Part shown: positions 1 through 64,000 of the stretch, piece after piece | Numbering within the stretch: position 1 is the stretch's first letter | Layout of the letters: each line of letters opens with the position of its first letter | Source of the DNA: Candidatus Latescibacterota bacterium | Lineage (GTDB): Bacteria; Latescibacterota; UBA2968 | Assembly: GCA_965207885.1 (NCBI GenBank) | Contig: OZ242311.1 | Coordinates: forward strand, 576,001-640,000 | DNA: 64,000 nucleotides | Direction of reading: 5' to 3' | Notes under the pieces: model-generated | What the model saw: only the letters and a program-made list of their open reading frames with translations | Told to the model about the DNA's origin: nothing | Database searches by the model: none | Program-made: the position numbers and the translations under genes

Positions 1-168
1 GAGTCCAGTGATCTAATTGGCAATGCCGAAGGGGATTATCCAGAGATTACGACGGATGTTCTGGGGCATTCACGGGACGAGCAAAAGACGATTGGTTGTG
101 TTGAGTTTCCGACGAGAACGGAGGATGGTGGTCCTTTAACTGCGGAGGATGTGGGACCAGGGTGGTAG
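1..168 (+). CDS. C-terminal end of a probable polysaccharide lyase family 6 (chondroitinase B/alginate lyase-like) protein, truncated by the window edge
   Basis: Frame 1 is open from base 1 to TAG at 166-168. It reads ...GDYPEITTDVLGHSRD...IGCVEF...GPLTAEDVGPGW*, resembling the PLTxxDVGP C-terminus of PL6 proteins. Confidence 0.5.
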   Translation, partial: ESSDLIGNAEGDYPEITTDVLGHSRDEQKTIGCVEFPTRTEDGGPLTAEDVGPGW

Positions 169-170
169 CG

Positions 171-473
171 TTAAGCGATGGAGACGACGAGGTTCAAGTT
201 TTCTTTTCGTAGCATGTCTTGTAGTGCAAGCTGAACCCAAAAGCTCTCTGGCTCGCCGAGTTGTCTGGCAATTTTGGCTGCTCTGCTGGGGCTTGGGATT
301 CTTCTTTCTTTTTCTATATCACAAAGGCTTTGAGGCGAAATGCCCAAAAAATCAGCAAACGCTCTCTGGCTTTTTTCTTCTCCTTTTCGATAGCTGGATA
401 GGGCATTTCCAAATGTGAGACACCCAAAGTCTCTCGCCAGTTCAGAAGTCCCATATTGTTCTTTAGTAATCAT
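171..473 (-). CDS. XRE-family HTH protein (HigA-like antitoxin)
   Basis: HTH motif SQRAFADFLGISPQSLCDIEKERR; AGGAG RBS upstream of the ATG at 473. Confidence 0.8.
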   Translation of the reverse strand: MITKEQYGTSELARDFGCLTFGNALSSYRKGEEKSQRAFADFLGISPQSLCDIEKERRIPSPSRAAKIARQLGEPESFWVQLALQDMLRKENLNLVVSIA

Positions 474-517
474 GTTAATTGATCTCCTCACATATCATCA
501 TCCCTATCAACAAACCC

Positions 518-548
518 GTCATTGCGGCATGGTTTTAGCCGCAATCCA
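518..548 (+). repeat. Dispersed palindromic repeat, copy 1 of 7 (GTCATYGCGGC-loop-GCCGCRATCCA)
   Basis: Near-identical hairpins at 8754, 17233, 18770, 22279, 31999 and 62347. Confidence 0.85.
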
Positions 549-742
549 CTACCAGCGTAGTGCGCTCCCGATCTGCCGCATAACTCAAGCAGGCCAAAAT
601 GTCCTCTTCCTGGAGATAGGGAAACTCGTTGAGAATTTCCTGGTGTGTCATACCAGATGTGAGATAATCAAGCACATCATAAACAGTTATTCTCATTCCT
701 CTGATACAAGGCTTTCCGCCTCTCTTTCCAGGTTCAATGGTA

Positions 743-2131
743 TTGACATACTCCCAAAGCTGAAGCATTGGGATTCTCGTAGCTTCAGCAGGGATTGTGC
801 GATCAGCAGTCGCCGCCGACTATACAAGCTCGGTCTTACGCAACCTCCTGCATAGGTGGATGTCCCCACCTGTGAATGTTTATTGCTGCGTTGAGGTCTC
901 TGTCCATCTCGGACCCACATTCGCAACGGAACGTCCTCTCTCGCAAGGGGAGATCTTCTTTAACAGTGCCACAAGCAGAGCAGGTCTTAGAAGTTGGCAG
1001 CCATTGGTTAAGTTGCTTGACTTTCTTGCCTGTCTTTTGTGCGACATACTTGAGAATGGTCAAGAAGTTGGCAAAGCCCAAGTCGTTAATCTTCCTGCCC
1101 CACAGCTTTTGCATGGCTTTGATGTTCAGCTTCTCAAAGCACACAATGTCATATTCTTTGCACAGGTGGTGGGCAAGTCGCCAGTGGTAGTCTCGCCTCT
1201 GATTGGCAACATGCCGATGCACTTTGGCAAGATGTAGCCTTGCTCGATGGCGATTGTTGCTCCCTTTCTGTTTGCGAGAAAGATTGCGGTTGGCTTTCTT
1301 GACCTGTCTGGTGTTGCGAGAAAAGAACAAAGGCGATTGTGTGCGTGTATTGTCAGAGGCAGTCAGGTATGTCTTCAAGCCAAAGTCAAAGCCTGCGGTT
1401 TTACCGTTCTTGGCAATGACTTGCTTGATACCTTCAGCCTTTGCGACAACACATAGCCACAGGTCGCCTACGCGGTCACGGATGATTGTAACCGTCTTAA
1501 TGCTATCTGCATCGAAGGATCTACTCTTATGGTATCTGAAGACACGCCTGCCGATACGCACCTTGTTACCCTCAAGAAACTTGTAGCCTGCCTGCTTTAG
1601 CGTATAGGACAGATACCGAAACTTTGACCTGAAGGTAGGCGGTCGCTTGTTGTCTCTGGCAAAGAATTTCTGATAGCCAAAGTCTATGCGCTCTACTACA
1701 TTTTGCAATGCCTGGGATGGCAATAAGCACCAGTGGGCAAAGCGTGTGGTTCGCTTCAGCTTTGTCAGATGATTGATCAGCGTGAACTTGCTCGGATACT
1801 TGTTGAACCTGCTGTAGTATCGTTTATGCAACGCAATGAAGTGGTTATACACACCGGCAAAGGCGTCTATATCTCGATGGAGATACTTATTGCGATCACA
1901 GCGACTATACAACTTAAACTTGTATGTGATGTAGTCCATACTTGACATCAAAGAAAGAAGCCCGCAAGGTTGTCCACTGATAACCAAAAGCTATCAGACC
2001 TCACGGGCTAATAATAGGCACAAAAAAGGCTTTTGGTTTTGTTCAGTGGACAGAAGTAATATACTTAAATATCAACATCTTAGCAAGGAAAATCCATGCT
2101 AAAGCAACACCAAAATCAAAGCCCTTATCCG
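743..2131 (-). mobile_element. IS200/IS605-family element, tnpB only (IS1341-like), 1389 bp, no target duplication
   Basis: Right end GAATCCCAATGCTTCAGCTTTGGGAGTATGTCAA (subterminal hairpin plus TCAA) ends at 743. Boundaries are fixed by reconstitution of the interrupted gene. Confidence 0.9.
836..1939 (-). CDS. tnpB: RNA-guided endonuclease TnpB
   Basis: RuvC motifs GFDFG, CFEKL and DRDLNAAINI plus zinc ribbon CSAC...CECG. Start at MDYITYKF is preferred because the upstream region is a long hairpin. Confidence 0.93.
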   Translation of the reverse strand: MDYITYKFKLYSRCDRNKYLHRDIDAFAGVYNHFIALHKRYYSRFNKYPSKFTLINHLTKLKRTTRFAHWCLLPSQALQNVVERIDFGYQKFFARDNKRPPTFRSKFRYLSYTLKQAGYKFLEGNKVRIGRRVFRYHKSRSFDADSIKTVTIIRDRVGDLWLCVVAKAEGIKQVIAKNGKTAGFDFGLKTYLTASDNTRTQSPLFFSRNTRQVKKANRNLSRKQKGSNNRHRARLHLAKVHRHVANQRRDYHWRLAHHLCKEYDIVCFEKLNIKAMQKLWGRKINDLGFANFLTILKYVAQKTGKKVKQLNQWLPTSKTCSACGTVKEDLPLRERTFRCECGSEMDRDLNAAINIHRWGHPPMQEVA

Positions 2132-2240
2132 ATAATATCTTTGTAGTTCATGCGGACCTCTGTTTTCTGTTCACGCCACTAATTTAACGCGACCTCGCAA
2201 ATAATCAAATTTTTCCGGGAGTTCTCCATACAAGCACCGA

Positions 2241-2324
2241 GAGATATTTTGAAATGCGGTTGACAATATCGCCTCGTTGCGACATTTTTAGATCTGATAA
2301 TGTGGATATGATGGGAGGTAGCGC
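2241..2324 (+). promoter_or_regulatory. Repeated ~85-bp promoter-like module (GAGATATTTTGAAATGCGGTTGACAATATCGC...)
   Basis: Contains TTGACA. Similar full copy at 5779-5861; partial copies at 2825, 7319 and 7407. Confidence 0.7.
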
Positions 2325-2537
2325 GTGGAAAAATTGTCACGGATTACTTTCGATCCCGCGGTCATGAGTGGCAAGGCATGTATTCGGGGACTGCGAGTGA
2401 CGGTTGGAACTGTTGTGGGACTCCTGGCAGCCGGTCGGTCACATGAGGAAATATTAAAAGCCTATCCTTATCTTGAACCAGAAGATATCGATCAAGCTCT
2501 GGCTTATGCGCGGGGCGAAGAAATACCTTCGAGATGA
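2325..2537 (+). CDS. DUF433 domain protein
   Basis: ITFDPAVMSGKACIRGLRVTV...EILKAYPYLEPEDI; GGAGG RBS. Confidence 0.85.
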   Translation: MEKLSRITFDPAVMSGKACIRGLRVTVGTVVGLLAAGRSHEEILKAYPYLEPEDIDQALAYARGEEIPSR

Positions 2538-2557
2538 GCGGGCTAAGGAGTCAAGCC

Positions 2558-2789
2558 ATGGTGTGCGATATATGTGGGAAAGAGGGGGTGCGCCAGCGTT
2601 ACGTTTCACGTAGTTATGGGAAAGGCGCGTTCCTTCTTGTTATCGAAGGTGTGCCTGTGATGGGTTGTCCCCATTGTGGCGAAAGCTATTTGACAGCACA
2701 AACTCTGCATGAAGTTGACCGCATTCATTAAGCGCGAGCGAGAAGGAATTGCGACTAAACGCACCGTAGCGGTCGCTGCATTTGCATAA
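2558..2789 (+). pseudogene. YgiT/MqsA-type zinc-finger protein frameshifted by a 4-bp duplication
   Basis: CDIC...CPHCGESY motifs. CATTCATT at 2722-2729 shifts the frame; removing one copy gives ...DRIKREREGIATKRTVAVAAFA*. Confidence 0.75.
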
Positions 2790-2885
2790 CCCGCGAGGAA
2801 TGCGTCGCAATCTGGCACGCGACGAGAGATGTTTTAAAATGTGAAGAATACAGGCGTTGGTTAATCGTACCGACCCATTCTATGC

Positions 2886-2918
2886 CGCTCTCCCAATATC
2901 GGGAGGGCGGTATTTTTA
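2886..2918 (+). terminator. Intrinsic terminator
   Basis: CCGCTCTCCC-loop-GGGAGGGCGG followed by a T tract. Confidence 0.6.
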
Positions 2919-3209
2919 TTTATAACTGGAGACGTTGGTCAAGTCCATGCTACATTCGTGGATTGAGGGCCAGAAGCTCAATACATCAAAATGTCCGCGT
3001 TTGTCTTCTTGGGTACGCTCTGATGAGACGTTAAACATATTCCAGGAGACAAGATAAGGACATATTTGCTCTTTATGTCATTTATATAAATATTTTATTC
3101 AGGATTTTCCACTCTATTTCTGTTGAAAAATTTTTCTAAAAAAGATATATTCTTGGTGTATCGTATTTAAGCAGTCTCATTATGAAAACTCAAGCTAAGG
3201 AGTTTTGCC

Positions 3210-4208
3210 ATGAAAATCAATCCTGATTGCCTTCGCACCGTGCGCCAAAAGAAAGGATTTACACGTCCACAACTTGAAAAAAGATCTGGCATCACCGTAC
3301 GCACGATCCAACGTTTGGAACAAGAACCATATCGATCCCAGAAGACCCGAGAGGACACACTGAACCGCTTGGCCAAAGCACTCAGCGTTGAACCAGGTGT
3401 GCTCACAGGCGATTTACCACTTCCCGAGTCCGATGATACGCTCACCGACAATCTTGATCGCGTCCAGATCGGCGCGCAGATCGCACCAAAGGCCCGACTT
3501 GCATACGATCTCATCAAACGCCGATATGGTGTCAATGCCACTGAGATCATTAACATGGCACCGCTCTTCTTCACGCTTCTGGCCGAGGGCAGTCTCGCCT
3601 GGCGACGCAAAAAATTGAAAGAGGCGGAAGAAACGTACGATCATTTGATGCAAATTGATGGATTCTGGAGTGGGGGTAGCGCATTTATTGAGCACGGCAT
3701 GGGCGAAGGTACCTTCGTAGAAGAAGAGTCCATCGATAGGGCTGATCTGTTCGGCGAACATCTGGATGATGATTTTGATTCCTCTAAAAACAACCCATTC
3801 ACCTACTATTTGCGAAAGTTGGCAAATGAACTCGACATCACCGGCATCGTTGGTGTAGATGGCGGTGTTCTCAGTATTGCATCAAATTTCAAGTTTCCTC
3901 ACTACGACATCTGTAGTGAAGAACTCGACCACATTGCTAACGGATCTCCTATTGCCAGGGTATGCCTTGAAACTGGTTGTGCGCGGCCCTCAGAGATTCC
4001 CGATGAACTGATGGCAGAAGATGCTGGTGAGGAGCGTGTGCAGTGGCTTAAAAAAAAGCTACCGGATATTTTGAAACGGGATAAAGAGGGCGTAATCGCA
4101 GAGTTTATAGCCACGTCGCTACAAGGCGATGAGCAGAGGGATTTTTTCTTGATGTTGGATTCTCAAAAGACCAATTCCGAAACTGAGAAAGGAGAGAACG
4201 ACGAATGA
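3210..4208 (+). CDS. XRE-family HTH protein with a large acidic C-terminal region of unknown function
   Basis: N-terminal HTH TRPQLEKRSGITVRTIQRLE; AAGGAG RBS. Confidence 0.8.
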   Translation: MKINPDCLRTVRQKKGFTRPQLEKRSGITVRTIQRLEQEPYRSQKTREDTLNRLAKALSVEPGVLTGDLPLPESDDTLTDNLDRVQIGAQIAPKARLAYDLIKRRYGVNATEIINMAPLFFTLLAEGSLAWRRKKLKEAEETYDHLMQIDGFWSGGSAFIEHGMGEGTFVEEESIDRADLFGEHLDDDFDSSKNNPFTYYLRKLANELDITGIVGVDGGVLSIASNFKFPHYDICSEELDHIANGSPIARVCLETGCARPSEIPDELMAEDAGEERVQWLKKKLPDILKRDKEGVIAEFIATSLQGDEQRDFFLMLDSQKTNSETEKGENDE

Positions 4209-4507
4209 ATGATCTCATTTATAGCCGACACGCCAGGACACGCATGCAACAGCGCGGCATTCGCAAAGCAGATATTCCGATTATTATCGAGTATGGAACG
4301 CAGATTGACGACGAGACCTATTTTATGCGTAACCGGGATGCCGCCCGCGAGATCGAGACCCGCAAGCGAGAGATACAGACGTTGAGTCGGCTTGTGAATC
4401 GCAAGGTTGTGATACGCAACGGGCGCGTCATCACTGCCTATCCCTCAAACCTCGCAGACCAAAAACGCACACTACGCCGCGGACGACAAAAGGGGTTGGT
4501 GAAATGA
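4205..4507 (+). CDS. DUF4258-like (RelE-fold) putative toxin
   Basis: YSRHARTRMQQRGI...VITAY motif; ATGA overlap with the upstream gene. Confidence 0.7.
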   Translation: MNDLIYSRHARTRMQQRGIRKADIPIIIEYGTQIDDETYFMRNRDAAREIETRKREIQTLSRLVNRKVVIRNGRVITAYPSNLADQKRTLRRGRQKGLVK

Positions 4508-4550
4508 CAACGGAATCTCAAAACAATTCGGTTTGCTCTTTGCAAGCTAG

Positions 4551-4669
4551 TTTGGATTAAATCGCGGTGATAAGCAGTATGATGCGAAGTACGATCTGGA
4601 TGGTGATGACACAATTGGATTTAGTGATTTTCTGATCTTCGCAGAAGCTTCAGCAAGGAAGGGTCATAA
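4551..4669 (+). pseudogene. Remnant of an EF-hand/dockerin-like C-terminal repeat
   Basis: Reads FGLNRGDKQYDAKYDLDGDDTIGFSDFLIFAE with no start codon. Confidence 0.65.
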
Positions 4670-4682
4670 ATCGCGCTTCCCT

Positions 4683-5531
4683 GTGACGTCTAAAACTGTT
4701 CACGGTATTGAAAAAAAGGAGCGAGTACTTATGGCCACCAAAAATATGGTAGTGCTTTTCGATGAATCCGGAACACCAACTATCAAAGACGATCCAAGGA
4801 CAGATTGGTTTCTTGGCGTTGGCATAGCTTACGAGCAATCTGCCGAGAAGATGATCTTTTCCAGATGCAAAGATGCTTGCGGTCTAGCGAATAGCAGACC
4901 GTTGAAAAACGACCGCATTGGAAACGTTCGTGCAGTATGTATTGCAAAGCTCTTGGCAGACTTACCTGTGTCCATATTTATTTCTCGTGTGAATACAGCA
5001 GATCCAGAATATCGTGAAACCATAGTTGACTATGAGGACTTTGGTAACAAAGCCAGGCAGGAATTTCGACAAGTCCGAGGACGCCCGATAGCCCAAATTA
5101 TTCATTCTCAGGTACTTGATTATTGTTTATTCTATTTGATCACGGGCTATTTTGAGCAAGGTGGAGGCGATTCTGCCTTTGCCATATTCATCGATAATTG
5201 GTCTATTTCTCCAAACGATATTGATATTTTCCTTAGCTTTAGGGCCGAATCCTTATATGAAAGGATATCGTCTTTACATCGTCGTTTTCCTGCTGAAGGG
5301 CAACTCGTTTCAATAAAACCGCTGGAGTTGCTTAAGGAAGATAGCAGCAGAAAGAGATTCGTTGATGTGGTGGCCAGTATCTTCAGTAGGGCATACCTAA
5401 AAAGGGACAATCAGAGGTATTCATATGAAGCTGCAAATATCCTTCAAGAATGTGGAAAGGCATCGTGTAGTGATGCGACGCAATATTTGATTAATCTCGT
5501 GCAAGCAGTAATGAAAGAAAGTCAAAATTGA
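4683..5531 (+). CDS. DUF3800-like (RNase H-fold) protein
   Basis: N-terminal FDESG motif, central IFIDN and late DVVAS. The true start may be at 4731. Confidence 0.65.
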   Translation: MTSKTVHGIEKKERVLMATKNMVVLFDESGTPTIKDDPRTDWFLGVGIAYEQSAEKMIFSRCKDACGLANSRPLKNDRIGNVRAVCIAKLLADLPVSIFISRVNTADPEYRETIVDYEDFGNKARQEFRQVRGRPIAQIIHSQVLDYCLFYLITGYFEQGGGDSAFAIFIDNWSISPNDIDIFLSFRAESLYERISSLHRRFPAEGQLVSIKPLELLKEDSSRKRFVDVVASIFSRAYLKRDNQRYSYEAANILQECGKASCSDATQYLINLVQAVMKESQN

Positions 5532-5907
5532 GCGTGTTGAAGGTAGGGGGACCTGCGCTCAGGTCTTGGGGTGTCTCAAAGCCCAGACCGATTGGCTCAC
5601 GGGTGGAGGCAAGGCTATCACAGCGTGTGTGGGATGGGTTTTGGATGGGTGGCTTGAGCGGTGGGTATCCTGTAAATCCTCACATCCTACCTATCCTGAT
5701 GAACTGGTCTGGAAATCGACCAGTTGTACACCGCTTCTGACAAGGGGGATTGGCTGGCTTGCGAATAGCACCCAACGCGAGATATTTTGAAATGCGATTG
5801 ACAATATCGCGTTGTTGATACATTTTTTATCGGACAGTATGGATATAGTGGGAGACAGCGCAATACGATTTTGGTAGAAACTCGCTGATGCTATACAATG
5901 GGGCTAC

Positions 5908-6384
5908 ATGAGATTACAGCGTGTATATGTTGATACTTCTGTCATCGGCGGCTGCCATGATGATGAGTTTGCCACCTGGTCAAACGGCTTGATGAAAGAT
6001 TTCCGTTTGGGTAACTTCCGGCCGGTCGTATCCGAAGTCGTTGACGCGGAGGTTCGGGATGCCCCTGAGCCTATTCGAGATATTTATTCAGAACTTTTGA
6101 CTCTGGAGCCTGAATTTCTCAACGCTACAGAGGAAGCCGTGCAACTTGCTGAAATCTACCTGGAAAGACAGATTCTGACAGACAGATTCTTCGATGATGC
6201 CCTGCATATCGCTTTGGCTTCGGTTGCAGAAGTCGATGTGTTGGTTAGCTGGAACTTCAGACACATCGTACACTTCGACAAGATACGTCTGTTCACCGCT
6301 GTGAATATTGAGCGTGGCTATAAACCATTACAGATATACTCTCCGCGTGAGGTGACCAATTATGGAGACGAAAAAGACGTTTGA
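5908..6384 (+). CDS. PIN-domain toxin
   Basis: VYVDTSV...DALHIALA...LVSWNFRHIV. Confidence 0.9.
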   Translation: MRLQRVYVDTSVIGGCHDDEFATWSNGLMKDFRLGNFRPVVSEVVDAEVRDAPEPIRDIYSELLTLEPEFLNATEEAVQLAEIYLERQILTDRFFDDALHIALASVAEVDVLVSWNFRHIVHFDKIRLFTAVNIERGYKPLQIYSPREVTNYGDEKDV

Positions 6385-6538
6385 TGCGGTTAAAATTGTG
6401 CGCCGGATTCGAGACGCGCACTATGAGCAACTCAAAGATAGAACGGTAAAAGAGCAATTGGCATTTTACCAAGGCAAGTCTCATGCATTGCGTAACGAAT
6501 TAAAAAAGAAATTGCAAGAGCATTATGATGACGAATGA
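6362..6538 (+). CDS. Small putative antitoxin (58 aa, not in the ORF track)
   Basis: METKKTFDAVKIVRRIRD...; overlaps the 3' end of the PIN gene, as is typical of this pair. Confidence 0.65.
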   Translation: METKKTFDAVKIVRRIRDAHYEQLKDRTVKEQLAFYQGKSHALRNELKKKLQEHYDDE

Positions 6539-6713
6539 CCCCATTGTTTCGGAAGTCCGAGCAGTACGCGATAAACACGCTGCTCAGTTTGGCTACAATC
6601 TCAAAGAGATATTCCGCGATATTAAGAAAAAACAAAAAGCATCTGGTCGTCAATATGTGCAGTATCCATCCCGTGCGGCTGTTGCAACAGCTATTACAAC
6701 TTCAGACCAGTAG
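6525..6713 (+). CDS. Small putative antitoxin-like protein
   Basis: DPIVSEVRAVRDKHAAQFGYNL pattern, common next to PIN genes. Confidence 0.6.
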   Translation: MMTNDPIVSEVRAVRDKHAAQFGYNLKEIFRDIKKKQKASGRQYVQYPSRAAVATAITTSDQ

Positions 6714-6729
6714 CGATAAAGGCAATATC

Positions 6730-7320
6730 ATGACGACGGTTTTCATTGGCGGTTCTCGTAGCCTCACACGCTTGAACGATACCATCAGGTACACAGCGGA
6801 TAACATCATGCGTCAGCATTTTGATATCGTTATCGGAGATGCAAATGGTGCTGATAAGGCTGTACAGAGCTATTTAGCAGAAAAAGCATATCGGAATGTT
6901 ATCGTCTATTGTATGGATGATCACTGTCGGAACAACGTGGGAAGTTGGCCAGTAGAACAGATATATGCAGATAATCAGGTAAAGGACTTTGCATACTACA
7001 CAACTAAGGATACAGAGATGGCTCAAGTAGCGTCCTATGGCTTCATGATTTGGGATGGAAAGAGTAAGGGAACTTTGAACAATATTCTCAACTTATTGCA
7101 GCTACAGAAGAATATCCTGGTCTATTTTTCGCCCGATAAGTCCTGTTATAAGCTCAAATCACACGATGATCTTAATACACTCTTAAAAAAGTGCAGCATC
7201 GATATGAGAGAAATGTTCAAACTTCGGAACTTGCGAACCAGGAAGCATGTGATTAAAGGCGACCCCGAGGATCTGGTTCATATCACCTGGGATAAGGCGG
7301 TGAATATTGATCTACCTTGA
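6730..7320 (+). CDS. SLOG-superfamily-like protein
   Basis: VFIGGSR...IGDANGAD...WDGKSKGT motifs. Confidence 0.65.
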   Translation: MTTVFIGGSRSLTRLNDTIRYTADNIMRQHFDIVIGDANGADKAVQSYLAEKAYRNVIVYCMDDHCRNNVGSWPVEQIYADNQVKDFAYYTTKDTEMAQVASYGFMIWDGKSKGTLNNILNLLQLQKNILVYFSPDKSCYKLKSHDDLNTLLKKCSIDMREMFKLRNLRTRKHVIKGDPEDLVHITWDKAVNIDLP

Positions 7321-7485
7321 TGTTTTGAAATGCGGTTGACAAAAGCGTATGTGTTAAACATTGACATGTACGCTTTTTTGTTTTCTTTGACTTCACAGCC
7401 TTAACCGAAATCCGATTGACAATGTCGCATTGTTGCTACATTGTTTATTTCTGAGGATATTCCCAATACCAGAAAAGGAAAATAC

Positions 7486-8694
7486 ATGAAAATCAAATCC
7501 GTCGAAGTCGTTCGCGTGGAACGGCCAGATGCAAGCCAGGTCTCAACGGGTTCTGGTACGACGCTCGCTGCTTCAACAAGTGCAGCCCCGAGGACAAAGG
7601 GGTATAGAAAGGCGTGGCCCTCGCAGATAGAGGTGGCAAATCCGATGTCTAAGTTCCCGCGGTTTAAGGCGCGGCGTCAGCTTTACGGTGCCAGACAGTG
7701 GCCCAGGTTTTCGGTTAAGGTGACCGCTGAAGACGGGACCTGGGGCCTCGGCACGTCGGCGGGACGCCCAGTTGCTATGGTGGTGGAAGATGCTTTCGCG
7801 CATATACTGGAAGGGGAAAGTTGTCTGGCAATTGAAAAGCTGTGGGATATGATGTTTCGCGTGTCCAAATCTTTTGGGACTGTGGGGATTGCCTCGTTGG
7901 CGATTAGTGCTGTGGATCTGGCGCTGTGGGATCTGGCGGGGAAATTGCAGGGCAAGCCCGTTTATGAACTTCTGGGTGGTCCGGCGCGCGATCGTTTGTT
8001 TGTGTACGCGACGGGTGATGATGTGGATTGGTACAAGGAGTTGGGGTTTCGGGCGTTTAAGTTGCCCTGTCAATATGGGCCGGTTGATGGGTTGTGGGGA
8101 TTGGGGGAGAACGAGAGGCGAATAGCCGAGGTCCGCGAGTTGATCGGCGATGATTGCGATCTCATGCTGGATTGTTATATGGCTTTGGATGTGGAATATA
8201 CCGCGCGTTTGGCCAATCGCCTGCGTCCTTATAATCTGCGCTGGATGGAAGAGTGCCTGATTCCCGAGGATGTTGGGGGGCATATTGAACTCAAGAAACG
8301 CCTGCCGTGGTTGACGCTTGCCAGTGGCGAGCATTTTTACACGCCGTATCCCTACCAGTTGATGATCGAAAATCGGTGTCTCGATATTCTCCAGCCCGAT
8401 ATTCAGTGGGTGGGCGGTTTGACTGCTTGTGTCAAAATTTGTAATATGGCTGCTGCTGCGGGTCTGGAAGTTTGTCTGCACGGCGGGGGACGCGATGCGT
8501 ACGGTCAGCATTTGAGCTGGGCAATGCCCAATACGCCCTGGTGTGAGTATTTTATCGGTTCTGATCCGGGGGTACCACTTGAAGAAGTGGCGCAACCCGG
8601 CGCGCGCGTGCCGCGCAATAGCTATCTGGAGTTTGCGCCGACGGGTCCGGGTTTTGATCTGGGGATTGAAGAGGATTGGTTGGTGCCGTTTTAG
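7486..8694 (+). CDS. Enolase-superfamily sugar-acid dehydratase (L-rhamnonate dehydratase-like)
   Basis: SAVDLALWDL.GK; metal ligands in LDCYM, WMEE and SGEH; LQPD. Confidence 0.85.
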   Translation: MKIKSVEVVRVERPDASQVSTGSGTTLAASTSAAPRTKGYRKAWPSQIEVANPMSKFPRFKARRQLYGARQWPRFSVKVTAEDGTWGLGTSAGRPVAMVVEDAFAHILEGESCLAIEKLWDMMFRVSKSFGTVGIASLAISAVDLALWDLAGKLQGKPVYELLGGPARDRLFVYATGDDVDWYKELGFRAFKLPCQYGPVDGLWGLGENERRIAEVRELIGDDCDLMLDCYMALDVEYTARLANRLRPYNLRWMEECLIPEDVGGHIELKKRLPWLTLASGEHFYTPYPYQLMIENRCLDILQPDIQWVGGLTACVKICNMAAAAGLEVCLHGGGRDAYGQHLSWAMPNTPWCEYFIGSDPGVPLEEVAQPGARVPRNSYLEFAPTGPGFDLGIEEDWLVPF

Positions 8695-8695
8695 A

Positions 8696-8847
8696 CGAAT
8701 CAACGAATCAACGAATCAACGAATCAACGAAACAGGTAATGTACATGAAAGCCGTCATTGCGGCATGGTTTTAGCCGCAATCCAGAGGTTTTGGGTGGTT
8801 GGGCGGGGTTCGTCTATTCGCGCTTTTCTCGTCTATTCGTCTATTCG
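8696..8847. repeat. Composite repeat: (ACGAATCA)x4, palindrome copy 2 (8754-8784), then oppositely oriented TTCGTCTA units
   Basis: Read directly from the sequence. Confidence 0.8.
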
Positions 8848-8862
8848 CAGGAAGGAACAAAA

Positions 8863-9696
8863 ATGGATAAGACAATTATTTCAGTGGCGGTTGTGGGATC
8901 GGGTCCTACGAAAGATATGAATCCGGCGGTGCCTTATACGCCAAAGGAGATTGCAGAAGCAGCTATCGAGTGCCATAAGGCGGGTGCGGCTATTACGCAT
9001 ATCCATGTGCGCGATCCCGAGACGGGTATTGTGTGTTCGCGGATTGAGCTTTTTAAGGAGGTGGTGGATCGGATTCGGCAAGCTTGTGATATTGCGATTA
9101 ATCTGACGACGAGTGGGGGAAATATTAAAGGGGAAAATATTATTGAAGAACGGCTTGAGCCAGTTACGCTAAAACCCGAGATTTGCTCTCTGGATATCGG
9201 CTCGTTGAATTTTGGCACTCGGGTTTTTATGAATCCACCGGAATGGGGTGTTGCTGCGGCAAAGCGCATGCGCGAGCATCGCGTCAAGCCGGAGATCGAG
9301 GTTTTTGATGCCGGTCATATCCGCCAGGCGCGGTATATGATTGCGGAGGGGTTGTTCGAAGATCCCCCGTTTATTCAGTTGTGTATGGGTCCCGGATGGG
9401 GTATTGAAGCCACACCCGAAAATCTGATTTTTATGAAAAGTCTCTTGCCGCCCGATGTGATCTGGTCCGCTCTGGGTGTGGGCAAAGGGCAGTTGCCGAT
9501 GATTACCATGGCTTTTCTCATGGGAGGGCATATACGGGTGGGTTTTGAAGATAATATTTATTTGCGGAGAGGTGTTTTGCTCAAGAGCAATGCACAGATG
9601 GTCGATCTCGCGGCGAGTATTGTGGAAAAGCTTCAGGGCGAGATTGCCACGCCAAATGATGCCCGAGAAATGCTGGGGCTTACGTATCCGGGGTGA
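8863..9696 (+). CDS. 3-keto-5-aminohexanoate cleavage enzyme family (BKACE/DUF849)
   Basis: PYTPKEIA...[11 protein letters not shown]...HIRVGFEDN. Confidence 0.9.
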
Positions 9697-9704
9697 GGAG
9701 TGAG

Positions 9705-10550
9705 ATGGATGTTCTGATGGGTACAACTGAATATGACGTTGATTGGCGCATGCTCAATATGAATGCCGAGTTGGTCGCATCCAGTTTGAGCCTCACGTTG
9801 CGGTCGGGTCTTCACATGCTGCGACCCTACTGGCGATCCAATGTCAATGGCGGCGATGGTGTTGCGCCGATCAATCATATTTTGAAATTTGAAACTTTCG
9901 GGCATCCCTGTTCTCTTCAGACAACACTGCGACAGGAATCGCAGATTCGTCTGGTTACAACGCGCAATGATGACGGAAGTCTCAAACGCGGGCATATCGT
10001 TCTGACATGCGAACTTTTTAAGGCGGATAATCTGGTTGGTCGATCGGAGTTTTGGCTGGCGCTTACGCGGCCGCTTGCACCGCCTGATGAGCGCATGCCT
10101 TCCGATGTGCCGGAGGGGCTTAAATTTTTGAAGGAGTACGAATTGGGTGAAGATGATTTGCTCAGCCGGGATATCGAATCCTATCGCTGCGAGGGCAGTG
10201 GTGAGATGCTGACCTATGACACGCAGCCGGTTGTTTTTCACATGGATCAGTCAGATCAGTATCGGCATATCAACACCGTCAAGTACATGGACCGGGTGCT
10301 CGATCTCCTGTCGCTTCAATATCACAAGATGGGAGGCGATGTCGGGCACTTGCGGTTTCACGAAATTGTGATTTATTTTCGCAAGCCTTTTGTGCCCGGA
10401 CAAGTCGCAGAAGCAGAGCTCGATTTTGTTCAGCACGCGGATAAGTTTCGCGGTGCGGTGCGTTTTTATCACTGCAATGGCGATGGCACGCGCAGTGAGC
10501 GCATTTCTATGGCTATGGAAACGCGGGGTCCTCTGGTGGATGATCTGTAA
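9705..10550 (+). CDS. Hotdog-fold thioesterase-like protein (acyl-ACP thioesterase-like)
   Basis: DQYRHINTVKY motif and a length consistent with a double hotdog. Start uncertain (9693-9717). Confidence 0.55.
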   Translation: MDVLMGTTEYDVDWRMLNMNAELVASSLSLTLRSGLHMLRPYWRSNVNGGDGVAPINHILKFETFGHPCSLQTTLRQESQIRLVTTRNDDGSLKRGHIVLTCELFKADNLVGRSEFWLALTRPLAPPDERMPSDVPEGLKFLKEYELGEDDLLSRDIESYRCEGSGEMLTYDTQPVVFHMDQSDQYRHINTVKYMDRVLDLLSLQYHKMGGDVGHLRFHEIVIYFRKPFVPGQVAEAELDFVQHADKFRGAVRFYHCNGDGTRSERISMAMETRGPLVDDL

Positions 10551-10551
10551 A

Positions 10552-11181
10552 TTATTTGGGGAGGTCTGCGAGATGGGCAATATCGTTGAGTGCCATGAAG
10601 GTGGGTTCGCCTCCGGGGTCGAGTCGAAGGTGATGAATGGAGGCGTCGTGGCACGCGAATTGGGGTTTGTGTTCGTCTTCGGGCGTGTATCCCATGATCG
10701 CTTGCAGGCAGGCGACAATAGGGCGGACGTGTGTGATGCACGCAATTTGCTGGTCGGGCGCTTCGTTGACGAGTTGGCTCACGATGTTGGCAATGCGGGT
10801 GTGCAGGTCGGCATAGGTTTCGCTGCCTGGAACGCGCGCCTCTTCGAGGGATTGTCCTCCCAAAAAGCCGGGATAATATTTTTGGACTTCTTCGCGGGTG
10901 AGTGTGGCCAGGTCGCCGCTTTCGAGTTCGCGCAGGTCATTTTCTACTTCGGGCACGATATGGAGTATATCGCCTATCCATTCGGCTGTTTGATGGGCGC
11001 ATTGTTGGGGGCTGGTGTATAGGCCGCGAATGTCAAAGCCGCTTCTGAGGCGTTCGCCAATGAGCATGGCTTGTTGTTTGCCCCGGTGCGAGAGGGGGAG
11101 GTCGGCCCACCAGCCGTAGTGGTTTTCGCCGTCGCGTTCTCTGGCCTGTCCATGGGAGATTAGAATGAGGTCGGTTGGCAT
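10552..11181 (-). CDS. Histidine phosphatase family protein with a degenerate active site
   Basis: LISHGQ, YTSP...QTA, LRE and ITH motifs. Confidence 0.8.
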   Translation of the reverse strand: MPTDLILISHGQARERDGENHYGWWADLPLSHRGKQQAMLIGERLRSGFDIRGLYTSPQQCAHQTAEWIGDILHIVPEVENDLRELESGDLATLTREEVQKYYPGFLGGQSLEEARVPGSETYADLHTRIANIVSQLVNEAPDQQIACITHVRPIVACLQAIMGYTPEDEHKPQFACHDASIHHLRLDPGGEPTFMALNDIAHLADLPK

Positions 11182-11212
11182 GTGTGTTCCTTACTATTCT
11201 GAGGGGGTGTAT

Positions 11213-11767
11213 ATGAAGTCAATGGTCGCGGTGTTTTTTTTCACAATGGTCGCGTTTTTTGGTCGGGCAGATGCACAGGTGAATGTCAAGATAGGCGGGG
11301 GTGCTCTTCTCGATCCCACGCGCGGGGGCGGGCACCTGTCCATAGAGATTCCCATTGGTGATTTGTATCCGACGTATCTGGCGCCTTTTGTTGAGTTTTA
11401 TCGGAAGGACGGTATTTCAGAAATTCCAGCGGGTGTTAGTCTGGTTTATAAAGCCCCTTTGTCCGATCGCTATGGCACGGTGTTTTTTGGGGTTGCTGGC
11501 GGGGTGTTGCACGCACGGGGTTTTCCCGTGATTGTCGATGTACTGTTTGACGGATCAGTGCTTTACCTCGTAGATACAGAGACCGGAGACTTTGTAAGAG
11601 AAACGTCAACCGAGGCGTTGATTGCCGTAGCAGGTGGTATGCGATTTGATATTTCCGAGGGCATAGGTGCATTTGTACAGGGTCGCTGGTTTCGCGCTTT
11701 TGCGTCCGGATCAACAAATAATTTTGGCATTCAGGCAGGGCTGATGTTCTCTTTGGGTGAGAGATAG
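11213..11767 (+). CDS. Outer-membrane beta-barrel protein
   Basis: Signal peptide ending ADA-Q, alternating beta strands, terminal AGLMFSL. Confidence 0.65.
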   Translation: MKSMVAVFFFTMVAFFGRADAQVNVKIGGGALLDPTRGGGHLSIEIPIGDLYPTYLAPFVEFYRKDGISEIPAGVSLVYKAPLSDRYGTVFFGVAGGVLHARGFPVIVDVLFDGSVLYLVDTETGDFVRETSTEALIAVAGGMRFDISEGIGAFVQGRWFRAFASGSTNNFGIQAGLMFSLGER

Positions 11768-11793
11768 TGGACGAGTCAGGAGTTTATATCCAG

Positions 11794-11824
11794 GCCGGGA
11801 TTTATGTCCCGGCTTTTTTATTTT
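11794..11824 (+). terminator. Intrinsic terminator between convergent genes
   Basis: GCCGGGA-loop-TCCCGGC followed by a T tract. Confidence 0.65.
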
Positions 11825-13320
11825 ACCGATTGATGGCGCAGGAAATCGATCAATAATCGCACGCCAACGCCCGTGGCTCCGATAGGAGTGTCGAGTTTGG
11901 TGGATTTTGTCGATGCCGTGCCGGCGATGTCGAGGTGTGCCCAGGGGAAGTTCTGGACATAGGCTTCGAGGAACGCGGCGGCGGTGAGTGCGCCCGCGGG
12001 CCGACCGCCTGAGTTTTTGAGGTCGGCCACATTGCTTTTGATGCTGTTTCTGTGGTCATCCAGAATGGGAAGATGCCAGGCAATTTCACCGGTGCGATTG
12101 CCCGCTTCGTGGATTTGAGCGATGAGGTCATTGTCGTTGCCCATCAAGCCACTAACTTCGTTGCCGAGTGCGGTGACACATGCACCGGTTAGCGTGGCCA
12201 GGTCAATGACTGCTTTGGGCGCATAGCGCGCGCTGTATGCGATGGCGTCGATGAGGGCGAGGCGGCCTTCGGCATCTGTGCTGTGTATTTCAACGGTTTT
12301 GGTGCCGAGGGGGTGCAAGATGTCGCCGGGCCGATACGCGAGGCCATCGGGCATGTTTTCTGCGGCGGCAACCAGGCCGATGACGCGGTGGGGCAGGTCG
12401 AGTTTTGCCACGGCTCGCATTGCGCCAATGACGGCTGCGGATCCACTCATGTCGAATTTCATGTCCCACATGCCGTCGCCACTTTTGAGGGATATGCCGC
12501 CCGTGTCAAAGGTTATGCCTTTGCCAATGAAGATGATTGGCGCAGCATTGGGATCGGCTCCCGGGTGTTCCAGGATGACAAAACGAGGCGGTCGAGCACT
12601 CCCCTGTCCCACGGCGCTGAGGGCTCCCATACCTTCATTTGAGATGCGCTGTTCGTCAAATATTTCACAGGAGAGTCCCGTTTCACGAGCCATTCCCAAA
12701 GCGCGGTCGGCCAGTGTCGCCGGTGGCAAGTCGTTGCCGGGGGTGTTGCTCAGGTCCCGGGCGAAACACACGCTTTCGGCGATGATTTGTCCGGTGTTCG
12801 CGCCTTTTTCCACATCGATTTGTTTGGATGTGTCAAATTCGACGAGGGTAAATGTGTCGAGACGTTTCGGATCGTCATGATTTGTTTTGTAATTGGTGAA
12901 TTTGTAGTTGCCGAGTATTGCGCCTTCAACAGTGGCTTGTGCGGCGTCTGAGACATCGAGACCGCCTATGCCGCCGCCGTGAATGATGGAGGCGAGGGTT
13001 CTTGCGCCGAGTTTGATGGCTTCTCTGGTCGCAGATGCAGATGCGAGGCGCACGTGATTGGGCGTGAAGGCTTCTCGTTTGCCCAGACCAACGAGAATGA
13101 GGCGCGGCGCGGCCACGCCCTGGCGGGGATAGAGCACGGCGGTTTGGTTGCGTTTGCCGCTGAAATCGCCGCCTGCAATGAGGTCGGCAATAAGCCCGTC
13201 CAGTGCGCGATTGGCTGCGCCTGTTGCGCCGCCCGGTTCTGTGACGCCTTCAAAGAGGTTGAGCACGATGGCGTCTGTTGTACTTTCGAGGATGTTGCCG
13301 ATGGTGGTGGAGATGTTCAT
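11818..13320 (-). CDS. pepA: Leucyl aminopeptidase (M17)
   Basis: GKGITFDTGG, MKFDMSG, STDAEGRL, DLATLTG and WAHLDIAGT. Confidence 0.95.
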   Translation of the reverse strand: MNISTTIGNILESTTDAIVLNLFEGVTEPGGATGAANRALDGLIADLIAGGDFSGKRNQTAVLYPRQGVAAPRLILVGLGKREAFTPNHVRLASASATREAIKLGARTLASIIHGGGIGGLDVSDAAQATVEGAILGNYKFTNYKTNHDDPKRLDTFTLVEFDTSKQIDVEKGANTGQIIAESVCFARDLSNTPGNDLPPATLADRALGMARETGLSCEIFDEQRISNEGMGALSAVGQGSARPPRFVILEHPGADPNAAPIIFIGKGITFDTGGISLKSGDGMWDMKFDMSGSAAVIGAMRAVAKLDLPHRVIGLVAAAENMPDGLAYRPGDILHPLGTKTVEIHSTDAEGRLALIDAIAYSARYAPKAVIDLATLTGACVTALGNEVSGLMGNDNDLIAQIHEAGNRTGEIAWHLPILDDHRNSIKSNVADLKNSGGRPAGALTAAAFLEAYVQNFPWAHLDIAGTASTKSTKLDTPIGATGVGVRLLIDFLRHQSVK

Positions 13321-13334
13321 GGTGAGAATTGGTC

Positions 13335-13955
13335 CTATATGAGAAATGGGTTGATGCGTTTTTCGCGGTCTATGGTTGTGTCTGGCCCGTGCCCGGGGTG
13401 AAGTATCGTGTCGTCGGGGAGGGTGAGGATTTTGGTGTGGATGGAGTCCATGAGCGTTTGCAAGTCTGCGCCTTCGAGGTCGGTCCGACCAATAGAGCCA
13501 GCGAATACCGTGTCGCCAACAATGGCGTGGCCCGGCCATGTGAGGGCGATGTTGCCGGGCGCGTGACCCGGTACATGGAGGATGTTCAGGGTTTCGCGGC
13601 CAAAGACGATGGTGTCGCCTTCATCGATAAAGCGGTCGATTTTGGGCGGTGGATCGGTTTGAAGGCCCAGGGGTGCGACAATGTCTGTAAGCGCCTCGAC
13701 CATGAATACATCGGCTTTGTGGATGGCGAATGGTGCGCCTGTTTTTTCTTTGATCGATGCGACGCGCCCTATGTGGTCAAAATGTCCGTGTGTGGCAATT
13801 ATTTCGACGATCTCGATGTTGTGGTCTTTGATGAGCTGGCGTATAGTGTCGGTATCGTCGCCGGGATCTATTACAATGCCTTCGCGCGTTTTTTCGCAGG
13901 CGAGGATATAACAATTGACTTCAAGCGGACCGACGATGGTGGATATAAAGATCAC
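13335..13955 (-). CDS. MBL-fold metallo-hydrolase (glyoxalase II-like)
   Basis: THGHFDH, PGHAPG, GDTVF and PGHGP; GTG start overlaps the upstream TGA. Confidence 0.9.
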   Translation of the reverse strand: MIFISTIVGPLEVNCYILACEKTREGIVIDPGDDTDTIRQLIKDHNIEIVEIIATHGHFDHIGRVASIKEKTGAPFAIHKADVFMVEALTDIVAPLGLQTDPPPKIDRFIDEGDTIVFGRETLNILHVPGHAPGNIALTWPGHAIVGDTVFAGSIGRTDLEGADLQTLMDSIHTKILTLPDDTILHPGHGPDTTIDREKRINPFLI

Positions 13956-15019
13956 GATAGTTCCTGCGCGATTTTTACTTCTTCGCCCGTTTCCTGGCTG
14001 CGATAGATGCCGTCGAGGATTGCCATGACTTGCAGCGATTGCTCGGCGGGTACGGGTGATGGTTTGCCTTCGGCGATGGCCCGGGCAAATTCGACACATT
14101 CCTGGGCGTGGGGTTCGAGTAGGTCGCGGGTATTTTGCAGGGTGCGGTTGTAGTGTTGTTTTATATCGTTGTTGCTTTGATAGATTTCGCAACTGGGCCA
14201 GTGGCTGCCTCCTCTGGTGCCGTAGAGCCACATTTGCATGTCTTCGCCCTGCGTTTTGTGGTGGAGTAGCCAGCTGACTTCGAGCACGAGGGTTGCTCCA
14301 TTTTCAAAGCGCACAAATGCTGCGGCGAAGTCTTCGACATCGAACTGCGCCGATGGGATGAGACCCCAACTACTGAAGGCGCCTTTCTGGTGGGCGATTT
14401 CTGCACGGGCGACACCGGTGACGGATACGGGTTTGGGGTTGTCCATGAACCAGAGTGTGAGGTCCAGGATGTGAACGCCGATGTCGATGCAGGGACCGCC
14501 GCCGCTGTGTTGTTTTTGTATAAAGCCCGGTGTGTTTGGCGCCCCTGAGCGGCGGAGCATCCAGCTTCGCGCGTGGTAGATGTCTCCGAGTACGCCTGTG
14601 TCGAGTTCGGCTCGCATGGCTTTTGATTTGCCCGAGAAACGAAAATGCTGCGCTGTCATCAGGGTTTTGCCAGATTTGTCGCGTGCGGCAATCATGTTTT
14701 TGATGAGTTCCGGGCTGGGGGCGAGCGGTTTTTCGCAGATGACGTGTTTGCCCGCTTCAAGCGCGGCAATGGCCAATGGGGCGTGATAATTGTTGGGGGT
14801 GCAGATGTCGATGATGTCGATATCGGGGTTTTTGAACAGGTCGTCCGGGTCGGTGGAAAGGATGGCTATGTTGTTGTTTTTGCCCCAATGGTTCAGTACG
14901 TCTGCATTGATATCACTGCCGGCAATCAGGTCGGCATGTTCGGAAGCGGCCCATCCAGGCATGTGGGTGCGCGCGATGCCGCCAACGCCGATGATGCCGA
15001 CTTTGAGTTTGTCTGCCAT
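13952..15019 (-). CDS. Gfo/Idh/MocA oxidoreductase
   Basis: GVGGIA, CEKP and DIGVH motifs. Confidence 0.92.
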   Translation of the reverse strand: MADKLKVGIIGVGGIARTHMPGWAASEHADLIAGSDINADVLNHWGKNNNIAILSTDPDDLFKNPDIDIIDICTPNNYHAPLAIAALEAGKHVICEKPLAPSPELIKNMIAARDKSGKTLMTAQHFRFSGKSKAMRAELDTGVLGDIYHARSWMLRRSGAPNTPGFIQKQHSGGGPCIDIGVHILDLTLWFMDNPKPVSVTGVARAEIAHQKGAFSSWGLIPSAQFDVEDFAAAFVRFENGATLVLEVSWLLHHKTQGEDMQMWLYGTRGGSHWPSCEIYQSNNDIKQHYNRTLQNTRDLLEPHAQECVEFARAIAEGKPSPVPAEQSLQVMAILDGIYRSQETGEEVKIAQELS

Positions 15020-15272
15020 GATGCTCCTTTCAGATTTCAGTTGGAATCTCTTAATGAGGAAAAAAGATAATATCGCAACGCATTGAGGGAAAGTTTTTTT
15101 TGTGAGATTATGATATTTTACCCTTGACAGATATACAAATGTTCACTATATTTATGGCAGATGAAAAAAGGAATATAATATTCTGTAAAAATTGAACTTA
15201 GGAGATTTTTTGTGATTATATAAGACGATTCATGTCGATATATTTCACCTAACTTAAACAGGAGATGTTTCC

Positions 15273-15602
15273 ATGAGACGCATTGTTCCCATGTTGGGTA
15301 TCGGTTCACAATCAAAGAAGGTACAACGAGCTACCTCCCGGTCCCGTTTCATCCCCCAGTTTCGTCGGGAAGTCTGCGAGGTGATCAATCGCATTCGCGC
15401 CGCTTATGGTCCCATTCCCATGAAGACTGTGGCCGATCAGCCCGAGGTGAAGGCCGCAGAAGCGACGATTGAACAGGCCGCGCGATTGGTGTACAGCGGA
15501 CTTGAAAATGTCGAGGTATGGCGAGGTGCGCTGGTGGTCTATGAGTTGACATGGATGTCTGCACTGAAAAAGGTGCGTCCGTCGGATAAGTCAGCTGCTT
15601 AA
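15273..15602 (+). CDS. Hypothetical protein
   Basis: AGGAG RBS, isolated ORF, followed by a terminator. Confidence 0.7.
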   Translation: MRRIVPMLGIGSQSKKVQRATSRSRFIPQFRREVCEVINRIRAAYGPIPMKTVADQPEVKAAEATIEQAARLVYSGLENVEVWRGALVVYELTWMSALKKVRPSDKSAA

Positions 15603-15619
15603 GTACATTTTTTAACTCA

Positions 15620-15657
15620 AAAAGGCCGAGATTCGCAGAGAATCTCGGCCTTTTTTT
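15620..15657. terminator. Bidirectional intrinsic terminator
   Basis: AAAAGGCCGAGATTC-loop-GAATCTCGGCCTTTT. Confidence 0.8.
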
Positions 15658-15754
15658 GTCATTGACTGGATTGGACAATTTCAGGAACTTTTGACGCCTT
15701 GCGATAGTTTGTCAGATGTTGGATGGTTTGACACAAATAACGGAGAGACGGCGT

Positions 15755-17158
15755 ATGCAAAGATGGATGTGGATACTGATTGCGGGATTTATGGTTTTGC
15801 AGGTTGAGGCAAAGATTGATCCTGAGCATCAGGTGACGATTGCGCAAATGGAAAAGTTCAGCGAGGCTTTTGCAGCGGTGGCTTCCGAGGTCAATCCGGG
15901 TGTGGTGACTATTGTAAATAAAAAGGATATGGTCGTGGGGGTGAGAAGTTCGACGGGCGATCCGTTTTTTGATCGTTTTTTTGGTGGCCGAATGACGTAT
16001 CGCAGAGAGTGGCGGCAGCAGGGTTTGGGGTCGGGGGTTATTGTTTCTGGAGATGGCTATATTTTGACCAATAATCACCTTATTGCAGAGGCCGATTCTA
16101 TTGAAGTAGAACTCGACGATGGCAGAAAGTTTGGCGCAATGCTGGTGGGAACAGATCCGCAGAGCGATGTCGCGGTGTTGAAAATCGATGGGCGCGATTT
16201 GCCCGCGCTGAAGATGGGCGATTCGGATAAGTTGAAGGTCGGTGCCTGGGTGCTGGCGATTGGCAATCCGTATGGTTTGCGGCATACGGTGACGTACGGT
16301 ATTGTGAGCGCGACGGGGCGGGGCAATTTAGATATTGTGGATTACGAAGATTTTATTCAAACAGATGCGGCGATTAATCCGGGCAATAGCGGTGGGGCAA
16401 TGGTGAATTTGCGCGGGGATCTGGTGGGTCTGAATACGGCGATTTTGTCGCGCAGCGGTGGCAGTCAGGGCATTGGGTTGGCTGTGCCCATTAATATGGC
16501 GCGCAATATTATGCAGCAGATTATTGAAGATGGAGAGGTAAAACGCGGGTATCTGGATGTGGTGGTTCAGGATCTGACGCCGGGGCTTTCCGAAGCACTG
16601 GGATTATCTGTGAATCGGGGTGCGCTGATTCAGGAGGTGGGGGAATTTGCCGAGCAAACGGACTTACAACCCGGCGATGTGATTGTGGGGTTAAATGACC
16701 GAGAGATTTCCAATGCAGATGAGTTTCTCACGCGTATTGCGCGAACCCCTCCAGGCGCACAGGTGATAATTGAGGTGATCCGAAGTGAGGGAAATAAAAA
16801 GTTGCGCGTAACGGTGGATGCGTTTGATCCCTTTCGCGGTCTGCAAGAGGTGGAGCGACAACGCGCCCTGGGGCTGAATGTTCAGGAGATGACGCCCGCT
16901 ATTGCCCGTCAGTTTGGTTATGGTGCACAATGGGGCATGCTCATCACCGATGTGAGAGGAGAAAGTGCGGCTGAAGCGGCGGGTTTGCGACGGGGAGATG
17001 TGATTCGCGAGATGAATCGCAGGCCCATGCGTTCGATGGAAGATTACGAAGATGTATTGGCGGAGTTGAAACCCGGTGACGAAGTCGGCATAATCATTCG
17101 CAGAGAGACCCGCCGGCACTATGCCAATTTTTACGCCGTGCTCAAGGTGCCGAAGTAG
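15755..17158 (+). CDS. DegP/DegQ (HtrA) serine protease with two PDZ domains
   Basis: TNNH, DVAVLK and QTDAAINPGNSGG; signal peptide. Confidence 0.95.
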   Translation: MQRWMWILIAGFMVLQVEAKIDPEHQVTIAQMEKFSEAFAAVASEVNPGVVTIVNKKDMVVGVRSSTGDPFFDRFFGGRMTYRREWRQQGLGSGVIVSGDGYILTNNHLIAEADSIEVELDDGRKFGAMLVGTDPQSDVAVLKIDGRDLPALKMGDSDKLKVGAWVLAIGNPYGLRHTVTYGIVSATGRGNLDIVDYEDFIQTDAAINPGNSGGAMVNLRGDLVGLNTAILSRSGGSQGIGLAVPINMARNIMQQIIEDGEVKRGYLDVVVQDLTPGLSEALGLSVNRGALIQEVGEFAEQTDLQPGDVIVGLNDREISNADEFLTRIARTPPGAQVIIEVIRSEGNKKLRVTVDAFDPFRGLQEVERQRALGLNVQEMTPAIARQFGYGAQWGMLITDVRGESAAEAAGLRRGDVIREMNRRPMRSMEDYEDVLAELKPGDEVGIIIRRETRRHYANFYAVLKVPK

Positions 17159-17159
17159 A

Positions 17160-17264
17160 AGTGTGATCCGCAGATGACGCAGATGAACGCAGATAAAAAG
17201 TAAGATACAAGAAGTGTGAAGTGATAGTACTCGTCATCGCGGCATGGTGTTGAGCCGCGATCCA
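17160..17264 (+). repeat. CGCAGAT-unit element (38 bp, identical to 24213-24250) plus palindrome copy 3 (17233-17264)
   Basis: AGTGTGATCCGCAGATGACGCAGATGAACGCAGATAAA occurs at both positions. Confidence 0.8.
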
Positions 17265-17274
17265 GTGGTTTTAT

Positions 17275-18684
17275 TTAATCCACGTCTTTTACATACCGCT
17301 CGTCTTCTACCTTTTCCTGAAGGCGGTAGAGTTCGTCTTTGAGTTCGCGCACGATATCGGCGTATTCGGGATTGTCGTACACGCTGTTGAGTTCATAAGG
17401 GTCTTTTTCGAGGTCGAAGAGTTCCCATTCGGGTTCTTTGGTGTCTTCGATTGATCCTTTTTGATTGAGGCCGTCGGCGTAGTAATAGATGAGTTTGTAC
17501 TGGTGGGTTCGCACGCCGTAATGGGCGTAAACATGGTGGTGCGTCAGGTGCATCCAGTAGCGGTAATACATCGATGTTTGCCAGTCTTCAGGTGTTTCGC
17601 CGTTGAGCAAGGGGCGCATGCTCGATCCCTGGAAGGTTTCGGGGATGTCAATGCCCGCGTAGTCGAGAAAGGTGGGGGCAAAGTCGGTGTTGAGGATCAT
17701 GTCGGTGTTGATACTGCCGGGTTTGATTTCTTTGGGATAGCGAATGATGAAGGGCATGCGCAGGGATTCTTCGTACATAAAACGCTTGTCATACCAGCCG
17801 TGATCGCCCAGGAAAAAGCCCTGGTCAGATGTGTAAATGACTATGGTGTTGTCGGTGAGGCCTTCTGTGTCGAGATAGTCGAGCATGCGTCCGACATTGT
17901 CGTCGATGGAGGCCACACAGCGCAGGTAGTCTTTGATGTAGCGCTGGTATTTCCATTTTTTGTCTTCTTCAGGTGAGAGGCCTTCAGGGGGTAATCCCTT
18001 GAGGTCATTTTTGTTCATGTCGCGGTCAACGCGCATTTGGGCGGCTTCGGCAGCACTGGCGCGGTTGCTGTAGTCGTCCCAGAAGGTTTCGGGTTCGGGT
18101 ATGTCTTCGTTTTCATACATGTGGGCGTGTTTTTCGTCGGGTTCCCAGGCGCGGTGGGGTGCTTTGTGGTGGTACATGAGCATGAAGGGGCGATTTGTGT
18201 CCCGCGCTTTGAGCCAGTCGAGGCATAAGTCTGTGATGATGTCGGTGACATAGCCTTGATAGACTTTTTCTTCGCCCATTTCTATCATTTCGGGGTTGTG
18301 ATATAATCCCTGCCCGGGCAGGACATTCCAGTAGTCAAAGCCGGTGGGGTCGTGGATGCCGCCGTGACCGAGATGCCATTTGCCGATCATGGCGGTTTGA
18401 TATCCCGCCTGTTGGAATAATTTGGGAAATGTGAGTTGCCTGCCGTCGAGATGGGTCGCCAGCGTGGTTACGCCGTTGATGTGGTTGTATGTGCCGGTGA
18501 GGATTACGGCCCGGCTGGGGGCGCAGATTGAGTTGGTGCAAAAGCAGTTGTCAAAGCGCATGCCTCCATTTGCTATGCGGTCGAGGTTGGGGGTCTGGTT
18601 GATGCGGCTGTTGTAGCAACTCATGGCATGCGAGGCGTGATCGTCGGACATGATAAAGAGGATGTTGGGACGGTCTGTAGGCAA
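17275..18684 (-). CDS. Sulfatase (formylglycine-dependent)
   Basis: [19 protein letters not shown] and SDQG. Confidence 0.95.
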
Positions 18685-18769
18685 GAGAGGCTCCTTTTGG
18701 AACGGTGAGCAACTGGTCGAAGTCCAAGTTTACGGTGAAGTGAAAGAAGGTGAGACGCGAAAGGCACTC

Positions 18770-18827
18770 GTCATCGCGGCATGGTCCCGTATAGAATCAC
18801 TACGGGACATGCTTTAGCCGCGATCCA
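18770..18827 (+). repeat. Palindrome copy 4 with a nested hairpin insert
   Basis: GTCCCGTA-TAGAATCAC-TACGGGAC inserted in the loop, with CATG on both sides. Confidence 0.8.
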
Positions 18828-18965
18828 GCCCGCATAAAATATGACATTGCATGCGGGATATCAAGTGGGACGAATGGCGGGCACAGGCGTTTATTCTTTG
18901 TGGGGGGTGCAATGATTGGTATTATATATGGATGTTGCGATGTGAACTATGAAGGAGTGAAGTAA

Positions 18966-21900
18966 ATGGGCGGTCAAAAAGTTTTGTTTTTTATGTGGAT
19001 GTTCATTCTTTGCCTGAATGCCGAGGTTTTTGCGGGTGAGGCCAGGCAGGTGTGGACGTCCTTTCGGCAAGAAGATGGGCTGGCGCACAATGTGGTGACG
19101 GCTGTGTTGCAGACACCCGATGGGGCGATGTGGTTTGCCACGCTGGGTGGCGTGTCGCGCTATGATGGGCGTTCCTGGGAGAAGTACGGGGTTGAAGATG
19201 GGTTGCCGGGAAATGCTATTCAGGATCTGGTTGCCGCGCCCGATGGGGCATTGTGGGCTGCTGTGGGACGGGGTTTTGGTCGTGAAGCGCGACAGGGACT
19301 GGCTTATTTTTTTGGCGAGGAATGGAGGGGGATTGATCTGCCAGAAGAATTGAGGGGGCGAGGGGGCTTGCGCCAGATTTTGGGGCTGGATGGTGGTCGC
19401 TCCTGTCTGGTGACCGATGCAGGTCACTTGTTGCGCTTTGATGGCGCAGATCTTTATTTGGTAATGTTAGATGGTCAGCCGCTTCAAGGTGTTCAGAGCT
19501 TGATGGCTGACACGAATGGAAAAGTGTGGGTTGCTTATGGGGGGCGGGGGGGTAATGTTTTGTTTGGTCCTGGAATGGGACGGGGTGGACGAGGTGAACC
19601 GGGTGGCAGAGGCAGGCGCGGTGGTTTTAGGGGGGCAGACGGTCCTGATGGTGGTAGAGGGCGAGGTGAACCGGATGGTCGCGGGCGTGGTGGTTTGAGG
19701 GATATGGATGGTCCAGATGGCCGTGGTGGACGCGGTGAACCGGGTGGTCGTGGGCGTGGAGGGCGAGGTGGAAGACCTGACGAGTTTGAGCAGGGTATGG
19801 GGTTATTGGATGTGGATACGGGGGAATGGACTACGATAGCAGATATGGATAGTTTGAGCAATGTATCTGTGTGGGCGATGGCGCAAAGTGACGATGGCGC
19901 GCTCTGGTTTGGTACCGATGATGGCGGGCTTAAGCGGTATTATTCGGGACAATGGGAAACATTTACAACTGAGGACGGGTTGCCTTCTAATCGGGTGCAG
20001 GTGATTCGCTTTGCACAGGATGGAACGGTGTGGATTGGTACGCCGGCTGGCGCGGCTTTTCGAGATGCGGGCGGACAATGGCGAATTTTTACAGAGCGCG
20101 AGGGATTGCCCAATAGCTATGTGGTCGATATCTGTATTGCTGCCGATGGGGCAATTTGGGTTGGTACGCGCGGGGGGGTTGCGCGTTTGGGGCTTTCGGG
20201 GTGGTTGCACCACAGGAACTGGCCGGGGATGAATGATCGCGGTGCTTCGATTTTCGCGCTCGGTGAAAGCGGTCAGCTCTGGGTTGGCAATGATGCGATT
20301 TACAAATTTGAGCGGGGTTCCTGGCATGTGGCACATGGGTTAGACGATGTGCGCGGGCGTTTGATCGATTTGTTTGTCGATGGAAAAGGACACCTCTGGG
20401 CTGTAACGCCGTTTCAATTGTTGCGTTATGATGGCGAGGTATGGGAGGTGATAAGGCCCGATCGTCGAATGGGATTGGGATTTCGAGCCGTGTGCCCTGC
20501 ACAAGATGGCGGCGTGTGGGCAATTACGCGCTCAGGTGTTCAGCGATTCGATGGGCAGGTATGGACGGCTCTGTTTTCCTCACAGGGTCTGGCGCAGATA
20601 GAGAGCAATCCCGAAAGGTCCAGCATTTCGATTTGCGAGGCGAGCGATGGCAGTTTGTGGCTGGGGCAGGTGGATGGCGTGATGCATGTGGTGGATGGGG
20701 AGCAGCGAAAATACACGGCTGCTGATGGGATACCCGGTGGACCGATTACTGTGGTTGCCGAAGATATTGGTGGACAGATATGGATTAGTTCACTGCTTGA
20801 AGGGGTAGCGCATTTTAATGGGCAGAGGTGGCGGCGCGTGCCGGGCGCAGATGAGGCTCAGTTTAATGGGGTGAATCGGATATTTCCCGCCAATGATGGC
20901 AAGGTGTGGTTGGCTTCGCCGATTGATGGCGCGATTCACACCGATGGATTTGCCTGGGTGCGCTATACGATTCAAGAGGGGTTGCCGAGTACACAGGTTT
21001 GGGATGTGGCGCAAGATGCCGATGGTTTGTTGTGGTTTGCGACGTCTGATGGGTTGGGCTGTTATGATCCCGATGGCGATGCGCCCGAGACACTTCTTTT
21101 GGCTCCGCCAGTTCAAATTGCGCCGTATCAAAATGCGTTGTTTGAATTTTCGGGGCAGGATGTGTGGAAGCAGACGCCAGATGGGTCATTGCAATATTCA
21201 TGGCGGCTCGACGAGGGGGCGTGGTCCTCTTTTTCACGCAATAACCGGGTTTTGTTGGAGGACATCGATGCTGGTGGTCACACATTTGAAGTGCGCGCTA
21301 TGGATCTGGCTTTTAATGTGGATAAGACCCCCGCTGTGCAGGTGTTTGAGGTGTTGGCGCCTGTGTGGCAACGGCCCTGGTTTGTGGGGTTGAGTGGTGT
21401 TTCGTTGCTCATTGTGCTGGTCACGACGGGATATGCGTTTCAAAAGCACAAGCGCTGGCGCATAGCGCAGACGCAGTTGATCGATGAGTTGGAGACGGAA
21501 CTTCAGGAAGCCCACGATATGCAGATGGGTCTGTTGCCCCGAGATCCCGTGCGCGAGAGAGGGTTTGAGGTGGTGGGCAGGTGTTTGCCAGCCAATCACG
21601 TCGGTGGTGATTATTTTACGTATTTCTGGCTGGATGACGATCGGAAAATACTGGGGTTTGGAGCCGCAGATGTGTCGGGTAAGGCGATGCAGGGTGCTGT
21701 GCGGGCTATGCAATTGAGCGGGATGTTGCACTATGAGGTTCGCGCGGCACAGACGCCGATAGATGTGTTGCGGAATTTGAATGTTGTTTTGCAAGAGCAA
21801 TTTGATGCGGCGAGTTTTGTGACGTGCTGTTTGGGGACGCTGGACTTAGAGACCGGGGAGATCGTTTTGGCCAATTCCGGGCATCCCTATCCCTATCGGG

Positions 21901-22229
21901 TGTCTGTGGGCGGTGACTTGCAGATGATAGAATTGATGTCTGTGCCTCTGGGTATGACGTTGCCACCCGAGGTGGATACCGAGCCGAGAGAGGCGCGTGC
22001 GTTTTTGGATTTTGGCGATATGCTGGTGCTCTACAGCGATGGGGTGACGGATATGCAAAATGCCGCGGGAGAGTTTTACGAGGAGGCGCGGCTGGAGGTT
22101 TTGCTGAAAGAACACGCGGGCGCAAGTGCCGATGGTTTGATCGATACAGTGATCGATGATCTGGTTCGGTTTCGCGCGTCGGCGGCACAGACAGATGATG
22201 TGACGCTTCTGGTTATTAAGAGGCGTTAG
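18966..22229 (+). CDS. Membrane sensor: beta-propeller repeats, Ig-like (Y_Y_Y-type) domain, TM helix and SpoIIE/PP2C phosphatase
   Basis: DGL.xNxV and WFxTxxG repeats; TM segment; VGGDYF, ADVSGK, YSDG and DDVTL. Confidence 0.88.
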   Translation: MGGQKVLFFMWMFILCLNAEVFAGEARQVWTSFRQEDGLAHNVVTAVLQTPDGAMWFATLGGVSRYDGRSWEKYGVEDGLPGNAIQDLVAAPDGALWAAVGRGFGREARQGLAYFFGEEWRGIDLPEELRGRGGLRQILGLDGGRSCLVTDAGHLLRFDGADLYLVMLDGQPLQGVQSLMADTNGKVWVAYGGRGGNVLFGPGMGRGGRGEPGGRGRRGGFRGADGPDGGRGRGEPDGRGRGGLRDMDGPDGRGGRGEPGGRGRGGRGGRPDEFEQGMGLLDVDTGEWTTIADMDSLSNVSVWAMAQSDDGALWFGTDDGGLKRYYSGQWETFTTEDGLPSNRVQVIRFAQDGTVWIGTPAGAAFRDAGGQWRIFTEREGLPNSYVVDICIAADGAIWVGTRGGVARLGLSGWLHHRNWPGMNDRGASIFALGESGQLWVGNDAIYKFERGSWHVAHGLDDVRGRLIDLFVDGKGHLWAVTPFQLLRYDGEVWEVIRPDRRMGLGFRAVCPAQDGGVWAITRSGVQRFDGQVWTALFSSQGLAQIESNPERSSISICEASDGSLWLGQVDGVMHVVDGEQRKYTAADGIPGGPITVVAEDIGGQIWISSLLEGVAHFNGQRWRRVPGADEAQFNGVNRIFPANDGKVWLASPIDGAIHTDGFAWVRYTIQEGLPSTQVWDVAQDADGLLWFATSDGLGCYDPDGDAPETLLLAPPVQIAPYQNALFEFSGQDVWKQTPDGSLQYSWRLDEGAWSSFSRNNRVLLEDIDAGGHTFEVRAMDLAFNVDKTPAVQVFEVLAPVWQRPWFVGLSGVSLLIVLVTTGYAFQKHKRWRIAQTQLIDELETELQEAHDMQMGLLPRDPVRERGFEVVGRCLPANHVGGDYFTYFWLDDDRKILGFGAADVSGKAMQGAVRAMQLSGMLHYEVRAAQTPIDVLRNLNVVLQEQFDAASFVTCCLGTLDLETGEIVLANSGHPYPYRVSVGGDLQMIELMSVPLGMTLPPEVDTEPREARAFLDFGDMLVLYSDGVTDMQNAAGEFYEEARLEVLLKEHAGASADGLIDTVIDDLVRFRASAAQTDDVTLLVIKRR

Positions 22230-22278
22230 AAGTGTGAAGGTAGAAGTGTGAAGTAGGAAGAACCAGAGAATAGCGATT

Positions 22279-22309
22279 GTCATCGCGGCATGCTTAAAGC
22301 CGCGATCCA
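22279..22309 (+). repeat. Palindrome copy 5
   Basis: GTCATCGCGGCATGCTTAAAGCCGCGATCCA. Confidence 0.8.
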
Positions 22310-22340
22310 GGAGGTTTTTAGCTTTTGCGAGGGGGTTGGT

Positions 22341-24230
22341 ATGCGGATTTTTGTCGCGGTATGTGTTTTGATGGTGCTTCAGGGCAGTGTCGCATTGGCT
22401 CAGAATGAGGCTTCGTTTGGCGTGATGGTGGAGCCAAAAACGGCGCGTGTTGGGGAGGCTGTTGCGGTTTGGATTGATGTCGATCTTTCCGATGATTGGC
22501 ATATTTATTCGGCGACCACACCGCCGGGCGGTCCCTATCCCACGGAGATTGTGCTGTCGGGTGAGGCGTTTCGGCAAGTGGGGGCGGTGATTCAGCCCAG
22601 GCCCATTGTGGAGTACGATCCAAATTTTGAGATGAATGTGGAATATTACCACCCCAAAGTGCGGTTTGGGGTGCGGGCCGAGGTGGGTGAGGGGATGCCG
22701 GGCGAGCGGGTGCTGTCGGGTGAAGTGATCTATATGCTTTGCAATGCGACGCAGTGTTTGCCGCCCAATACGTACGCATTTGAGATTCCCGTGGTGGTGG
22801 AGGCGGGACCTGCGCGGGCGGAGTATGTGTTTTCTCCTGTTGAAGCGCCCGCTGTACCTCTGGATGGCACGGGTAGCGTGGCTGATGTTGAGCGTGCGAT
22901 TACAGAGGGTTTGAGCGCGTTTTTGTACCTGTCTTTGTGGATGGGTTTTCTGGCTTTGCTCACGCCGTGTGTGTTTCCGATGATTCCCATTACGGTGTCG
23001 TTTTTTACCAAGCAGGAAACGCAGAGTCGGAGGGAGTCTGTGACCAAGTCGCTGGCTTATTGCGGGGGTATTATTTTTACGTTTACCGGGTTGGGTATGG
23101 TGTTGGCGGCGACCCTGGGCGCTTCTGGTGCGGCTCTGTTTGCGGCCAATCCCTGGGTCAATTTGTTGATTACTGCGATTTTTGTGGCTTTTGCGCTGGC
23201 GTTGTTTGGGCTGTTTGAGATTCGATTGCCTTACGGTTTGCTCAATAGGTTGAACCAGGTTCAGGGGGGAAGTTATGGCGCGATTTTAATTATGGGGTTC
23301 ACGTTTTCTCTCACGTCGTTTACGTGTACTGCGCCTTTTGTGGGGACGCTGCTGGTGCTGACGGCTCAAGGAACGTGGGCGTGGCCCATTTTGGGCATGC
23401 TGGTATTTTCGGCTGCTTTTGCCTCTCCGTTTTTCTTTTTGGCACTTTTTCCGCAGTCGCTTTCTGCTCTGCCCCAAAGCGGTGGCTGGTTAAATTCCGT
23501 GAAGGTGGTGATGGGGTTTTTGGAATTGGCCGCTGCGTTGAAATTTTTGAGCAATGTCGATCTGGTGTGGCAGTGGGGTATTATTTCGCGCGAGGTCTTT
23601 ATTGCGGGGTGGATCGCGATCTTTTTGCTGTGTGGTTTCTATTTGTTGGGCAAGATCCGCTTGCCGCACGATTCTGTGCTGGATACGATTGGTCCGCTGC
23701 GTTTGCTGGCGAGTAGTGGGTGTTTGGCTTTTGGGCTGTATTTGATGACGGGTCTTTTTGGCGCACCCCTGGGCGAATGGGATGCATTTTTCCCGCCTTA
23801 TGGGAGTTATGGCGAAATTGCCAAGATAAGGAGCGGCGAACCCGAACTGACCTGGCGCGATGATTATGAAGCGGGTTTGGCAGAAGCAAAGACGACGGGC
23901 AAACCGGTATTTATCGATTTTACGGGCTATGCGTGTACGAATTGCCGCTGGATGGAGGCGAATATTTTTCCCGAAAAGGAGGTGCACGCATTGTTAAAGC
24001 AATTTGTACGGGTTCAGTTGTACACAGATGGACGGGGAGAAAAATACAAGCGCAATCGCGATTTGCAGGAGGATCATTTTGGTACGGTTGCTCTGCCTTT
24101 GTACGCGATTATGACACCCGAGGGAAAAGAGATTACGCATTTTCCGGGGATGACGCGCGATGTGGATATTTTTGTTCGCTTTTTGAAACAGGGAATCAGT
24201 CCGACAGTGGCGAGTGTGATCCGCAGATGA
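22341..24230 (+). CDS. dsbD: Thiol:disulfide interchange protein DsbD
   Basis: N-domain CNATQC, TM domain TPCVFP and FTCTAP, thioredoxin CTNC. Confidence 0.9.
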   Translation: MRIFVAVCVLMVLQGSVALAQNEASFGVMVEPKTARVGEAVAVWIDVDLSDDWHIYSATTPPGGPYPTEIVLSGEAFRQVGAVIQPRPIVEYDPNFEMNVEYYHPKVRFGVRAEVGEGMPGERVLSGEVIYMLCNATQCLPPNTYAFEIPVVVEAGPARAEYVFSPVEAPAVPLDGTGSVADVERAITEGLSAFLYLSLWMGFLALLTPCVFPMIPITVSFFTKQETQSRRESVTKSLAYCGGIIFTFTGLGMVLAATLGASGAALFAANPWVNLLITAIFVAFALALFGLFEIRLPYGLLNRLNQVQGGSYGAILIMGFTFSLTSFTCTAPFVGTLLVLTAQGTWAWPILGMLVFSAAFASPFFFLALFPQSLSALPQSGGWLNSVKVVMGFLELAAALKFLSNVDLVWQWGIISREVFIAGWIAIFLLCGFYLLGKIRLPHDSVLDTIGPLRLLASSGCLAFGLYLMTGLFGAPLGEWDAFFPPYGSYGEIAKIRSGEPELTWRDDYEAGLAEAKTTGKPVFIDFTGYACTNCRWMEANIFPEKEVHALLKQFVRVQLYTDGRGEKYKRNRDLQEDHFGTVALPLYAIMTPEGKEITHFPGMTRDVDIFVRFLKQGISPTVASVIRR

Positions 24231-24302
24231 CGCAGATGAACGCAGATAAAGACGAATGCAAAGAAAAAAGAGGAACTGGGGCTGGTTGGGAACTGATCGC
24301 TT

Positions 24303-25565
24303 CTATCGTGCCAGGCCGATAAATGTGCCCAGGACGAGGGCAACCACGCCGAGTAGTGATAGGAGAAGGGCGCCAATGGCGATGTGAAGCATTTTGGGTT
24401 CAAGGTGGTCGAGATAGGCTTCGAGTGTTTCGATGCCCGAGCGCATAGCGCGTTCGATGGGGTCGGGAAGGTGCTCGACAAAGGGTATTTTTCGTCGAGA
24501 GAGTTCGTCGATGTATTGAATATTTTTGATGTTGTGTCGGGCGTTGAAGGTGTGTTCGACAAATTTGCGGATTGCAAAACGGTGTACCGGGTCGTGAATT
24601 TCGGATAGGAGAAGGGTTTGTGATTCAATGGTGCTGGATAGTTTGAAGCAGTGTGTGGTCTTGTCGGGGTCGTCTGGGTCGGGGTCGAGTTCGCCTTTGA
24701 CAATGCGTCCCAATATGGTGAGGTCGTGATAGTTGAGGTAGTGATAGCGTCCGCCTTTTTCGCGGCCCAATAGGCTTTCAATGCGCTGGCGCAAGATGTC
24801 GGGGTCGTCTTTGCTCTGGCGGAGGTGTTCGGAAATTTTGGTGTTGAAGCATCGCGCATAAAATTTTAGAAAGTCCCGGACAACGGGCGAGGTATAACTG
24901 CCTTTGGCGTTGATGAGACGACGCACAAAGCCGAGGTAACGGGGATTTGTGTATAGTCGCGTAGCGATGTCGAATGAGCCTGTGGTGAGTGCAGTCGATT
25001 CGCGCATCTGTGATTTGATGGCGGCGTCGATTTGCACGCTCATCTGGATCAGTGCGACGTCTTCGTCGTCTTCGCGCACGATGGACCGGCTCGGGTCTTC
25101 GGGTTCGTCGCGGGCGAGAAAGGGTGTGGTTTCGTCCGAGGCAAAGCTGCCAAGCCCGCCTTCTATGCCCTGTCCGATCATGATTCGAGAAGCGGTTTCT
25201 TCAATTCGCGCTTCTATTTTTTTTGTGAGTTCTTCGGGGAGTTCTTCGTTCTGTTCGGGTACGAGGGCAGAGATGTTGTCTGCAAAGATTTGAACTTGAG
25301 ATTTGTTGTTGAATACATTGAGATAGGGTTGTTGCATGACTTCGGGCAACAGATGCTGTGTGAGGGTGTTGCCCCGCTGTCCTTTGAAGGCGGTGTAGAG
25401 TGCTTCGTGCAGTGAGGTGAAGGGGACCACGCGCGTTGCGACGAGTGCGCGGTCTGTGCCGTAGGTGAAGACGTAGAGGTTTTCCCAATAGCACTTGCGG
25501 TAGTATGGCCGGCCGGTTTTGGAGGAGAAAGCGAAGCGGTATTTTGGATCGACAATGCGTTCCAT
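24303..25565 (-). CDS. Hypothetical protein with a C-terminal membrane anchor
   Basis: Long ORF with AGGAGG RBS and a hydrophobic C-terminus. Confidence 0.75.
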   Translation of the reverse strand: MERIVDPKYRFAFSSKTGRPYYRKCYWENLYVFTYGTDRALVATRVVPFTSLHEALYTAFKGQRGNTLTQHLLPEVMQQPYLNVFNNKSQVQIFADNISALVPEQNEELPEELTKKIEARIEETASRIMIGQGIEGGLGSFASDETTPFLARDEPEDPSRSIVREDDEDVALIQMSVQIDAAIKSQMRESTALTTGSFDIATRLYTNPRYLGFVRRLINAKGSYTSPVVRDFLKFYARCFNTKISEHLRQSKDDPDILRQRIESLLGREKGGRYHYLNYHDLTILGRIVKGELDPDPDDPDKTTHCFKLSSTIESQTLLLSEIHDPVHRFAIRKFVEHTFNARHNIKNIQYIDELSRRKIPFVEHLPDPIERAMRSGIETLEAYLDHLEPKMLHIAIGALLLSLLGVVALVLGTFIGLAR

Positions 25566-25629
25566 CGGTTCCTCCTGGTGGAAATGGACGGTTTCTGAGT
25601 ACAATAATACGTTATTTTGAAAGGTAAAA

Positions 25630-27735
25630 ATGAATTATTTTCGGAGCAATCGGTTTCTCAATACGCTGCCCGATTGGGAAACGGGTGAGCCGATAGAAGG
25701 TGCGCTGGAAAATTATTTGCCGCGTGTGCGCGCTCTGTTGCATCGCATGGATAATCCCCAGGCGCGGTTTGACTCTGTTATTGTGGGGGGAACAAATGGC
25801 AAGGGGACGGTGAGTTATTTACTATCTGAGTTGTTGCGGGCAGCGGGTTTTCGCGTGGGGCTTTATACGTCGCCGCATTTGCACACGGTGCGCGAGCGGA
25901 TATGCGTTGATGGCGAGGTGCTCGCGCGCGATGTGTGGGCCGAAGGCGTCGCACATTTTTACGAGAAAAGCCGCGATTTTGAGCGCGAAGGCTGGGGTGC
26001 ATTTAGCAAGTTTGAGGCGCTCACGGTTTTGGCAACCCATCATTTTGCGCGGGCGAATGTGGATTGGGCTGTTTTTGAAGTGGGGCTGGGTGGACAATTT
26101 GACGCGACCAATGCGTGGGATTCAAAAGTTGCTGTGTTGACGGCTATTCATCTGGATCACGTGGATGTGTTGGGCAATACGCTGTGTGAGATTGCGGCGG
26201 ATAAGGTACATATTGCGCGTTCGGGAAGGCCGCTGTTTACGGGGTCAGGGCAGGCACCTGAGGTTTTGAAGGTGTTGGAAAGGGAATGTGCGCTTCGGGG
26301 TGCGGTGTTGCAGGTGGTCGATGAGGAAATGGACGATATGGCGGATCGACCGATTACTTTTCGGGAGAATGCCGCGCTGTCGGTTGCTGTGGCGCGTCAT
26401 ATTGTAGATGGGCGCGGGATGGTGTTGCCAGATGAGCGGGTGCGGGATGTGGTTTTGAATCTGGCTCTGCCCGGGCGCTTTGAGGTGGTTCGGAAGACGT
26501 TGATTTTAGATGGTGCCCACAATCCGGATGCGGTTCGCGCTTTGGTGCGCGATTTGCAAGTTCTATCGGATAAGTGGCGATTTGTGGTGGGTGTTAATAA
26601 GGGGCACGATGCACGGGGTATTTTGCAGGCACTTTCGCCCATAGCTGCCGAAGTTGTTTTGACGCAGTCGGCACATCCCAAAGCCATTTCTGTGGCGAGC
26701 TTGAGATCGCTGGTTCCAGAGGGGCTGTGCGTGCGGTGTGAGACTGGGGGATTGGATTTTTTGACTGAGGTGTCCCAACAGCCTACGTGCGTACTCGGGT
26801 CGCTGCATCTGGTGGCGTTGGCACGCGAGGTGTTGGATTTGCCCGGGGAGGCGGATAGTTTTGGCGAGGATGTGATTTTAGAGAGTTTGCGGTGTCTTGA
26901 AATCGCGTGTCGGCAGTTGGGCGTGGGATATGAGGCGGTGTCGGCAGATGGCAATGTGATTCGGGTGGAGAGAGAGGGAAAGCCGCTGTATTTTTTGCGA
27001 AATAAACATCCGTTTAACGATTATGTTTCTGGAAAATTGGCAGAAGATAAGGGGTATCAATACGAGGTGTTTGGTCGGGCGAATATCACAGTGCCCAGGA
27101 CGATGACGGTGTTCAATCCTCTATCTGACCGGCGGTTTGATCGGTATAAGACGCATGCTTCTGTGGCAGATATTGTGAGTGATGTGGTGCAACATATGTC
27201 TTTTCCAGTTGTGCTGAAACGCAATCGCGGATCTATGGCACGGGGCGTGTATTTGGAGACGAATGCAGAGGATTTGCATGCGCGCTTGCAAGACTTGTGT
27301 GTGGAAAGCAGCCTGTTTGACAATGTGTTGTTGATCCAGGCGTATGTTGAGGGTCCTGAGTATCGCATTGTGGGCAGTGAGGATGAGTTGTTGCTCGCAT
27401 ATCAAAAGCAAAATGATTCAGATATTGAGGGAGAGGACATCAATCCCCTGCATCGGGCGGGGGGCAGGGCAGTTGTGGTCGAGGATGAGGAATTATTGGC
27501 GGGTTTTCGCGCGTTGACACAGGCGTTAAATCGGGTGCTGGATTTGGGTTTTTACGCGATTGATTTGATCGTCAGTTCCAATGATTTTTTTGTTCTGGAA
27601 GTGAATCCCAATCCTATATGTCACTTTTACAATGCGGATAATGGACGAGGTGATTTTGTGCAGATTTATCAGTATCTGGTACGGAAGTATTTGCTGGGGG
27701 AGTGTCCTGAGTTGTTGGGGAGAAGAGAGGATTAG
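25630..27735 (+). CDS. FolC-like Mur-ligase-fold synthetase fused to a C-terminal ATP-grasp domain
   Basis: GTNGKGT, YTSPHL, EVGLGG.DATN and DGAHN, followed by FPVVLK.N.GS.ARGV, IQAYV.G.EYR and LEVNPNP. Confidence 0.85.
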   Translation: MNYFRSNRFLNTLPDWETGEPIEGALENYLPRVRALLHRMDNPQARFDSVIVGGTNGKGTVSYLLSELLRAAGFRVGLYTSPHLHTVRERICVDGEVLARDVWAEGVAHFYEKSRDFEREGWGAFSKFEALTVLATHHFARANVDWAVFEVGLGGQFDATNAWDSKVAVLTAIHLDHVDVLGNTLCEIAADKVHIARSGRPLFTGSGQAPEVLKVLERECALRGAVLQVVDEEMDDMADRPITFRENAALSVAVARHIVDGRGMVLPDERVRDVVLNLALPGRFEVVRKTLILDGAHNPDAVRALVRDLQVLSDKWRFVVGVNKGHDARGILQALSPIAAEVVLTQSAHPKAISVASLRSLVPEGLCVRCETGGLDFLTEVSQQPTCVLGSLHLVALAREVLDLPGEADSFGEDVILESLRCLEIACRQLGVGYEAVSADGNVIRVEREGKPLYFLRNKHPFNDYVSGKLAEDKGYQYEVFGRANITVPRTMTVFNPLSDRRFDRYKTHASVADIVSDVVQHMSFPVVLKRNRGSMARGVYLETNAEDLHARLQDLCVESSLFDNVLLIQAYVEGPEYRIVGSEDELLLAYQKQNDSDIEGEDINPLHRAGGRAVVVEDEELLAGFRALTQALNRVLDLGFYAIDLIVSSNDFFVLEVNPNPICHFYNADNGRGDFVQIYQYLVRKYLLGECPELLGRRED

Positions 27736-30700
27736 ATTTCTACTGGAATCATTTTGCGCGTTTTCGGCTGATATGTCATGCCTGTAAGTAATTTTTCGAG
27801 TGTGTTGGTGATGCGGAAGACAACGCGATTTTTGCCTTGTTTGAGATGGGCTGTTTTTCCAGTCCAGCAATAGGGTGCCCAGGCGCGTACGCCCAAAGAC
27901 TGGCCGTTGATTGTTATTTCGACGATGTCGCCGAGGTTTTTCACGGTGCGTTCGAGGTCTATTTTGAAACGCGGGGTTTGGGGCAGGGTTTTGAAGTCGA
28001 TGTCCCGGGTGTATGACACGGTGCCAGCATAGAAGGGCAGTCCCTGTGCTTTGAGGTCAAAAATTGGACCGCTATCTTGAAGGGGTGATAGTTTGGGATA
28101 TACGTTGCGCCAGGATTTGACCTGAAAACGTCCAAAGAGATACAGGGCATCGACGAGGCCATCACCCGGGCTGTTGACTTCCACACGGATGGCGATCACA
28201 TTTTTGCCCTTGTTTATGCGTTGTCCCACGGAACACGTCGCGTTGGCGTGATCGAATCGGAAGGTGGGGCGAAAAGCATTGCTCGGCAATTTGGAACCGT
28301 TGATGTAGATCTGGTGCTCTCCCTGAATGGCACTTCGATCCATGACCAGAGAGAGTTTACTGGGGACAATGTCTGCGATAAAGGTTTTTCGGTACCAACA
28401 AATCGTTTTTTCTTCTGGGTCGTCAAAAGGTTGTGGGCGCGTTTCGGACCATCTGCTATCGCTATAAGTCGGCTGATGCCAGCCCTGGCGTTTGCCCGTG
28501 TTAGACGGGTCGAATTTCGTTTTGAATTTGTCCAGGCGCAAGGCATTATCTTCTTCTGGATCAACTTTCCAGTGACCTGTTAAATTGAGTTTGAGAGTTT
28601 CTACCAGAGGCTCTTCTTTTTCTTTTTTCGGGTGGCCCGGAGAGGTTACGATCATATGTGATTGCAGCCGATCAAAGGAGAGGTTAATGCGACTCATTTC
28701 TCCGGCAGGTTCGACCACAAGAGGTGTGCGTTTGCCCGTTTCTAAATCCCATTTCTCTATATGTCCGTCGGAGGCGGGTATAAAAATTTGTGTTGTAACG
28801 GGCGAATTTTCCCGATTGGAAAAAAAGAATATGCGATGCTTTTCATCTGTTCGGTGGTGATATTGTATTGTGTCGGCGCTTTTCCCGTCTGACATGATGT
28901 GTACTCGCCGAGGCAGTATTTCGTCGAGCAGGCGTTCCAGCATGGATGTCGCCTGATTTTTTTCTACAGTACCCCCCGTGCGGATAAACATGAAGTTGTC
29001 TCGACTCAGCAAGTGGACGCCCGATTCGTGGCCGGTATAATCGCGAATCATTCGCCCGGGGTCCATGTCGGTCAACCGCGAAAATCCCTCGACGACCGAT
29101 GTGCCCTCTTGAATATCCTCGATGGGCAATAATCCCAGGGCGATGACGAGACCGCCTGCATTGATAAATGCGCGTAGCTTATCAAAAGCTGCGCGTTCCA
29201 GATTGGTGATGGGAGGAATGATCAGGACCGTGTAGCGCGTTTTGCCGATCTGCAATTGGCGGTTGGTGATTTCCGCCTGAGCGAGGAGGGCCGGGTCAAG
29301 ACTTTGAAATGGCCGCTGCATCTGATACAGAGCGCGGGCAATACAGGCCCAGTCGGCAACGAGGTTATTGGTCAGTGTTTCTTCATCGGGATCATAGCCG
29401 ACATAAGACCAGTTGTGAAACGGGTGTGCGAGGTGTGCCCACAGGCTGGTGACGGGCTCGAGGAGTGCAATATCGGCGACTTGCTGACCCTGGATTAAGA
29501 GATGGGCAAGTCGCCCCGCGTAGTCAGACAGCAGATGGAAGTGTTTCCAGTAGGGATTTTGATGAAATAGAGATGTGGCGTGTTTGCGCAATCCGTCGAG
29601 TGTGTAGTAGAGGGCGTGGGGCGCAAAGAAGTTGGTTCCGTGGGTGCCGAGGGTATCGAGCTGTGCTTTCATATCTTGCAGCGTGGTTGCCCAGCCCGTG
29701 TTTTGAAAACAGGTATTGAGTACGCGTGAAGTGCTTGTCTGTGCGGCGAGCGACGTTGCAAATTCAGGGCTGTGGCGATATGATACGACGTATTCTCTGG
29801 TGCGTTCAACACTACCGCCTGTACCAGGTATGGGTATGGAAGTGCGATGGGCATTGCGAAGCGGGGTTATATCGCTCGCATAATTGAGGTCGTGTTCTTT
29901 GCACCAGTCGGCACTGCGCGCGCTGTCGTGCCGCTGTTGCAGTTCGCTCAGGGTTTGAAAATAATCGTAGCGGATGCGGCTCGTGTTGGGTCCAAAGTAG
30001 GTTATGAGGGCAGGCAAGCAAGGGAGTATATTGTAGCCATTGCGCGTTTGGAAGTAGTCGGGCAATACAGGTGACCAGGGCAGGCGATCTTTGGGAAAAT
30101 GCGTTTCCGAAGTTAAGATGCCCTTTAAGGTTTTGCCCTGAAAGGCGGAAAATTGTTCGATGTAGGGTTGTTGAATGGTCTGGTGCAGGGTGCGAACAGA
30201 CTCTGGATTGAACCGATCGAGGTGTGAGCCAGGACAATCGCTGGTTGCCGTGGGTTCTTGCAAAAAAACGAGCACGCGCCAACGTCCGGCAGGTGCTTTC
30301 CAGTACAGTCGGCGGGTGGGATTAAAAGATACATAATTGTAGGGATGGTGGGCGGACACAGCGCTGTTGTTGCGCAATGCGTGGTGTTGGTGATTGACCC
30401 CCAGATAAGCACTGATATCTTGTTTGTCTTCCCACAGACAGCGGTCTCTTCGCAAGGGCACAGCGAATGCTTGCAACACGGGTGCCCAGGGCAGCATAAG
30501 GTCAACTTGTTGTCCGCCCTGTACAACGGTTTCGCGAAAGGTGAGTTGTTGTGCGATGAATTGAGGATGGTTTAAGGTGATTTGGGTCGATCCAATACCA
30601 CCTGGATAGCGGTATTCGTCGTGGATCCAGACCTGGAGGCCATTTTCTTCTGCTGTTTCGAGTGCCAATTTTACGCGCTCGAACCAGATGTGCGACAAAT

Positions 30701-30869
30701 AGGGCGTTTTTAGCCCGGGTCCTGTTGATAGACAGAATCCACCGAGTCTCTTTTCGCTCATTTCGCGGATTTGACGAACGAGTTCGTTTTCTTCTATGAT
30801 GCCGTTCCATATCCAAAATGGAACGAGACGGTCAGCCGCAGGGGGATTGATGAAGTTTTTGAGGTTCAT
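27732..30869 (-). CDS. Glycoside hydrolase, GH106 (alpha-L-rhamnosidase)-like
   Basis: PFWIWNG, YLS..WF, WIHDE..YP.G; C-terminal beta-sandwich INGQSLG.RAWAPY. Confidence 0.7.
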   Translation of the reverse strand: MNLKNFINPPAADRLVPFWIWNGIIEENELVRQIREMSEKRLGGFCLSTGPGLKTPYLSHIWFERVKLALETAEENGLQVWIHDEYRYPGGIGSTQITLNHPQFIAQQLTFRETVVQGGQQVDLMLPWAPVLQAFAVPLRRDRCLWEDKQDISAYLGVNHQHHALRNNSAVSAHHPYNYVSFNPTRRLYWKAPAGRWRVLVFLQEPTATSDCPGSHLDRFNPESVRTLHQTIQQPYIEQFSAFQGKTLKGILTSETHFPKDRLPWSPVLPDYFQTRNGYNILPCLPALITYFGPNTSRIRYDYFQTLSELQQRHDSARSADWCKEHDLNYASDITPLRNAHRTSIPIPGTGGSVERTREYVVSYRHSPEFATSLAAQTSTSRVLNTCFQNTGWATTLQDMKAQLDTLGTHGTNFFAPHALYYTLDGLRKHATSLFHQNPYWKHFHLLSDYAGRLAHLLIQGQQVADIALLEPVTSLWAHLAHPFHNWSYVGYDPDEETLTNNLVADWACIARALYQMQRPFQSLDPALLAQAEITNRQLQIGKTRYTVLIIPPITNLERAAFDKLRAFINAGGLVIALGLLPIEDIQEGTSVVEGFSRLTDMDPGRMIRDYTGHESGVHLLSRDNFMFIRTGGTVEKNQATSMLERLLDEILPRRVHIMSDGKSADTIQYHHRTDEKHRIFFFSNRENSPVTTQIFIPASDGHIEKWDLETGKRTPLVVEPAGEMSRINLSFDRLQSHMIVTSPGHPKKEKEEPLVETLKLNLTGHWKVDPEEDNALRLDKFKTKFDPSNTGKRQGWHQPTYSDSRWSETRPQPFDDPEEKTICWYRKTFIADIVPSKLSLVMDRSAIQGEHQIYINGSKLPSNAFRPTFRFDHANATCSVGQRINKGKNVIAIRVEVNSPGDGLVDALYLFGRFQVKSWRNVYPKLSPLQDSGPIFDLKAQGLPFYAGTVSYTRDIDFKTLPQTPRFKIDLERTVKNLGDIVEITINGQSLGVRAWAPYCWTGKTAHLKQGKNRVVFRITNTLEKLLTGMTYQPKTRKMIPVEI

Positions 30870-30870
30870 A

Positions 30871-31104
30871 TTAGTTTACGTCAGCACAGGCCTGACAGAT
30901 ATATGTAACTACCCGGCCGTGCGGGCGAATACGGGTGAGTTTAATCTCGCCTTCCCGCTGTTTGCACTGCGCGCATGGTCGGTCTAATTTGGGGGCGGTA
31001 AGGCCCGAACAGGTATCACAGTGATAAAGGACGCGCTTTATGCCGTTTTCGATATGCGTTTGTGCTTTTGTTGCTGGAACTTTGCCACATTGTTCGCAAA
31101 TCAA
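30871..31104 (-). CDS. Small protein with four CxxC motifs, resembling the McsA N-terminal zinc-binding region
   Basis: CEQC, CDTC, CAQC and CQAC; GAGGT RBS before TTG at 31104. Confidence 0.6.
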   Translation of the reverse strand: MICEQCGKVPATKAQTHIENGIKRVLYHCDTCSGLTAPKLDRPCAQCKQREGEIKLTRIRPHGRVVTYICQACADVN

Positions 31105-31296
31105 TGGCGTGACCTCGCGTTTTGAGATGCCCGCGTTTCGTTTATTTATAACCCCGAAATTTAATGCCTGAATAGAAAAAGTCAAGTTATTTTAATAAAA
31201 TGTTGTTTTATTATAAGTTTATGGAATGATATATAAGCTGTTAAAATACGCGCTTGTCAACAATAAGCCTTATCATTATACTACAAATGCAAAATA

Positions 31297-31362
31297 AGCG
31301 GTCAGCGGTCAGCAGTTAGCAAAACAAGCTATTAGCTGAAAGCTGATAGCTGAAAGCTGATA
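31297..31362. repeat. Inverted arrays of 7-bp tandem repeats (AGCGGTC-like / GCTGAWA)
   Basis: Read directly from the sequence. Confidence 0.7.
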
Positions 31363-31363
31363 T

Positions 31364-31966
31364 ATGAACGAGCAAATTTACGGTCTTGTGCTGGCCGCGG
31401 GTATGGCGCGGCGCATGGGGTCAACCAAACAGTTGTTGCCTTTTGGCGATCGAACGGTTCTTCAAACAGTAGTTGATACGCTGTCGGGTGCTGATCTGGC
31501 TGGCGTTGTGGTGGTTTTGGGGCACGATGCAGATGCTGTGCGCGAGAGTTTGCGCGGTCGGACCGTGCTGTGTTGCGTGAATGACGCGTACCGCGAGGGG
31601 ATGTTTTCCAGTGTTCTTTGCGGTCTCCACCATTTGCCTGAGGATGCAGATGCGGTGCTGATCGCACTCGGGGATCAGCCTCAGATTGAATTGAATGTTG
31701 TTCGGGCTGTGTTGCGGGCATACCGCGAGGGCGATCGGGGTATTGTGATTCCCATTTCGGGTGGAAAGCGCGGGCATCCGGTGCTGGTCAATTTGTCGCG
31801 TTATCGGGACGAGATTCTGAGGCTTTCTGGAGATGAGGGTCTCAAGCCGGTCATGCGCGGGCACCCGCACGATACGCTGGAGGTGCCGGTAGATGATGAG
31901 GGTATTTTGCGGGATCTGGATACGCCAGAAGATTATCGGGCGGAGATTGAAAGGCGAGGGAAGTGA
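31364..31966 (+). CDS. Molybdenum cofactor cytidylyltransferase-like (MocA/MobA NTP transferase)
   Basis: LAAGMARRMG..KQLL, LGDQP, GHPV and DLDTPEDY. Confidence 0.88.
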   Translation: MNEQIYGLVLAAGMARRMGSTKQLLPFGDRTVLQTVVDTLSGADLAGVVVVLGHDADAVRESLRGRTVLCCVNDAYREGMFSSVLCGLHHLPEDADAVLIALGDQPQIELNVVRAVLRAYREGDRGIVIPISGGKRGHPVLVNLSRYRDEILRLSGDEGLKPVMRGHPHDTLEVPVDDEGILRDLDTPEDYRAEIERRGK

Positions 31967-31998
31967 GAAGTGGGAAGTGGAAAGTGGGAAGGACACCC

Positions 31999-32058
31999 GT
32001 CATCGCGGCATGATCCCCTGCTCAACACCACGCAGGGGCATGGTTGAGCCGCGATCCA
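31999..32058 (+). repeat. Palindrome copy 6 with a nested hairpin insert
   Basis: CCCCTGC-N10-GCAGGGG inserted, with CATG on both sides. Confidence 0.8.
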
Positions 32059-32089
32059 GAAGGTTTTTACTGATCGTGGAGAATGACAG

Positions 32090-33139
32090 ATGTTGAGAAA
32101 AGATGTTGAGTCGGCCCTAAAGAAAGGGCAGGTGATTCCCGCACATCCGCTGGCTCTGACCGCGGAGCGGAAGTTGGATGCACGACGACAGCAGGCGTTG
32201 TCGCGCTATTATATTGCTGCTGGTGCGGGGGGCCTGGCCGTGGGGGTGCATACCACGCAATTTGAAATTCGCGATCCCAAATGGGATTTGTACCGGCCCG
32301 TTCTGGAACTGGCTGCGTGTGTGATGGATGCCGATGCACCGGCTGATTTTATCCGCGTGGCGGGCATTGTGGGGAATACGCGACAGGCGGTGGCAGAGGC
32401 AGAGGTTGCGCGTGATTGCGGCTATGAGGTCGGGTTGGTGAGTTTGCGTGCTTTTGCCAATGCGAGTGTCGATGCGATGGTTGCACATTGCCGCGCCATA
32501 GCCGATGTGATTCCGGTGATGGGGTTTTATCTGCAGCCGGCTGTGGGAGGATGTGTGTTGCCGTTTGATTTTTGGCGGCGTTTTGCAGAGATTGAGTCTG
32601 TGGTGGGTATTAAGATCGCGCCTTTTAATCGGTATCAGACGCTGGATGTGATTCGCGGGGTTGTGGCGGCGGGACGGGTGGAGGATATTACGCTTTATAC
32701 GGGGAATGACGATAATATTGTGATGGATTTGCTGACGTCGCATCGGTTTGTGTGCGATGGCGCGTGTGTGGATGTGCGTATTGTGGGTGGGCTTTTGGGG
32801 CATTGGGCGGTGTGGACAAAGAAGGCGGTGGAAATTTTGAGGGCGTGTCACGAGATTGCGAAACTGGATGCTGTGCCGCAAGAGATGCTGACGCGGGCGA
32901 TTGAGGTGACGGATTGCAATGCGGCGCTTTTTGATGTGGCAAATGATTTTCACGGATGTATTGCCGGCGTTCACGAGGTGTTGCGAAGGCAGGGGCTTTT
33001 GGAGGGTGTGTGGTGTTTGAATCCGGAAGAGGGTCTGTCGCCGGGACAAATGGAGGAGATTGACCGCGTGTATGCCGCTTATCCGCATTTGAACGACGAC
33101 GATTTTGTGGCGGAGCATTTAGATGCGTGGTTGCGGTGA
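32090..33139 (+). CDS. Dihydrodipicolinate synthase (class I aldolase) family protein
   Basis: GVHTTQF, FYLQP, GIKIAPF (Schiff-base Lys) and YTGNDD. Confidence 0.85.
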   Translation: MLRKDVESALKKGQVIPAHPLALTAERKLDARRQQALSRYYIAAGAGGLAVGVHTTQFEIRDPKWDLYRPVLELAACVMDADAPADFIRVAGIVGNTRQAVAEAEVARDCGYEVGLVSLRAFANASVDAMVAHCRAIADVIPVMGFYLQPAVGGCVLPFDFWRRFAEIESVVGIKIAPFNRYQTLDVIRGVVAAGRVEDITLYTGNDDNIVMDLLTSHRFVCDGACVDVRIVGGLLGHWAVWTKKAVEILRACHEIAKLDAVPQEMLTRAIEVTDCNAALFDVANDFHGCIAGVHEVLRRQGLLEGVWCLNPEEGLSPGQMEEIDRVYAAYPHLNDDDFVAEHLDAWLR

Positions 33140-33247
33140 GGCGAGGGCTGAATTTTGTTGACTTGCAAGGTGTCGCTGTGCATGATGAGTGATCTGAGAT
33201 GAAATTGAAGTTCGAGAATGGTAATTTTTAATTGAAGGAGGTTTGCC

Positions 33248-34657
33248 GTGAAGATGCATATTGGTGGTCAATGGGTGGATAAGGCCGAGAAGATCGATGT
33301 GATCAATCCATTTGACAATTCGGTGGTGGATACGGTGCCAAAAGGCGATGCAGCAGATGCGGAGGTGGCGATTGCGACGGCTGTGCGCGGTGCCAAAGCG
33401 ATGGCGGCTTTGACGGCTTATGAGCGGTATGAGATTTTGCATCGGGCTGTGAATTTGATGCAGGATCGGGTTGAGGATTTGGGGCGCACGATTACGCTGG
33501 AAGAGGGCAAGGTTCTGGCTGAGGGTATCGGCGAGGCCGGGCGGGCGATTGAGACGATGACGCTGTCTGCTGAGGAGGCGAAGCGGTTGTACGGCGAGAC
33601 CATTCCGCTGGATGGCGGTTCGGGTGTGCGCGATCAGTTTGGTTTTACGCTGCGCGTGCCGTGTGGGGTGGTGCTGGCGATTACGCCGTTTAATTTTCCC
33701 CTGAATCTGGTGTGTCACAAGGTGGGTCCTGCACTGGCTGCGGGCAATGCCGTGATTGTGAAGCCGGCTACGGATACGCCGCTTTCGGCGCTGAAGCTGG
33801 TGGAGATTCTGGTGGAGGCCGGTGTGCCTGCCGAGGCTGTGCAGTGTATTACGGGTCCGGGGAATGAATTGGGCCATGCGCTGTGTTCGGATACCCGCGT
33901 GCGCAAGATCAGTTTTACGGGTAGCCGCGATGTGGGGGAAGAGATTTGCAATATGGCGGGGTTGAAGAAGGTGACGATGGAACTCGGGTCCAATGCGCCT
34001 TTGATTGTGATGCCCGATGCGGATCTGGATCAGGTGGCTGCTGCGACGGCGACGACGGGTTTTGCCAATGCCGGGCAGGTATGCATTTCAGCGCAGCGGG
34101 TGATTGTCAATGATGCGGTTTACGGCGATTTTATCGATGCATTGACGCCAAAGGTCGAGGCGCTGACGACGGGCGATCCCATTGCTGATGGCGTGACGAT
34201 GGGTCCGATGGTGAGGGAGCGCGATGCCGTGCGCGTGCAGGCGTGGATTCAGGATGCGGTGGGGGCTGGCGCGCGTCTGGTAACGGGCGGCGATCGCGAT
34301 GGTGCGATTTATCAGCCGACGATTCTCGCCGATGTGGATCCGAGTATGAAGATTTCATGCGATGAGTTGTTTGGGCCTGCGGTGGGTATTACGCGGTTTG
34401 ACGATATCGACGCTGCTATTGAGATGGCCAATGATACGAATTACGGTTTGAGTGCGGCACTGTTTACAGAGAATATCCACTGGGCGATGCGGTTTGCGCG
34501 GGAAGTCCATTCGGGCAATATTCACGTCAATTGGGGTACGCAGTGGCGCGCGGATTTGATGCCCTATGGCGGTCTGAAGGATAGTGGGATGGGCAAGGAG
34601 GGACCGAAGTACGCGGTGGAGGAGATGACGGAGACGAAGATGGTGGTGTTTCATTAA
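33248..34657 (+). CDS. Aldehyde dehydrogenase
   Basis: ITPFNFP, FTGS, MELGSN, GQVCIS and ELFGP. Confidence 0.95.
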   Translation: MKMHIGGQWVDKAEKIDVINPFDNSVVDTVPKGDAADAEVAIATAVRGAKAMAALTAYERYEILHRAVNLMQDRVEDLGRTITLEEGKVLAEGIGEAGRAIETMTLSAEEAKRLYGETIPLDGGSGVRDQFGFTLRVPCGVVLAITPFNFPLNLVCHKVGPALAAGNAVIVKPATDTPLSALKLVEILVEAGVPAEAVQCITGPGNELGHALCSDTRVRKISFTGSRDVGEEICNMAGLKKVTMELGSNAPLIVMPDADLDQVAAATATTGFANAGQVCISAQRVIVNDAVYGDFIDALTPKVEALTTGDPIADGVTMGPMVRERDAVRVQAWIQDAVGAGARLVTGGDRDGAIYQPTILADVDPSMKISCDELFGPAVGITRFDDIDAAIEMANDTNYGLSAALFTENIHWAMRFAREVHSGNIHVNWGTQWRADLMPYGGLKDSGMGKEGPKYAVEEMTETKMVVFH

Positions 34658-34717
34658 AGTTGTTTGTAAGAGGGGTGCGTACTTGAGGTACGCACCTCAT
34701 TAAAAGGACGGTTTGGA

Positions 34718-35056
34718 ATGGCTCTTACGGATCGAGATTTGAGCATCGCAAATGAATTAAAAAATAGGCTGCTCTCGATAGATGAGGAACATCGAATCCG
34801 CAAGGTTATTTTGTACGGTTCTCGCGCTCGGGGAACGGCCAATGTCAATAGTGATTATGACATTCTGGTGATTGAAAAAGATCCGGTGGCAAAACGAGAT
34901 GAAATGTATCGTTTCCGCCAGGCATTGCGTTCTTTACCCTGCGAATTGGACTTGTGGGTTATGGGAAGTCGAGAATTTGAAGAAACCAAAGAAATTATCG
35001 GCGGAATGGCATTCCCTGCTCACAAATACGGTCAGGTTCTTTATGAGATCTCCTGA
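34718..35056 (+). CDS. Minimal nucleotidyltransferase (MNT antitoxin)
   Basis: LYGSRARG...SDYDILV. Confidence 0.88.
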   Translation: MALTDRDLSIANELKNRLLSIDEEHRIRKVILYGSRARGTANVNSDYDILVIEKDPVAKRDEMYRFRQALRSLPCELDLWVMGSREFEETKEIIGGMAFPAHKYGQVLYEIS

Positions 35057-35480
35057 GCAAGTTCAATGGGATTTTGTACAGCAGTGGCTGGATAAGGCGG
35101 AGAATGATCTGAAAGCAACGGAAATACTTTTGAAGAGTGATCTGAAAAGTTTTGAGACTATAGGATTTCACGCACAACAGTCAGCAGAGAAATTCATCAA
35201 AGCCTTCTTGGTGCGTCATCAAGTAGAATTTCCCAAAACACACGATATTTCGAAATTGAGAAATCTGGTACTCAAAATTGATCAGTCAATATCTCTAAAA
35301 TTAGAACCCGCAGATGCACTAACGCCTTATGGTGTCGAATTTCGCTATCCTGGAGATTTCGATCTTAACCACCAACAGGCTGCAACAGCTTTTCAACTTG
35401 CAAAACGGGTTAAGCGGGTCATTATGAACCATTTAAAATCATACCTGGCGCAAGGAAGACCAATTGATCCAGAAGAATGA
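35043..35480 (+). CDS. HEPN domain protein
   Basis: FHAQQSAEKFIKA, KTHD and RYP. Confidence 0.88.
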   Translation: MRSPEQVQWDFVQQWLDKAENDLKATEILLKSDLKSFETIGFHAQQSAEKFIKAFLVRHQVEFPKTHDISKLRNLVLKIDQSISLKLEPADALTPYGVEFRYPGDFDLNHQQAATAFQLAKRVKRVIMNHLKSYLAQGRPIDPEE

Positions 35481-35503
35481 AACTAAAACTCAGGGAAATT
35501 CGC

Positions 35504-35610
35504 GGGATGAACTCGCCCGGGATATTAAAGAGGCGAATCGAGAGTTTCGAGAGGGAAAGGCTCTGCCAACAACGCCCGATGATCTCATGAAAGAGATTAC
35601 ATCGCGATGA
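35504..35610 (+). pseudogene. C-terminal remnant of a type II antitoxin-like gene
   Basis: RDELARDIKEANREFREGKALPTTPDDLMKEITSR*, with no in-frame start identified. Confidence 0.45.
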
Positions 35611-35707
35611 GATATATTGATATGGAAAACGGCTCCTTTATTAAGGAGCCGTTTTTTTGCTATGGAACATTTGGATTCAACTGCTAATCCGGCATACACG
35701 TATGCCA

Positions 35708-37015
35708 TCACCAGACCTGTCTCATTACCAGACCGTCGCACGGTGCTCCGCAGTGTTGTGCGAGCAGGCCGAACTGAAGATGGAAACCGGCGGCGCGTGC
35801 CTTCTCCCAGGCCGCTGGCGACCACAGGCCCTCGGGCCAGGAAAACCAGGGAATGTGGTCCCGATCCTCAACTGCTTCGGCAAGGTCCGTCAGTTCCTCT
35901 CCAAGCCTATCCCGTTTTGTCAAATCCTCGTGGTGGTGGCCATGTGTCGCAATAATCCAACCTTCGGACTTCATATATTTGATGTCCCCGGCGTTCAGCA
36001 ACCACTCCGGGTCCCGCATTGAGGCGACGCCGAGTCCATCCAAAGCGGCGTGTTGATCTGCCTCGGGCAATGTCTTCAATCCCGTTCGGGTCACGCCGCT
36101 GAGTGCTGATCCGCTTTCAGGATCAAGACCGTGTTCAGCACAGTGCTGGTAGAGGCGCTGCAACGGCAGGGGGCGTACGGATTCACCAAAATGGTTCTCG
36201 CCCACGAACAGGACCGGGCACAGGTAGGCTAAATTTTTAAAGGTGTCCGAGAGGTGCATCACGTCCTTCCAGCCATCATCGAATGTGACCAGGGCTACGG
36301 TCTCGGCATTCTTTTTGCGGTTCCACGCCTCAACCCTGCTATTCAATTGCGCCAGACGCCGTATAAGGTCGGATTTTTCAATAGACATGCCATAGCGAAG
36401 ATGTACTTGATGTGATTCGGTGAGTGCGCCATCGTGTACGCGATGCAACGCCGGTACTCCATGGGGATAAAAACCGCTGTTCGCCCGGCCCGCGAAGACG
36501 CCTTTGGGCCGAAGGCGCGTTGCCCACGCCACCACTTCATCTACTGTATCACATCCCGTAATGGTGAATTTTCCACGGCGATGGTCCAGGGCGGCACCAG
36601 CCAGTTTCTCGCTCCAACCGCCCGAAGTTTGTAGCGAGGCGATTGGCTTTCCCTCTTGCCAAGCCACCGCCATCTCGCTCAAGGTGCCCGAGCCGCCCGA
36701 TACAGCGACGATGAGGTCGGCAGAACGCACCACCAGATGATTTCTCATTGAGCCGAGGCCGGTGCGAACGATGCTCGCCGGATGCGGATTTCGCTCCCAA
36801 GCGCGTCCCCAGCCAGGCTCAATGTGAATGAGATTTGTGGAGCCTGTCGAATGTCCGTGGCCCCTCGCCGCGGCGCGCATGACACCATCCATCCCGCCCG
36901 TTACAATATCGAAGCCAGCGTTTCCGAGCGCACATGTCAGTGCCTCCACCATATGTCGGAGTTCGGGTGATATGACGCCCGCCGAGCCAATGATCGCAAC
37001 GATGTTCCGCCTCAT
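35708..37015 (-). CDS. SLOG/LOG-like domain fused to a polysaccharide deacetylase (NodB/CE4) domain
   Basis: VTGGMDGVMRAAARG, RNHLVV and GGSGTLSE, followed by TFDDG, THGHHH and WPEG. Confidence 0.8.
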   Translation of the reverse strand: MRRNIVAIIGSAGVISPELRHMVEALTCALGNAGFDIVTGGMDGVMRAAARGHGHSTGSTNLIHIEPGWGRAWERNPHPASIVRTGLGSMRNHLVVRSADLIVAVSGGSGTLSEMAVAWQEGKPIASLQTSGGWSEKLAGAALDHRRGKFTITGCDTVDEVVAWATRLRPKGVFAGRANSGFYPHGVPALHRVHDGALTESHQVHLRYGMSIEKSDLIRRLAQLNSRVEAWNRKKNAETVALVTFDDGWKDVMHLSDTFKNLAYLCPVLFVGENHFGESVRPLPLQRLYQHCAEHGLDPESGSALSGVTRTGLKTLPEADQHAALDGLGVASMRDPEWLLNAGDIKYMKSEGWIIATHGHHHEDLTKRDRLGEELTDLAEAVEDRDHIPWFSWPEGLWSPAAWEKARAAGFHLQFGLLAQHCGAPCDGLVMRQVW

Positions 37016-40000
37016 CGCCGCCTCCCGGCCAGTGATGGCTTGGCGACAATGCGTGCGATAATTGCCTCGCGAACCTCTCGATCATTCCCTTTTCCCACGC
37101 CCGATGGCTCGTACAGATAGAGGGGTTCTGAGATGTGTACGGGTTTCTCGGCCATCTCTACAATCGGCAACATGTACGCCCAATCGTTGGGAATATCGAT
37201 GTATTCCCCGTCGAGCCGCAAGGCGTCGTCCGGAATGGCATCGAAAAGATATTTCTTGAATGATCGCAGATGCTGCCAGACATTGCCGCCACCCCGCCGC
37301 TCGCGTGACCGGTCAAAACATACGGGATAGTCCTTTGCCTTGTCGGTTCGCAACATCGATCCGACAGTCACATCAGCCCCTCTTGCGTATTCCGTCGCCA
37401 GTCGCGCCAAGACTCGGTCACCGATCAAGGCGTCGTCCGCGTCGAGCGTAACGATGACTGAGTCAGGATTCGTGCATACTGTCCTGATGGCGGTCACCAT
37501 ATTGGCCAGCAATCCCCGGCGATGCCGGTTGCGAATGATCGTGCAACGCTCCCTGAGTGCTTCCCAGGCACTGTCCAAATGTTCGGCGAATATCACATCC
37601 GAGGCGTCGTCAAAAACTACCGTCCCCCATCGTTCGTCTTTTTGCCGGAGCATAGATTCGATACAACGACGAAGCCTGCCCGCCGGTACATTACGCCCCG
37701 AGACCACAAAGACGAATGGCTCGCGTCGGTTCGGTTTCATCCAATCAGCATAGGTTCCGGTCAAATCACACTTGCCTTTCTGAACATCCGGCACTGCACC
37801 ATGTTCGACGCGATCGAGCACGGCGAACCACTCCTCAATGTTGCGCTTGCGCGTATTGGGCGGATGGATATAGAAAGTCCGACGATCACCGCCGCGATAA
37901 GATCTACCTGCGCCGGTACGAATTGCCAGATCCAAAGCCCTGTACCAGGTGCGTGCCAAACGACCTTCATGGAGCCAGTTTGGCAATGGCCGTGCATCGC
38001 GGAGTCTATCGAGATTGATCAGTCCGGCGCGTACTTCTGTACGCCAGGGGGCAGACTGATCACTCGCGGTGTTGGTGTAGGGTCGGTCATGCGCCATCGC
38101 AATGTTAAACGATACGGTAAGTGCCTTGGGATCATCTGCCATCACTGCCAGAATGTCGGCCAGATAATCGTGGGTACGATCCAGTCTGCCGATCAGGACA
38201 TCGGCATCCAACTGAAGAACGTATCGCGTCTTGCAGGCCTCGAATCCCTTGAGTGTCGAAGCGATTTGAGGCCCACTTGCTACATGCGCTTTTGGACAGG
38301 GAACCCCGAACCATCTCTGGTGCAAAAGGGCTGTCGTCTCGCCATCATCAGGGCCATTGACGATTCGGTCAATCCACCCGGCTTCAACCAGGCGGTGCGC
38401 CGCGTTACGCAGATCGCGCAGGTTTCCATTGGCGTATTGTCGGAGGAATCCGTTCTCGCGGGAGTCAAGCACCAGAAGTCGCTCTGAAAACGCCCTCGGT
38501 TCTTCCAGTTGCGAAATGATATGGCGAACCTGTATATCGAGCGTATCTGCTTCCATGGCACACGCCTTGATCATCAAGGTGACTTCGCCGGAGAGTGGTG
38601 CCATAGGCCTGAGTTCGTATGCCAACTGCTCTGAAGCGGGTTCGAATCGCTCCAAATCAACCGTTGGTACTTCCACTCGTCGGCAGATCGCCAGACCCGC
38701 ACGAGCAAATTCGCGCCGTAACGTCCGTTCGGGCCGATGTGCGTGGCGGCGCACCCGACCCGTTGCGCGTAGTTTTTTTTCATATACGAAAGTGCTCTCG
38801 TATTGGGCACCGTCCGGCAGATCGTGATCGGCCTCCGGAGTCGAGCCTCCAAATTTGAAATGCGGATCGCACATTGTCACGATAACCCGACCGCGCTCGG
38901 TTACCAGGGTCCGCAGATCACCGAGAATTGTTTGCAATTCTGTATCATTCTCAATGGTGCATAACACGCGACGACACACCGCGATATCGAACAGTTCAGC
39001 TTTCAGCAGGTCGCTCCGCTCATGCGTAAACCGCAGATTGTCTTTTCCCTGGCAAAGCAAATTCCAGTGTGGTCGGCGCGTGTAATCGGGATCGTAGCCC
39101 AAAATCTGCATCCCCCGATCTGCGAACTCTTTGGACAGCCACCCGTTCCCACAACCATAGTCGAGGACGCGCCCAGCCTGTCCAACCATTTCGAGAACGA
39201 CGTCTTCTTGGGCTTTATGTTGCCCCGTCACTCTGCGAACCGCTTCGTAAAACCAATCAAATCCGTCAAGTTCAGGTATTTCTGGATTATCCAATGCTCT
39301 GCGTGCAATTTTTTTGAAATTGGTGGAGCCGCGGTTCGCCCAGCGATACGATAGATAAGCTCGCTGACACATCTTTACAAATTCGCGCTTCCTGTCAAAC
39401 TTTTCACCTTCTGGAGGGTGGATGTCCGAATGGATGTCTGAGCCGTAATCGATTAATCGCACCCGCCCATCTACTACCCGCAGATTGTTGGGATCAATGT
39501 TGCGGTGGAAAATGCCATGCCGCCAACATTCAGCGAGGAGTGTGACCATGCCCGGTCCATATCCACCGGCGTACGGTTCACTCTCCTCGAATGGATAGAT
39601 CAGTACCGCACGATGTCCAGATTCATGGAAACTGAGGATTGGATATAGACAGTGCGTATCATTATAGGCACCAACGAGGGTACGCAGAAAGGCGGGGGCA
39701 GTAACTTCAGGCGACGATTTCCACCAGTAATCGAATACTTTAAAAACGTGCTTCCCATCGCTGAGGGCCACGCCTTCCTTACCTGATCCCAATACTTTGA
39801 GCGATCCAGCGGGTGCGGCCAGCCGCGCAGCGATGGCCTTGGCATTTGCTCTTCGCTCGCCCTCGAGTCCGCGGCTGGCCAGGGTTTCATAGTTCGAGAG
39901 CCTTTTCCGATGTTGTTTAATCTCTATCGGCAGTTGCCGCAAAAACTTACAGATTTGGCGAATATTCAGTGCTCTGGCTTCGCGTTCGATGCGGTTCAAC

Positions 40001-42288
40001 TTATCCACTTCGTAGCAATCAGTTAGGTGATCAGAGAACGTTCGGAGTTGCTTGATCGCGGCTCGATACTTCTTGTCTTCTCTCCACCAGACCTCCTTTT
40101 TATCCGCGAGGCATCGCAGGATACGCGTTAGGCCGCGGATGCGATGAAAAGAAAGGCGAAACGCCGACAACCGTTCTTCGACATATTTGCCCACGCATGC
40201 GACGAAGTCTTCGGTCATTTCCTCAGACAGTACGAGGCTCAGGTCATCTGTTTTTGTAAAAATGCCTGGAAAATCCTGGAGTGCCGAGAACATCCCATAG
40301 CCGCGAATATCATCAACGATACGCTCGATATCCAACTCGCCAACGGGTAGGTGGGATCGGTCGTGATACAGGGCAATCGGCACGGTGACGATATGGCGAT
40401 TGAAATAGTGTTTTTGTAGCAGTGCCCATATCATGTCAGAGCGACGGCTCGGCCGCTCGTCAATGGTTGGTGAGGAGTTGGGTGCCAGTCTCAGTGCTTC
40501 GACGTCAAACACGAAGGTATTACCGCCACGCTGAAGATCGTCACTGATCGATTCTAAGGGATTGATACCATTCTCAATCGCAAGGGGCCGGAAGACTTGT
40601 TCACCGGCCAGTATGCGCTCGGCTGCGCTGGCGATGCGAGTGAATGCCTCTGCAACGGTTTCTTTGGGAAATGCTGGAGTAATCCAGAACGGCATTTCTA
40701 ACTGATCGGTTTTTTTGCGCGACAGATCGTAATAGTAGTCGCACTGACCGACTCGCAGTGTCGCGTTCTCCAAGCCGCGGTCCGGCAAGACAGCCTGCGA
40801 ATCCTGGGTCGCCAGCCAATGCAGCGATGCAACCAGATCAACGAGTTGAACCCGTACGGTCGCCGCAAACGGTAGCGGAGGCGCACCAGTGTACGCTCCG
40901 AAGACAATATCGACAACACGGCTGGCGCGAAGCCGCCGAAGCTCCCGTAGCAATGGTACGAGTTCTTGGGCACGCCGCTGCAACTCGCCGTTTTCGTCAA
41001 TGACGAGCGGATCTAAGCGCATATCGTCATCCACGATCCACACTATTGATCCGGGCCGGTTCTTGCCGAACGCATACAGATACGTCTGTAGCACCGTTCG
41101 GGCGTCGGCTATGAACAATTTTCTACCATGGCTTGCGCCGCGGTCAAGAACCAGTCCACTCCTGGAATCTTCAATATGCTGTTCGCGATCTACAAGATGG
41201 ATACGCAGGCCAAGATTGCGCTCATTCTCGACGAGGTTCCGCAAATCTTCACAGGATGTCTGATCGCAACCGTTCTCTAAAATCAGGACATCAAGGCCCG
41301 ACAGCCCGGGATCCTCGGCGAGTCCGCGAAGGTCGACGAGTAGATGGCGAATCGCTTCGGGTTGCGCCGTGTCGACGATCATGCCGACGATCAGATGGGG
41401 TGGAGATTGGCGTGGTGCTGCCCCCTCTATACGAGATGACGCAACGCGGCGTGCTGGCATATTTATGGTAAGCTCAAACGCCGATTCGTTTATCCCGAAC
41501 AATCGCTCAGCGCGCGTCCAGAACTCTGTACGCTGAGCATTGGACATGCGGCCGCGGTACTTGCGGAAGAATCGGATGAGTCCCCCGGTTTTTGCTGGCG
41601 ATCCCGGTGTTGACAACCGAGGCCGCGACTGGGAGGCGAAATGATGAACCGTTGGCTCGGTAGTAATGCCGTAGCGCACGCCGGGCAATTCTGCGATGCG
41701 GATGCACAGATCGCGGTCCGTACAACTCGGCAACGATTCGTCGAACAGGCCAGCTTCGAGTAGGACGCTCAACCGGCACACGAGGTTGCTGCCCTGGATT
41801 CCCGGATTTCCCACCAGAAAACTCGCCACTTCGAGTGATCGCGGCGGAACTATCAACTGCGCCTCGGCGTTCTCCTCAATCCGCTGGAACGGTGCCGCTA
41901 CCATGTCGAGACCATGGTTTTTGGCGGCTTCCAAACATCTCTTCAGATGGCGCGGGTCCCAACGGTCATCGTCGTCCAGGATCGCAACATAGAGTTGTGT
42001 GGGGTCGTTGCACGTCCGAAGCAGATGATCCAGGCCGGAGTTCCACGCCCCAGCCGCTCCTTTCGTGCGACGGTTGCGAAGAAAATCCACGTTGATGCCA
42101 GCCGGTTGCCAATTGCGTACCAATTGTTCAGACCGCTCAGCGTCATCGTCACCCGAGTCATCAACCACGATTACCCGCGATGGCGTCCGGTATTGGTTTT
42201 TGATAGAGGGAAGAGCCCGAGCCTTCAAGAGGTCGGTTCGGTGGGCTGTGGCGACAAGAACTGCCACGGTACTTTTTGAAGAATACAT
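37012..42288 (-). CDS. 1758-aa multidomain protein: GT2, GT-A-like, kinase-like, SAM methyltransferase, GT-A-like, GT2
   Basis: VVDDS/AWNSG/LDDDD; IVDDDM; LGSGKEG...K...HRNIDPNN...IDYG; LDYGCGNG; QLDADV; FDDAS/LDADD. Confidence 0.85.
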   Translation of the reverse strand: MYSSKSTVAVLVATAHRTDLLKARALPSIKNQYRTPSRVIVVDDSGDDDAERSEQLVRNWQPAGINVDFLRNRRTKGAAGAWNSGLDHLLRTCNDPTQLYVAILDDDDRWDPRHLKRCLEAAKNHGLDMVAAPFQRIEENAEAQLIVPPRSLEVASFLVGNPGIQGSNLVCRLSVLLEAGLFDESLPSCTDRDLCIRIAELPGVRYGITTEPTVHHFASQSRPRLSTPGSPAKTGGLIRFFRKYRGRMSNAQRTEFWTRAERLFGINESAFELTINMPARRVASSRIEGAAPRQSPPHLIVGMIVDTAQPEAIRHLLVDLRGLAEDPGLSGLDVLILENGCDQTSCEDLRNLVENERNLGLRIHLVDREQHIEDSRSGLVLDRGASHGRKLFIADARTVLQTYLYAFGKNRPGSIVWIVDDDMRLDPLVIDENGELQRRAQELVPLLRELRRLRASRVVDIVFGAYTGAPPLPFAATVRVQLVDLVASLHWLATQDSQAVLPDRGLENATLRVGQCDYYYDLSRKKTDQLEMPFWITPAFPKETVAEAFTRIASAAERILAGEQVFRPLAIENGINPLESISDDLQRGGNTFVFDVEALRLAPNSSPTIDERPSRRSDMIWALLQKHYFNRHIVTVPIALYHDRSHLPVGELDIERIVDDIRGYGMFSALQDFPGIFTKTDDLSLVLSEEMTEDFVACVGKYVEERLSAFRLSFHRIRGLTRILRCLADKKEVWWREDKKYRAAIKQLRTFSDHLTDCYEVDKLNRIEREARALNIRQICKFLRQLPIEIKQHRKRLSNYETLASRGLEGERRANAKAIAARLAAPAGSLKVLGSGKEGVALSDGKHVFKVFDYWWKSSPEVTAPAFLRTLVGAYNDTHCLYPILSFHESGHRAVLIYPFEESEPYAGGYGPGMVTLLAECWRHGIFHRNIDPNNLRVVDGRVRLIDYGSDIHSDIHPPEGEKFDRKREFVKMCQRAYLSYRWANRGSTNFKKIARRALDNPEIPELDGFDWFYEAVRRVTGQHKAQEDVVLEMVGQAGRVLDYGCGNGWLSKEFADRGMQILGYDPDYTRRPHWNLLCQGKDNLRFTHERSDLLKAELFDIAVCRRVLCTIENDTELQTILGDLRTLVTERGRVIVTMCDPHFKFGGSTPEADHDLPDGAQYESTFVYEKKLRATGRVRRHAHRPERTLRREFARAGLAICRRVEVPTVDLERFEPASEQLAYELRPMAPLSGEVTLMIKACAMEADTLDIQVRHIISQLEEPRAFSERLLVLDSRENGFLRQYANGNLRDLRNAAHRLVEAGWIDRIVNGPDDGETTALLHQRWFGVPCPKAHVASGPQIASTLKGFEACKTRYVLQLDADVLIGRLDRTHDYLADILAVMADDPKALTVSFNIAMAHDRPYTNTASDQSAPWRTEVRAGLINLDRLRDARPLPNWLHEGRLARTWYRALDLAIRTGAGRSYRGGDRRTFYIHPPNTRKRNIEEWFAVLDRVEHGAVPDVQKGKCDLTGTYADWMKPNRREPFVFVVSGRNVPAGRLRRCIESMLRQKDERWGTVVFDDASDVIFAEHLDSAWEALRERCTIIRNRHRRGLLANMVTAIRTVCTNPDSVIVTLDADDALIGDRVLARLATEYARGADVTVGSMLRTDKAKDYPVCFDRSRERRGGGNVWQHLRSFKKYLFDAIPDDALRLDGEYIDIPNDWAYMLPIVEMAEKPVHISEPLYLYEPSGVGKGNDREVREAIIARIVAKPSLAGRRR

Positions 42289-42290
42289 CT

Positions 42291-42486
42291 TTTCCTCCTA
42301 TGATGTCAAGGAGTGATTAACTACATATCATCCGTCCACCAAGAGCAGAAGAGCTTTCGACTGGCGTCGAGTCTGGAGGAAATATCTACATCATAAGAAT
42401 CTCTTTCAGGCCACACTCAACCGTCTCGTGCGGTTAGATGATATGACGAATGAAAAAAGAATAGAGAAAGCCAGGTAGATTGGCAA
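42291..42486 (-). promoter_or_regulatory. Sigma70-like promoter and structured 5' leader of the 1758-aa gene
   Basis: TTGCCA (42486-42481)-17-TATTCT; 9-bp closing stem 42437-42445/42324-42332; two internal hairpins; anti-SD segments. Confidence 0.55.
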
Positions 42487-42516
42487 GTGTTTTTTAGATT
42501 ATATGCATATCTGCGC

Positions 42517-44055
42517 TCAATCTTCCACGGGTCCAGCATAAGGCGCGTGTTCGAATCGACAGGGCGATTCGACGAGGCGTGGGTCGCTTTGTTCGCGCAG
42601 GATTTGCATGAGTGTGGTGGAGAGTTCTTTGCGGATGGGGTCGTATTCGGGGTCGGCGGCGATGTTGTTCATGTAGTGCGGGTCCACGCGCAGGTCGTAG
42701 AGTTCTTCCTGGGGACGTTTGCCAAAGCCGATTTCGAATAGTTCCTGTACGTCTTGTTCTGCGCGGTGGAGGATCATATAGGATTTTGTGGGGCTGGCAT
42801 CCATGTCGGGATAGGCGATGAAGGTTTTCCCTGTCAGGTCTTCAGCCGAGGGGGCTTCTGCATGGAGGTCGTCGAGTCCTTGAGGATCGCCCATGGGCCA
42901 GCGGTCGGGTGCAAAGTTGTGGATGTAGAGAAAGTCGGCCGTGCGGATGGCGCGTTGCGGGTAGGGTAGCTGGCCTTCTCTTGCGGTGCCAACGTGCCGT
43001 TCCCGGCCGGTGATGACAAAGGTGCGGTCGGGATCGACCAGGCCGCTCTGGTCGCTTTTGAGAACGGGGAGCAGGCTTTTGCCGGTCATGGTATCGGGGA
43101 TGTCTGCGCCTGCGGCTTCGAGGAATGTGGGGGCGAGGTCCATGAGGTTGACAAAGTCTTCAACGGTGCGTCCCGCAGGGATGTTGTTGGGCCAGCGCGC
43201 GGCGAGGGTGACTTCACAGCCGATGTCGTAGAGGTTGCATTTGCCGCGTGGAAAGCCCGGTATGCCGTGGTCGCCGCTGACGACGATGAGGGTGTTGTCG
43301 AGTTCGCCGATTTCTTCGAGGCGCTGGATCAAGACGCCCAGGCCAGCGTCAACGGCCTGACATTCGCCCAGGTAGTCGGCTACGTCTTCGCGGATGTCGT
43401 GTACATCGGGGAGGAAGTCGGGTAAGCGGCCTTTGAGGTCGTCGGGTTCTAAACCCCACACAGCTTTGCCGGAGCCGCGTTCCCAGGAGCGGTGGGTGTT
43501 GGTGGGTCCCCACCAGTAGCAGAAGGGTGTGTTCTCTGGACGGGCGTCGAGGAATGCGTTGAAGTTGTCGCGGGTTTCGTTCAGGAGGGCTTGTTTGGCG
43601 CCTTCAACGCCCAGTTCATCGGCGTTTTTGGTTACCCAGTGGGAGAATCTGCGGTAGTTGTTGCCGGCAGATTCATAGCGGGTTCGGTCGGCGCCATACG
43701 GTGCGTTGGCGGCTTTTCCGGGGGACCAGACTTTGTAGGTATAGCCGATGTGGTATCCGGCTTTTTCGAGTTCGAGGGGGTAGGTGGGGATGCTTTCGTC
43801 CCATATCGCACCTTGTAAGATGGCGCCGAGGCCGGTTTGCCAGAAGTATTGTCCAGAGAGGATGGCGCTTCGGCAGGGGGTGCAACTCGGCGCGGGTACA
43901 AAGGCGTTGGTGAATAACGCGCCTTCGCGGGCGATGCGGTCAAAGTTGGGGGTGTCGATGAGGTGATTGAGAGAGTTGGGGCCTTCAATGCGCTGATAAG
44001 CACTGGCATAACGCCCCCAGTCGTCGGCAAAAGCAAAGAGGATGTTGGGTTGCAT
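42517..44055 (-). CDS. Sulfatase (formylglycine-dependent)
   Basis: PNILFAFADD, CTPCR and GDHG. Confidence 0.93.
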   Translation of the reverse strand: MQPNILFAFADDWGRYASAYQRIEGPNSLNHLIDTPNFDRIAREGALFTNAFVPAPSCTPCRSAILSGQYFWQTGLGAILQGAIWDESIPTYPLELEKAGYHIGYTYKVWSPGKAANAPYGADRTRYESAGNNYRRFSHWVTKNADELGVEGAKQALLNETRDNFNAFLDARPENTPFCYWWGPTNTHRSWERGSGKAVWGLEPDDLKGRLPDFLPDVHDIREDVADYLGECQAVDAGLGVLIQRLEEIGELDNTLIVVSGDHGIPGFPRGKCNLYDIGCEVTLAARWPNNIPAGRTVEDFVNLMDLAPTFLEAAGADIPDTMTGKSLLPVLKSDQSGLVDPDRTFVITGRERHVGTAREGQLPYPQRAIRTADFLYIHNFAPDRWPMGDPQGLDDLHAEAPSAEDLTGKTFIAYPDMDASPTKSYMILHRAEQDVQELFEIGFGKRPQEELYDLRVDPHYMNNIAADPEYDPIRKELSTTLMQILREQSDPRLVESPCRFEHAPYAGPVED

Positions 44056-44088
44056 GGGTTCTCCATTTTTGGTGTGGATGTTGAAAGT

Positions 44089-45435
44089 CTATTTCAGTGT
44101 CGCGTATTTGGCCGCGCCTTCGCCTGCGATGAGGCCATACGCGAGGCCCATGCACAGGCCGCCTGTGTAGCCCCGGGTGTAGATGCCGCCGCAATCGGCA
44201 CCGGCTGCGTAGAGGCCCGGGATGGGGTGGTCGTTTTTGTTCAGGACTTGTGCCTGGGCATTGACTTTGGCTCCGCCGTAGGTAAAGGTGATGCCGGGGC
44301 GTGTGCGGATGGCGTAATAGGGCGGTGTGTTGAGGGGGATGAGGCCGCCGGTTTTTGGTATTGAGAGGGTTTGGCCGTTGCCTGTGGCGCATGCGGTTGC
44401 GTATTCGGCCATTGTTTTTTCGAATGTGTGGGCAGGGATGTGCCAGCGATTGGTCAATGCGCGGGTGAGTTCTTCAAGGGATGGTGTTTCGATGACTTCG
44501 CCGCCTGCTTCGCGGATGTTTTTGACGCGGTCGTTGTCCGGGGTGGGCCATTGGGAGAGTGCGTTCTGGTTGTCGCGGATGTGCTGGTCAAAGATGAGTA
44601 TGGCGGTGGCCTGGGGTTGTTGGACGAGGGTGTGGCAGGTGACTTCGTCGCCGAGATATTCGTCGTCGAATCGCTGGCCTTTGAGGTTGATTAAGATGGC
44701 GTATTCGCTGAAGTCGGGTTTGACTTTGAGGAAGTTGTGCAGGCCGACTCGTGCGGGTGGTGCGGGAAGGAGGTGGCCGTAGAAGCGGTTGAGGGGTCCT
44801 GTGGATTGCGCCCCTGCTTCGAGTGCGCTTTGAAAGCCGCCGCCGGTGTTTTGGGGTACGCCGCGGACGATCATGTGATCGGATTCTGCGCCGAAGTATT
44901 GCGCGCGCAATTTGGGGTTGGCCTGATATCCGCCGGTTGATAGGATGACGGATTGGGCTGTTATTTCTTTATGTGTGGTTTTGACGCCTGTGATAGGTTT
45001 GCCGCTGCCGCCGATGAGGCCGGTCAGGCCAGTGTGTGTGAGGATGGTACCGCCCCTGTGCTGGAACTGATAGCCGAGGATTTCCATTGCGGTGCGCGCA
45101 TCGGGTGTGAACTGGTAGATGGTGCGTTGAAATTTGTACGGTTTGTCTTCGCGCGCTTGTAGGGATACGCCCTGTTTGCGGAGCCATTCGATGCCTGTGT
45201 CGAAGCGGTCGATGAGCGCGGTGCCGAGTGCGGTGTCGCCATTGGGCTGCACTTTGAGCCATTCGTCGATGTTTTTTGCACACCAGATGGTGCCGCCCGA
45301 TGCGGCTGCAGATCCGCCGATTGTTTCGGCTTTTTCGATGATGGCTACGGATGCGCCTTTTTCCCGAGCGCGCAACGCCGCACACAATCCACCTATGCCC
45401 GCGCCCGCTACTATGACGTCGTAATGGTCAGACAT
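44089..45435 (-). CDS. FAD-dependent oxidoreductase (fumarate reductase flavoprotein/TcuA-like)
   Basis: GAGIGG, STGGY, TFTYGG and GLYAAG. Confidence 0.88.
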   Translation of the reverse strand: MSDHYDVIVAGAGIGGLCAALRAREKGASVAIIEKAETIGGSAAASGGTIWCAKNIDEWLKVQPNGDTALGTALIDRFDTGIEWLRKQGVSLQAREDKPYKFQRTIYQFTPDARTAMEILGYQFQHRGGTILTHTGLTGLIGGSGKPITGVKTTHKEITAQSVILSTGGYQANPKLRAQYFGAESDHMIVRGVPQNTGGGFQSALEAGAQSTGPLNRFYGHLLPAPPARVGLHNFLKVKPDFSEYAILINLKGQRFDDEYLGDEVTCHTLVQQPQATAILIFDQHIRDNQNALSQWPTPDNDRVKNIREAGGEVIETPSLEELTRALTNRWHIPAHTFEKTMAEYATACATGNGQTLSIPKTGGLIPLNTPPYYAIRTRPGITFTYGGAKVNAQAQVLNKNDHPIPGLYAAGADCGGIYTRGYTGGLCMGLAYGLIAGEGAAKYATLK

Positions 45436-45595
45436 CCTATTTCTCCTGTGAATATCAGGATGCATCCTATTGAGAGGAAGAAGATAATATTACCATTCGA
45501 GTAGCGGAATAGTTTCCTCTTCTCTTATAAGTGGAACATGAGTACGCACATCCCAGGGAAGAATCTGATGATCCGAAATATATGAAGCCCGGAAA

Positions 45596-47146
45596 CTAGG
45601 CCAATTCAAAACTTTTAACTGCGCTGTGTTCCTCGTCAGTGGCATTTGCGCGAATGATTACATCCCCGAGTTTGTGTTTATTGCCAGTGTAAAGGTGAGG
45701 CAGAGTGATTTCAGATACCCAGATATGTTCCGGCATATTCTCGAATCTCTGTTCAATTTCTGGAGTTAATGTTGTATGGCCATCTTGAACCAGACTATCA
45801 ATATATTGTCTATAGGATTCTTTTGTTTGAAGCAGCGTTCGACTTACGATTTTGCCGGATTGTTGAGCTAATCTTTTAAGCCAAATAGGGGGATGTTGTA
45901 TTTTTGTGATTTTGATAAGAAATTGGGTAATCCTTACCGCTATCCCTTCTGCCCAAAGGCCCGAGAACTGCACACCAGAAGGTACTATGGCAACTGCTAT
46001 TCTGGCGTGTAAGTTCGGATTTTTTGACGGAACAAGGAAATTTCTCAACATATCAGATGGCAAAGTCAAGTACATACCAAAATTATCATCATTGATGATA
46101 TAGTGTCCAGTCCATCCAGTAGCTGGGATATAAGGTTGCGCTTGCAATCCACTATATCCGACTCGGGCTTCAGGTTCCCACCGGTCGGAATTGAGTGTAT
46201 GTCCTAAAACGGAAACCACATGGTTAATTATTTCATTACGAGAATCCCGACCTTCTATTCCCAATATCACGGGACAGGCAGACTCGACAAATGGATAGAT
46301 AAATTGGTCGTATTCCACGGAAGTGTCTTGTACAAAATCTGCTGATATTGTTCTCCCACCCAATTGGCTAACAACGTCTTCTAACTCTTGTTGACCCAAG
46401 CCTCTTTTGGTTCTTGGGGGATCACTGTCTATATGGCCTACGCATTTTTCAGGGCTGCTGAAGTCAATTCCCAGAATCTCATTGATCTTTCGATTTGTGA
46501 GCTTTTCAGAGGTAACCGTATCTGAGCTATTTATGGCCATTCGCAAGGCGGCATGAGCACAGACATGGGTAAGGTTATTTTGTTGGGCAAAAAAACTGCC
46601 CGGCAGAGTAAAGGTTCTCGATTTTTCTTTTGTGCCGATGTGTGTTTCAAAATTTCTTCTGTTATGTACGTAGTAATTTGTGATGGGTTCAATGGAAATC
46701 CGGTCTTCTGTATCTCGCACCCAGATGGAGGGGGGACGAACCACGGATTCCAATAGGTATGTTGTATATTTGTCACCCGGTAGTTCAAGCGTTGCTATCA
46801 CAGCGTAACCCAGGAGATGGTCGTCCAGTAACTTATCTGGATCGTTCCATTTTAGGGGAGAAGGCAATGACCGAAAGAATGTCAGGCGTGTCGCAGTGAG
46901 GCTTACCTTTTGTTTACATCGCTCAGCGGCCATATCCTGTTCTTCTAACAATTCCTCGTTTAATTCCAATTCCTCTCTGATAAACGATTTGACCTTCATC
47001 TTTCTCATTAGCGTACATAGACGGTTCATAGGGTCTGATCCGATATTGCTTTTCGGATGCCAGATATCTTCCACAAGTTGATAAAACGAGAAGGGTACTT
47101 GGCATGATTCCAGTAGTTTTTGTTCTTTTGCGAAGGCGTCTTTCAT
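45596..47146 (-). CDS. Papain-like (C39-type) peptidase-domain protein, C-terminus probably truncated
   Basis: QQ...VCAHAAL, HVVSVLGH and INDDNFG triad. TAG at 45596-45598 sits where W would give LAWFPG, and the frame stays open after it. Confidence 0.6.
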   Translation of the reverse strand: MKDAFAKEQKLLESCQVPFSFYQLVEDIWHPKSNIGSDPMNRLCTLMRKMKVKSFIREELELNEELLEEQDMAAERCKQKVSLTATRLTFFRSLPSPLKWNDPDKLLDDHLLGYAVIATLELPGDKYTTYLLESVVRPPSIWVRDTEDRISIEPITNYYVHNRRNFETHIGTKEKSRTFTLPGSFFAQQNNLTHVCAHAALRMAINSSDTVTSEKLTNRKINEILGIDFSSPEKCVGHIDSDPPRTKRGLGQQELEDVVSQLGGRTISADFVQDTSVEYDQFIYPFVESACPVILGIEGRDSRNEIINHVVSVLGHTLNSDRWEPEARVGYSGLQAQPYIPATGWTGHYIINDDNFGMYLTLPSDMLRNFLVPSKNPNLHARIAVAIVPSGVQFSGLWAEGIAVRITQFLIKITKIQHPPIWLKRLAQQSGKIVSRTLLQTKESYRQYIDSLVQDGHTTLTPEIEQRFENMPEHIWVSEITLPHLYTGNKHKLGDVIIRANATDEEHSAVKSFELA

Positions 47147-47172
47147 AGGCGGATCCTTATTTTTTCACATCA

Positions 47173-47201
47173 AAAAAGCCTCGTAAACACACGAGGCTTT
47201 T
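47173..47201. terminator. Bidirectional terminator
   Basis: AAAAGCCTCGT-loop-ACGAGGCTTTT. Confidence 0.7.
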
Positions 47202-47228
47202 GATTTTTGGCTATAAGTTAATAATGAC

Positions 47229-47417
47229 TCATCTTCCCACCGGTTGCCCCAGGATCCAATGCGTTTTTGCAGACCTTTTTTCCCAATCCAAAAAATTCTT
47301 AAGAGCCTGTTTTTCTTCGGGGGTCAACTCAAGGTCTTCGGGTTTGGGAGTGCGAAGAAATATGGTTTGAGGTGTCTGTTGTGTAACGGGTTCATTTTGG
47401 GACTGGCTTTGGGACAT
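47229..47417 (-). CDS. Small hypothetical protein (62 aa)
   Basis: GGAGGAG RBS before MSQSQSQ. Confidence 0.6.
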   Translation of the reverse strand: MSQSQSQNEPVTQQTPQTIFLRTPKPEDLELTPEEKQALKNFLDWEKRSAKTHWILGQPVGR

Positions 47418-47572
47418 AACTCTCCTCCGGTTACAATGAAAAACAGAACTACTCAAACAAGATGATTTTGAAACAATGTCAACATAAACTTGACAAATAT
47501 AAGCAAAAAATTCGCTTGAACAAACCAAAAGTTATAATAAAAAAAATAATTCCACAGAAATTGATTGCTAAG

Positions 47573-47836
47573 CTACAACCCTGCTTCCTTTTTGACCTTT
47601 TCCCATGGAATGGGCTTTTTCCCTATTTGTTCCATTTCTTTTACCGCTTGGTCTGCTGCTCGGTTGTCAATCACGTTTTCCAAAAATTGAAAAATTTCTT
47701 CTTCCGGAATACCCTGCTTTTGAGCTTTCACAATAGCAGTTTCAAATGCTTCCCAGAGTTCTCTTTGTACATTTTCGGGTTTCTTGGCGATTGTTGGGCA
47801 AGATTCTGGCACATCAATGGGGGTCGAAATGGCCAT
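47573..47836 (-). CDS. Orphan antitoxin-like protein
   Basis: C-terminal IPWEKVKKEAGL is typical of RelB-like antitoxins; AAGGAG RBS. Confidence 0.6.
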   Translation of the reverse strand: MAISTPIDVPESCPTIAKKPENVQRELWEAFETAIVKAQKQGIPEEEIFQFLENVIDNRAADQAVKEMEQIGKKPIPWEKVKKEAGL

Positions 47837-47910
47837 TGAGATACTCCTTCAGAGCACAAACAAATTTATTGGCCTTACTACGCAAATTTCGCTGTCTGAA
47901 GTTCAAGATT

Positions 47911-48984
47911 TCATGGCGAGTTTCCCCCAGCTCTGCGTAGAAGCTCTTTCGCGATCCAGTTTGTGACATTAGGGGAGCAAGACATTTCGCAAAAGACACT
48001 GCCACTGCGAGGGAGTCCGTAGCCGAACTTCTCATTGACTTCCCTCTGTGTGACAACCTCATCATCGGCTACTATTGTCTCCCACGTGACTCTTACATGG
48101 TACTCAAGACTCTGCTTAAAGACCGTATTGCCAGGTATAACCTGACCGTCAACGATACGTCCGACGGCCATCAATCCTCTGCCACTGACATAAGCGAAAA
48201 CTCGCTGATCTGCGGCACTTCCTTCCAGAATCGATGGTCCGTTCGCATATCCATAGATAGCAATTACGCCTTGATCAAACATTTTTTTATATGCGCCCGG
48301 TGCGTTCTTTTCATTCGTATTAAAAAACCGATCTCTCTCCTCGGATACAACATTTCTTTCTTCCGTCTGAATCTCAGGCAGAGGATCCATCTCCAGTAGA
48401 ATATCCTCATCATCGTCATCTGTGTAGAGCGTAAAAGGCACGAAGCTAATCGGCACATCATACATCTTCAGCCATTCTACAATTCGACATAGACCCTCGT
48501 CAGAACGGGGGGCCACGATACAAATTCGATGACCGTTTGGAATATGATTTTTAGTAGCCTCCGAGTCGTCAGTCAGTTCTTGAAACCGTTCGAGCAAGGA
48601 GACATACTGACCTTCCCCGTGGTGCCGATCCCAGTAGGACCGGTTCAGTCTTTCCAGGTCCTCATAGCTGTTCCCAATTCTATTAGCAGCATATTCGAGC
48701 AATTGGCCAACTGTCGCTCTGTCAGACCAGTCCCGCTTTATCTCGACGATGACCAAACGCCCGTAGGCGTCCAAAGCCAGTATGTCGGCCATGCGCTGAC
48801 CGCTGACAGATTGACTGATCACCAATACCTGTTGAGTTCCAAACAACAACTCTGGATTTTTTGCCATCCAGTTCTCCAAATCCTTCTCCTTGAGATTCAA
48901 AGCTGAAGCCTCCCGTCTCATAAATGGCTGAAATGCGGTTTGTTGCTCCTCACGAATCAGTTTGAATAACATCGGTGCCCCCAT
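47911..48984 (-). CDS. NucS-like PD-(D/E)XK nuclease with a C-terminal PUA/EVE-like domain
   Basis: EKDLE, ADILALD...VEIKR...GQLLEY; C-terminal VFAYVSGRGLMAVGRI. Confidence 0.7.
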   Translation of the reverse strand: MGAPMLFKLIREEQQTAFQPFMRREASALNLKEKDLENWMAKNPELLFGTQQVLVISQSVSGQRMADILALDAYGRLVIVEIKRDWSDRATVGQLLEYAANRIGNSYEDLERLNRSYWDRHHGEGQYVSLLERFQELTDDSEATKNHIPNGHRICIVAPRSDEGLCRIVEWLKMYDVPISFVPFTLYTDDDDEDILLEMDPLPEIQTEERNVVSEERDRFFNTNEKNAPGAYKKMFDQGVIAIYGYANGPSILEGSAADQRVFAYVSGRGLMAVGRIVDGQVIPGNTVFKQSLEYHVRVTWETIVADDEVVTQREVNEKFGYGLPRSGSVFCEMSCSPNVTNWIAKELLRRAGGNSP

Positions 48985-49386
48985 TTTTTGTAATCACTGT
49001 TCAAACAACACTTTTTTTATAATATAATTTTCCCCTCACAAGATCAAGCCTGACCTGGAGATTTTGTGAGCATTTTCTTAAAACCAGACCAGAGTCTTGA
49101 TAAGCATGTTTCTGGTCCTATTTCTCGAGGCTCTTCGGGAAGCATGCCCTCCCACTCCCTCAGCGTCGAACGCACTGCCCAGGCCGCCAAAAGATCAAGG
49201 TGGCCCCCGCCGCGAACAAGGCGAGAATTCCTGCAATGAGAGCGATGGTTCCTCCAATTTTTTGCATGTTATCTTTCCTTTCCTTCAACGATCCACAATA
49301 AATCATTACCACTCCTTTCTACTGATACGTCAGACAAGATTATAACAAATGCGCTGTTGGTTTTTGCCGACAAATTACGAATATGA

Positions 49387-50745
49387 TCAGGGAAATTCGC
49401 GATAGATTTCGAGGGGGTTTTCAAACTGGAGACACTCAGCCACAAAGGTCAAAGAGACGCAGCCAATCGGACCGTTGCGTTGCTTGCCCAATATGATCTC
49501 GGCTCTGCCTTCTTGCGTATTGCCCTCTTCATCTACAATGCCATATACTTCGGGGCGAAAGAGAAACATCACCACATCCGCGTCCTGTTCCAGCGAGCCG
49601 CTCTCGCGCAAATCGGCCAATTGCGGTCGTTTATCCGTGCGACTTTCCACAGCCCGCGACAATTGCGCGCAGGCAACGATCGGAATATCGAGTTCTTTGG
49701 CGAGGGCTTTCAGGGACCGCGAGATATAGGCGATTTCCTGTTCGCGGCTACCAAAATTTTCAGATGTGGTCATCAGTTGTAGATAATCGAAAATGATTAA
49801 TCCGATATTGTATTCGGATTTAGCGCGGCGCGCTTTGGCTCGCAGTTCCCTGACGGAAATAGCAGGTGTGTCATCGATGTATAGTGGTGCTTCCATTAGT
49901 TTTCCGATCCAGTTGGCTAAACGGTGCCAGTCCTCTTCGGAGAGATTGCCTGTTCGAAAGATGTGCGAATTCACGCGCGCTTCACTACATAAGAGTCGCT
50001 GCGCGAGTTGCCCTGTTGACATTTCCAGGGAAAAATACAGTACGGGTACACGGTTCACAGCGGCATTGCGCGCCATGCACAATGTGAGTGCTGTTTTGCC
50101 CATTGAGGGACGCGATGCGAGGATGACCAGGTCCGAAGGTTGAAAGCCGGCTGTCATCTGATCCAGGTCCGTATAGCCCGTGTTCACGCCAGCAAGCGCG
50201 CCGCGTTGCGCAATTTCAATGGCTTTCTCAATTGTAGAGGAAATGGGTGTCACGCCTTTGCCCAATTCGCGTTCGGCAATTTGAAAGACCCGTTGTTCGG
50301 CGCGGTCGATGAGTTCGCGCACATCCTCGGTTTCTTCATAGCTTTCGGTAAGCGTTTGGGGCGCTGCGGCAATCAAGCGTCGCCTCTGCGCTTTTTCCAG
50401 AACGATCTGCGCGTGGTATTCGGCATTGGCTGCTGTCGCCATTTCACTGGCTAACTCGGCAATGAAAACCGCACCGCCGATATCGTCGAGTTGTCCTCGT
50501 CGCACGAGTTCTTCGGTCAGTGTGACTTGATCGACGGGATCACCGCGCTCTGACATTTTTTGGATTGCTGCATAGACTTTTCGGTGTGGGGTATGGTAAA
50601 AGGTCGTTTCATCCCCCAGTACTTCGACCACGCGATTGATAGTCATATTGTCAATCAACATGGCACCCAACACAGCGCGCTCGACTTCGAATGCCTGAGG
50701 CAGTGCGCGTTCAGCCGTGTTTGATGTCGGATTTTGGGAGGCCAT
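49387..50745 (-). CDS. dnaB: Replicative DNA helicase DnaB (possibly an accessory paralogue)
   Basis: ASRPSMGKT, FSLEM, DYLQL, QLSRAVE, DLRESGSLEQDAD and KQRNGP. Confidence 0.95.
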   Translation of the reverse strand: MASQNPTSNTAERALPQAFEVERAVLGAMLIDNMTINRVVEVLGDETTFYHTPHRKVYAAIQKMSERGDPVDQVTLTEELVRRGQLDDIGGAVFIAELASEMATAANAEYHAQIVLEKAQRRRLIAAAPQTLTESYEETEDVRELIDRAEQRVFQIAERELGKGVTPISSTIEKAIEIAQRGALAGVNTGYTDLDQMTAGFQPSDLVILASRPSMGKTALTLCMARNAAVNRVPVLYFSLEMSTGQLAQRLLCSEARVNSHIFRTGNLSEEDWHRLANWIGKLMEAPLYIDDTPAISVRELRAKARRAKSEYNIGLIIFDYLQLMTTSENFGSREQEIAYISRSLKALAKELDIPIVACAQLSRAVESRTDKRPQLADLRESGSLEQDADVVMFLFRPEVYGIVDEEGNTQEGRAEIILGKQRNGPIGCVSLTFVAECLQFENPLEIYREFP

Positions 50746-50791
50746 CAGATTTTAGTTATAGGTTTTAGTTTTTTGTGATTTTTTTCAAAAA

Positions 50792-50860
50792 AAAAGAGAC
50801 GCATTGCAAGGAATGCGTCTCTAAGATAAATAAGAAGTATGACAGGGTATGTCGTAGGTG
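50792..50860 (-). promoter_or_regulatory. WYL-box promoter/terminator module, copy A
   Basis: 66/69 identical to 57906-57974. Minus strand: ACGACA-N5-TGTCAT, 10 nt, TATCTT, then a 10-bp hairpin and T tract. Confidence 0.75.
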
Positions 50861-50930
50861 ATTAAATTTTTTTCGCATGCACCCTATTTTTGGGCAGGAT
50901 TAAGACCGAAATGGCTTACCTTCAGGCCAC

Positions 50931-51344
50931 CTATGTAGCTATGACGGTTAGTAAATCTTGTGTAGTAATAGTTTGAATGTCTTCAATGTCTATAAGATCG
51001 AGATCCTGAGTCCACAATGGCGTCCCGAGATGATATGTGAGAGCGAGAATATCTACGTCTTTTGGATCGCGAAGTCCAATTTTATTTCTTGCTCGACTAA
51101 GAGCAGAGCTATACAGACCTGATTGATAAGCAACTAATGGAAAGTCTTCAAATGTCTCCAGTATTTCAATTTCTGAGATTTCAAGACGCTCTGCTATTTC
51201 TGGTATATATTTTTTGACTTCCCAGGTTGTGCGTTCTGTTGTAGCAAATAAAAATAACGGACTGTATAGCAATTTTAATGCTTGCCCTCCCAGGAGTGCA
51301 GAAATCAGTGGGCTTGCATCAACAACAAGCTCAAGTCGCGGCAT
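50931..51344 (-). CDS. PIN-domain toxin
   Basis: LVVDAS, RDPKDVDILAL and LWTQD. Confidence 0.85.
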   Translation of the reverse strand: MPRLELVVDASPLISALLGGQALKLLYSPLFLFATTERTTWEVKKYIPEIAERLEISEIEILETFEDFPLVAYQSGLYSSALSRARNKIGLRDPKDVDILALTYHLGTPLWTQDLDLIDIEDIQTITTQDLLTVIAT

Positions 51345-51588
51345 TCCCCTGCCTCAAATTCTCTCGAAATATTTCAAAGTCTTTGAGAATTTCATCCTCT
51401 GTCAAATTTTTTTCTTGTAATTTTTTTCTTATCTTTTTTCCTCTTTTTTCTGCTTTTTGACGGCGCAGTTCTAAAAGATGATGGTCAACGGCATGTTCCA
51501 AACCTTGCGCGATGGTTTCGTACCCGCCAGCTTGACATAGTTTGCCGAGTTTTTCCAAAATCTCATTGGACAATCGGATCGTTTCCAT
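51331..51588 (-). CDS. Putative RHH-like antitoxin
   Basis: Overlaps the PIN start; 85 aa, charged. Confidence 0.7.
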   Translation of the reverse strand: METIRLSNEILEKLGKLCQAGGYETIAQGLEHAVDHHLLELRRQKAEKRGKKIRKKLQEKNLTEDEILKDFEIFRENLRQGNAAT

Positions 51589-51704
51589 AGGATCAATACC
51601 ACCTTATCTGATGTTTGAAATCCTTTGTGTTAAGCTATAGTCTCGCTTTTTCATTAATAAAATGTAGCCAATGCAAACAGATTCTTCAAGAGAATTCACC
51701 TGGA

Positions 51705-53159
51705 TTATTTCGAAAGATACTTCACGAGTTCCACCATTCCCAGGGTGTCGTGCTTGCAATAAGCCAGCAACTCGCGTGTCAAACGTTCGCGCTCGGCGGC
51801 ATCAGTCGCGGAGTTGATGATTTGTAAATAGGTCGTGCCTGCCGCGCTTCCATCCTGCACATCACCGAGCGATCCATATCCGAGATGCGGTGCTATCGTG
51901 GGTAACACGTTCTTGATTGACCACGAGCCGCGCATGTCGGGGTGATAATAAGTTTTCCGCACGATGGAGAGGAGATCCTCGAGTCGTTCCATCAATTTTT
52001 GAAGTTCCTCGGCGAGATCGGGGTAGCGGTTTGCCAGATCATTCAAGACTCTCTTTTCATAGCTACCGTATGCGAAGATCGGCCCTTCCTTTCCTATGGC
52101 CTCTATCAGCGATTCCGCACAGGTACGCATCGGCGCATTGCCGCTGGTGTCAAGGTATTCCTCGTGCTGAAATTCTCCGCTGGCAAGCTCAATGTGACAG
52201 GACCATTGAAATGGCAATGGCTTGTAAGGGCCTGTACCTTCCCAGATGGGAACTGCGAATTGGATGGTCTCGAAGTCGAGGTAGTAACGCGGATAACCAT
52301 ATTCGCCGACCTCAGCAGCCTCTGGTCTCAGTTCTGGCTTTCCCGTTATCGTGACACGTCGTACCCTTTCTTGTGTAGCACTGCTCAAGCGGCCTTCAGG
52401 TATGTCGCGGATGTCTTCAATGCCTTCAGCGGTCAGGGCGTCTATGAGTTGGCGGGAAATACGAGGCAGATATCGCAGCGGATACTTGGTCTCTTCGCCG
52501 CGGCAATAATCGATAAAGGGACAGGTATAGGGATCCGTACACTGGTCCCCCATTTCGATTTCGGGTTCGCCATCGTTGAGCATTTCTCTATAGCGTTGCA
52601 CCCATTGCGGGACTGCGCGGCTCAGTTCCCGCACTTCTTCTGTGATGTCTTTATAGTGGAACAGACCCCGGTAATCGCCGTTGCCGGGGTACACGAATTG
52701 CCTATTGATGTGACAAAGATAGATTGCTTTGACCGGTATGCCCGCGGATTCCAGAACCCAGGTTTGCACTGCACTGTCTGCGTAATGATGATCTTTGACC
52801 GAGGTGCTGGATTTTACTTCGATGATTTCAAAGCCACCGCTGCACGGCTTGAGGATATCTACACAGACCAGAACATCATGCGCTTTGAAGGTGGCTTCGA
52901 AGATCGGCTTACCGGGCTGTTCTGACAGCAGACGCTGGGTCTCCTCTACAGCAGCCTTCGCTCCGTGATCGTAGGAGACGAGGACCCCGTCCAGATATTG
53001 GGCGTGAGCCACCTCATTGACGTTATCGCCCGCAGCAAAGCGCTGCTCAACGTCGGAGCCGTATTCGATGAGATGGGACCGATACATCTCCAGCCACAGA
53101 CGCTTTTCACACTGACGACCTGCCATGATTTTCGATTTGGAGAGATAATGTCTGTTCAT
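51705..53159 (-). CDS. DUF2779-type protein (RecB/Cas4-like nuclease plus RNase H-like domain)
   Basis: LSKSK...QC.KRLWL, DIL...EVKSST, C..PY.CPF..YC, LDFET and YC..DT. Confidence 0.8.
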   Translation of the reverse strand: MNRHYLSKSKIMAGRQCEKRLWLEMYRSHLIEYGSDVEQRFAAGDNVNEVAHAQYLDGVLVSYDHGAKAAVEETQRLLSEQPGKPIFEATFKAHDVLVCVDILKPCSGGFEIIEVKSSTSVKDHHYADSAVQTWVLESAGIPVKAIYLCHINRQFVYPGNGDYRGLFHYKDITEEVRELSRAVPQWVQRYREMLNDGEPEIEMGDQCTDPYTCPFIDYCRGEETKYPLRYLPRISRQLIDALTAEGIEDIRDIPEGRLSSATQERVRRVTITGKPELRPEAAEVGEYGYPRYYLDFETIQFAVPIWEGTGPYKPLPFQWSCHIELASGEFQHEEYLDTSGNAPMRTCAESLIEAIGKEGPIFAYGSYEKRVLNDLANRYPDLAEELQKLMERLEDLLSIVRKTYYHPDMRGSWSIKNVLPTIAPHLGYGSLGDVQDGSAAGTTYLQIINSATDAAERERLTRELLAYCKHDTLGMVELVKYLSK

Positions 53160-53249
53160 GGTTTATTTTTTTAAGTGGCTTGTTTGTAAACGATAGCGCA
53201 TCCAGTTCTCAAACCATTGAGGTGGCTTTGAGTCCGGTACAACGGCAGA

Positions 53250-54341
53250 TTAATCACCCTGTAATGTACTCTGTTGGGCATCGTACATGGCACGCGTAAG
53301 TTTGTTCAACTTCTCTTTGTGAGTCTCCCAATCAGCCGCGGTCAACTGGAATCCAATCTCCAGGTAGTTTTCCAGCGCAGCGTCGAGGTCTTTCAGCGCA
53401 TCATCCTCACGGTTTGGCGGATATGTTTTGAATGGAATCTCTTTTATGAGCAGCTTAAATTCATCCAGGCACAACTTGATAGCATTCCGAAAGAAAACGA
53501 CCACTACCATCTTTTCTCGCGGGTCAATGCGAGCGTAAGTGTTTCTGACACGTCTTCCTGTGTTACTCCGCTTTTGGAGACGAAAGTTGAGACCATGCCT
53601 ATTACTGCTTTCGAGAGAGCTGGGCCAATTTTCACGGAACTTTTTTGCTACAGTGTCGAACAAGTCAGATATGCCGTGTTTCTTGTTGCGGCTATCCAAC
53701 AACTCCCTGAATTCTTCCTGGCTCCGTCTTGTCCGCCTGACCTGCCGGGAATCGTCGTCATCGCCTTCAACGTGCATCTGCCGCGCGAGGAGTACCTTCC
53801 CTTCTTGTTCAAAGCCGTAAAAGGTCAACAGGGATATGTCCATGCCGTTTTTGGCGAGATAGTTCACCATTCGCTCGGTCGTGTCATCAACGCCCAATCC
53901 GACCAAGAACATACGCAGTGGTCTCAGAGAGTCCAGATTGTCCACATCTAAATTTTCGTTTTCGATGTACCATCTTTCAAAGTCGTTGATCTTATCAATC
54001 CCATGTGCGCCTGACTTATTGGAGATGTGATTAACCAGGGCATCCAGATCCATATCTTCAAGATAGGATACGTAGTCTATAATCTGTGCTATAGCATCTC
54101 GAGATAAGGTGCCGCGTTTTAACTCGAATACAACCAGACTGCCATCGCTATCGACGCCGAGTAGATCCAGTGGGCCTCCTTCTGTCTGTGTTTGTCGTCC
54201 TACGAGCGTTAATCCTGGCATCAGTAGTTCGGGATTTTTGACCAATATTTCCTCCAGAAGCCTCTCAGAATCCATTCGGTTTGTCTGTTGTACCGGTGAT
54301 ACTTGAGAGCTTTCAATTGTCCATATCTTGATTTCGTCCAT
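53250..54341 (-). CDS. NucS-like PD-(D/E)XK nuclease with an unknown C-terminal domain
   Basis: ERLLE, LDLLGVD...FELKRG...AQIIDY. Confidence 0.75.
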   Translation of the reverse strand: MDEIKIWTIESSQVSPVQQTNRMDSERLLEEILVKNPELLMPGLTLVGRQTQTEGGPLDLLGVDSDGSLVVFELKRGTLSRDAIAQIIDYVSYLEDMDLDALVNHISNKSGAHGIDKINDFERWYIENENLDVDNLDSLRPLRMFLVGLGVDDTTERMVNYLAKNGMDISLLTFYGFEQEGKVLLARQMHVEGDDDDSRQVRRTRRSQEEFRELLDSRNKKHGISDLFDTVAKKFRENWPSSLESSNRHGLNFRLQKRSNTGRRVRNTYARIDPREKMVVVVFFRNAIKLCLDEFKLLIKEIPFKTYPPNREDDALKDLDAALENYLEIGFQLTAADWETHKEKLNKLTRAMYDAQQSTLQGD

Positions 54342-54770
54342 TTATCTTCCCTTTTTTAGAAGCGGTGAGAAATAAAAAATCACTTGACCAATGATTACGT
54401 CCCTTGTTGTGTATAAAAACTGTAAATATCTACAAAGATCAGAAAATTGGAAAAATCTACTGTTCCGTCATTAAGGGGGTTATACCCTTAATAGGAAATA
54501 CGCCCTTAGCTGCTTTTTTAAGATGAAGGAAGGACCCGCCCGACATAAAAAGAGACTTTATAGTATAGCGGTCGTATTTTGTGCGTTTTATCTTGGCTCT
54601 CCTTTTGGTCTGAACAACTCCATTTTAATGGCTTCCGGTAGTGTCTCAGTTTGAAAATTTGCGGTTTTCTGTTGACAGGGGTACGGTGCGTACTTTATTA
54701 TTCAACTTAACCCGCAGATTTCGTTCGTTCACAAGAGAAATACATTCAGGATTCAGGAGGGCAACCGACT

Positions 54771-54986
54771 ATGCCAAAGGGACCAAACGGAGAAAAGCGC
54801 CCTGGCGATGTCGTATCTTGTGCTGTAACAGTAGCACGTATTGCAACCGGTGAAATAGAAGATACGAAATACAAACAGCCAGGCAAACGAAAAGGAGGGG
54901 TCGCAGGTGGGCGTGCCCGTGCAAAAGCACTCTCGCCAAAGCGACGCAAAGAAATAGCGAAAAAAGCTGCCGCCGCAAGGTGGTAG
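54771..54986 (+). CDS. Small basic putative nucleic-acid-binding protein
   Basis: GGxAGGRARAKALSPKRRKEIAKKAAAARW; TTGACA promoter, AGGAGG RBS and a terminator at 55004-55034. Confidence 0.8.
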   Translation: MPKGPNGEKRPGDVVSCAVTVARIATGEIEDTKYKQPGKRKGGVAGGRARAKALSPKRRKEIAKKAAAARW

Positions 54987-55091
54987 CTATCAGAGCAAGG
55001 AATAAGCCGAGGTCTATACGATCTCGGCTTTTTTGTTTTCAAAAACCACTCTATCCTTGACAATGGCTTTTTGCAGTGGTACATTTCTTAT

Positions 55092-55250
55092 GCTTCAGAT
55101 TAGTCACACTCAGTAGAGGCCCCGCTTGGTCGGGTAGCCTGCTGAATAGAATAGCCAAATTGTGGAGCGGATTAGCTACCCGTCCCCGGTGAATAGGTAG
55201 GGCCCTCCTCGCATCTCTCTGCGTGAGTGTGACTACTACCCGGCATCCTT
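55092..55250 (+). ncRNA. Predicted structured small RNA 1
   Basis: TTGACA-17-TACATT promoter; stems 55101-55112/55224-55235 (12 bp) and 55131-55138/55175-55182 (8 bp). Confidence 0.55.
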
Positions 55251-55280
55251 GCGCAATCTTTTCCACACACATTCATACAC

Positions 55281-55385
55281 AAAAAAGAGCCGGAAGACTC
55301 TGGCGGAGCCTCCCGGCAAAGGCAGACACGCGAACCACCCGTTGAAAGTTTATCGCTGCATCCACCTGATTCGTAAATGAGTGGA
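55281..55385 (-). ncRNA. Predicted small RNA 2
   Basis: TTGACA (55418-55413)-17-TACTTT; 12-bp terminator whose G.U pairs form only on the minus strand, followed by a U tract. Confidence 0.5.
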
Positions 55386-55465
55386 TTTCAAAGTAAGTAA
55401 AAACCTGCTTTGTGTCAATTCTGTTACAGGTGGATGTGGCGACTCACCACACAGAGGAGGTTTAA

Positions 55466-56098
55466 ATGTATAGGTTCATTCTTGCTGTTTTGTCGGTACT
55501 TGTGTACTCTGCTGGCTCGCCAATGCTCGCTACTGAGCGGCCTTATTTACGGACTGATAGCGGCCAAGCCCGTCAGTTGCGCTATTCGGAGATCTATGCA
55601 ACGGCCTGGTACGGAACAGAGGGCACCATTAACCTTCATATAATAATGTCATGGACTCCTAGCAATTCCATGACCTTCGTGAAATGGTTAGTAGTCAACG
55701 ATACGGCTCGGGATCTGTATTCTGTGACCATTGGAGACAGGGAGTACGAGTGTTCTAATGGAAATGTGATAACCGTCAAGGGGAATTGGTGGACTGATCC
55801 CTTGGAGGGCAGAAGGGTAGATGACACCGTGGTCATTGGAGGCAGGGAGTACGAATTGCCGCGGGGGTGGATGCGGCGTGTTGGTGGGACCAACCCCGAC
55901 ATCATACTCCACAAGAAGTCTCCGCGCGGCCAGAAGGAGTGTCCGCGCATCACAAGCATCCGCCTGAAGGGAGACCCTAAATCTCTTGTTAAATACCTCA
56001 TCAACAAAGGTGACAAAGATGTGCATGGCTGGGGAGAGGGCGGGCGAGTTGAGGTTTACCGGAAGGTATCCCGTCGCTGGAAATTGGAGATTAAATAG
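55466..56098 (+). CDS. Secreted hypothetical protein (transposon cargo)
   Basis: GAGGAGG RBS, signal peptide, two Cys. Confidence 0.75.
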   Translation: MYRFILAVLSVLVYSAGSPMLATERPYLRTDSGQARQLRYSEIYATAWYGTEGTINLHIIMSWTPSNSMTFVKWLVVNDTARDLYSVTIGDREYECSNGNVITVKGNWWTDPLEGRRVDDTVVIGGREYELPRGWMRRVGGTNPDIILHKKSPRGQKECPRITSIRLKGDPKSLVKYLINKGDKDVHGWGEGGRVEVYRKVSRRWKLEIK

Positions 56099-56116
56099 GC
56101 CACATAGCTTTAGTCG

Positions 56117-56302
56117 CTATCGCGGGATCTGATAATCCTCAATGACCGTGATTTCCTCCAAGGTGACGCCTGGTGCTGGTCTGATGGTTTTTACCAATAT
56201 CTGACGCTTCTTCTGCTGTTCGGCCCGATTCTGCCTTTCAGGGCAGATTCTGGTGCATAGCACATAATAGCCAAGATACGGGCATTGCTGACACTTTACC
56301 AT
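56117..56302 (-). CDS. Small Cys-rich protein (61 aa, transposon cargo)
   Basis: GAGGAG RBS; CQQC...CTRIC; own TTGACA-17-TAATAT promoter at 56490-56462. Confidence 0.5.
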   Translation of the reverse strand: MVKCQQCPYLGYYVLCTRICPERQNRAEQQKKRQILVKTIRPAPGVTLEEITVIEDYQIPR

Positions 56303-56363
56303 GACAGAGGTCTCCTCTAACTAAAGACTTGACCTCAGTACACAAATTTAGTATAATCTAAGT

Positions 56364-56412
56364 GTCTGGTGCCAAGGCATTCTTTTGGGGCGTGCTCATA
56401 ACACGCCCTTTT
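56364..56412 (+). ncRNA. Predicted ~50-nt small RNA 3, antisense to the leader of the 61-aa gene
   Basis: TTGACC-17-TATAAT (56329-56357), then a GGGCGTG/CACGCCC hairpin and TTTT. Confidence 0.45.
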
Positions 56413-56553
56413 CCTTGCCCACCTCATTTTCGGCAGGCTCGTTGCGCTCTGCAACTATTCAATATTAACCGTTTTTCCCCACCCTGTCAACCATTCCCAC
56501 TTAGTTTGACATAAATGCTTGACAAACAGCACCTTAATCGCTAAATTTAAGGT

Positions 56554-57393
56554 ATGAATAAGTTAAGCAAAAACAAGCGGATACAGATACTTGCGATGTT
56601 GTGTGAGGGCATGTCGATGCGGTCGGTAAGCCGTGTTGTCGGGTGTTCTATCAACTCCGTATTGAAGTTGTTGGTAGATGCAGGACAGGTGTGTGCGTTT
56701 TACCATGATGAGCATGTGCGCGGTATAGAAGCAGCCCATATCCAGTGTGATGAGATATGGGCTTTTTGTTATTGTAAGCAGAAAACGGTAGAAAACGGGA
56801 ATGTGGATCAATACGGTGCGGGTGATGTGTGGACGTGGACGGCATTAGAGCGAGACACAAAGTTGATCATTGCCTATGAGGTCGGAGATCGGTCTGCTGT
56901 GACCGCAATGGAGTTTATATCGAATCTCCGTGCGAGATTGGTGACCCGGGTACAATTGACGACGGATGGCCTGAGGGCGTATCTCGAAGCGGTCGAGGGC
57001 GCGTTTGGTGATGATATAGACTTTGCCCAATTGGTGAAGATTTACGATACTGAGACGAACCAGTTGAAACGTGTGGTGATTGGAAACCCTGTTGAGAGCG
57101 ATATTTCAACATCCCACGTTGAGCGTCAGAATCTCAATATGCGAATGGGGATGCGCCGGTTTACGCGACTGACGAATGCGTTTTCAAAGAAGTTGGAAAA
57201 CCACATTCACATGCTGAGTCTCTACTTTCTGTATTACAATTTCGTGCGGATGCATTTGACGTTGGAGACAACGCCAGCAGTCGCGGCAGGGTTGGCAGAC
57301 GAAGCCTACACAATGGGCTGGATCGTTGACCTGGTGGATGCTCACGCACCCAAACCCAATCGACCAAAAACGTACCGCAAAATTTCAAACTGA
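56554..57393 (+). CDS. IS1-family DDE transposase
   Basis: HTH; CDEIW, TTDG and HVERQN..MR...RRFTR. Stop lies inside the right IR. Probably leaderless (TTGACA-17-TAAATT-6-ATG). Confidence 0.92.
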   Translation: MNKLSKNKRIQILAMLCEGMSMRSVSRVVGCSINSVLKLLVDAGQVCAFYHDEHVRGIEAAHIQCDEIWAFCYCKQKTVENGNVDQYGAGDVWTWTALERDTKLIIAYEVGDRSAVTAMEFISNLRARLVTRVQLTTDGLRAYLEAVEGAFGDDIDFAQLVKIYDTETNQLKRVVIGNPVESDISTSHVERQNLNMRMGMRRFTRLTNAFSKKLENHIHMLSLYFLYYNFVRMHLTLETTPAVAAGLADEAYTMGWIVDLVDAHAPKPNRPKTYRKISN

Positions 57394-57636
57394 GACACTA
57401 CCTGGCTTCCCCAAAAGTAGGCTGTTTCATTACTCTTGTAATTTTGTCCCGTATGCGAAAACTCAGGACATAAGGAGGGAACAGGAAATGTGTGTAATAG
57501 AATTCATACGTGGCGCAGAACTTCTCTCCCAACTGCATAACTTCGGCCCCGAGGTAGTTCGCTAATCCGTATTCCTTCGCTCTAACGGCGGCATTGTATC
57601 GCTTGCATACTTCGAGGATTTTTTTCTTTGGATTTT

Positions 57637-57905
57637 TCATTGGCTTGCTCTTGCGTCTTTCAACTGCTCGGCGATTGTTCTGCGGCGGGAGATAATCTCT
57701 TTTGCGTTGGCTCGATCAATTTTCTTTCGCGCTTGGTTGCGGACGTATCTGAGAATTTCGTTGGGGTCTTGGTTCAGATAGTTCCCGACTACGCGGCAGA
57801 ACTCTGTGAGGTTGCGATTCCGCGGGAGGAATTGCATTTGTGACAGGCAGTCACTAAGTTAGATTCGTCATTGCTCCCGCCTTTGCTGTATGATCTAACG
57901 TGATC
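57637..57905 (-). pseudogene. 5'-truncated, frameshifted HNH endonuclease remnant
   Basis: DHVRSYSKGGSNDESNLVTACHKCNSSRG, then a one-base shift into NRNLTEFC... Confidence 0.75.
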
Positions 57906-57974
57906 AAAAGAGACGCATTGCAAGGAATGCGTCTCAAAGATAAATAAGAGGTATGACAGGGTATGTCGTGGGTG
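57906..57974 (-). promoter_or_regulatory. WYL-box promoter/terminator module, copy B
   Basis: Directly after the WYL stop codon; 66/69 identical to copy A. Confidence 0.75.
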
Positions 57975-57975
57975 G

Positions 57976-58953
57976 TCAGGTTTTTTTATAAGAATCTAGA
58001 TTTTTTTTGAGTTCCTCAATTATTTCTTCGCGTAGGGCGGGTGGTTCGAGGACTTCTGCATCTGCGCCATGGCTGAGTATCCAAGATTTTATTTCGTAAA
58101 AACCGCCGGCTTGAAAGGAGAGTATTATCTCGCCAGTGTCCAGTTCTTCAATTTTTTCTGAGGGGTGCCAGATCCGCTGTTTGATGTATCGAGCTTGCCA
58201 GGCGGAGAATCGGATTTTGACGTCTATTGGGTCTTCGAGTGTGATGCCGAATGCCTGCTGGATGCGGTTTTCGATGTCCAGATCATCGGGTGGCTCAAAG
58301 GTTTGGGATGTGATTTCGAGGTCTTGAATGCGTTCTGCTGCGAGTGTGAGTAAGTCGGCGTAATTTGGATTGCGGCAGAGTAGATAATATCCGTTGTGAT
58401 AATACAATAATCTAAAGGGTGTAATGGGATAGGTTTTGGTTTGTCCGGTTGTGATGGCGTGATAGGTGATGTTGCAAATTTTACGTTCTTTGATTGCGCG
58501 ATGAGCGGTTTCGAGTACTTCAGGAGATATCAGCGCTTTTTGCCCGCGATGATGGGGGTAATAAGCTGCGCCCGCCTTTTCTAAAAATGCTTGCATCGGC
58601 TCTGGGAGCGTTGTTCTGATTCTGTTCAGGGTTTTCTGAAATGCTTCTTTGTATGGCGTGCCTTCAAGCGGGCTGACGATTCCTTCGATGAAGGTCAGTG
58701 CGATGATTTCGTCGGTGGGAAAGTTCAGGGGTGGCAGGTTGTTTTTTTCGAGTTTAAAGTATTTTTTTCCGCGGTCTCCCACTTCTTCATTGATACTGAA
58801 GCCCACTTCTCGGAGATCATCGAGATCCCTTTGTATGGTGCGCTTGTCAACGCCCGATTCGTCGGCGAGTTTTCGATAAGGCACACCATAAGTCTGGGCG
58901 AGGAGTGTGCGGAGGATGTCCAGTTGACGGACGATTTGTTTGTTGTCTGACAT
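57976..58953 (-). CDS. wHTH-WYL-WCX transcriptional regulator (YafY/PafBC-like)
   Basis: KRTIQRDLDDLR HTH; P.RL.Y...YYL; ERI; WILSHG..AEVLEP..LR. Confidence 0.92.
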   Translation of the reverse strand: MSDNKQIVRQLDILRTLLAQTYGVPYRKLADESGVDKRTIQRDLDDLREVGFSINEEVGDRGKKYFKLEKNNLPPLNFPTDEIIALTFIEGIVSPLEGTPYKEAFQKTLNRIRTTLPEPMQAFLEKAGAAYYPHHRGQKALISPEVLETAHRAIKERKICNITYHAITTGQTKTYPITPFRLLYYHNGYYLLCRNPNYADLLTLAAERIQDLEITSQTFEPPDDLDIENRIQQAFGITLEDPIDVKIRFSAWQARYIKQRIWHPSEKIEELDTGEIILSFQAGGFYEIKSWILSHGADAEVLEPPALREEIIEELKKNLDSYKKT

Positions 58954-58969
58954 GGCTATTTTGCAAATA

Positions 58970-59010
58970 AAAAGGGCTTACGCCATCCCGACGTAAGCCC
59001 TTGTGTTTTT
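58970..59010. terminator. Terminator downstream of tRNA-Leu
   Basis: AAGGGCTTACG-loop-CGTAAGCCCTT. Confidence 0.7.
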
Positions 59011-59011
59011 A

Positions 59012-59098
59012 TGGTGCCGAAGGTGGGACTCGAACCCACACGGCCTTGCGGCCACTGGATTTTGAGTCCAGCGCGTCTACCAATTCCACCACTTCGGC
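59012..59098 (-). tRNA. tRNA-Leu(CAA)
   Basis: GCCGAAG...CTCAAAA...long variable arm...GGTTCGAGTCC...CTTCGGCACCA. Confidence 0.97.
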
Positions 59099-59144
59099 AC
59101 CTGAAGTCCTGTGGTCAAGAATATCCCAAACGCCGTATTGCGTG

Positions 59145-59717
59145 TCAAGGGTTTTTGAAGTGATCTGTTTCAGCGCGTGGCGGTCCGATGATTTCGTTGT
59201 AGATGATGGCTTTTCGGATGGTGTTGGGTTCAAAATCGAGTTTTATACGGCGTTTTTTGCGTTTGGGGCGCAGGAGTGTTTGGGTTTCAGATGCGCGTGT
59301 AAATAGGGTTTTGCCTTCGATGTAAGACGATTCATCGGAGACAGGGCGCTTGACCTCAACTTCCTGGAATTCTGGTCCGGTATCAGCTTCGGAGACGGGA
59401 CGTTTGCCGTGTACCTCCTGAAATTCTGGTCCTGTGTCCGCTTCAGAGACGGGACGTTTGCCATGCACTTCCTGAAACTCTGAAGGGGGTTTGGGTTCTG
59501 GTTTGGGTTCTGGTTCGGGAGGTCCGAAGAGGACTTCCCATTCAGAGAGGTCGATTTCCTCTTCAAAGGGATCGTCGGCACCTGCGTCGCGGGACGTTTG
59601 CCTGCGCTGGAGTTTGGTTTCGTCGGGTTCTCTGGTGCCTCGCAGCCTTTTTATGAGCGGCGAGATAAGGCTGAAGAAGAGAAACACGATTATCGGTATG
59701 AGTACTTCCAGTTCCAT
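59145..59717 (-). CDS. Membrane-anchored protein with three 18-aa repeats (YqfB-like position in the nfeD-floA operon)
   Basis: N-terminal TM; EFQEVHGKRPVSEADTGP repeats; C-terminal AIIYNEIIGPPRA. Confidence 0.7.
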   Translation of the reverse strand: MELEVLIPIIVFLFFSLISPLIKRLRGTREPDETKLQRRQTSRDAGADDPFEEEIDLSEWEVLFGPPEPEPKPEPKPPSEFQEVHGKRPVSEADTGPEFQEVHGKRPVSEADTGPEFQEVEVKRPVSDESSYIEGKTLFTRASETQTLLRPKRKKRRIKLDFEPNTIRKAIIYNEIIGPPRAETDHFKNP

Positions 59718-59746
59718 GATGTAAGACCATTTGTTATGGGGTTATG

Positions 59747-59846
59747 GTACGGGCGACCACAGGGGGTCGCCCCTACAAGTCACAATATCATCGTAGGGGA
59801 CGGTCCCCGTATAGAGACATTACGGGGCAGGCCCTGTGCCGTCCCT
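59747..59846. repeat. Inverted pair of GTAG-type REP sequences, the second with a nested hairpin
   Basis: Minus-strand GTAGGGGCGACCCCCTGTGGTCGCCC and plus-strand GTAGGGGACGG[...]CCCTGTGCCGTCCCT. Confidence 0.75.
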
Positions 59847-60830
59847 TTATTGGTTGTTGTCTTCGTCTTCTTCGGTTTCACCAGCGATGCCTTCGCGCAT
59901 TTGCGTGTCGGCTTCGATGTTGCGCATGCGGTAGTAGTCCATAATGCCCATGTTGCCACTGCGAAATGCGTCGGACATTGCGAGGGGTACTTCGGCTTCG
60001 GCTTCGACGACGCGGGCGCGCATTTCTTCAACGCGGGCTGCCATTTCTTGTTCTAGTGCAACGGCCATTGCTCTGCGTTCTTCGGCGCGCGCCTGTGCGA
60101 TGTTTTTGTCGGCTTCGGCCTGGTCTGTCTGGAGTTTTGCACCGATGTTGTCGCCCACATCCACGTCGGCGATGTCGATGGAGAGGATTTCGTAGGCGGT
60201 GCCCGAGTCGAGGCCCTTGTCCAGTACGGTTTTGGAGATCATGTCGGGATTTTCGAGTACGTCTTTGTGGGTTTCCGAGGAGCCGATGGTGGTGACGATG
60301 CCTTCGCCTACGCGGGCCATGATGGTTTCTTCACCTGCGCCACCGACCAGGCGTTCTATGTTGGCGCGAACCGTGACGCGAGAGGTGGCTTTGACCTGTA
60401 TGCCGTCTTTGGCAACGGCGGTGACCATGGGGGTGGAGATGACTTTGGGGTTGACGCTGACCTGTACGGCTTCGAGGACGTCGCGCCCAGCAAGGTCGAT
60501 GGCGGCGGCGCGTTCGCCGGTCAGACCAATGCCAGCTTTGTCTGCGGCGATGAGGGCGTTGACGACATTTTCGACATGACCCCCGGCGAGGAAGTGGGCT
60601 TCGAGAAATGCAGTGGGTATGTCGAGACCCGCTTTGGTTGCGTTGATTTGCGAGCCGAGGATGATGCGCGGGGGTACGCGACGCAAGCGCATGCCGACGA
60701 GTTCGATGATGCCGATGCGCACGCGCGCGGCAAGGGCGGAGATCCAGAGTCCGACGGGAATGAAGTAGAAAAAGAGGGAGAGTAGCAGAATGCCACCTAC
60801 AACAAAGAGGAGGAGGATAATAGCGTCCAT
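59847..60830 (-). CDS. floA: Flotillin-like protein FloA (UPF0365/YqfA)
   Basis: [33 protein letters not shown] and MDYYRMRNI. Confidence 0.92.
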
Positions 60831-60856
60831 GAAAAGCTCCTTAAAAATGGTCGGTC

Positions 60857-62194
60857 TTATGTGTCTTCTGTTTTTCGCACAATGACGCGACTGCCTTCGA
60901 TTTCGATGATTGTGACGGGTGTGTCTTTGGTTAAGTATTCTCCTTCGGTCGATACGCTGATGCGGCGACCGTCAAATACGCCGGTGCCGCCGGGGCGCAG
61001 GTCTGTAAATGCGATACCCGATGTGCCTAAGAGGTCGCTGTAGGGTGCCGCAACATATCCTTCGGAGGATTTTTCTTCGGTGTCGAGTACGAGGCGGTTC
61101 CACATTCTGGATTTTGGGAGGGAACGCAAAATGAGAATGGCGAGGACACCGGTGAGGATCACAGAGAGGAGCAAGGGGGTGAGCGCGGCGTTAATGTCGT
61201 CCCAGGTCCAGAGGTCATAGCGACCCATGAGGCTTAAAAATAGGCTGGTTAAGACCAGGATTGCGCCGGGAATGGCGAGGAGGCCAAAGCCCATGACAAA
61301 AAACAGGTCGAGGAGGATGAGGGCGATGCCGATCAGGAAGATGAGGATTTCAGACCAGTCGGCGAGGTTGACGAGCAGGTGGCTGCCGAAAAATAGGCCC
61401 AGGCAGATTAAGCCGATGGTGCCGCCGATGCCCCAGCCCGGGCTCTGGATTTCGAAGATCAGGCCCAGAAATCCCAGGGTCATGAGCAACGAGGCCAGGT
61501 AGGGGTTGGTGAGATAGCGCACGACTTGTTCGGCCCAGTTGGTCGATTGGTGGATGACGCTGGCCTGCACGAGGTCGTAGTATTTGAGTACGGCGATGAG
61601 TTTTTCCGATTCGTTTTTTTCGGCGATTTTGTGGTCGGCGATGTCGTTTTCAATAGCTTCTTCAGTGGTGAGGGTGAGTAGCTTGCCTTTGGGTGCCAGG
61701 CCCTCGACATTGACGTCTTCATCGACCATGGCTTCGGCCAGTTTGGAGGAGCGGCCGGTTTTTTCTGCTGTAGCTTTCATTTCGTTGCGGAAGTACGAGA
61801 TGATTTTTTCACTGGCTTTGTTGCCCTGCATATCAACGGCTGTGGCCGCGCCAATGGTTCCGCCTTCGACCATGATGATGTGGTCGGTAGATAGCGCGAT
61901 GAGGGCGCCTGCAGATATTGCGCGGGGGTTGATGAAGGCGATGGTTTTGGTTTCGCTGTAGAGGATGGCGTCCCGGATGGTGAGTGCGGCGTCGAGGGCA
62001 CCGCCAGGGGTGTCGATTTCAAAGATGACGGCTTTGACGCCCGCGTCTTCTGCGTCGTTCATGACGCGCGTGACAAAAGCTGCAACACCGCCTTCAATGG
62101 TGCCGTTGATTTTGGCGACGTGTACTTCTTCTGCCCGGGTGGGCAAACCGAGTCCCAGAAGGAGTACGAGGAATGTGAGTACGGGTTTCATCAA
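60857..62194 (-). CDS. NfeD family membrane-bound serine protease (long form)
   Basis: IDTPGG, AISAGA, TM block, C-terminal TDLRPGG OB fold. Confidence 0.9.
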
Positions 62195-62346
62195 TAAGAT
62201 CCTCCAGAATATATTTTCATGAATACCTTATATTGAGGTGGTTGTCAATGGTTTTGAGGTTTGATGCGTGGTAAGGAGGATAGGTTGCAGATGGAGAGAG
62301 ATAGAAGGGCAATGGAAGCGCCCATCATCGCAGCAGGCTCCCGTTT

Positions 62347-62377
62347 GTCATCGCGGCAAGGTGTAAGCCGCGATCCA
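62347..62377 (+). repeat. Palindrome copy 7
   Basis: GTCATCGCGGCAAGGTGTAAGCCGCGATCCA. Confidence 0.8.
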
Positions 62378-62462
62378 GAAGGTTTTGATCGCTGATCGCT
62401 TGTTTTGCCAATGCTTGACACTATAAGCGTTTTCCTGTATTTTTCTCGCCCTGATATCATGT

Positions 62463-62535
62463 GGCGGCATAGCTCAGCTGGTAGAGCAGTGGAATCATAA
62501 TCCATGGGTCGGGGGTTCGAGTCCCTCTGCCGCTA
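62463..62535 (+). tRNA. tRNA with CAT anticodon, probably elongator tRNA-Met; CCA not encoded
   Basis: GGCGGCATAGCTCAG...GGAATCATAATCC...GGTTCGAGTCC...TGCCGCTA; lacks initiator features. Confidence 0.9.
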
Positions 62536-62947
62536 CTACAAAAATCTTTTCGCTGAACTTTCTTCAAAGGTCGTAAGTTTTTGCTCCCTGAGCAACGCTT
62601 ACGGCCTTTTGTTTTGGCTCTGCCCAAGTTGCTTCACTGCGTAATAATCACAATAAAGGCTCTGTAAGCCCTAAGTACTCCACCAAAGCGGGGTAACTCC
62701 AGATGTGATGATGGAAGGCGAGTTTGAGGCCGATAATTTGGTTTTGATGCGAGATATTGTTGCAAGGTTGGGCGTGTCAGATGTTGCTGCTTTCGGCTTG
62801 ACGTGGGAAGAGGCCAGGTCAATGTTGGAAGCTCTTGGCTATCGCCCAAAGTTAGCGTTTGAAATGATTTAGCAATAGGCCACATTGCTACCTAAAAAGC
62901 CCGTCGGTTTTTCCGGCGGGCTTTGTTTGTTTTTTGGCGGATGGGAA

Positions 62948-64000
62948 TTAATCCACGGGTTCAAAAATCTTTTTTCCCCCCAGATAGGATCTCAGGATTT
63001 CGGGGATAGTGACGCTGCCGTCACTGTTTTGATTTTGTTCGACGATTGCGGGGATGATGCGGCTGGTCGCCAGGCCCGAGGCGTTGAGGGTGTGTACGAG
63101 TTCGTTTTTGCCGGTTTCTGTGCGTTTGAATCGGATGCTGCCGCGTCTTGCCTGATAGTCGCTGGCATTGGATGCAGAGCTGACTTCTTTGTATTCGTTC
63201 ATGCTGGGGATCCAGACTTCAATGTCATAAGTTTTGGCCATGGATGCGCTGACGTCTTTTGCGGCGAGCATGGAGACGCGGTGATGCAGGCCCAGGTCCC
63301 GGGTGAGTTTTTCGGCTTTGTCGATGAGTTCTTCGAGCGCGTCTTCGGAATCTTCGGGGCGGGTGAATTGGAACATTTCGATTTTGTTGAATTGGTGACC
63401 GCGAATCATGCCCCTTTCCTGTGCCCGATAACTGCCGGCTTCTTTGCGATAACAGGGGGTGTAGGAGAAGAATTTTTTGGGCAGGTCTTGTTCGGGGATG
63501 ATTTCGTCCCGGTAGAAGTTGATCAATGCGGTTTCAGAGGTGGGCAAGAGGAATTGCACTTTGTCGTCGCCGGTTTTGAGGTGGAATACGTCGTCGGCAA
63601 ATTTGGGGAATTGTCCGGCGGTAAAGCCACATGCTTCGTTGAGTATGTGTGGGGGCAATACAAATTCGTAGCCGTCGTCAATGTGGCTGTCGATGAAGTA
63701 GTTGAGCAAGGCCCATTCGAGGTGTGCGCCGTCGCCGATGTAAAGCCAGAATCCGGTTCCGCCCATTTTGACGCCGCGTTCGTAGTCGATCAGGCGCAGA
63801 TGGGTGACGAGTTCGACGTGGTCCTGGGGATCAAAGTCGGGTGCGGGTTTTTCGCCCCAGGTGCGTACGACGCGGTTGTTTTCTTTGTCTCCGGGGGGTA
63901 CGTCGTCTGCGGGTATGTTGGGGAGGCTTTCGATAAATAGATGGATGTTTTGCTCGATTTCCGCGAGTTCGGTTTCAATGGTTTTGATGCGGTTCGAGAC
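62948..64000 (-). CDS. serS: Seryl-tRNA synthetase, 5' part outside the window
   Basis: LLPTSET, CYRKEAG, RGHQFNKIE, EVSSASN and HTLNASGLA; frame open to the window edge. Confidence 0.96.
   Translation of the reverse strand, partial: VSNRIKTIETELAEIEQNIHLFIESLPNIPADDVPPGDKENNRVVRTWGEKPAPDFDPQDHVELVTHLRLIDYERGVKMGGTGFWLYIGDGAHLEWALLNYFIDSHIDDGYEFVLPPHILNEACGFTAGQFPKFADDVFHLKTGDDKVQFLLPTSETALINFYRDEIIPEQDLPKKFFSYTPCYRKEAGSYRAQERGMIRGHQFNKIEMFQFTRPEDSEDALEELIDKAEKLTRDLGLHHRVSMLAAKDVSASMAKTYDIEVWIPSMNEYKEVSSASNASDYQARRGSIRFKRTETGKNELVHTLNASGLATSRIIPAIVEQNQNSDGSVTIPEILRSYLGGKKIFEPVD

Follow-up and report, generated by a model that had tools for sequence, protein, structure and literature searches.

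The locus and its insertion site

The window analysed here is a stretch of 64,000 nucleotides from a sponge-associated bacterium, Candidatus Latescibacterota. It contains a two-gene cassette with the following features.

35659..42520, minus strand: inserted island of two genes and 232 bp of upstream sequence (comparison with same-genus genomes)
42289..42520, minus strand: upstream region, AGGAGG ahead of the ATG, promoter-like site at 42486-42458
37012..42288, minus strand: gene 1, P0001, 1758 aa, predicted soluble multi-domain glycoconjugate synthase (ORF, Pfam, AF2)
41458..42276, minus strand: GT-A1, GT2 glycosyltransferase, residues ~5-277, DDDD 105-108 (Pfam PF00535)
39874..41406, minus strand: GT75-mutase-like domain and helical tail, residues ~295-805, DDD 420-422 (VIA fold search)
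39199..39813, minus strand: compact protein-kinase-like domain, residues ~826-1030, LGxGxEG loop, VxK, xRNxxPxN, DYG (PDB profile search)
38599..39198, minus strand: class I SAM-dependent methyltransferase, residues ~1031-1230, DYGCG (Pfam, VIA)
37774..38598, minus strand: GT-A3, residues ~1231-1505, DAD 1361-1363 (weak Pfam matches)
37015..37725, minus strand: GT-A4, GT2 glycosyltransferase, residues ~1522-1758, LDADD (second PF00535 stretch)
35708..37015, minus strand: gene 2, P0002, 435 aa, SLOG-CE4 fusion (ORF, Pfam)
36491..37015, minus strand: SLOG/LOG-like domain, residues 1-175, GGMDGVM, R91, GGSGTLSE (E114) (Pfam, PDB)
35711..36310, minus strand: CE4 deacetylase domain, residues ~236-435, TFDDG, H358/H362 (Pfam)
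34718-35056: MNT, adjoining the pair
34872-35480: HEPN, adjoining the pair

The two ORFs overlap by a stop/start ATGA, as the preliminary description of this DNA had stated, and GGGAGG lies a few bases before the second start. Three sponge metatranscriptome libraries yielded contigs over both genes, one of which spans the gene junction, and RNA-library contigs of three runs end at 42427-42439, within the upstream region, for which an Rfam search returned no match.

The island is a single discrete insertion of 6.86 kb at a site that is empty in same-genus genomes. In three of these genomes (G007, G025 and G017), the two flanks meet directly, the left one running up to query position 6659 and the right one starting at 13522-13525; homology stops at window position 35658 and restarts at 42521-42524, and 9-13 unrelated bases are present in place of the island. 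Inspection of the island ends revealed neither a target duplication nor a terminal inverted repeat. The GC skew ranges from -0.08 to 0.0 within the island vs. +0.15 to +0.34 in the flanks. The cassette was gained by horizontal transfer, and the pair is mobile as a unit. The gene content of the insertion is exactly this pair, and the earlier view of it as self-contained is upheld. An MNT-HEPN module (34718-35480) had also been noted next to the pair. The adjacency is real, but the module is kept in the three empty-site genomes, which lack the pair, and is missing from other genomes of the genus; MNT-HEPN is a separate indel and is unrelated to the pair.

Domains of the large protein

P0001 combines six modules in one soluble chain: GT2, GT75-mutase-like, kinase-like, class I SAM methyltransferase and two GT-A domains. 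The motifs reported for it were all found in its translation (LDDDD 104-108, VDDDM 419-423, HRNIDPNN 927-934, DYGCG 1042-1046, LDADV 1360-1364 and LDADD 1615-1619), and catalytic-type motifs are kept in relatives at 34-89% identity. Among the best 120 matches, 110 are 1687-2089 aa in size, with 56-100% identity and 94-100% query coverage, and some of these full-length homologues are carried by closed chromosomes; more than 100 full-length homologues have an identity of 56-81%. The AF2 models have a pLDDT of 86.6 for residues 1-830 and 84.0 for residues 801-1758. The highest Kyte-Doolittle 19-residue means are 1.26 for P0001 and 1.30 for P0002; no membrane segment was found in either protein, in agreement with the cytoplasmic location originally proposed.

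Pfam places Glycos_transf_2 (4.7e-31) on two stretches of P0001, and the sub-threshold matches in NCBIfam are GT2 enzymes for EPS, colanic acid and teichuronic acid. The closest VIA folds of GT-A1 are WrtF (Z 22.1) and AvpGT 9jma (Z 21.4, 24% identity), followed by SpsA, CgT, TarS, RmlT and TarP, and its DDDDxW motif occurs in 117 of 120 homologues. GT-A4 matches TarS (Z 20.0), WrtF (19.9) and SpsA (19.7), and its LDADD is found in 111/120. The assignment of GT-A3 is the least certain of all the domains. Weak Pfam matches to GT21 and Glyco_tranf_2_2 cover residues 1333-1400, a sequence search against the PDB gave no match, and structural coverage comes solely from a dual-domain alignment with K4CP (431..955). 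D1361 and D1363 do not vary across 20 sequences, and a protein atlas places the domain nearest to a "GT family 2" cluster (0.96), which serves as a lead only.

The second DxD domain had been counted as one of four glycosyltransferases. The models instead predict three GT-A transferase-like domains and one domain with the fold of the GT75 NDP-sugar pyranose-to-furanose mutases, the latter link being structural only. The top VIA match is MtdL (7xpu_A; Z 22.1, rmsd 3.2, 305/371 residues aligned over model range 295..801), and rice UAM2 (8cid_B) also aligns (Z 17.7, 288/344). By comparison, the MtdL paper gives a Z of 15.4 over 228 residues for the best non-GT75 neighbour of MtdL and describes the core plus helical regions as unique to that family (PMC9937993). 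At the sequence level, the region has no Pfam match, the RGP and DUF6271 models included; a PDB search with a diverse profile found nothing; and the hhalign probability for a haloarchaeal member of the RGP family was 0.2. The domain family comprises 655 clusters at 50% identity. Spacing, as opposed to residue-level superposition, suggests R479, D521, R615-x-x-D618 and H642-x-R644 as candidate counterparts of the MtdL catalytic residues. Because of this fold, a sugar-nucleotide-editing function is probably built into P0001. The preliminary description, which saw no evident sugar-nucleotide gene, is therefore probably incorrect on this point, and in four related loci (L014, L015, L020 and L026) the next gene after the pair encodes an SDR NDP-sugar epimerase/dehydratase.

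The kinase-like domain has a weak Pfam Pkinase match (904-950, E 0.076), and its profile finds the MRCK, TTK and ROCK kinases in the PDB (E 1e-5), in alignments that match up the catalytic loop and DFG. The replacement of HRD by HRNIDPNN was correctly noted: the catalytic Asp is Asn in 116 of 116 motif-bearing homologues, and the domain may be inactive. The methyltransferase, likewise borne out, matches Methyltransf_23 (2.1e-13, residues 1037-1201) and, by VIA, XrdM 8rdl (Z 21.1), 3e8s (Z 20.1), GSMT and CypM; DYGCG is present in 119/120 homologues. Its fold neighbours are for the most part small-molecule N-methyltransferases, which is weak evidence because class I methyltransferases resemble one another.

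The partner protein

P0002 joins a LOG/SLOG domain to a CE4 deacetylase, as first described, with GGSGTLSE at 107-114, TFDDG at 244-248 and HGHHH at 358-362; its family comprises 103 clusters at 48-99% identity. The SLOG domain matches Pfam SLOG cluster4 (LDcluster4; 1.2e-26, residues 5-136) and, with motifs aligned, the PDB entries 1rcu (3.4e-15), Moco carrier protein 2iz5 (5e-8) and LOG 5zi9 (1e-3), and R91 and E114 are invariant. The CE4 domain matches Polysacc_deac_1 (4.6e-08 at 336-412; 33.5 bits vs. a cut-off of 23.1) and PdaA. Across 30 sequences, D246 never varies, and conservation of D247, H358 and H362 is 90% or higher. SLOG relatives with 30-50% identity are found in other contexts too: a P0001-like sequence accompanies them in only 12 of 80 metagenome loci, although many of these contigs are short.

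Related loci and variant cassettes

Relatives share 60-89% identity across phyla and occur chiefly in MAGs with sponge-type names; the carriers are bacteria of several phyla and one archaeon. Within the order the distribution is patchy, with P0001 in 4 of 41 genomes, the window's own counted. The conservation of the two genes together holds in part. Of 27 related loci, 13 have the SLOG gene and fewer (7) have the CE4 fusion, and a P0002 relative was not found anywhere at E<=1e-5 in five genomes that carry the big gene. Where both genes occur, divergence is similar (55-67% identity for P0001 vs. 60-71% for P0002), and a medium-length form without GT-A3 and GT-A4 is followed by a SLOG gene in all seven loci observed (L011, L012, L019, L068, L070, L102 and L111). 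No flanking gene family is common to the related loci.

Among related cassettes, the GT2 and mutase-like core is constant and the tailoring genes, of kinds typical of small-molecule pathways, are swapped. One variant set holds a sulfotransferase, M20, two PhyH, NAT, SLOG-CE4 and an SDR epimerase; another holds a RibA-like GTP cyclohydrolase II, an AsnB-like protein and NAT, and an AsnB-NAT-GT2-core fusion also occurs. The RibA-like enzyme occupies the place of the SLOG gene, so the family includes two different nucleotide-processing enzymes. This replacement lends indirect support to the earlier proposal of a nucleotide-derived acceptor. The parallel that had been drawn with BlsM/BlsD is a putative one. 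However, an acceptor derived through SLOG cannot be general, because the SLOG gene is missing from 14/27 loci and the five genomes above have no P0002 relative.

Discussion

Our preferred reading, to which we assign a probability of roughly 0.4, is a cytoplasmic, natural-product-like assembly line that would produce a methylated glycoside with a furanose unit, possibly built on an acceptor derived from a nucleotide. The cytoplasmic reading follows from the lack of a hydrophobic segment, the two-gene island and the lack of a common flanking family, which leave nothing for export. Against this reading, the closest folds of GT-A1 and GT-A4 (TarS, TarP and RmlT) are polymer decorators, and both halves of P0001 are similar to K4CP and PmHS2, which are dual-domain polymerases.

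We regard the strongest alternative as unlikely but worth weighing: P0001 may extend or cap a lipid-linked or polymer glycan (O-antigen, a teichoic-acid-like polymer or capsule) at the cytoplasmic face, with exporters encoded elsewhere. The kinase-like and methyltransferase domains would then form a chain-end cap, CE4 would de-N-acetylate the polymer, and transfer of the cassette would vary the cell surface. WbdD pairs a kinase with a methyltransferase in a similar manner. The GT-A folds, including WrtF, SpsA and CgT, the alignment of both halves with the polymerases and with LARGE1, the NCBIfam matches and the frequency of polysaccharides as CE4 substrates all agree with such a role. However, a membrane anchor and an amphipathic segment are both absent, and the kinase-like domain lacks the catalytic Asp that a glycan kinase should have. 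There is no exporter or polyprenol-linked priming gene in the island or among annotated neighbours, and no LPS or capsule cluster, the context named beforehand as adverse to the original proposal, among neighbourhoods annotated by Pfam or read from RefSeq annotation. Moreover, the RibA-like, AsnB-like, NAT, PhyH and M20 partners are unusual in envelope clusters, and a single envelope acceptor is unlikely because relatives occur in several bacterial phyla and an archaeon.

An improbable reading is a role in conflict or defence, in which the cassette would glycosylate and methylate a nucleic-acid base or a nucleotide (a signalling one included), with SLOG as sensor or processor, to stop phages or other mobile elements, or would instead make a toxic nucleoside-like weapon against competitors. 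The extreme patchiness suits this reading, as do near-identical copies in different phyla (89% identity between L009 of Latescibacterota and L010 of Gemmatimonadota) and the reported ties of SLOG domains to conflict systems. In L007, L009 and L010, a type I RM S subunit, HEPN genes, STAND NTPases, AAA_15/AAA_21 ATPases and an SbcCD-like pair surround the gene; 7/27 loci have an AAA_15/21 ATPase no more than 10 kb away, directly upstream in L009, L010 and L014; and the window holds MNT-HEPN and a PDC-S11 candidate gene near the pair. However, defence genes are only one kind of cargo that genomic islands pick up, and MNT-HEPN, as described above, is a separate indel. In PADLOC, P0001 has partial single-domain matches only (mad2 methyltransferase 1.8e-7, PD-T4-6 kinase 6e-5) and P0002 has no match; the pair lacks an effector-type domain (nuclease, pore or NADase); and no homologue was found in the phage records and viral contigs searched. 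Support for the anti-phage role first suggested is weak and comes from guilt by association.

We consider it very improbable that the GT75-like domain glycosylates its own arginine, as reversibly glycosylated polypeptides do, and that the other transferases extend this primer, the enzyme being its own acceptor. GT75 members are described as autoglycosylating a conserved Arg (PMC9937993). The GT75-type fold, the invariant R567, R587, R615 and R616, and the occurrence of the big protein without any partner gene would fit such priming, but autoglycosylation in GT75 enzymes is coupled to mutase activity and has no known part in priming polymers, and the link to GT75 is absent at the sequence level. 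Split forms in L015, L020, L023, L027 and a Salinivibrio plasmid notwithstanding, the idea that the 1758-aa ORF was fused from separate genes during assembly or annotation, or is a decaying pseudogene, has a negligible probability, because more than 100 full-length homologues exist, the frame is uninterrupted with its motifs intact, and DNA and RNA-library contigs of independent runs cover the ORF colinearly without joints.

For the cytoplasmic assembly line that we prefer, the analysis shows the domain identities, the conserved motifs, the joint mobility of the pair and the variant cassettes, whereas we infer the substrates, order of steps, product and biological role. The mutase-like domain would convert a common NDP-pyranose to an NDP-furanose donor, and a small cytoplasmic acceptor would receive two or three sugars from the GT-A domains before methylation by the methyltransferase domain. 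The kinase-like domain may bind ATP and phosphorylate poorly or atypically, or may act solely as a nucleotide-binding scaffold. Where gene 2 is present, SLOG would supply or hold an acceptor of nucleotide origin, such as a base or a ribose phosphate released from a nucleoside monophosphate, and CE4 would remove the N-acetyl group of a HexNAc unit to leave a free amine for more tailoring. Against this scheme, the long form of P0001 has no aglycone-building enzyme. Inside the cell of its host, the pair most likely builds a decorated sugar compound.

The inserted gene pair

Two minus-strand ORFs, P0001 and P0002, are the subject of this analysis, and they lie among the following features of the window.

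31998-32068, palindromic element of ~71 nt between MobA-like and DHDPS-like genes
34718-35480, MNT-HEPN pair (112 aa and 202 aa)
35626-35657, terminator-like palindrome
35659-42520, inserted island
35708-37015, minus strand, P0002, SLOG-CE4 fusion of 435 aa
37012-42288, minus strand, P0001, multidomain glycosyltransferase (GT) protein of 1758 aa
42486-42458, promoter-like site upstream of P0001
42517-44055, sulfatase gene adjoining the island
45596-47146, ORF of 516 aa without a Pfam family
47911-48984, NucS-like ORF of 357 aa
49387-50745, DnaB-type helicase gene

The stop codon of P0001 and the start codon of P0002 overlap as ATGA, as the preliminary description had it; the sequence GGGAGG lies immediately 5′ of this overlap, and AGGAGG precedes P0001. 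All nine motifs named in that description were recovered in the two translations, where it had placed them, and its statement that no transmembrane segment is present agrees with the highest 19-residue Kyte-Doolittle means (1.26 in P0001 and 1.30 in P0002).

A 20-kb query around the pair matched 20 of 20 other genomes of the same genus, and none of these genomes has the pair between the flanks, which adjoin each other. Base-level homology stops at window position 35658 and restarts at 42521-42524; therefore, the island comprises positions 35659-42520, which hold the two genes and 232 bp of upstream sequence. The empty sites of two same-genus genomes hold 9 and 13 unrelated bases. This comparison marks the island as a discrete and recently acquired unit. 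No target-site duplication, terminal inverted repeat, integrase or transposase was seen at the island ends, and no riboswitch or other Rfam family was matched within 35400-42700. The GC skew is -0.08 to 0.0 within the island compared with +0.15 to +0.34 in both flanks, regardless of gene orientation.

Several further observations concern the surroundings of the island. In the window as a whole (1-64000), plus-strand GC skew has strongly positive values, reaching +0.36, throughout most of 8-34 kb and 42-46 kb irrespective of gene orientation, and the island breaks up this pattern. Compared with the same-genus genomes, the last few codons of the sulfatase gene have been replaced by the island, because its stop codon (42517-42519) precedes the point where homology restarts; a paralogous stretch that is 73% identical to this gene occurs in the window's own genome (G000:C1:2750007-2751547). 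The MNT-HEPN pair, which had been noted next to the two genes, does not belong to the system: it is a separate indel that is found in the same-genus genomes G007, G025 and G017, which have no island. Its presence is polymorphic in the genus (it is absent from G008, G010, G012, G013, G015 and G019), the terminator-like palindrome forms its right edge, and the GC content of the HEPN ORF beside the island is only 41.7%. The ~71-nt element is not a tRNA and looks like a REP-like dispersed repeat: an identical copy lies at G000:C1:908177-908247, and many genomes of the genus have copies of 80-94% identity. The low-GC stretch at 45470-49000 (0.42 in 46001-48000) is variable, being conserved at 78-87% or absent in same-genus genomes; it contains the 516-aa ORF and the NucS-like ORF, which matches the PADLOC candidate PDC-S11 (6e-29) and is followed by the helicase gene.

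Glycosyltransferase, methyltransferase and kinase-like domains of P0001

In P0001, the domain GT-A1 is followed by a GT75-mutase-like domain, a kinase-like domain, a methyltransferase and the domains GT-A3 and GT-A4. Pfam assigned GT2 to two stretches (4.7e-31) and a class I methyltransferase to residues 1037-1201 (2.1e-13), together with a weak protein-kinase segment at 904-950 and weak GT-A matches at 1333-1400. The GT2 model PF00535 scored 108.4 bits on GT-A1 and GT-A4 against a cut-off of 23.3, and the AF2 models place DDDD behind strand 99-105 and DADD behind strand 1611-1616, as in a GT-A fold with a DxD motif. In the structural search with VIA, residues 5-277 (GT-A1) resembled the GT2 enzymes WrtF (Z 22.1), AvpGT (Z 21.4), SpsA, CgT, TarS, RmlT and TarP, and residues 1522-1758 (GT-A4) resembled TarS (Z 20.0), WrtF and SpsA; the Z scores of the two domains against SpsA, TarS and WrtF were 19-22. 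GT-A1 also gave a sub-threshold NCBIfam match to MftF, an enzyme of mycofactocin glycosylation (44.4 bits compared with a cut-off of 280). Residues 1231-1500 (GT-A3) were covered structurally only through K4CP, and the GT-A3 profile found no relative among PDB sequences. Because the other evidence for GT-A3 consists only of weak Pfam matches, an invariant DxD and a protein-atlas lead, we assign this domain with less confidence. The top Foldseek matches for both halves of P0001 were PmHS2, K4CP and LARGE1 (E 1e-11 to 9e-16). However, superposition on these structures was poor (rmsd 15-21 Å, TM 0.2-0.3), which indicates that the likeness lies in the tandem GT-A domains and not in a common arrangement.

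Residues 1025-1230 resembled the small-molecule SAM methyltransferases XrdM (Z 21.1), 3e8s, GSMT and CypM according to VIA; Methyltransf_23 scored 50.8 bits against a cut-off of 27, and the DYGCG motif occurs in 119 of 120 homologues. The kinase-like domain consists of ~205 residues, has no activation segment and scored 12.8 with the Pfam Pkinase model against a cut-off of 31.7. A profile of the family nevertheless aligned to the catalytic cores of MRCK, TTK and ROCK (E 1e-5), with the Gly-rich loop, the beta-3 lysine, the catalytic-loop Asn and the DFG motif (here DYG) in register. Across 20 sequences of the domain, no variation occurs in LGxGxEG, VxK, the Asn at +5 or DYG, and the domain probably binds ATP. 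The Asp of HRD is replaced by Asn (xRN) in 116 of the 116 motif-bearing sequences among 120 long forms and in 27 of 27 sequences of a second set; the HRN of the window is a minority form, CRN being usual among homologues. Two gammaproteobacterial long forms (L016 and L018; 1971 and 2062 aa) carry a Pro/Arg-rich insert of ~40 residues in the N-lobe of this domain.

The mutase-like domain

The region between GT-A1 and the kinase-like domain was matched by no Pfam family, and its predicted structure resembles the GT75 family of NDP-pyranose mutases, to which MtdL of the A201A pathway, Hyg20 and the plant UAM/RGP proteins belong. Both AF2 models, built on family alignments, were confident (residues 1-830, pLDDT 86.6 and pTM 0.88; residues 801-1758, pLDDT 84.0 and pTM 0.81). 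An exhaustive VIA search matched residues 295-801 to MtdL with a Z of 22.1 and an rmsd of 3.2 over 305 of 371 residues, and the same domain matched the rice UDP-arabinopyranose mutase UAM2 with a Z of 17.7 (288 of 344 aligned); both matches fall on model residues 294-805. According to PMC9937993, GT75 enzymes convert an NDP-pyranose to an NDP-furanose with Mn2+ and are autoglycosylated at a conserved Arg. The same source describes the core and C-terminal helical regions of MtdL as unique to the GT75 family and gives its best non-GT75 structural neighbour a Z of only 15.4 over 228 residues. The family-specific fold, which comprises a Rossmann-like N-terminal region, the unique core and the C-terminal helices, is present in the predicted P0001 domain. 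Because the match spans 305 residues, including the GT75-unique regions, and exceeds what MtdL reaches outside its own family, we consider it to be specific.

The sequence searches returned no such relationship. The RGP (PF03214) and DUF6271 (PF19787) models did not match the mutase-like region at E<=10 in the window's own genome, and 0 of 25 diverse members matched either model at E<=1. Moreover, profiles of the domain found no relative among PDB sequences, the RGP model had 0 matches in 168 genomes of the phylum, and hhalign of the domain with one haloarchaeal RGP member returned a probability of 0.2. A protein atlas placed the DUF6271 (0.94) and RGP (0.90) clusters near the domain, which serves as a lead only. 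The link to GT75 is therefore one of predicted structure, without sequence-level support.

In a diverse 25-member alignment, R397, D420, D422, D484, D521, R567, R587, R615, R616 and D618 are invariant; the DDD at 420-422 follows strand 4, and H642 and R644 are conserved in a closer set of homologues. Judged by spacing only, these residues resemble R90, D109/D111, D195, R257-x-x-D260 and H287-x-R289 of MtdL, and the residues of MtdL taken for comparison from PMC9937993 were D109-111, R159, D195, R257, D260 and H287. The domain has in common with GT75 the predicted fold with its core and C-terminal helices, and its DxD and its conserved Arg, Asp and His residues may, by their spacing, correspond to those of GT75. 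However, it is ~100 residues larger than GT75 and has no detectable sequence relationship to it, and whereas MtdL is a stand-alone tetramer of 376-aa chains, the P0001 domain follows a GT2 domain in the same chain and precedes the kinase-like, methyltransferase and GT domains. The mutase-like family comprises 655 clusters at 50% identity, with 297 at E<=1e-30.

The SLOG-CE4 partner

Pfam assigned residues 5-136 of P0002 to SLOG cluster 4 (1.2e-26; 93.6 bits against a cut-off of 26.3) and residues 336-412 to a CE4 deacetylase (4.6e-08; 33.5 bits against 23.1). The closest relatives of the SLOG domain were T. maritima 1rcu (3.4e-15) and the Chlamydomonas Moco carrier protein (5e-8), with LOG enzymes at a greater distance. 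Its GGxxGxM motif, an Arg and its GGxGTxxE motif align with LOG 5zi9, 1rcu and the Moco carrier protein, and R91 and E114 are invariant. P0002 differs from the LOG, TIGR00725 and Moco carrier proteins in that its SLOG domain is fused to CE4 and falls below the cut-off of NCBIfam TIGR00725 (71.6 bits compared with 106.9). In 30 sequences of the CE4 domain, D246 never varies and conservation is at least 90% for D247, H358 and H362, so that motif 1 (TFDDG), motif 2 (H-x3-H) and with them the Asp-His-His metal triad are kept. W393-P394-E395-G396 is conserved where motif 3 (RxPxG) would be expected, and no confident counterpart of motif 4 (DxxDW) or motif 5 (LxH) was seen. The fusion was found in 103 clusters, all but one of which are 48-99% identical to P0002 (38-99% overall), and within this search it was seen only in the present system. 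The source names of these relatives are only 'polysaccharide deacetylase family protein' or 'TIGR00725 family'.

Distribution and variant cassettes

A word-indexed search returned 571 matches to P0001. Among the best 120 of these 571, identity is 56-100%, the only source annotation is 'glycosyltransferase' (three entries), and most proteins are 1687-2089 aa long; the large ORF is genuine and not an assembly fusion of separate genes, a possibility raised in the preliminary description. In contigs of one genome per species, 27 loci (L001-L027) carry the P0001 gene or its N-terminal half, and by their titles these contigs come from MAGs of Alphaproteobacteria, Gammaproteobacteria, Latescibacterota, Gemmatimonadota, Poribacteria and 'Poriferihabitaceae'. 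Identity falls to 41% in the remoter copies of Roseovarius and Lysobacteraceae and to 34% in that of an archaeon. Protein identity is discordant with taxonomy: the proteins of L009 (Latescibacterota) and L010 (Gemmatimonadota) are 89% identical, those of L001 (Alphaproteobacteria) and L016 (Gammaproteobacteria) are 81% identical, and the locus nearest to the P0001 of the window is gammaproteobacterial (71%). These identities indicate that the P0001 family moves between phyla.

Among its relatives, the gene is sparsely distributed, occurring in 4 of 41 related genomes, which are the window's own, 1 of 20 genomes of the same genus, there in two broken frames, and 2 of 13 genomes of another genus of the order; P0002 occurs in 2 of 53 genomes of the order. 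The sole same-genus genome with relatives (G023, loci L037 and L042) holds an N-terminal-half gene in two frames (residues 4-497 and 583-803), with a SLOG-CE4 gene ~45 kb away, which suggests that this copy is decaying or rearranged. Among plasmids, six records matched, of which only two extend beyond the GT2 domain.

The proposal that the two genes form one system was borne out in part. According to an HMM search, a SLOG gene is present in 13 of the 27 loci; it directly follows the big gene in 10 (L004, with a 92-aa fragment, and L005, L011, L012, L014, L019, L022, L024, L025 and L026) and lies further along the same array in L015, L020 and L027. The CE4 fusion occurs in 7 of the 27 loci, and the remotest relatives (the archaeon, Roseovarius and Nannocystis) have SLOG alone, without CE4. 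Five genomes that have the big gene but lack a SLOG next to it yielded no P0002 relative at E<=1e-5 in any part of the genome. A medium-length form that ends after the methyltransferase is followed by SLOG in 7 of 7 loci. Therefore, the pairing is ancient and frequent and is dispensable for the long form. Among metagenome loci with SLOG- or CE4-like relatives, 12 of 80 had a P0001-like sequence, many of these contigs being short and SLOG cluster 4 being a broader family.

The mutase-like domain lies behind GT2 in 7 of the 9 representatives scanned, and the architectures in which it occurs are as follows.

Forms of the P0001 family
Long form: ~1750 aa
Medium form: ~1220 aa
N-terminal half as its own gene: ~810 aa
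Stand-alone mutase-like form: ~480 aa
AsnB-NAT-GT2-core fusion: protein P0323
Permuted GT2-kinase-like-core form: Pseudoalteromonas plasmid

In L015 and L020, the N-terminal-half gene is followed by an unknown gene and by genes for a sulfotransferase, an M20-like protein, PhyH, an arylamine-NAT-like protein, a second PhyH, SLOG-CE4 and an SDR of the NDP-sugar epimerase/dehydratase type; parts of this array recur in the metagenome loci L046-L048, L050, L052, L055 and L064. Loci L014 and L026 likewise have the SDR behind the pair. Assignment of the SDR as a GDP-mannose 3,5-epimerase was rejected, as its best matches were a dTDP-glucose 4,6-dehydratase and UDP-sugar 4-epimerases, and it is of a generic 4-epimerase/4,6-dehydratase type. 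Behind the plasmid form lie genes for a RibA-like GTP cyclohydrolase II, an asparagine-synthase-related protein and an arylamine NAT, and the metagenome locus L051 combines this gene set with a stand-alone CE4-like gene. No flanking gene family was common to the related loci, and no interpretation could be drawn from the genes beside the Roseovarius and archaeal loci.

RNA-library cover and probable sponge association

Public runs labelled sponge metagenome contain the stretch. To judge by the titles of related loci and by kinship tallies, the window probably belongs to a sponge-associated genome of Ca. Latescibacterota. In three sponge metatranscriptome libraries from a single study, contigs that are 95-99% like the window span most of P0001 and P0002, with the qualification that DNA carry-over in such libraries is possible. 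One contig of 2086 bases crosses the junction of the two genes, and contigs from all three runs end at 42427-42439, near the promoter-like site. The flanking sulfatase and MNT-HEPN genes had no cover in these libraries; because the contigs may derive from a relative with other flanks, this gap is uninformative.

Proposed function and alternatives

Every module of the cassette belongs to a known superfamily. In searches of literature listings, we found no published description of the combination of modules, of the unannotated GT75-like family or of the Asp-less kinase-like domain. We propose, as the reading with the best support, that P0001 and P0002 may constitute a cytoplasmic, natural-product-like glycoside assembly line with a furanose-donor domain, three GTs, a methyltransferase, an atypical ATP-binding module and an optional SLOG(-CE4) helper, a reading to which we give a probability of roughly 0.4. 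Where present, the helper would link the assembly line to a nucleotide-derived acceptor and to de-N-acetylation.

In the pathways for blasticidin S (BlsM/BlsD) and amicetin (AmiI, AmiF, the Ami GTs and an N-methyltransferase), a base is freed by a nucleotide N-glycosidase, glycosylated, N-methylated and tailored with amides. The cassette may follow a comparable logic, and the NAT-type and AsnB-type genes of its variants may be analogous to parts of these pathways. However, BlsM, MilB and AmiI are members of the nucleoside 2-deoxyribosyltransferase family and not of SLOG cluster 4, the cassette has no deoxysugar or peptide-building genes, and SLOG is absent in about half of the loci. A bolder version of the proposal, which we consider unlikely, is that of a mobile glyco-nucleobase factory shared among unrelated sponge symbionts, in which SLOG or the RibA-like enzyme would provide the acceptor, GT75-like domains of a hitherto unrecognised family would provide furanose donors, and the fused GTs, methyltransferase and repurposed pseudokinase would produce a nucleoside-antibiotic-like or signalling glycoside for chemical defence or conflict in the holobiont.

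P0001 shares with the dual GT-A polymerases K4CP (the E. coli K4 chondroitin polymerase), PmHS2 (a Pasteurella heparosan synthase) and LARGE1 the tandem GT-A domains on a single soluble chain. However, it has four DxD domains in addition to the kinase-like domain and the methyltransferase, and there are no capsule export genes nearby. WbdD-type terminators of O-antigen chains combine a kinase and a methyltransferase in the ABC-transporter (Wzm/Wzt) pathway, and the kinase-fold domain of P0001, which adjoins a class I SAM methyltransferase in what may be a glycan-building context, may be an analogue. The order of the domains is reversed, however, the catalytic Asp is Asn in every homologue examined, and the island encodes no transporter. 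WbdD was absent among the PDB matches listed. In the NodB/NodS system, a sugar chain made by a GT2 enzyme is de-N-acetylated by a cytoplasmic CE4 enzyme, and the freed amine is then N-methylated by a SAM-dependent enzyme. The CE4 domain and the SAM methyltransferase of the present system, together with the sulfotransferase and acyl- or acetyltransferase tailoring genes of the variant cassettes, may be analogous, whereas the cassette has neither a membrane-embedded processive synthase of the NodC type nor NodA.

An envelope-glycan editor is the likeliest alternative, and we regard it as possible but doubtful. No LPS or capsule export genes were found in the annotated neighbourhoods, and the exporters would have to be encoded elsewhere. 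If this alternative is correct, then P0001 would be a fairly ordinary accessory glycosyltransferase with an unusual architecture.

Quite unlikely, in our view, is a conflict or defence system that acts on nucleotides or nucleic acids. In L007, L009 and L010, the gene lies in a larger inter-phylum island with a type I RM S subunit, HEPN genes, STAND NTPases, AAA_15/AAA_21 ATPases and an SbcCD-like pair, which speaks for such a role, and an AAA_15/21 ATPase is at most 10 kb away in 7 of the 27 loci. However, this context is suggestive and not specific, because islands of this kind also collect non-defence cargo. Moreover, with PADLOC-DB 2.0, P0001 gave only partial, single-domain matches (mad2 at 1035-1216, 1.8e-7; PD-T4-6 at 916-952, 6e-5) and P0002 none, so that neither protein is a full-length match to a defence component; no homologue was found in phage records or, in a search with only one pattern, in viral contigs. 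As to its contents, the inter-phylum island is at least 20 kb long in MAGs of Latescibacterota and Gemmatimonadota, with GT proteins that are 85-89% identical, and its genes include two for HEPN proteins, one for a STAND NTPase (1505-1703 aa), the big GT gene, one for an HTH protein and the SbcCD-like pair.

We consider a protein-primed glycan very improbable and an artefact hardly credible, and the remaining probability belongs to explanations other than those named.

If the assembly-line reading is correct, then a large unannotated family, with no Pfam model and 655 clusters, would be tied to furanose-sugar chemistry, and a whole glycoside pathway would have been compressed into one mobile gene. 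The kinase-like domain, with its universal replacement of Asp by Asn, would lend itself to tests of non-canonical function in pseudokinases. Cloning and comparison of the system are made easy by its clean insertion site, its transfer between phyla and its modular variants. If the glyco-nucleobase version holds, then the clusters of the core domain would represent a new and widespread class of cytoplasmic, single-polypeptide glycoside synthases. On the assembly-line reading, new nucleoside-like metabolites of sponge microbiomes might originate from this system.

Follow-up and report, generated by a model that had tools for sequence, protein, structure and literature searches.

A cargo-carrying IS1-family transposon of a Latescibacterota bacterium with a structured RNA distantly related to sRNA-Xcc1

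The window analysed here, a 64,000-nt stretch of a Candidatus Latescibacterota contig (OZ242311.1, positions 576,001 to 640,000), contains at positions 54637-57402 an active 2.8-kb "transporter IS" (tIS) of the IS1 family. We regard as reasonably probable a reading of this element as a tIS built of a core and a cargo slot, with a structured RNA that serves as a cis leader and not in transposition, and with a basic protein that is InsA-like. As judged from sequence comparison, the conserved core is composed of two inverted repeats, a basic three-helix protein and a single-ORF DDE transposase. The slot holds a self-contained cassette of a sigma-70 promoter, a ~150-nt RNA and the gene of an exported 210-aa protein, together with a convergent gene for a 61-aa Cys-rich protein and two predicted antisense RNAs. 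The features of the element are collected in Table 1.

Table 1. Features of the element and its target site (window coordinates).
Feature	Position	Strand	Basis or remark
8-bp target-site duplication, TGGCTTCC	54629..54636 and 57403..57410	.	sequence
Left terminal inverted repeat (IRL)	54637..54665	+	29 nt, 97% complementary to 57374-57402
Promoter-like site just inside IRL, TTGACA-18-TATTAT	54672..54701	+	11/12 matches
71-aa basic protein, predicted three-helix	54771..54986	+	conserved core (accessory) gene of the IS lineage
Intrinsic-terminator-like hairpin behind 71-aa gene	55004..55030	+	11 pairs, T-run
Structured-RNA promoter, TTGACA-17-TACATT with TG	55057..55085	+	promoter scan
Structured RNA, extended distant relative of sRNA-Xcc1 (RF02221)	55101..55248	+	covariance-model match, 134.5 bits
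Candidate antisense small RNA	55283..55417	-	prediction only
Long hairpin in leader of 210-aa gene	55353..55442	+	z -4.2; 0/200 shuffles as stable
210-aa protein, probably exported, passenger gene	55466..56098	+	narrow family
61-aa Cys-rich protein, passenger gene	56117..56302	-	four Cys within first 20 residues
Candidate short RNA	56329..56409	+	prediction only; promoter TTGACC-17-TATAAT (56329-56357)
Promoter-like site facing 61-aa gene, TTGACA-17-TAATAT	56462..56490	-	promoter scan
Transposase promoter	56519..56547	+	promoter scan; layout kept in related elements
IS1-type DDE transposase, 279 aa, single ORF	56554..57393	+	Pfam, NCBIfam, catalytic residues
Right terminal inverted repeat (IRR)	57374..57402	-	end …CTGAGACACTACC

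The original prediction described an IS1-family element with passenger DNA, exact 20-bp inverted repeats, an 8-bp target-site duplication, an interrupted host gene, and ORFs for proteins of 71, 210 and 61 aa besides the transposase. The family assignment is supported and all of these ORFs are present. The repeat arms are exact over their first 20 nt, as predicted, and extend to 29 nt with 28/29 positions complementary; the duplication was likewise found on both flanks of 54637-57402. The interrupted gene is weakly borne out, since in the rebuilt empty site the insertion removes only the ~13 last (3') codons of a 92-aa hypothetical minus-strand ORF. Four copies of the entire 2766-bp element, with 100% identity, occur in the 6.2-Mb genome; perfect 8-bp duplications of differing sequence flank three of the four, and the copy at C1:304525 has no duplication. 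The IRR end is also present in elements from another genus, and related elements again have the GGTAGTG end, at 64-330 nt before the basic-protein gene.

Members of the IS1 family possess terminal inverted repeats and generate target duplications of 8-9 bp. In classical IS1 the InsA-InsB' arrangement involves a programmed -1 frameshift and insA is expressed from a promoter adjoining IRL, whereas the transposase of the present element is a single ORF without a programmed frameshift, under a promoter of its own. Single-ORF subgroups of IS1 are recognised by ISfinder, and the absence of the frameshift arrangement therefore does not exclude membership in the family. The transposase scored 37.2 bits against Pfam DDE_Tnp_IS1 (PF03400, cut-off 24.1) and 74.6 bits against NCBIfam transpos_IS1 (NF033558), which is under the equivalog cut-off of 100 but is its best model by far, the IS1595 model reaching 23.4 bits. 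Residues D66, D138 and E190 are invariant in an alignment with 24 transposase relatives. These matches place the element in a divergent subgroup of the IS1 family, with which it shares the DDE_Tnp_IS1 domain, the invariant D/D/E, inverted repeats starting with GGT and the 8-bp duplication. The -10 box of the transposase promoter ends 6 nt upstream of the ATG, suggesting that the mRNA is probably leaderless. The IS1595 family belongs to a related transposase superfamily; the window transposase is IS1-type and lacks the N-terminal IS1595 zinc ribbon. The tIS concept has been published, as has the relationship between IS1 and IS1595 (Siguier et al. 2009, as cited in a passage of PMC3129680), and the term tIS is mentioned in a passage of PMC7986276.

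The 71-aa basic protein had been predicted to be cargo and a partner of the RNA, a role contradicted by its distribution. Of 80 related elements, drawn from many phyla, 46 have a full-length, co-oriented gene for this protein ahead of the transposase, invariably adjoining the left repeat, whereas the RNA was found in or beside only 3 further IS1-type elements (87 loci scanned). The other 34 loci have no full-length co-oriented match, ~8 of them being cut by contig ends. Among 61 related genomes, all six full-length matches to the basic-protein profile (6/6) lie beside an IS1-type transposase gene. The small basic gene at the left end of the element, with a promoter-like site next to IRL and upstream of it, recalls the position of insA, although no relationship between the 71-aa protein and InsA was detected in any search run, and these searches yielded no functionally characterised relative by fold or by sequence. 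The protein would be expressed from this promoter and, purely by analogy, may be a regulator of transposition or transcription that is InsA-like in action.

Unlike IS1, the related elements have a cargo slot of 0.7-2.6 kb (743-2649 nt at 46 related loci) between the basic-protein gene and the transposase. The 46 slots contain 77 ORFs of at least 95 aa, which were assigned to Peptidase_M78/ImmA-type (9), HTH_3 only (7), P63C (4), SocA_Panacea (3) and Fic (3) families, with one each of RhuM, HigB, NYN, SecB-like and four other families, and 43 without a family. Going by these family matches, the slots hold largely toxin-antitoxin or defence-like cargo that varies between elements. No description of the basic-protein-plus-slot architecture was found in the literature searched, a search that did not cover ISfinder.

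Covariation marks the segment 55101-55248 as a genuine conserved structured RNA. A non-coding cargo RNA had been predicted here, and it proved to be conserved, covarying and equipped with its own promoter, not debris. A covariance-model search yielded 104 hits across 61 related genomes, 39 of which contain the RNA, and five diverged paralogs occur outside the IS in its own genome. In the alignment 92.7% of cells are paired, vs 34-46% with slid partners, and 26 of 42 pairs show a compensatory change; the observed values were reached by 0/500 shuffles. The helix between the 5' and 3' arms did not form part of the model used for the search. Between genera and phyla, conservation is highest in unpaired internal-loop motifs and in an invariant closing helix, and a conserved -35/-10 directly precedes the RNA in every group of the family. 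The CCCGRCACC strand on the 3' side of the closing helix has an alternative pairing partner downstream in most members; many also have a downstream repeat of the 5' arm, and several have a terminator 50-140 nt behind them. The alternative 3' hairpin of most members is absent from the window copy.

The RNA is placed by these comparisons in a large, uncurated class of extended relatives of sRNA-Xcc1. Colinear matches to RF02221, over model positions 1-87, were obtained at 8 of 20 RNA loci with 20.9-28.3 bits (gathering score 53 bits), and in an RF02221 scan of the own genome the two best hits, below threshold, are two of the paralogs. The window copy gave no match to RF02221 at E <= 1 or E <= 10, so the homology rests on the paralogs and on shared motifs; in the family alignments this copy exhibits the same motifs as the sRNA-Xcc1 core. 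The shared core consists of a closing helix GUCGGG.../...CCCGRC, the loops AAUACAAUA and GGnGAAUA, and a CACCC-U tail, and both RNAs are found in mobile DNA upstream of unrelated genes. They differ in length (~150 nt vs 88), in a ~30-nt hairpin inserted in the first loop of the window RNA family, and in an extra 5' arm of this family that pairs with the region of the Rfam local hairpin, implying a pseudoknot or an alternative fold. Passages in earlier reports place sRNA-Xcc1 upstream of symE in Xanthomonas integron cassettes (bioRxiv 10.1101/2025.06.18.660453) and upstream of an ORF6N protein gene in APSE phages (bioRxiv 10.1101/2020.03.17.996009), and give seven copies in Xylella (PMC12189769). 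The claim that such an RNA module is new for IS1 is partly true, the RNA class itself being a relative of the already transposon-associated sRNA-Xcc1.

By direct observation, the RNA is strikingly often located beside IS1/IS1595-type transposases, yet mostly outside the transposon of the window. All three IS1595-type DDE genes of the own genome (3/3) lie 0.2-1.7 kb from an RNA paralog and adjoin an RNA-plus-cargo cassette of the same kind, comparable to IS1595 elements with passenger genes. Among the matches listed for the 61 genomes, at least 23 of the 104 RNA hits lie within 3.6 kb of an IS1595 DDE match, and 76 have no IS1/IS1595-type transposase nearby. No ends could be delimited here for the IS1595 elements, and carriage of the RNA by IS1595 is accordingly shown only as adjacency. 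The layout of RNA plus a small exported- or membrane-protein gene in or beside IS1-like elements recurs in a Dehalococcoidia MAG (L142), a Latescibacterota MAG (L099) and genome G057 (L092); in these three elements the RNA lies on either strand and on either side of the basic-protein gene. A co-oriented ORF directly follows the RNA in every neighbourhood inspected, sometimes 26-70 nt away. These downstream genes mostly encode membrane or exported proteins (Imm_superinfect, a Rce1-like protease, a secreted SNase, a zinc-ribbon membrane protein), with no common metabolic theme.

In the window, the promoter scan of 54300-57800 detected 8 promoter-like sites vs 3.8 +/- 2.2 in shuffles. The element itself contains five that are strong and distinct (+ 54672, + 55057, + 56329, - 56490 and + 56519), and a sixth, of lesser strength, was read by eye only (TTGACA-17-TACTTT on the minus strand from 55417). 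Six promoters, three without an ORF, had been predicted, and this count holds, the ORF-less sites being 55057, 56329 and minus 55417. The RNA and the 210-aa gene are 217 nt apart, and scans of 55250-55466 for promoters and plus-strand terminators revealed no promoter-like site and no terminator. The 210-aa gene would then be transcribed by read-through from the RNA promoter at 55057, which argues that the RNA acts in cis. We conclude that it is most likely a cis-acting leader that would set or gate expression of the cargo gene, with no role in transposition. The 3' strand of this RNA's closing helix could, in most family members, swap to the downstream segment, forming a two-state switch. When 3' arms were ranked against their own downstream 90 nt, the own arm was top-ranked for 5 of 13 distinct arms (mean rank 4.3/13), which favours the cis reading, whereas that of the window ranked only 5/13. 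As in riboswitch-type leaders, a promoter-proximal structured RNA precedes genes of mobile elements, here with no known ligand; conserved loops and mutually exclusive pairings are seen in most copies and not in the window copy. In the IS copy the switch platform appears truncated, and gating may be constitutive or may have passed to the leader hairpin and the antisense RNA. The leader hairpin ends ~5 nt upstream of a GAGGAGG Shine-Dalgarno-like stretch (read by eye).

Tentatively, and with distinctly less confidence, the RNA may be viewed as a signal-sensing gate, riboswitch-like or protein-binding, in self-contained mobile cassettes composed of a promoter, the RNA and an exported- or membrane-protein gene and carried preferentially by transposases of the IS1/IS1595 superfamily, and the 71-aa protein as a new IS regulator. 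If so, the cassettes would represent a class of transposon cargo under RNA control that is widespread over distant phyla and so far undescribed, and the 71-aa protein would mark a large IS1 subgroup built on a defence/addiction cargo slot.

A cis leader must be weighed against a free-standing, trans-acting sRNA like sRNA-Xcc1, which would base-pair with mRNAs elsewhere in the host, its place before the 210-aa gene being mere cassette packaging. A passage in PMC2996969 describes sRNA-Xcc1 as a single ~100-nt Northern band with ends mapped to 88 nt, and Chen et al. 2011 describe it in their title as trans-acting and "transposon- and plasmid-transferred". The 217-nt gap and the terminator-like U-runs behind many family members are consistent with such a discrete RNA, as is the lack of specific complementarity between the window RNA and its own leader (longest stretch 10 nt with 6 G-U; equalled in 188/300 shuffles). 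However, a conservation peak at unpaired loops and an invariant closing helix is unusual for an sRNA that pairs through a seed, and neither the co-oriented ORF in all inspected neighbourhoods, sometimes 26-70 nt off, nor the 210-aa gene without a promoter-like site of its own fits free-standing action; we consider this explanation rather unlikely.

It is improbable that the cargo is an addiction module stabilising the transposon, with the 61-aa or the 210-aa protein as toxin and the predicted antisense RNAs as its check. Since related elements use this slot for cargo of toxin-antitoxin or abortive-infection type, an addiction or regulatory flavour, as originally suggested, is reasonable. The predicted antisense RNAs, each with its own promoter and terminator, face both protein genes, and a passage in bioRxiv 10.1101/2025.06.18.660453 has sRNA-Xcc1 in Xanthomonas cassettes together with symE, which is homologous to a type I toxin. 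The candidate at 55283..55417 combines its weak by-eye promoter (55417-55389) with a strong intrinsic terminator (55317-55289; 12 pairs, 8 GC, T-run) and a fold z of -3.0. The candidate at 56329..56409 ends in a terminator-like hairpin (56387-56409; fold z -2.2) and runs antisense to what is presumably the 5' UTR of the 61-aa gene, but is not conserved in the paralogous locus of that gene (L020:6680-6859), where the 61-aa paralog shows in-frame indels of 9 and 6 nt; comparison lends no support to either antisense RNA. The "up to three" small RNAs of the original prediction therefore comprise one genuine RNA, 55101-55248, and two that are predicted from promoter, terminator and fold, all in identical copies. 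Family searches matched neither the 210-aa nor the 61-aa protein to a known toxin or antitoxin family. The 210-aa protein is probably exported, a prediction from its N-terminal hydrophobic helix (residues 2-16 in the structure model), so that of the secreted protein proposed earlier the helix is present and the export is predicted from it. An exported 210-aa protein is atypical as a type I toxin, and the 61-aa protein is Cys-rich and non-hydrophobic; with antisense RNAs that are predicted only, this cargo departs from a type I toxin-antitoxin system. The RNA family also precedes many non-toxin genes, such as those of a WD40 protein and a CPBP protease.

In many members, the repeated 5' arm further downstream and the second partner of CCCGRCACC also recall c4, an antisense RNA from the immunity region of phage P1, with which the RNA would share processing from a leader, pairing with downstream repeats and a block on translation of the first cargo gene. 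In P1/P7 c4 (immI), too, a promoter-proximal structured RNA has one strand with alternative partners upstream and downstream; there is, however, no sequence or Rfam relationship, and the window copy has no demonstrated target pairing, its complementarity being no better than chance. In the ranking of 3' arms against downstream sequence, the own arm led in 5/13 cases. Against the translation-initiation region of its own gene, the RNA came first in 2/13 cases, in a crude test in which two regions overlap the RNA. The candidate antisense segments are, moreover, locked inside helices in the folded RNA, and a c4-like mode of action seems quite improbable.

An RNA-guided or RNA-assisted system of transposition or targeting, made up of the RNA and the basic protein, is highly improbable: although the RNA non-randomly adjoins two related transposase families, IS1 and IS1595, and relatives of the basic protein bear the database name "RNA-binding protein" (a name only), the RNA-based targeting originally suggested is contradicted because four identical elements with identical RNAs sit at sequence-unrelated sites (three of them at unrelated 8-bp targets, with unrelated flanks), the basic protein occurs in 46/80 elements, against just 3 further ones (87 loci) with the RNA inside or next to them, 76/104 RNA hits have no such transposase nearby among the matches listed, and the RNA is found on either strand and either side of the basic-protein gene.

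The element is bounded by 29-nt inverted repeats that are complementary at 28 of 29 positions, the first 20 exactly, and the direct repeat TGGCTTCC lies on both sides of it, bearing out the exact 20-bp repeats and 8-bp target-site duplication of the original prediction. The 6.2-Mb genome, a single contig, has four copies of the full 2766 bp, all 100% identical, and three of them lie within perfect 8-bp duplications that differ from one another (that of the window, TATTTTTG and GATCCGTG). The fourth copy lacks a duplication (TTCTCCCC versus GGATTTCC), consistent with later recombination between copies or a rearrangement. Four identical copies with differing duplications indicate recent movement as one unit, inner genes included. 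The four ORFs previously named are all present. The claim of an interrupted host gene is weak, amounting in the empty-site model to the removal of about the last 13 codons from a 92-aa hypothetical ORF on the minus strand. Where six promoters had been claimed, a consensus scan placed five strong sites inside the element, and a sixth, weaker one was seen by eye; the scan found 8 promoter-like sites against 3.8 ± 2.2 in shuffled sequences. An Rfam search of window positions 54000-58000 (E ≤ 1) returned a single chance snoRNA match, inside the transposase gene. The observation is confirmed and its earlier interpretation partly supported: the element is an IS1-family transporter IS with an Xcc1-class RNA on board.

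Positions of the element's features, its neighbours and related loci (C1, own-genome contig; L, extracted locus; unprefixed positions refer to the window)
Feature	Position	Strand	Remark
Neighbouring ORF	53250-54341	-	363-aa protein; from ORF list
Left inverted repeat	54637-54665		
ORF, dropped as coding	54746-55084	-	
ORF, dropped as coding	55051-55272	-	
Structured RNA	55101-55248	+	
210-aa protein gene	55466-56098	+	
61-aa Cys-rich protein gene	56117-56302	-	
Second predicted short RNA	56364-56415		Antisense to presumed 5' UTR of 61-aa gene
Right inverted repeat	57374-57402		
Neighbouring ORF	57976-58953	-	325-aa protein resembling HTH regulator; from ORF list
Element copy without duplication	C1:304525-307290		
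Paralogous cargo module	C1:667263-669553 (L020 5264-7971)		Order: Xcc1-like RNA, 92-aa zinc-ribbon membrane protein, 226-aa secreted protein, 59-aa Cys-rich paralog, IS1595-type transposase
IS3-family insertion	C1:2241286-2242538 (L018 5287-6539)		Between IS1595-type transposase gene and Xcc1-like RNA
RNA paralog within direct repeats	C1:2467650-2467920 (L019 ~5650-5920)	-	
IS1-like element between two RNAs (L090)	G060:C1:4470000-4486000		

The 279-aa transposase matches the Pfam IS1 DDE model at 37.2 bits (cut-off 24.1). Among NCBIfam models the IS1 one matches best, at 74.6 bits, under the equivalog cut-off of 100, and the IS1595 model scores 23.4. Alignment with 23 relatives shows no variation at D66, D138 and E190, and the protein is encoded by a single ORF without a frameshift. 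A -10 sequence ends 6 nt before the ATG, with no Shine-Dalgarno sequence at window 56519-56556; in related loci (L097-L176) 5-8 nt separate the end of a TATAAT-like -10 from the ATG, again without a Shine-Dalgarno sequence. The -35 lies within a short palindrome (GCTTGA..TCAAGC). The tblastn match starts at a start codon in 73 related loci; by eye, most of these repeat the leaderless-type layout with its palindromic -35, and a strict pattern is found in only 14 of the 73. Judged from these sequences, the transposase gene of this lineage is probably leaderless and operator-controlled, with the palindrome as a candidate operator.

The 71-aa basic protein had been taken for a passenger, a view not borne out by the related elements. 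A transposase search of species-representative genomes yielded 123 relatives, and 80 loci (45-67% identity) were kept, from Alphaproteobacteria, Nitrospirota, NC10, Acidobacteriota, Binatia, Chloroflexota, Latescibacterota and others. In 46 of the 80, the transposase gene is preceded by a co-oriented full-length homologue (at least 55 aligned residues), with a GGTAGTG repeat end 64-330 nt ahead of the basic-protein gene and a CACTACC end just past the transposase; this frequency and spacing mark it as a core gene. Among the remaining 34 loci, 21 gave no match at all, about 8 of these being from contig ends, and the rest gave partial or reversed matches to the C-terminal motif of the protein. 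A profile search of 61 related genomes found 6 full-length matches plus 3 fragments, and all six full-length matches adjoin an IS1-type transposase gene (four in the own genome, two in G060). The family comprises 3314 clusters of ~72 aa at E ≤ 0.001, bearing the source names 'histone H1', 'RNA-binding protein' or hypothetical; the Atlas offers only the automatic name 'RNA-binding protein'. It has two conserved blocks and a three-helix model (pLDDT 78), without a family in Pfam or NCBIfam, a sequence relative in PDB or a Foldseek match, and its C-terminal motif has a weak PHROG match only. Its promoter lies just inside the left repeat and a terminator stands behind the gene. By analogy with IS1 InsA, we infer that the basic protein may regulate transposition or transposase transcription. 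The annotation of the 'histone H1 / RNA-binding protein' family can be corrected to that of a transposon gene, at least in this clade.

Between the basic-protein and transposase genes lies a slot of 743-2649 nt that holds unrelated cargo in the 46 elements. A census of the 77 slot ORFs with 95 or more aa identified Peptidase_M78 (ImmA/IrrE type, mostly with HTH_3) in nine, HTH_3 alone in seven, P63C in four, SocA_Panacea and Fic in three each, and RhuM, HigB-like, NYN, SecB-like, SDH protease, DUF3467, aspartyl protease and a DDE_Tnp_1 fragment in one each; 43 of the 77 had no family match. The lineage is a 'transporter IS' whose slot carries mostly toxin-antitoxin or defence-type genes. Insertion sequences with passenger genes are a published concept, as is the kinship of IS1 and IS1595 (PMC7986276; PMC3129680, which cites Siguier et al. 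2009); the literature searched, with ISfinder outside the comparison, held no account of this core architecture. These IS1-type elements of Alphaproteobacteria, Nitrospirota, NC10, Acidobacteriota, Chloroflexota and others are small gene shuttles and not plain insertion sequences, built of a fixed core and an exchangeable slot: the repeats, basic protein and transposase form the core, and the slot takes toxin-antitoxin, defence or secreted-protein genes. The conserved basic-protein-plus-slot architecture in so widespread an IS1 subgroup merits follow-up.

Of up to three small RNAs originally predicted as cargo, one is conserved and covarying, and the other two lack comparative support. The conserved RNA has five diverged paralogs in its own genome, all outside the element (nhmmer), and of 61 related genomes searched with a covariance model built on these six copies, 39 have the family, each with 1-9 copies; within the genus 18 of the 20 other genomes have it, and in a second genus all 15. 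Across 35 aligned members, standard pairs occupy 92.7% of cells, compared with 34-46% when partners are slid, both sides have changed at 26 of 42 pairs, and none of 500 shuffles attained the observed pairing values. A 16-pair helix between the 5' and 3' arms, absent from the search model, has 12 compensatory pairs. This arm helix is crossed by an invariant GUCGGG/CCCGRC helix, implying a pseudoknot or two alternative states. A -35/-10 pair stands directly upstream of the 5' arm in every RNA subgroup, in the window as TTGACA-17-TACATT with an extended -10. Two minus-strand ORFs were dropped as coding because conservation tracks base pairs and not codons. The arms were also considered as an attC (integron) site, a type defined by RYYYAAC/GTTRRRY cores, and this was dropped as the cores are absent by eye.

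The RNA family is a distant relative of sRNA-Xcc1 (RF02221). Eight of 20 small family loci gave a colinear match to the whole 87-position Rfam model at 20.9-28.3 bits, well short of the gathering score of 53, and in a search of the whole own genome the top two matches to this model were two of the paralogs (E 0.02 and 0.36). The window copy has no match to the Rfam sRNA-Xcc1 model; it has, in the alignments, the core motifs common to the family. Compared with the 88-nt Xanthomonas RNA, the family adds a 5' extension, which pairs with a region given in the Rfam model as a local hairpin, and carries an inserted hairpin. When the window and 87 loci were scanned with a regular expression for the canonical Xcc1 core, five matches emerged, four already known from the covariance model, including the window's own RNA, and a fifth at window 28773-28889, apparently by chance. 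In published work sRNA-Xcc1 precedes symE in the Xanthomonas integron cassette that is most widespread (bioRxiv 10.1101/2025.06.18.660453) and precedes an ORF6N gene in APSE phages (bioRxiv 10.1101/2020.03.17.996009), and it has seven copies in Xylella (PMC12189769).

Behind the RNA, in each of the six own-genome versions and at the other loci inspected, stands an ORF in the same orientation; the products of these ORFs include an Imm_superinfect membrane protein, a zinc-ribbon membrane protein with a secreted protein, a signal-peptide WD40 protein, an Rce1-like (CPBP) protease, a secreted SNase and a tRNA_anti-like protein. In three other organisms (a Dehalococcoidia MAG, a Latescibacterota MAG and genome G057) the RNA precedes a small exported or membrane protein gene in or beside IS1-like elements, always on the strand opposite to the transposase; the Dehalococcoidia copy is situated between the basic-protein and transposase genes. 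IS1595-type DDE genes number exactly three in the own genome, and an RNA paralog is found 0.2-1.7 kb from each. Of 104 RNA matches in the 61 genomes, at least 23 have a listed IS1595 DDE match no more than 3.6 kb away (150 were listed, 62 more exist), and 5 further RNA matches are within IS1-type elements. About one such IS1595 proximity is estimated by chance for a handful of genes per 5-6 Mb, the related genomes not being independent. High-copy plain IS1595 elements in three genomes (G016, G058, G060) are mostly without the RNA, and the ends of the IS1595-type elements beside RNA paralogs were not found as inverted repeats, the link to the RNA being one of adjacency. This non-random link of an uncurated structured-RNA class with IS1/IS1595 transposons is worth follow-up: a class that databases recognise only as the 87-nt sRNA-Xcc1 core is tied to these transposons and, probably, to the control of exported cargo.

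In the window, no plus-strand terminator was found between the RNA and the 210-aa gene, and no promoter-like site of the gene's own, from which we infer that the gene is probably transcribed from the RNA's promoter with the RNA as its 5' leader. The CCCGRCACC strand of most family members is able to pair with either an upstream GUCGGG or a downstream GGUGYCG segment, and the 5' arm is often repeated downstream of the RNA. When 3' arms were ranked against downstream sequences, the cognate one was the best partner for 5 of 13 distinct arms (mean rank 4.3 of 13). From this pairing potential the RNA family looks like a two-state gate. The own-genome paralog at C1:4766330-4766553 is an example of a copy with the two-state platform complete. 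The window copy departs from this pattern in that its alternative hairpin is truncated and its 3' arm ranks 5 of 13. The leader of the 210-aa gene contains a very stable hairpin (z -4.2) ~5 nt before GAGGAGG, Shine-Dalgarno-like by eye, and this predicted hairpin would stand where other members have the alternative hairpin. A serious rival to the leader reading is that the RNA acts in trans as a free-standing sRNA; sRNA-Xcc1 appears as a discrete RNA on a Northern blot (PMC2996969), and the complementarity of the window RNA to its own leader is no greater than chance. This same chance level leaves a c4-type antisense mechanism for the window copy unsupported. RNA-guided targeting, raised in the original prediction, is contradicted on two counts: elements of identical sequence have inserted at target sequences that are unrelated, and the RNA occurs independently of the core. 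For questions about the RNA's sensing or role, the four identical copies, with one promoter, one RNA and one reporter-ready gene, offer a simple testable system.

The 210-aa protein belongs to a real, narrow family of eight relatives (61-89% identity), with no Pfam or NCBIfam match and no occurrence in 131 other genomes of the class, JGI metagenomes or the Atlas; its AF2 model has a pLDDT of 36. The 61-aa ORF is taken as coding because it differs from its paralog by in-frame indels (9 and 6 nt) and has two database relatives. An antisense RNA of ~100 nt is predicted in the 210-aa leader, with a strong terminator at its end (z -3.0). Neither it nor the second predicted short RNA is conserved in the paralogous module at C1:667-669 kb, and neither has other comparative support. 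This module lies outside the IS1 element and just downstream of an IS5-type element; ~56 nt of its Cys-rich gene are ~95% identical in DNA to the window copy.

Several other loci of the RNA family were observed. The IS3-family element at L018 has 39-nt imperfect inverted repeats and OrfA/OrfB. In thirteen loci of the second genus, g7 (L032-L048), the RNA stands between HlyD-like and peptidyl-prolyl isomerase genes on one side and a CPBP (Rce1-like) intramembrane protease gene on the other, with a U-run terminator ~70 nt past the RNA, a setting that resembles a bacteriocin export and immunity locus. At L090, the IS1-like element with its basic-protein gene lies 3.4 kb and 1.7 kb from two opposite-oriented Xcc1-like RNAs, with an IS1595-type gene 3.3 kb beyond, and the region looks like an accessory island collecting such parts. 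The minus-strand paralog at L019 is enclosed by ~17-nt direct repeats, TTTTCACACGATTCACA, and a Fic/DOC-like gene is located near it.
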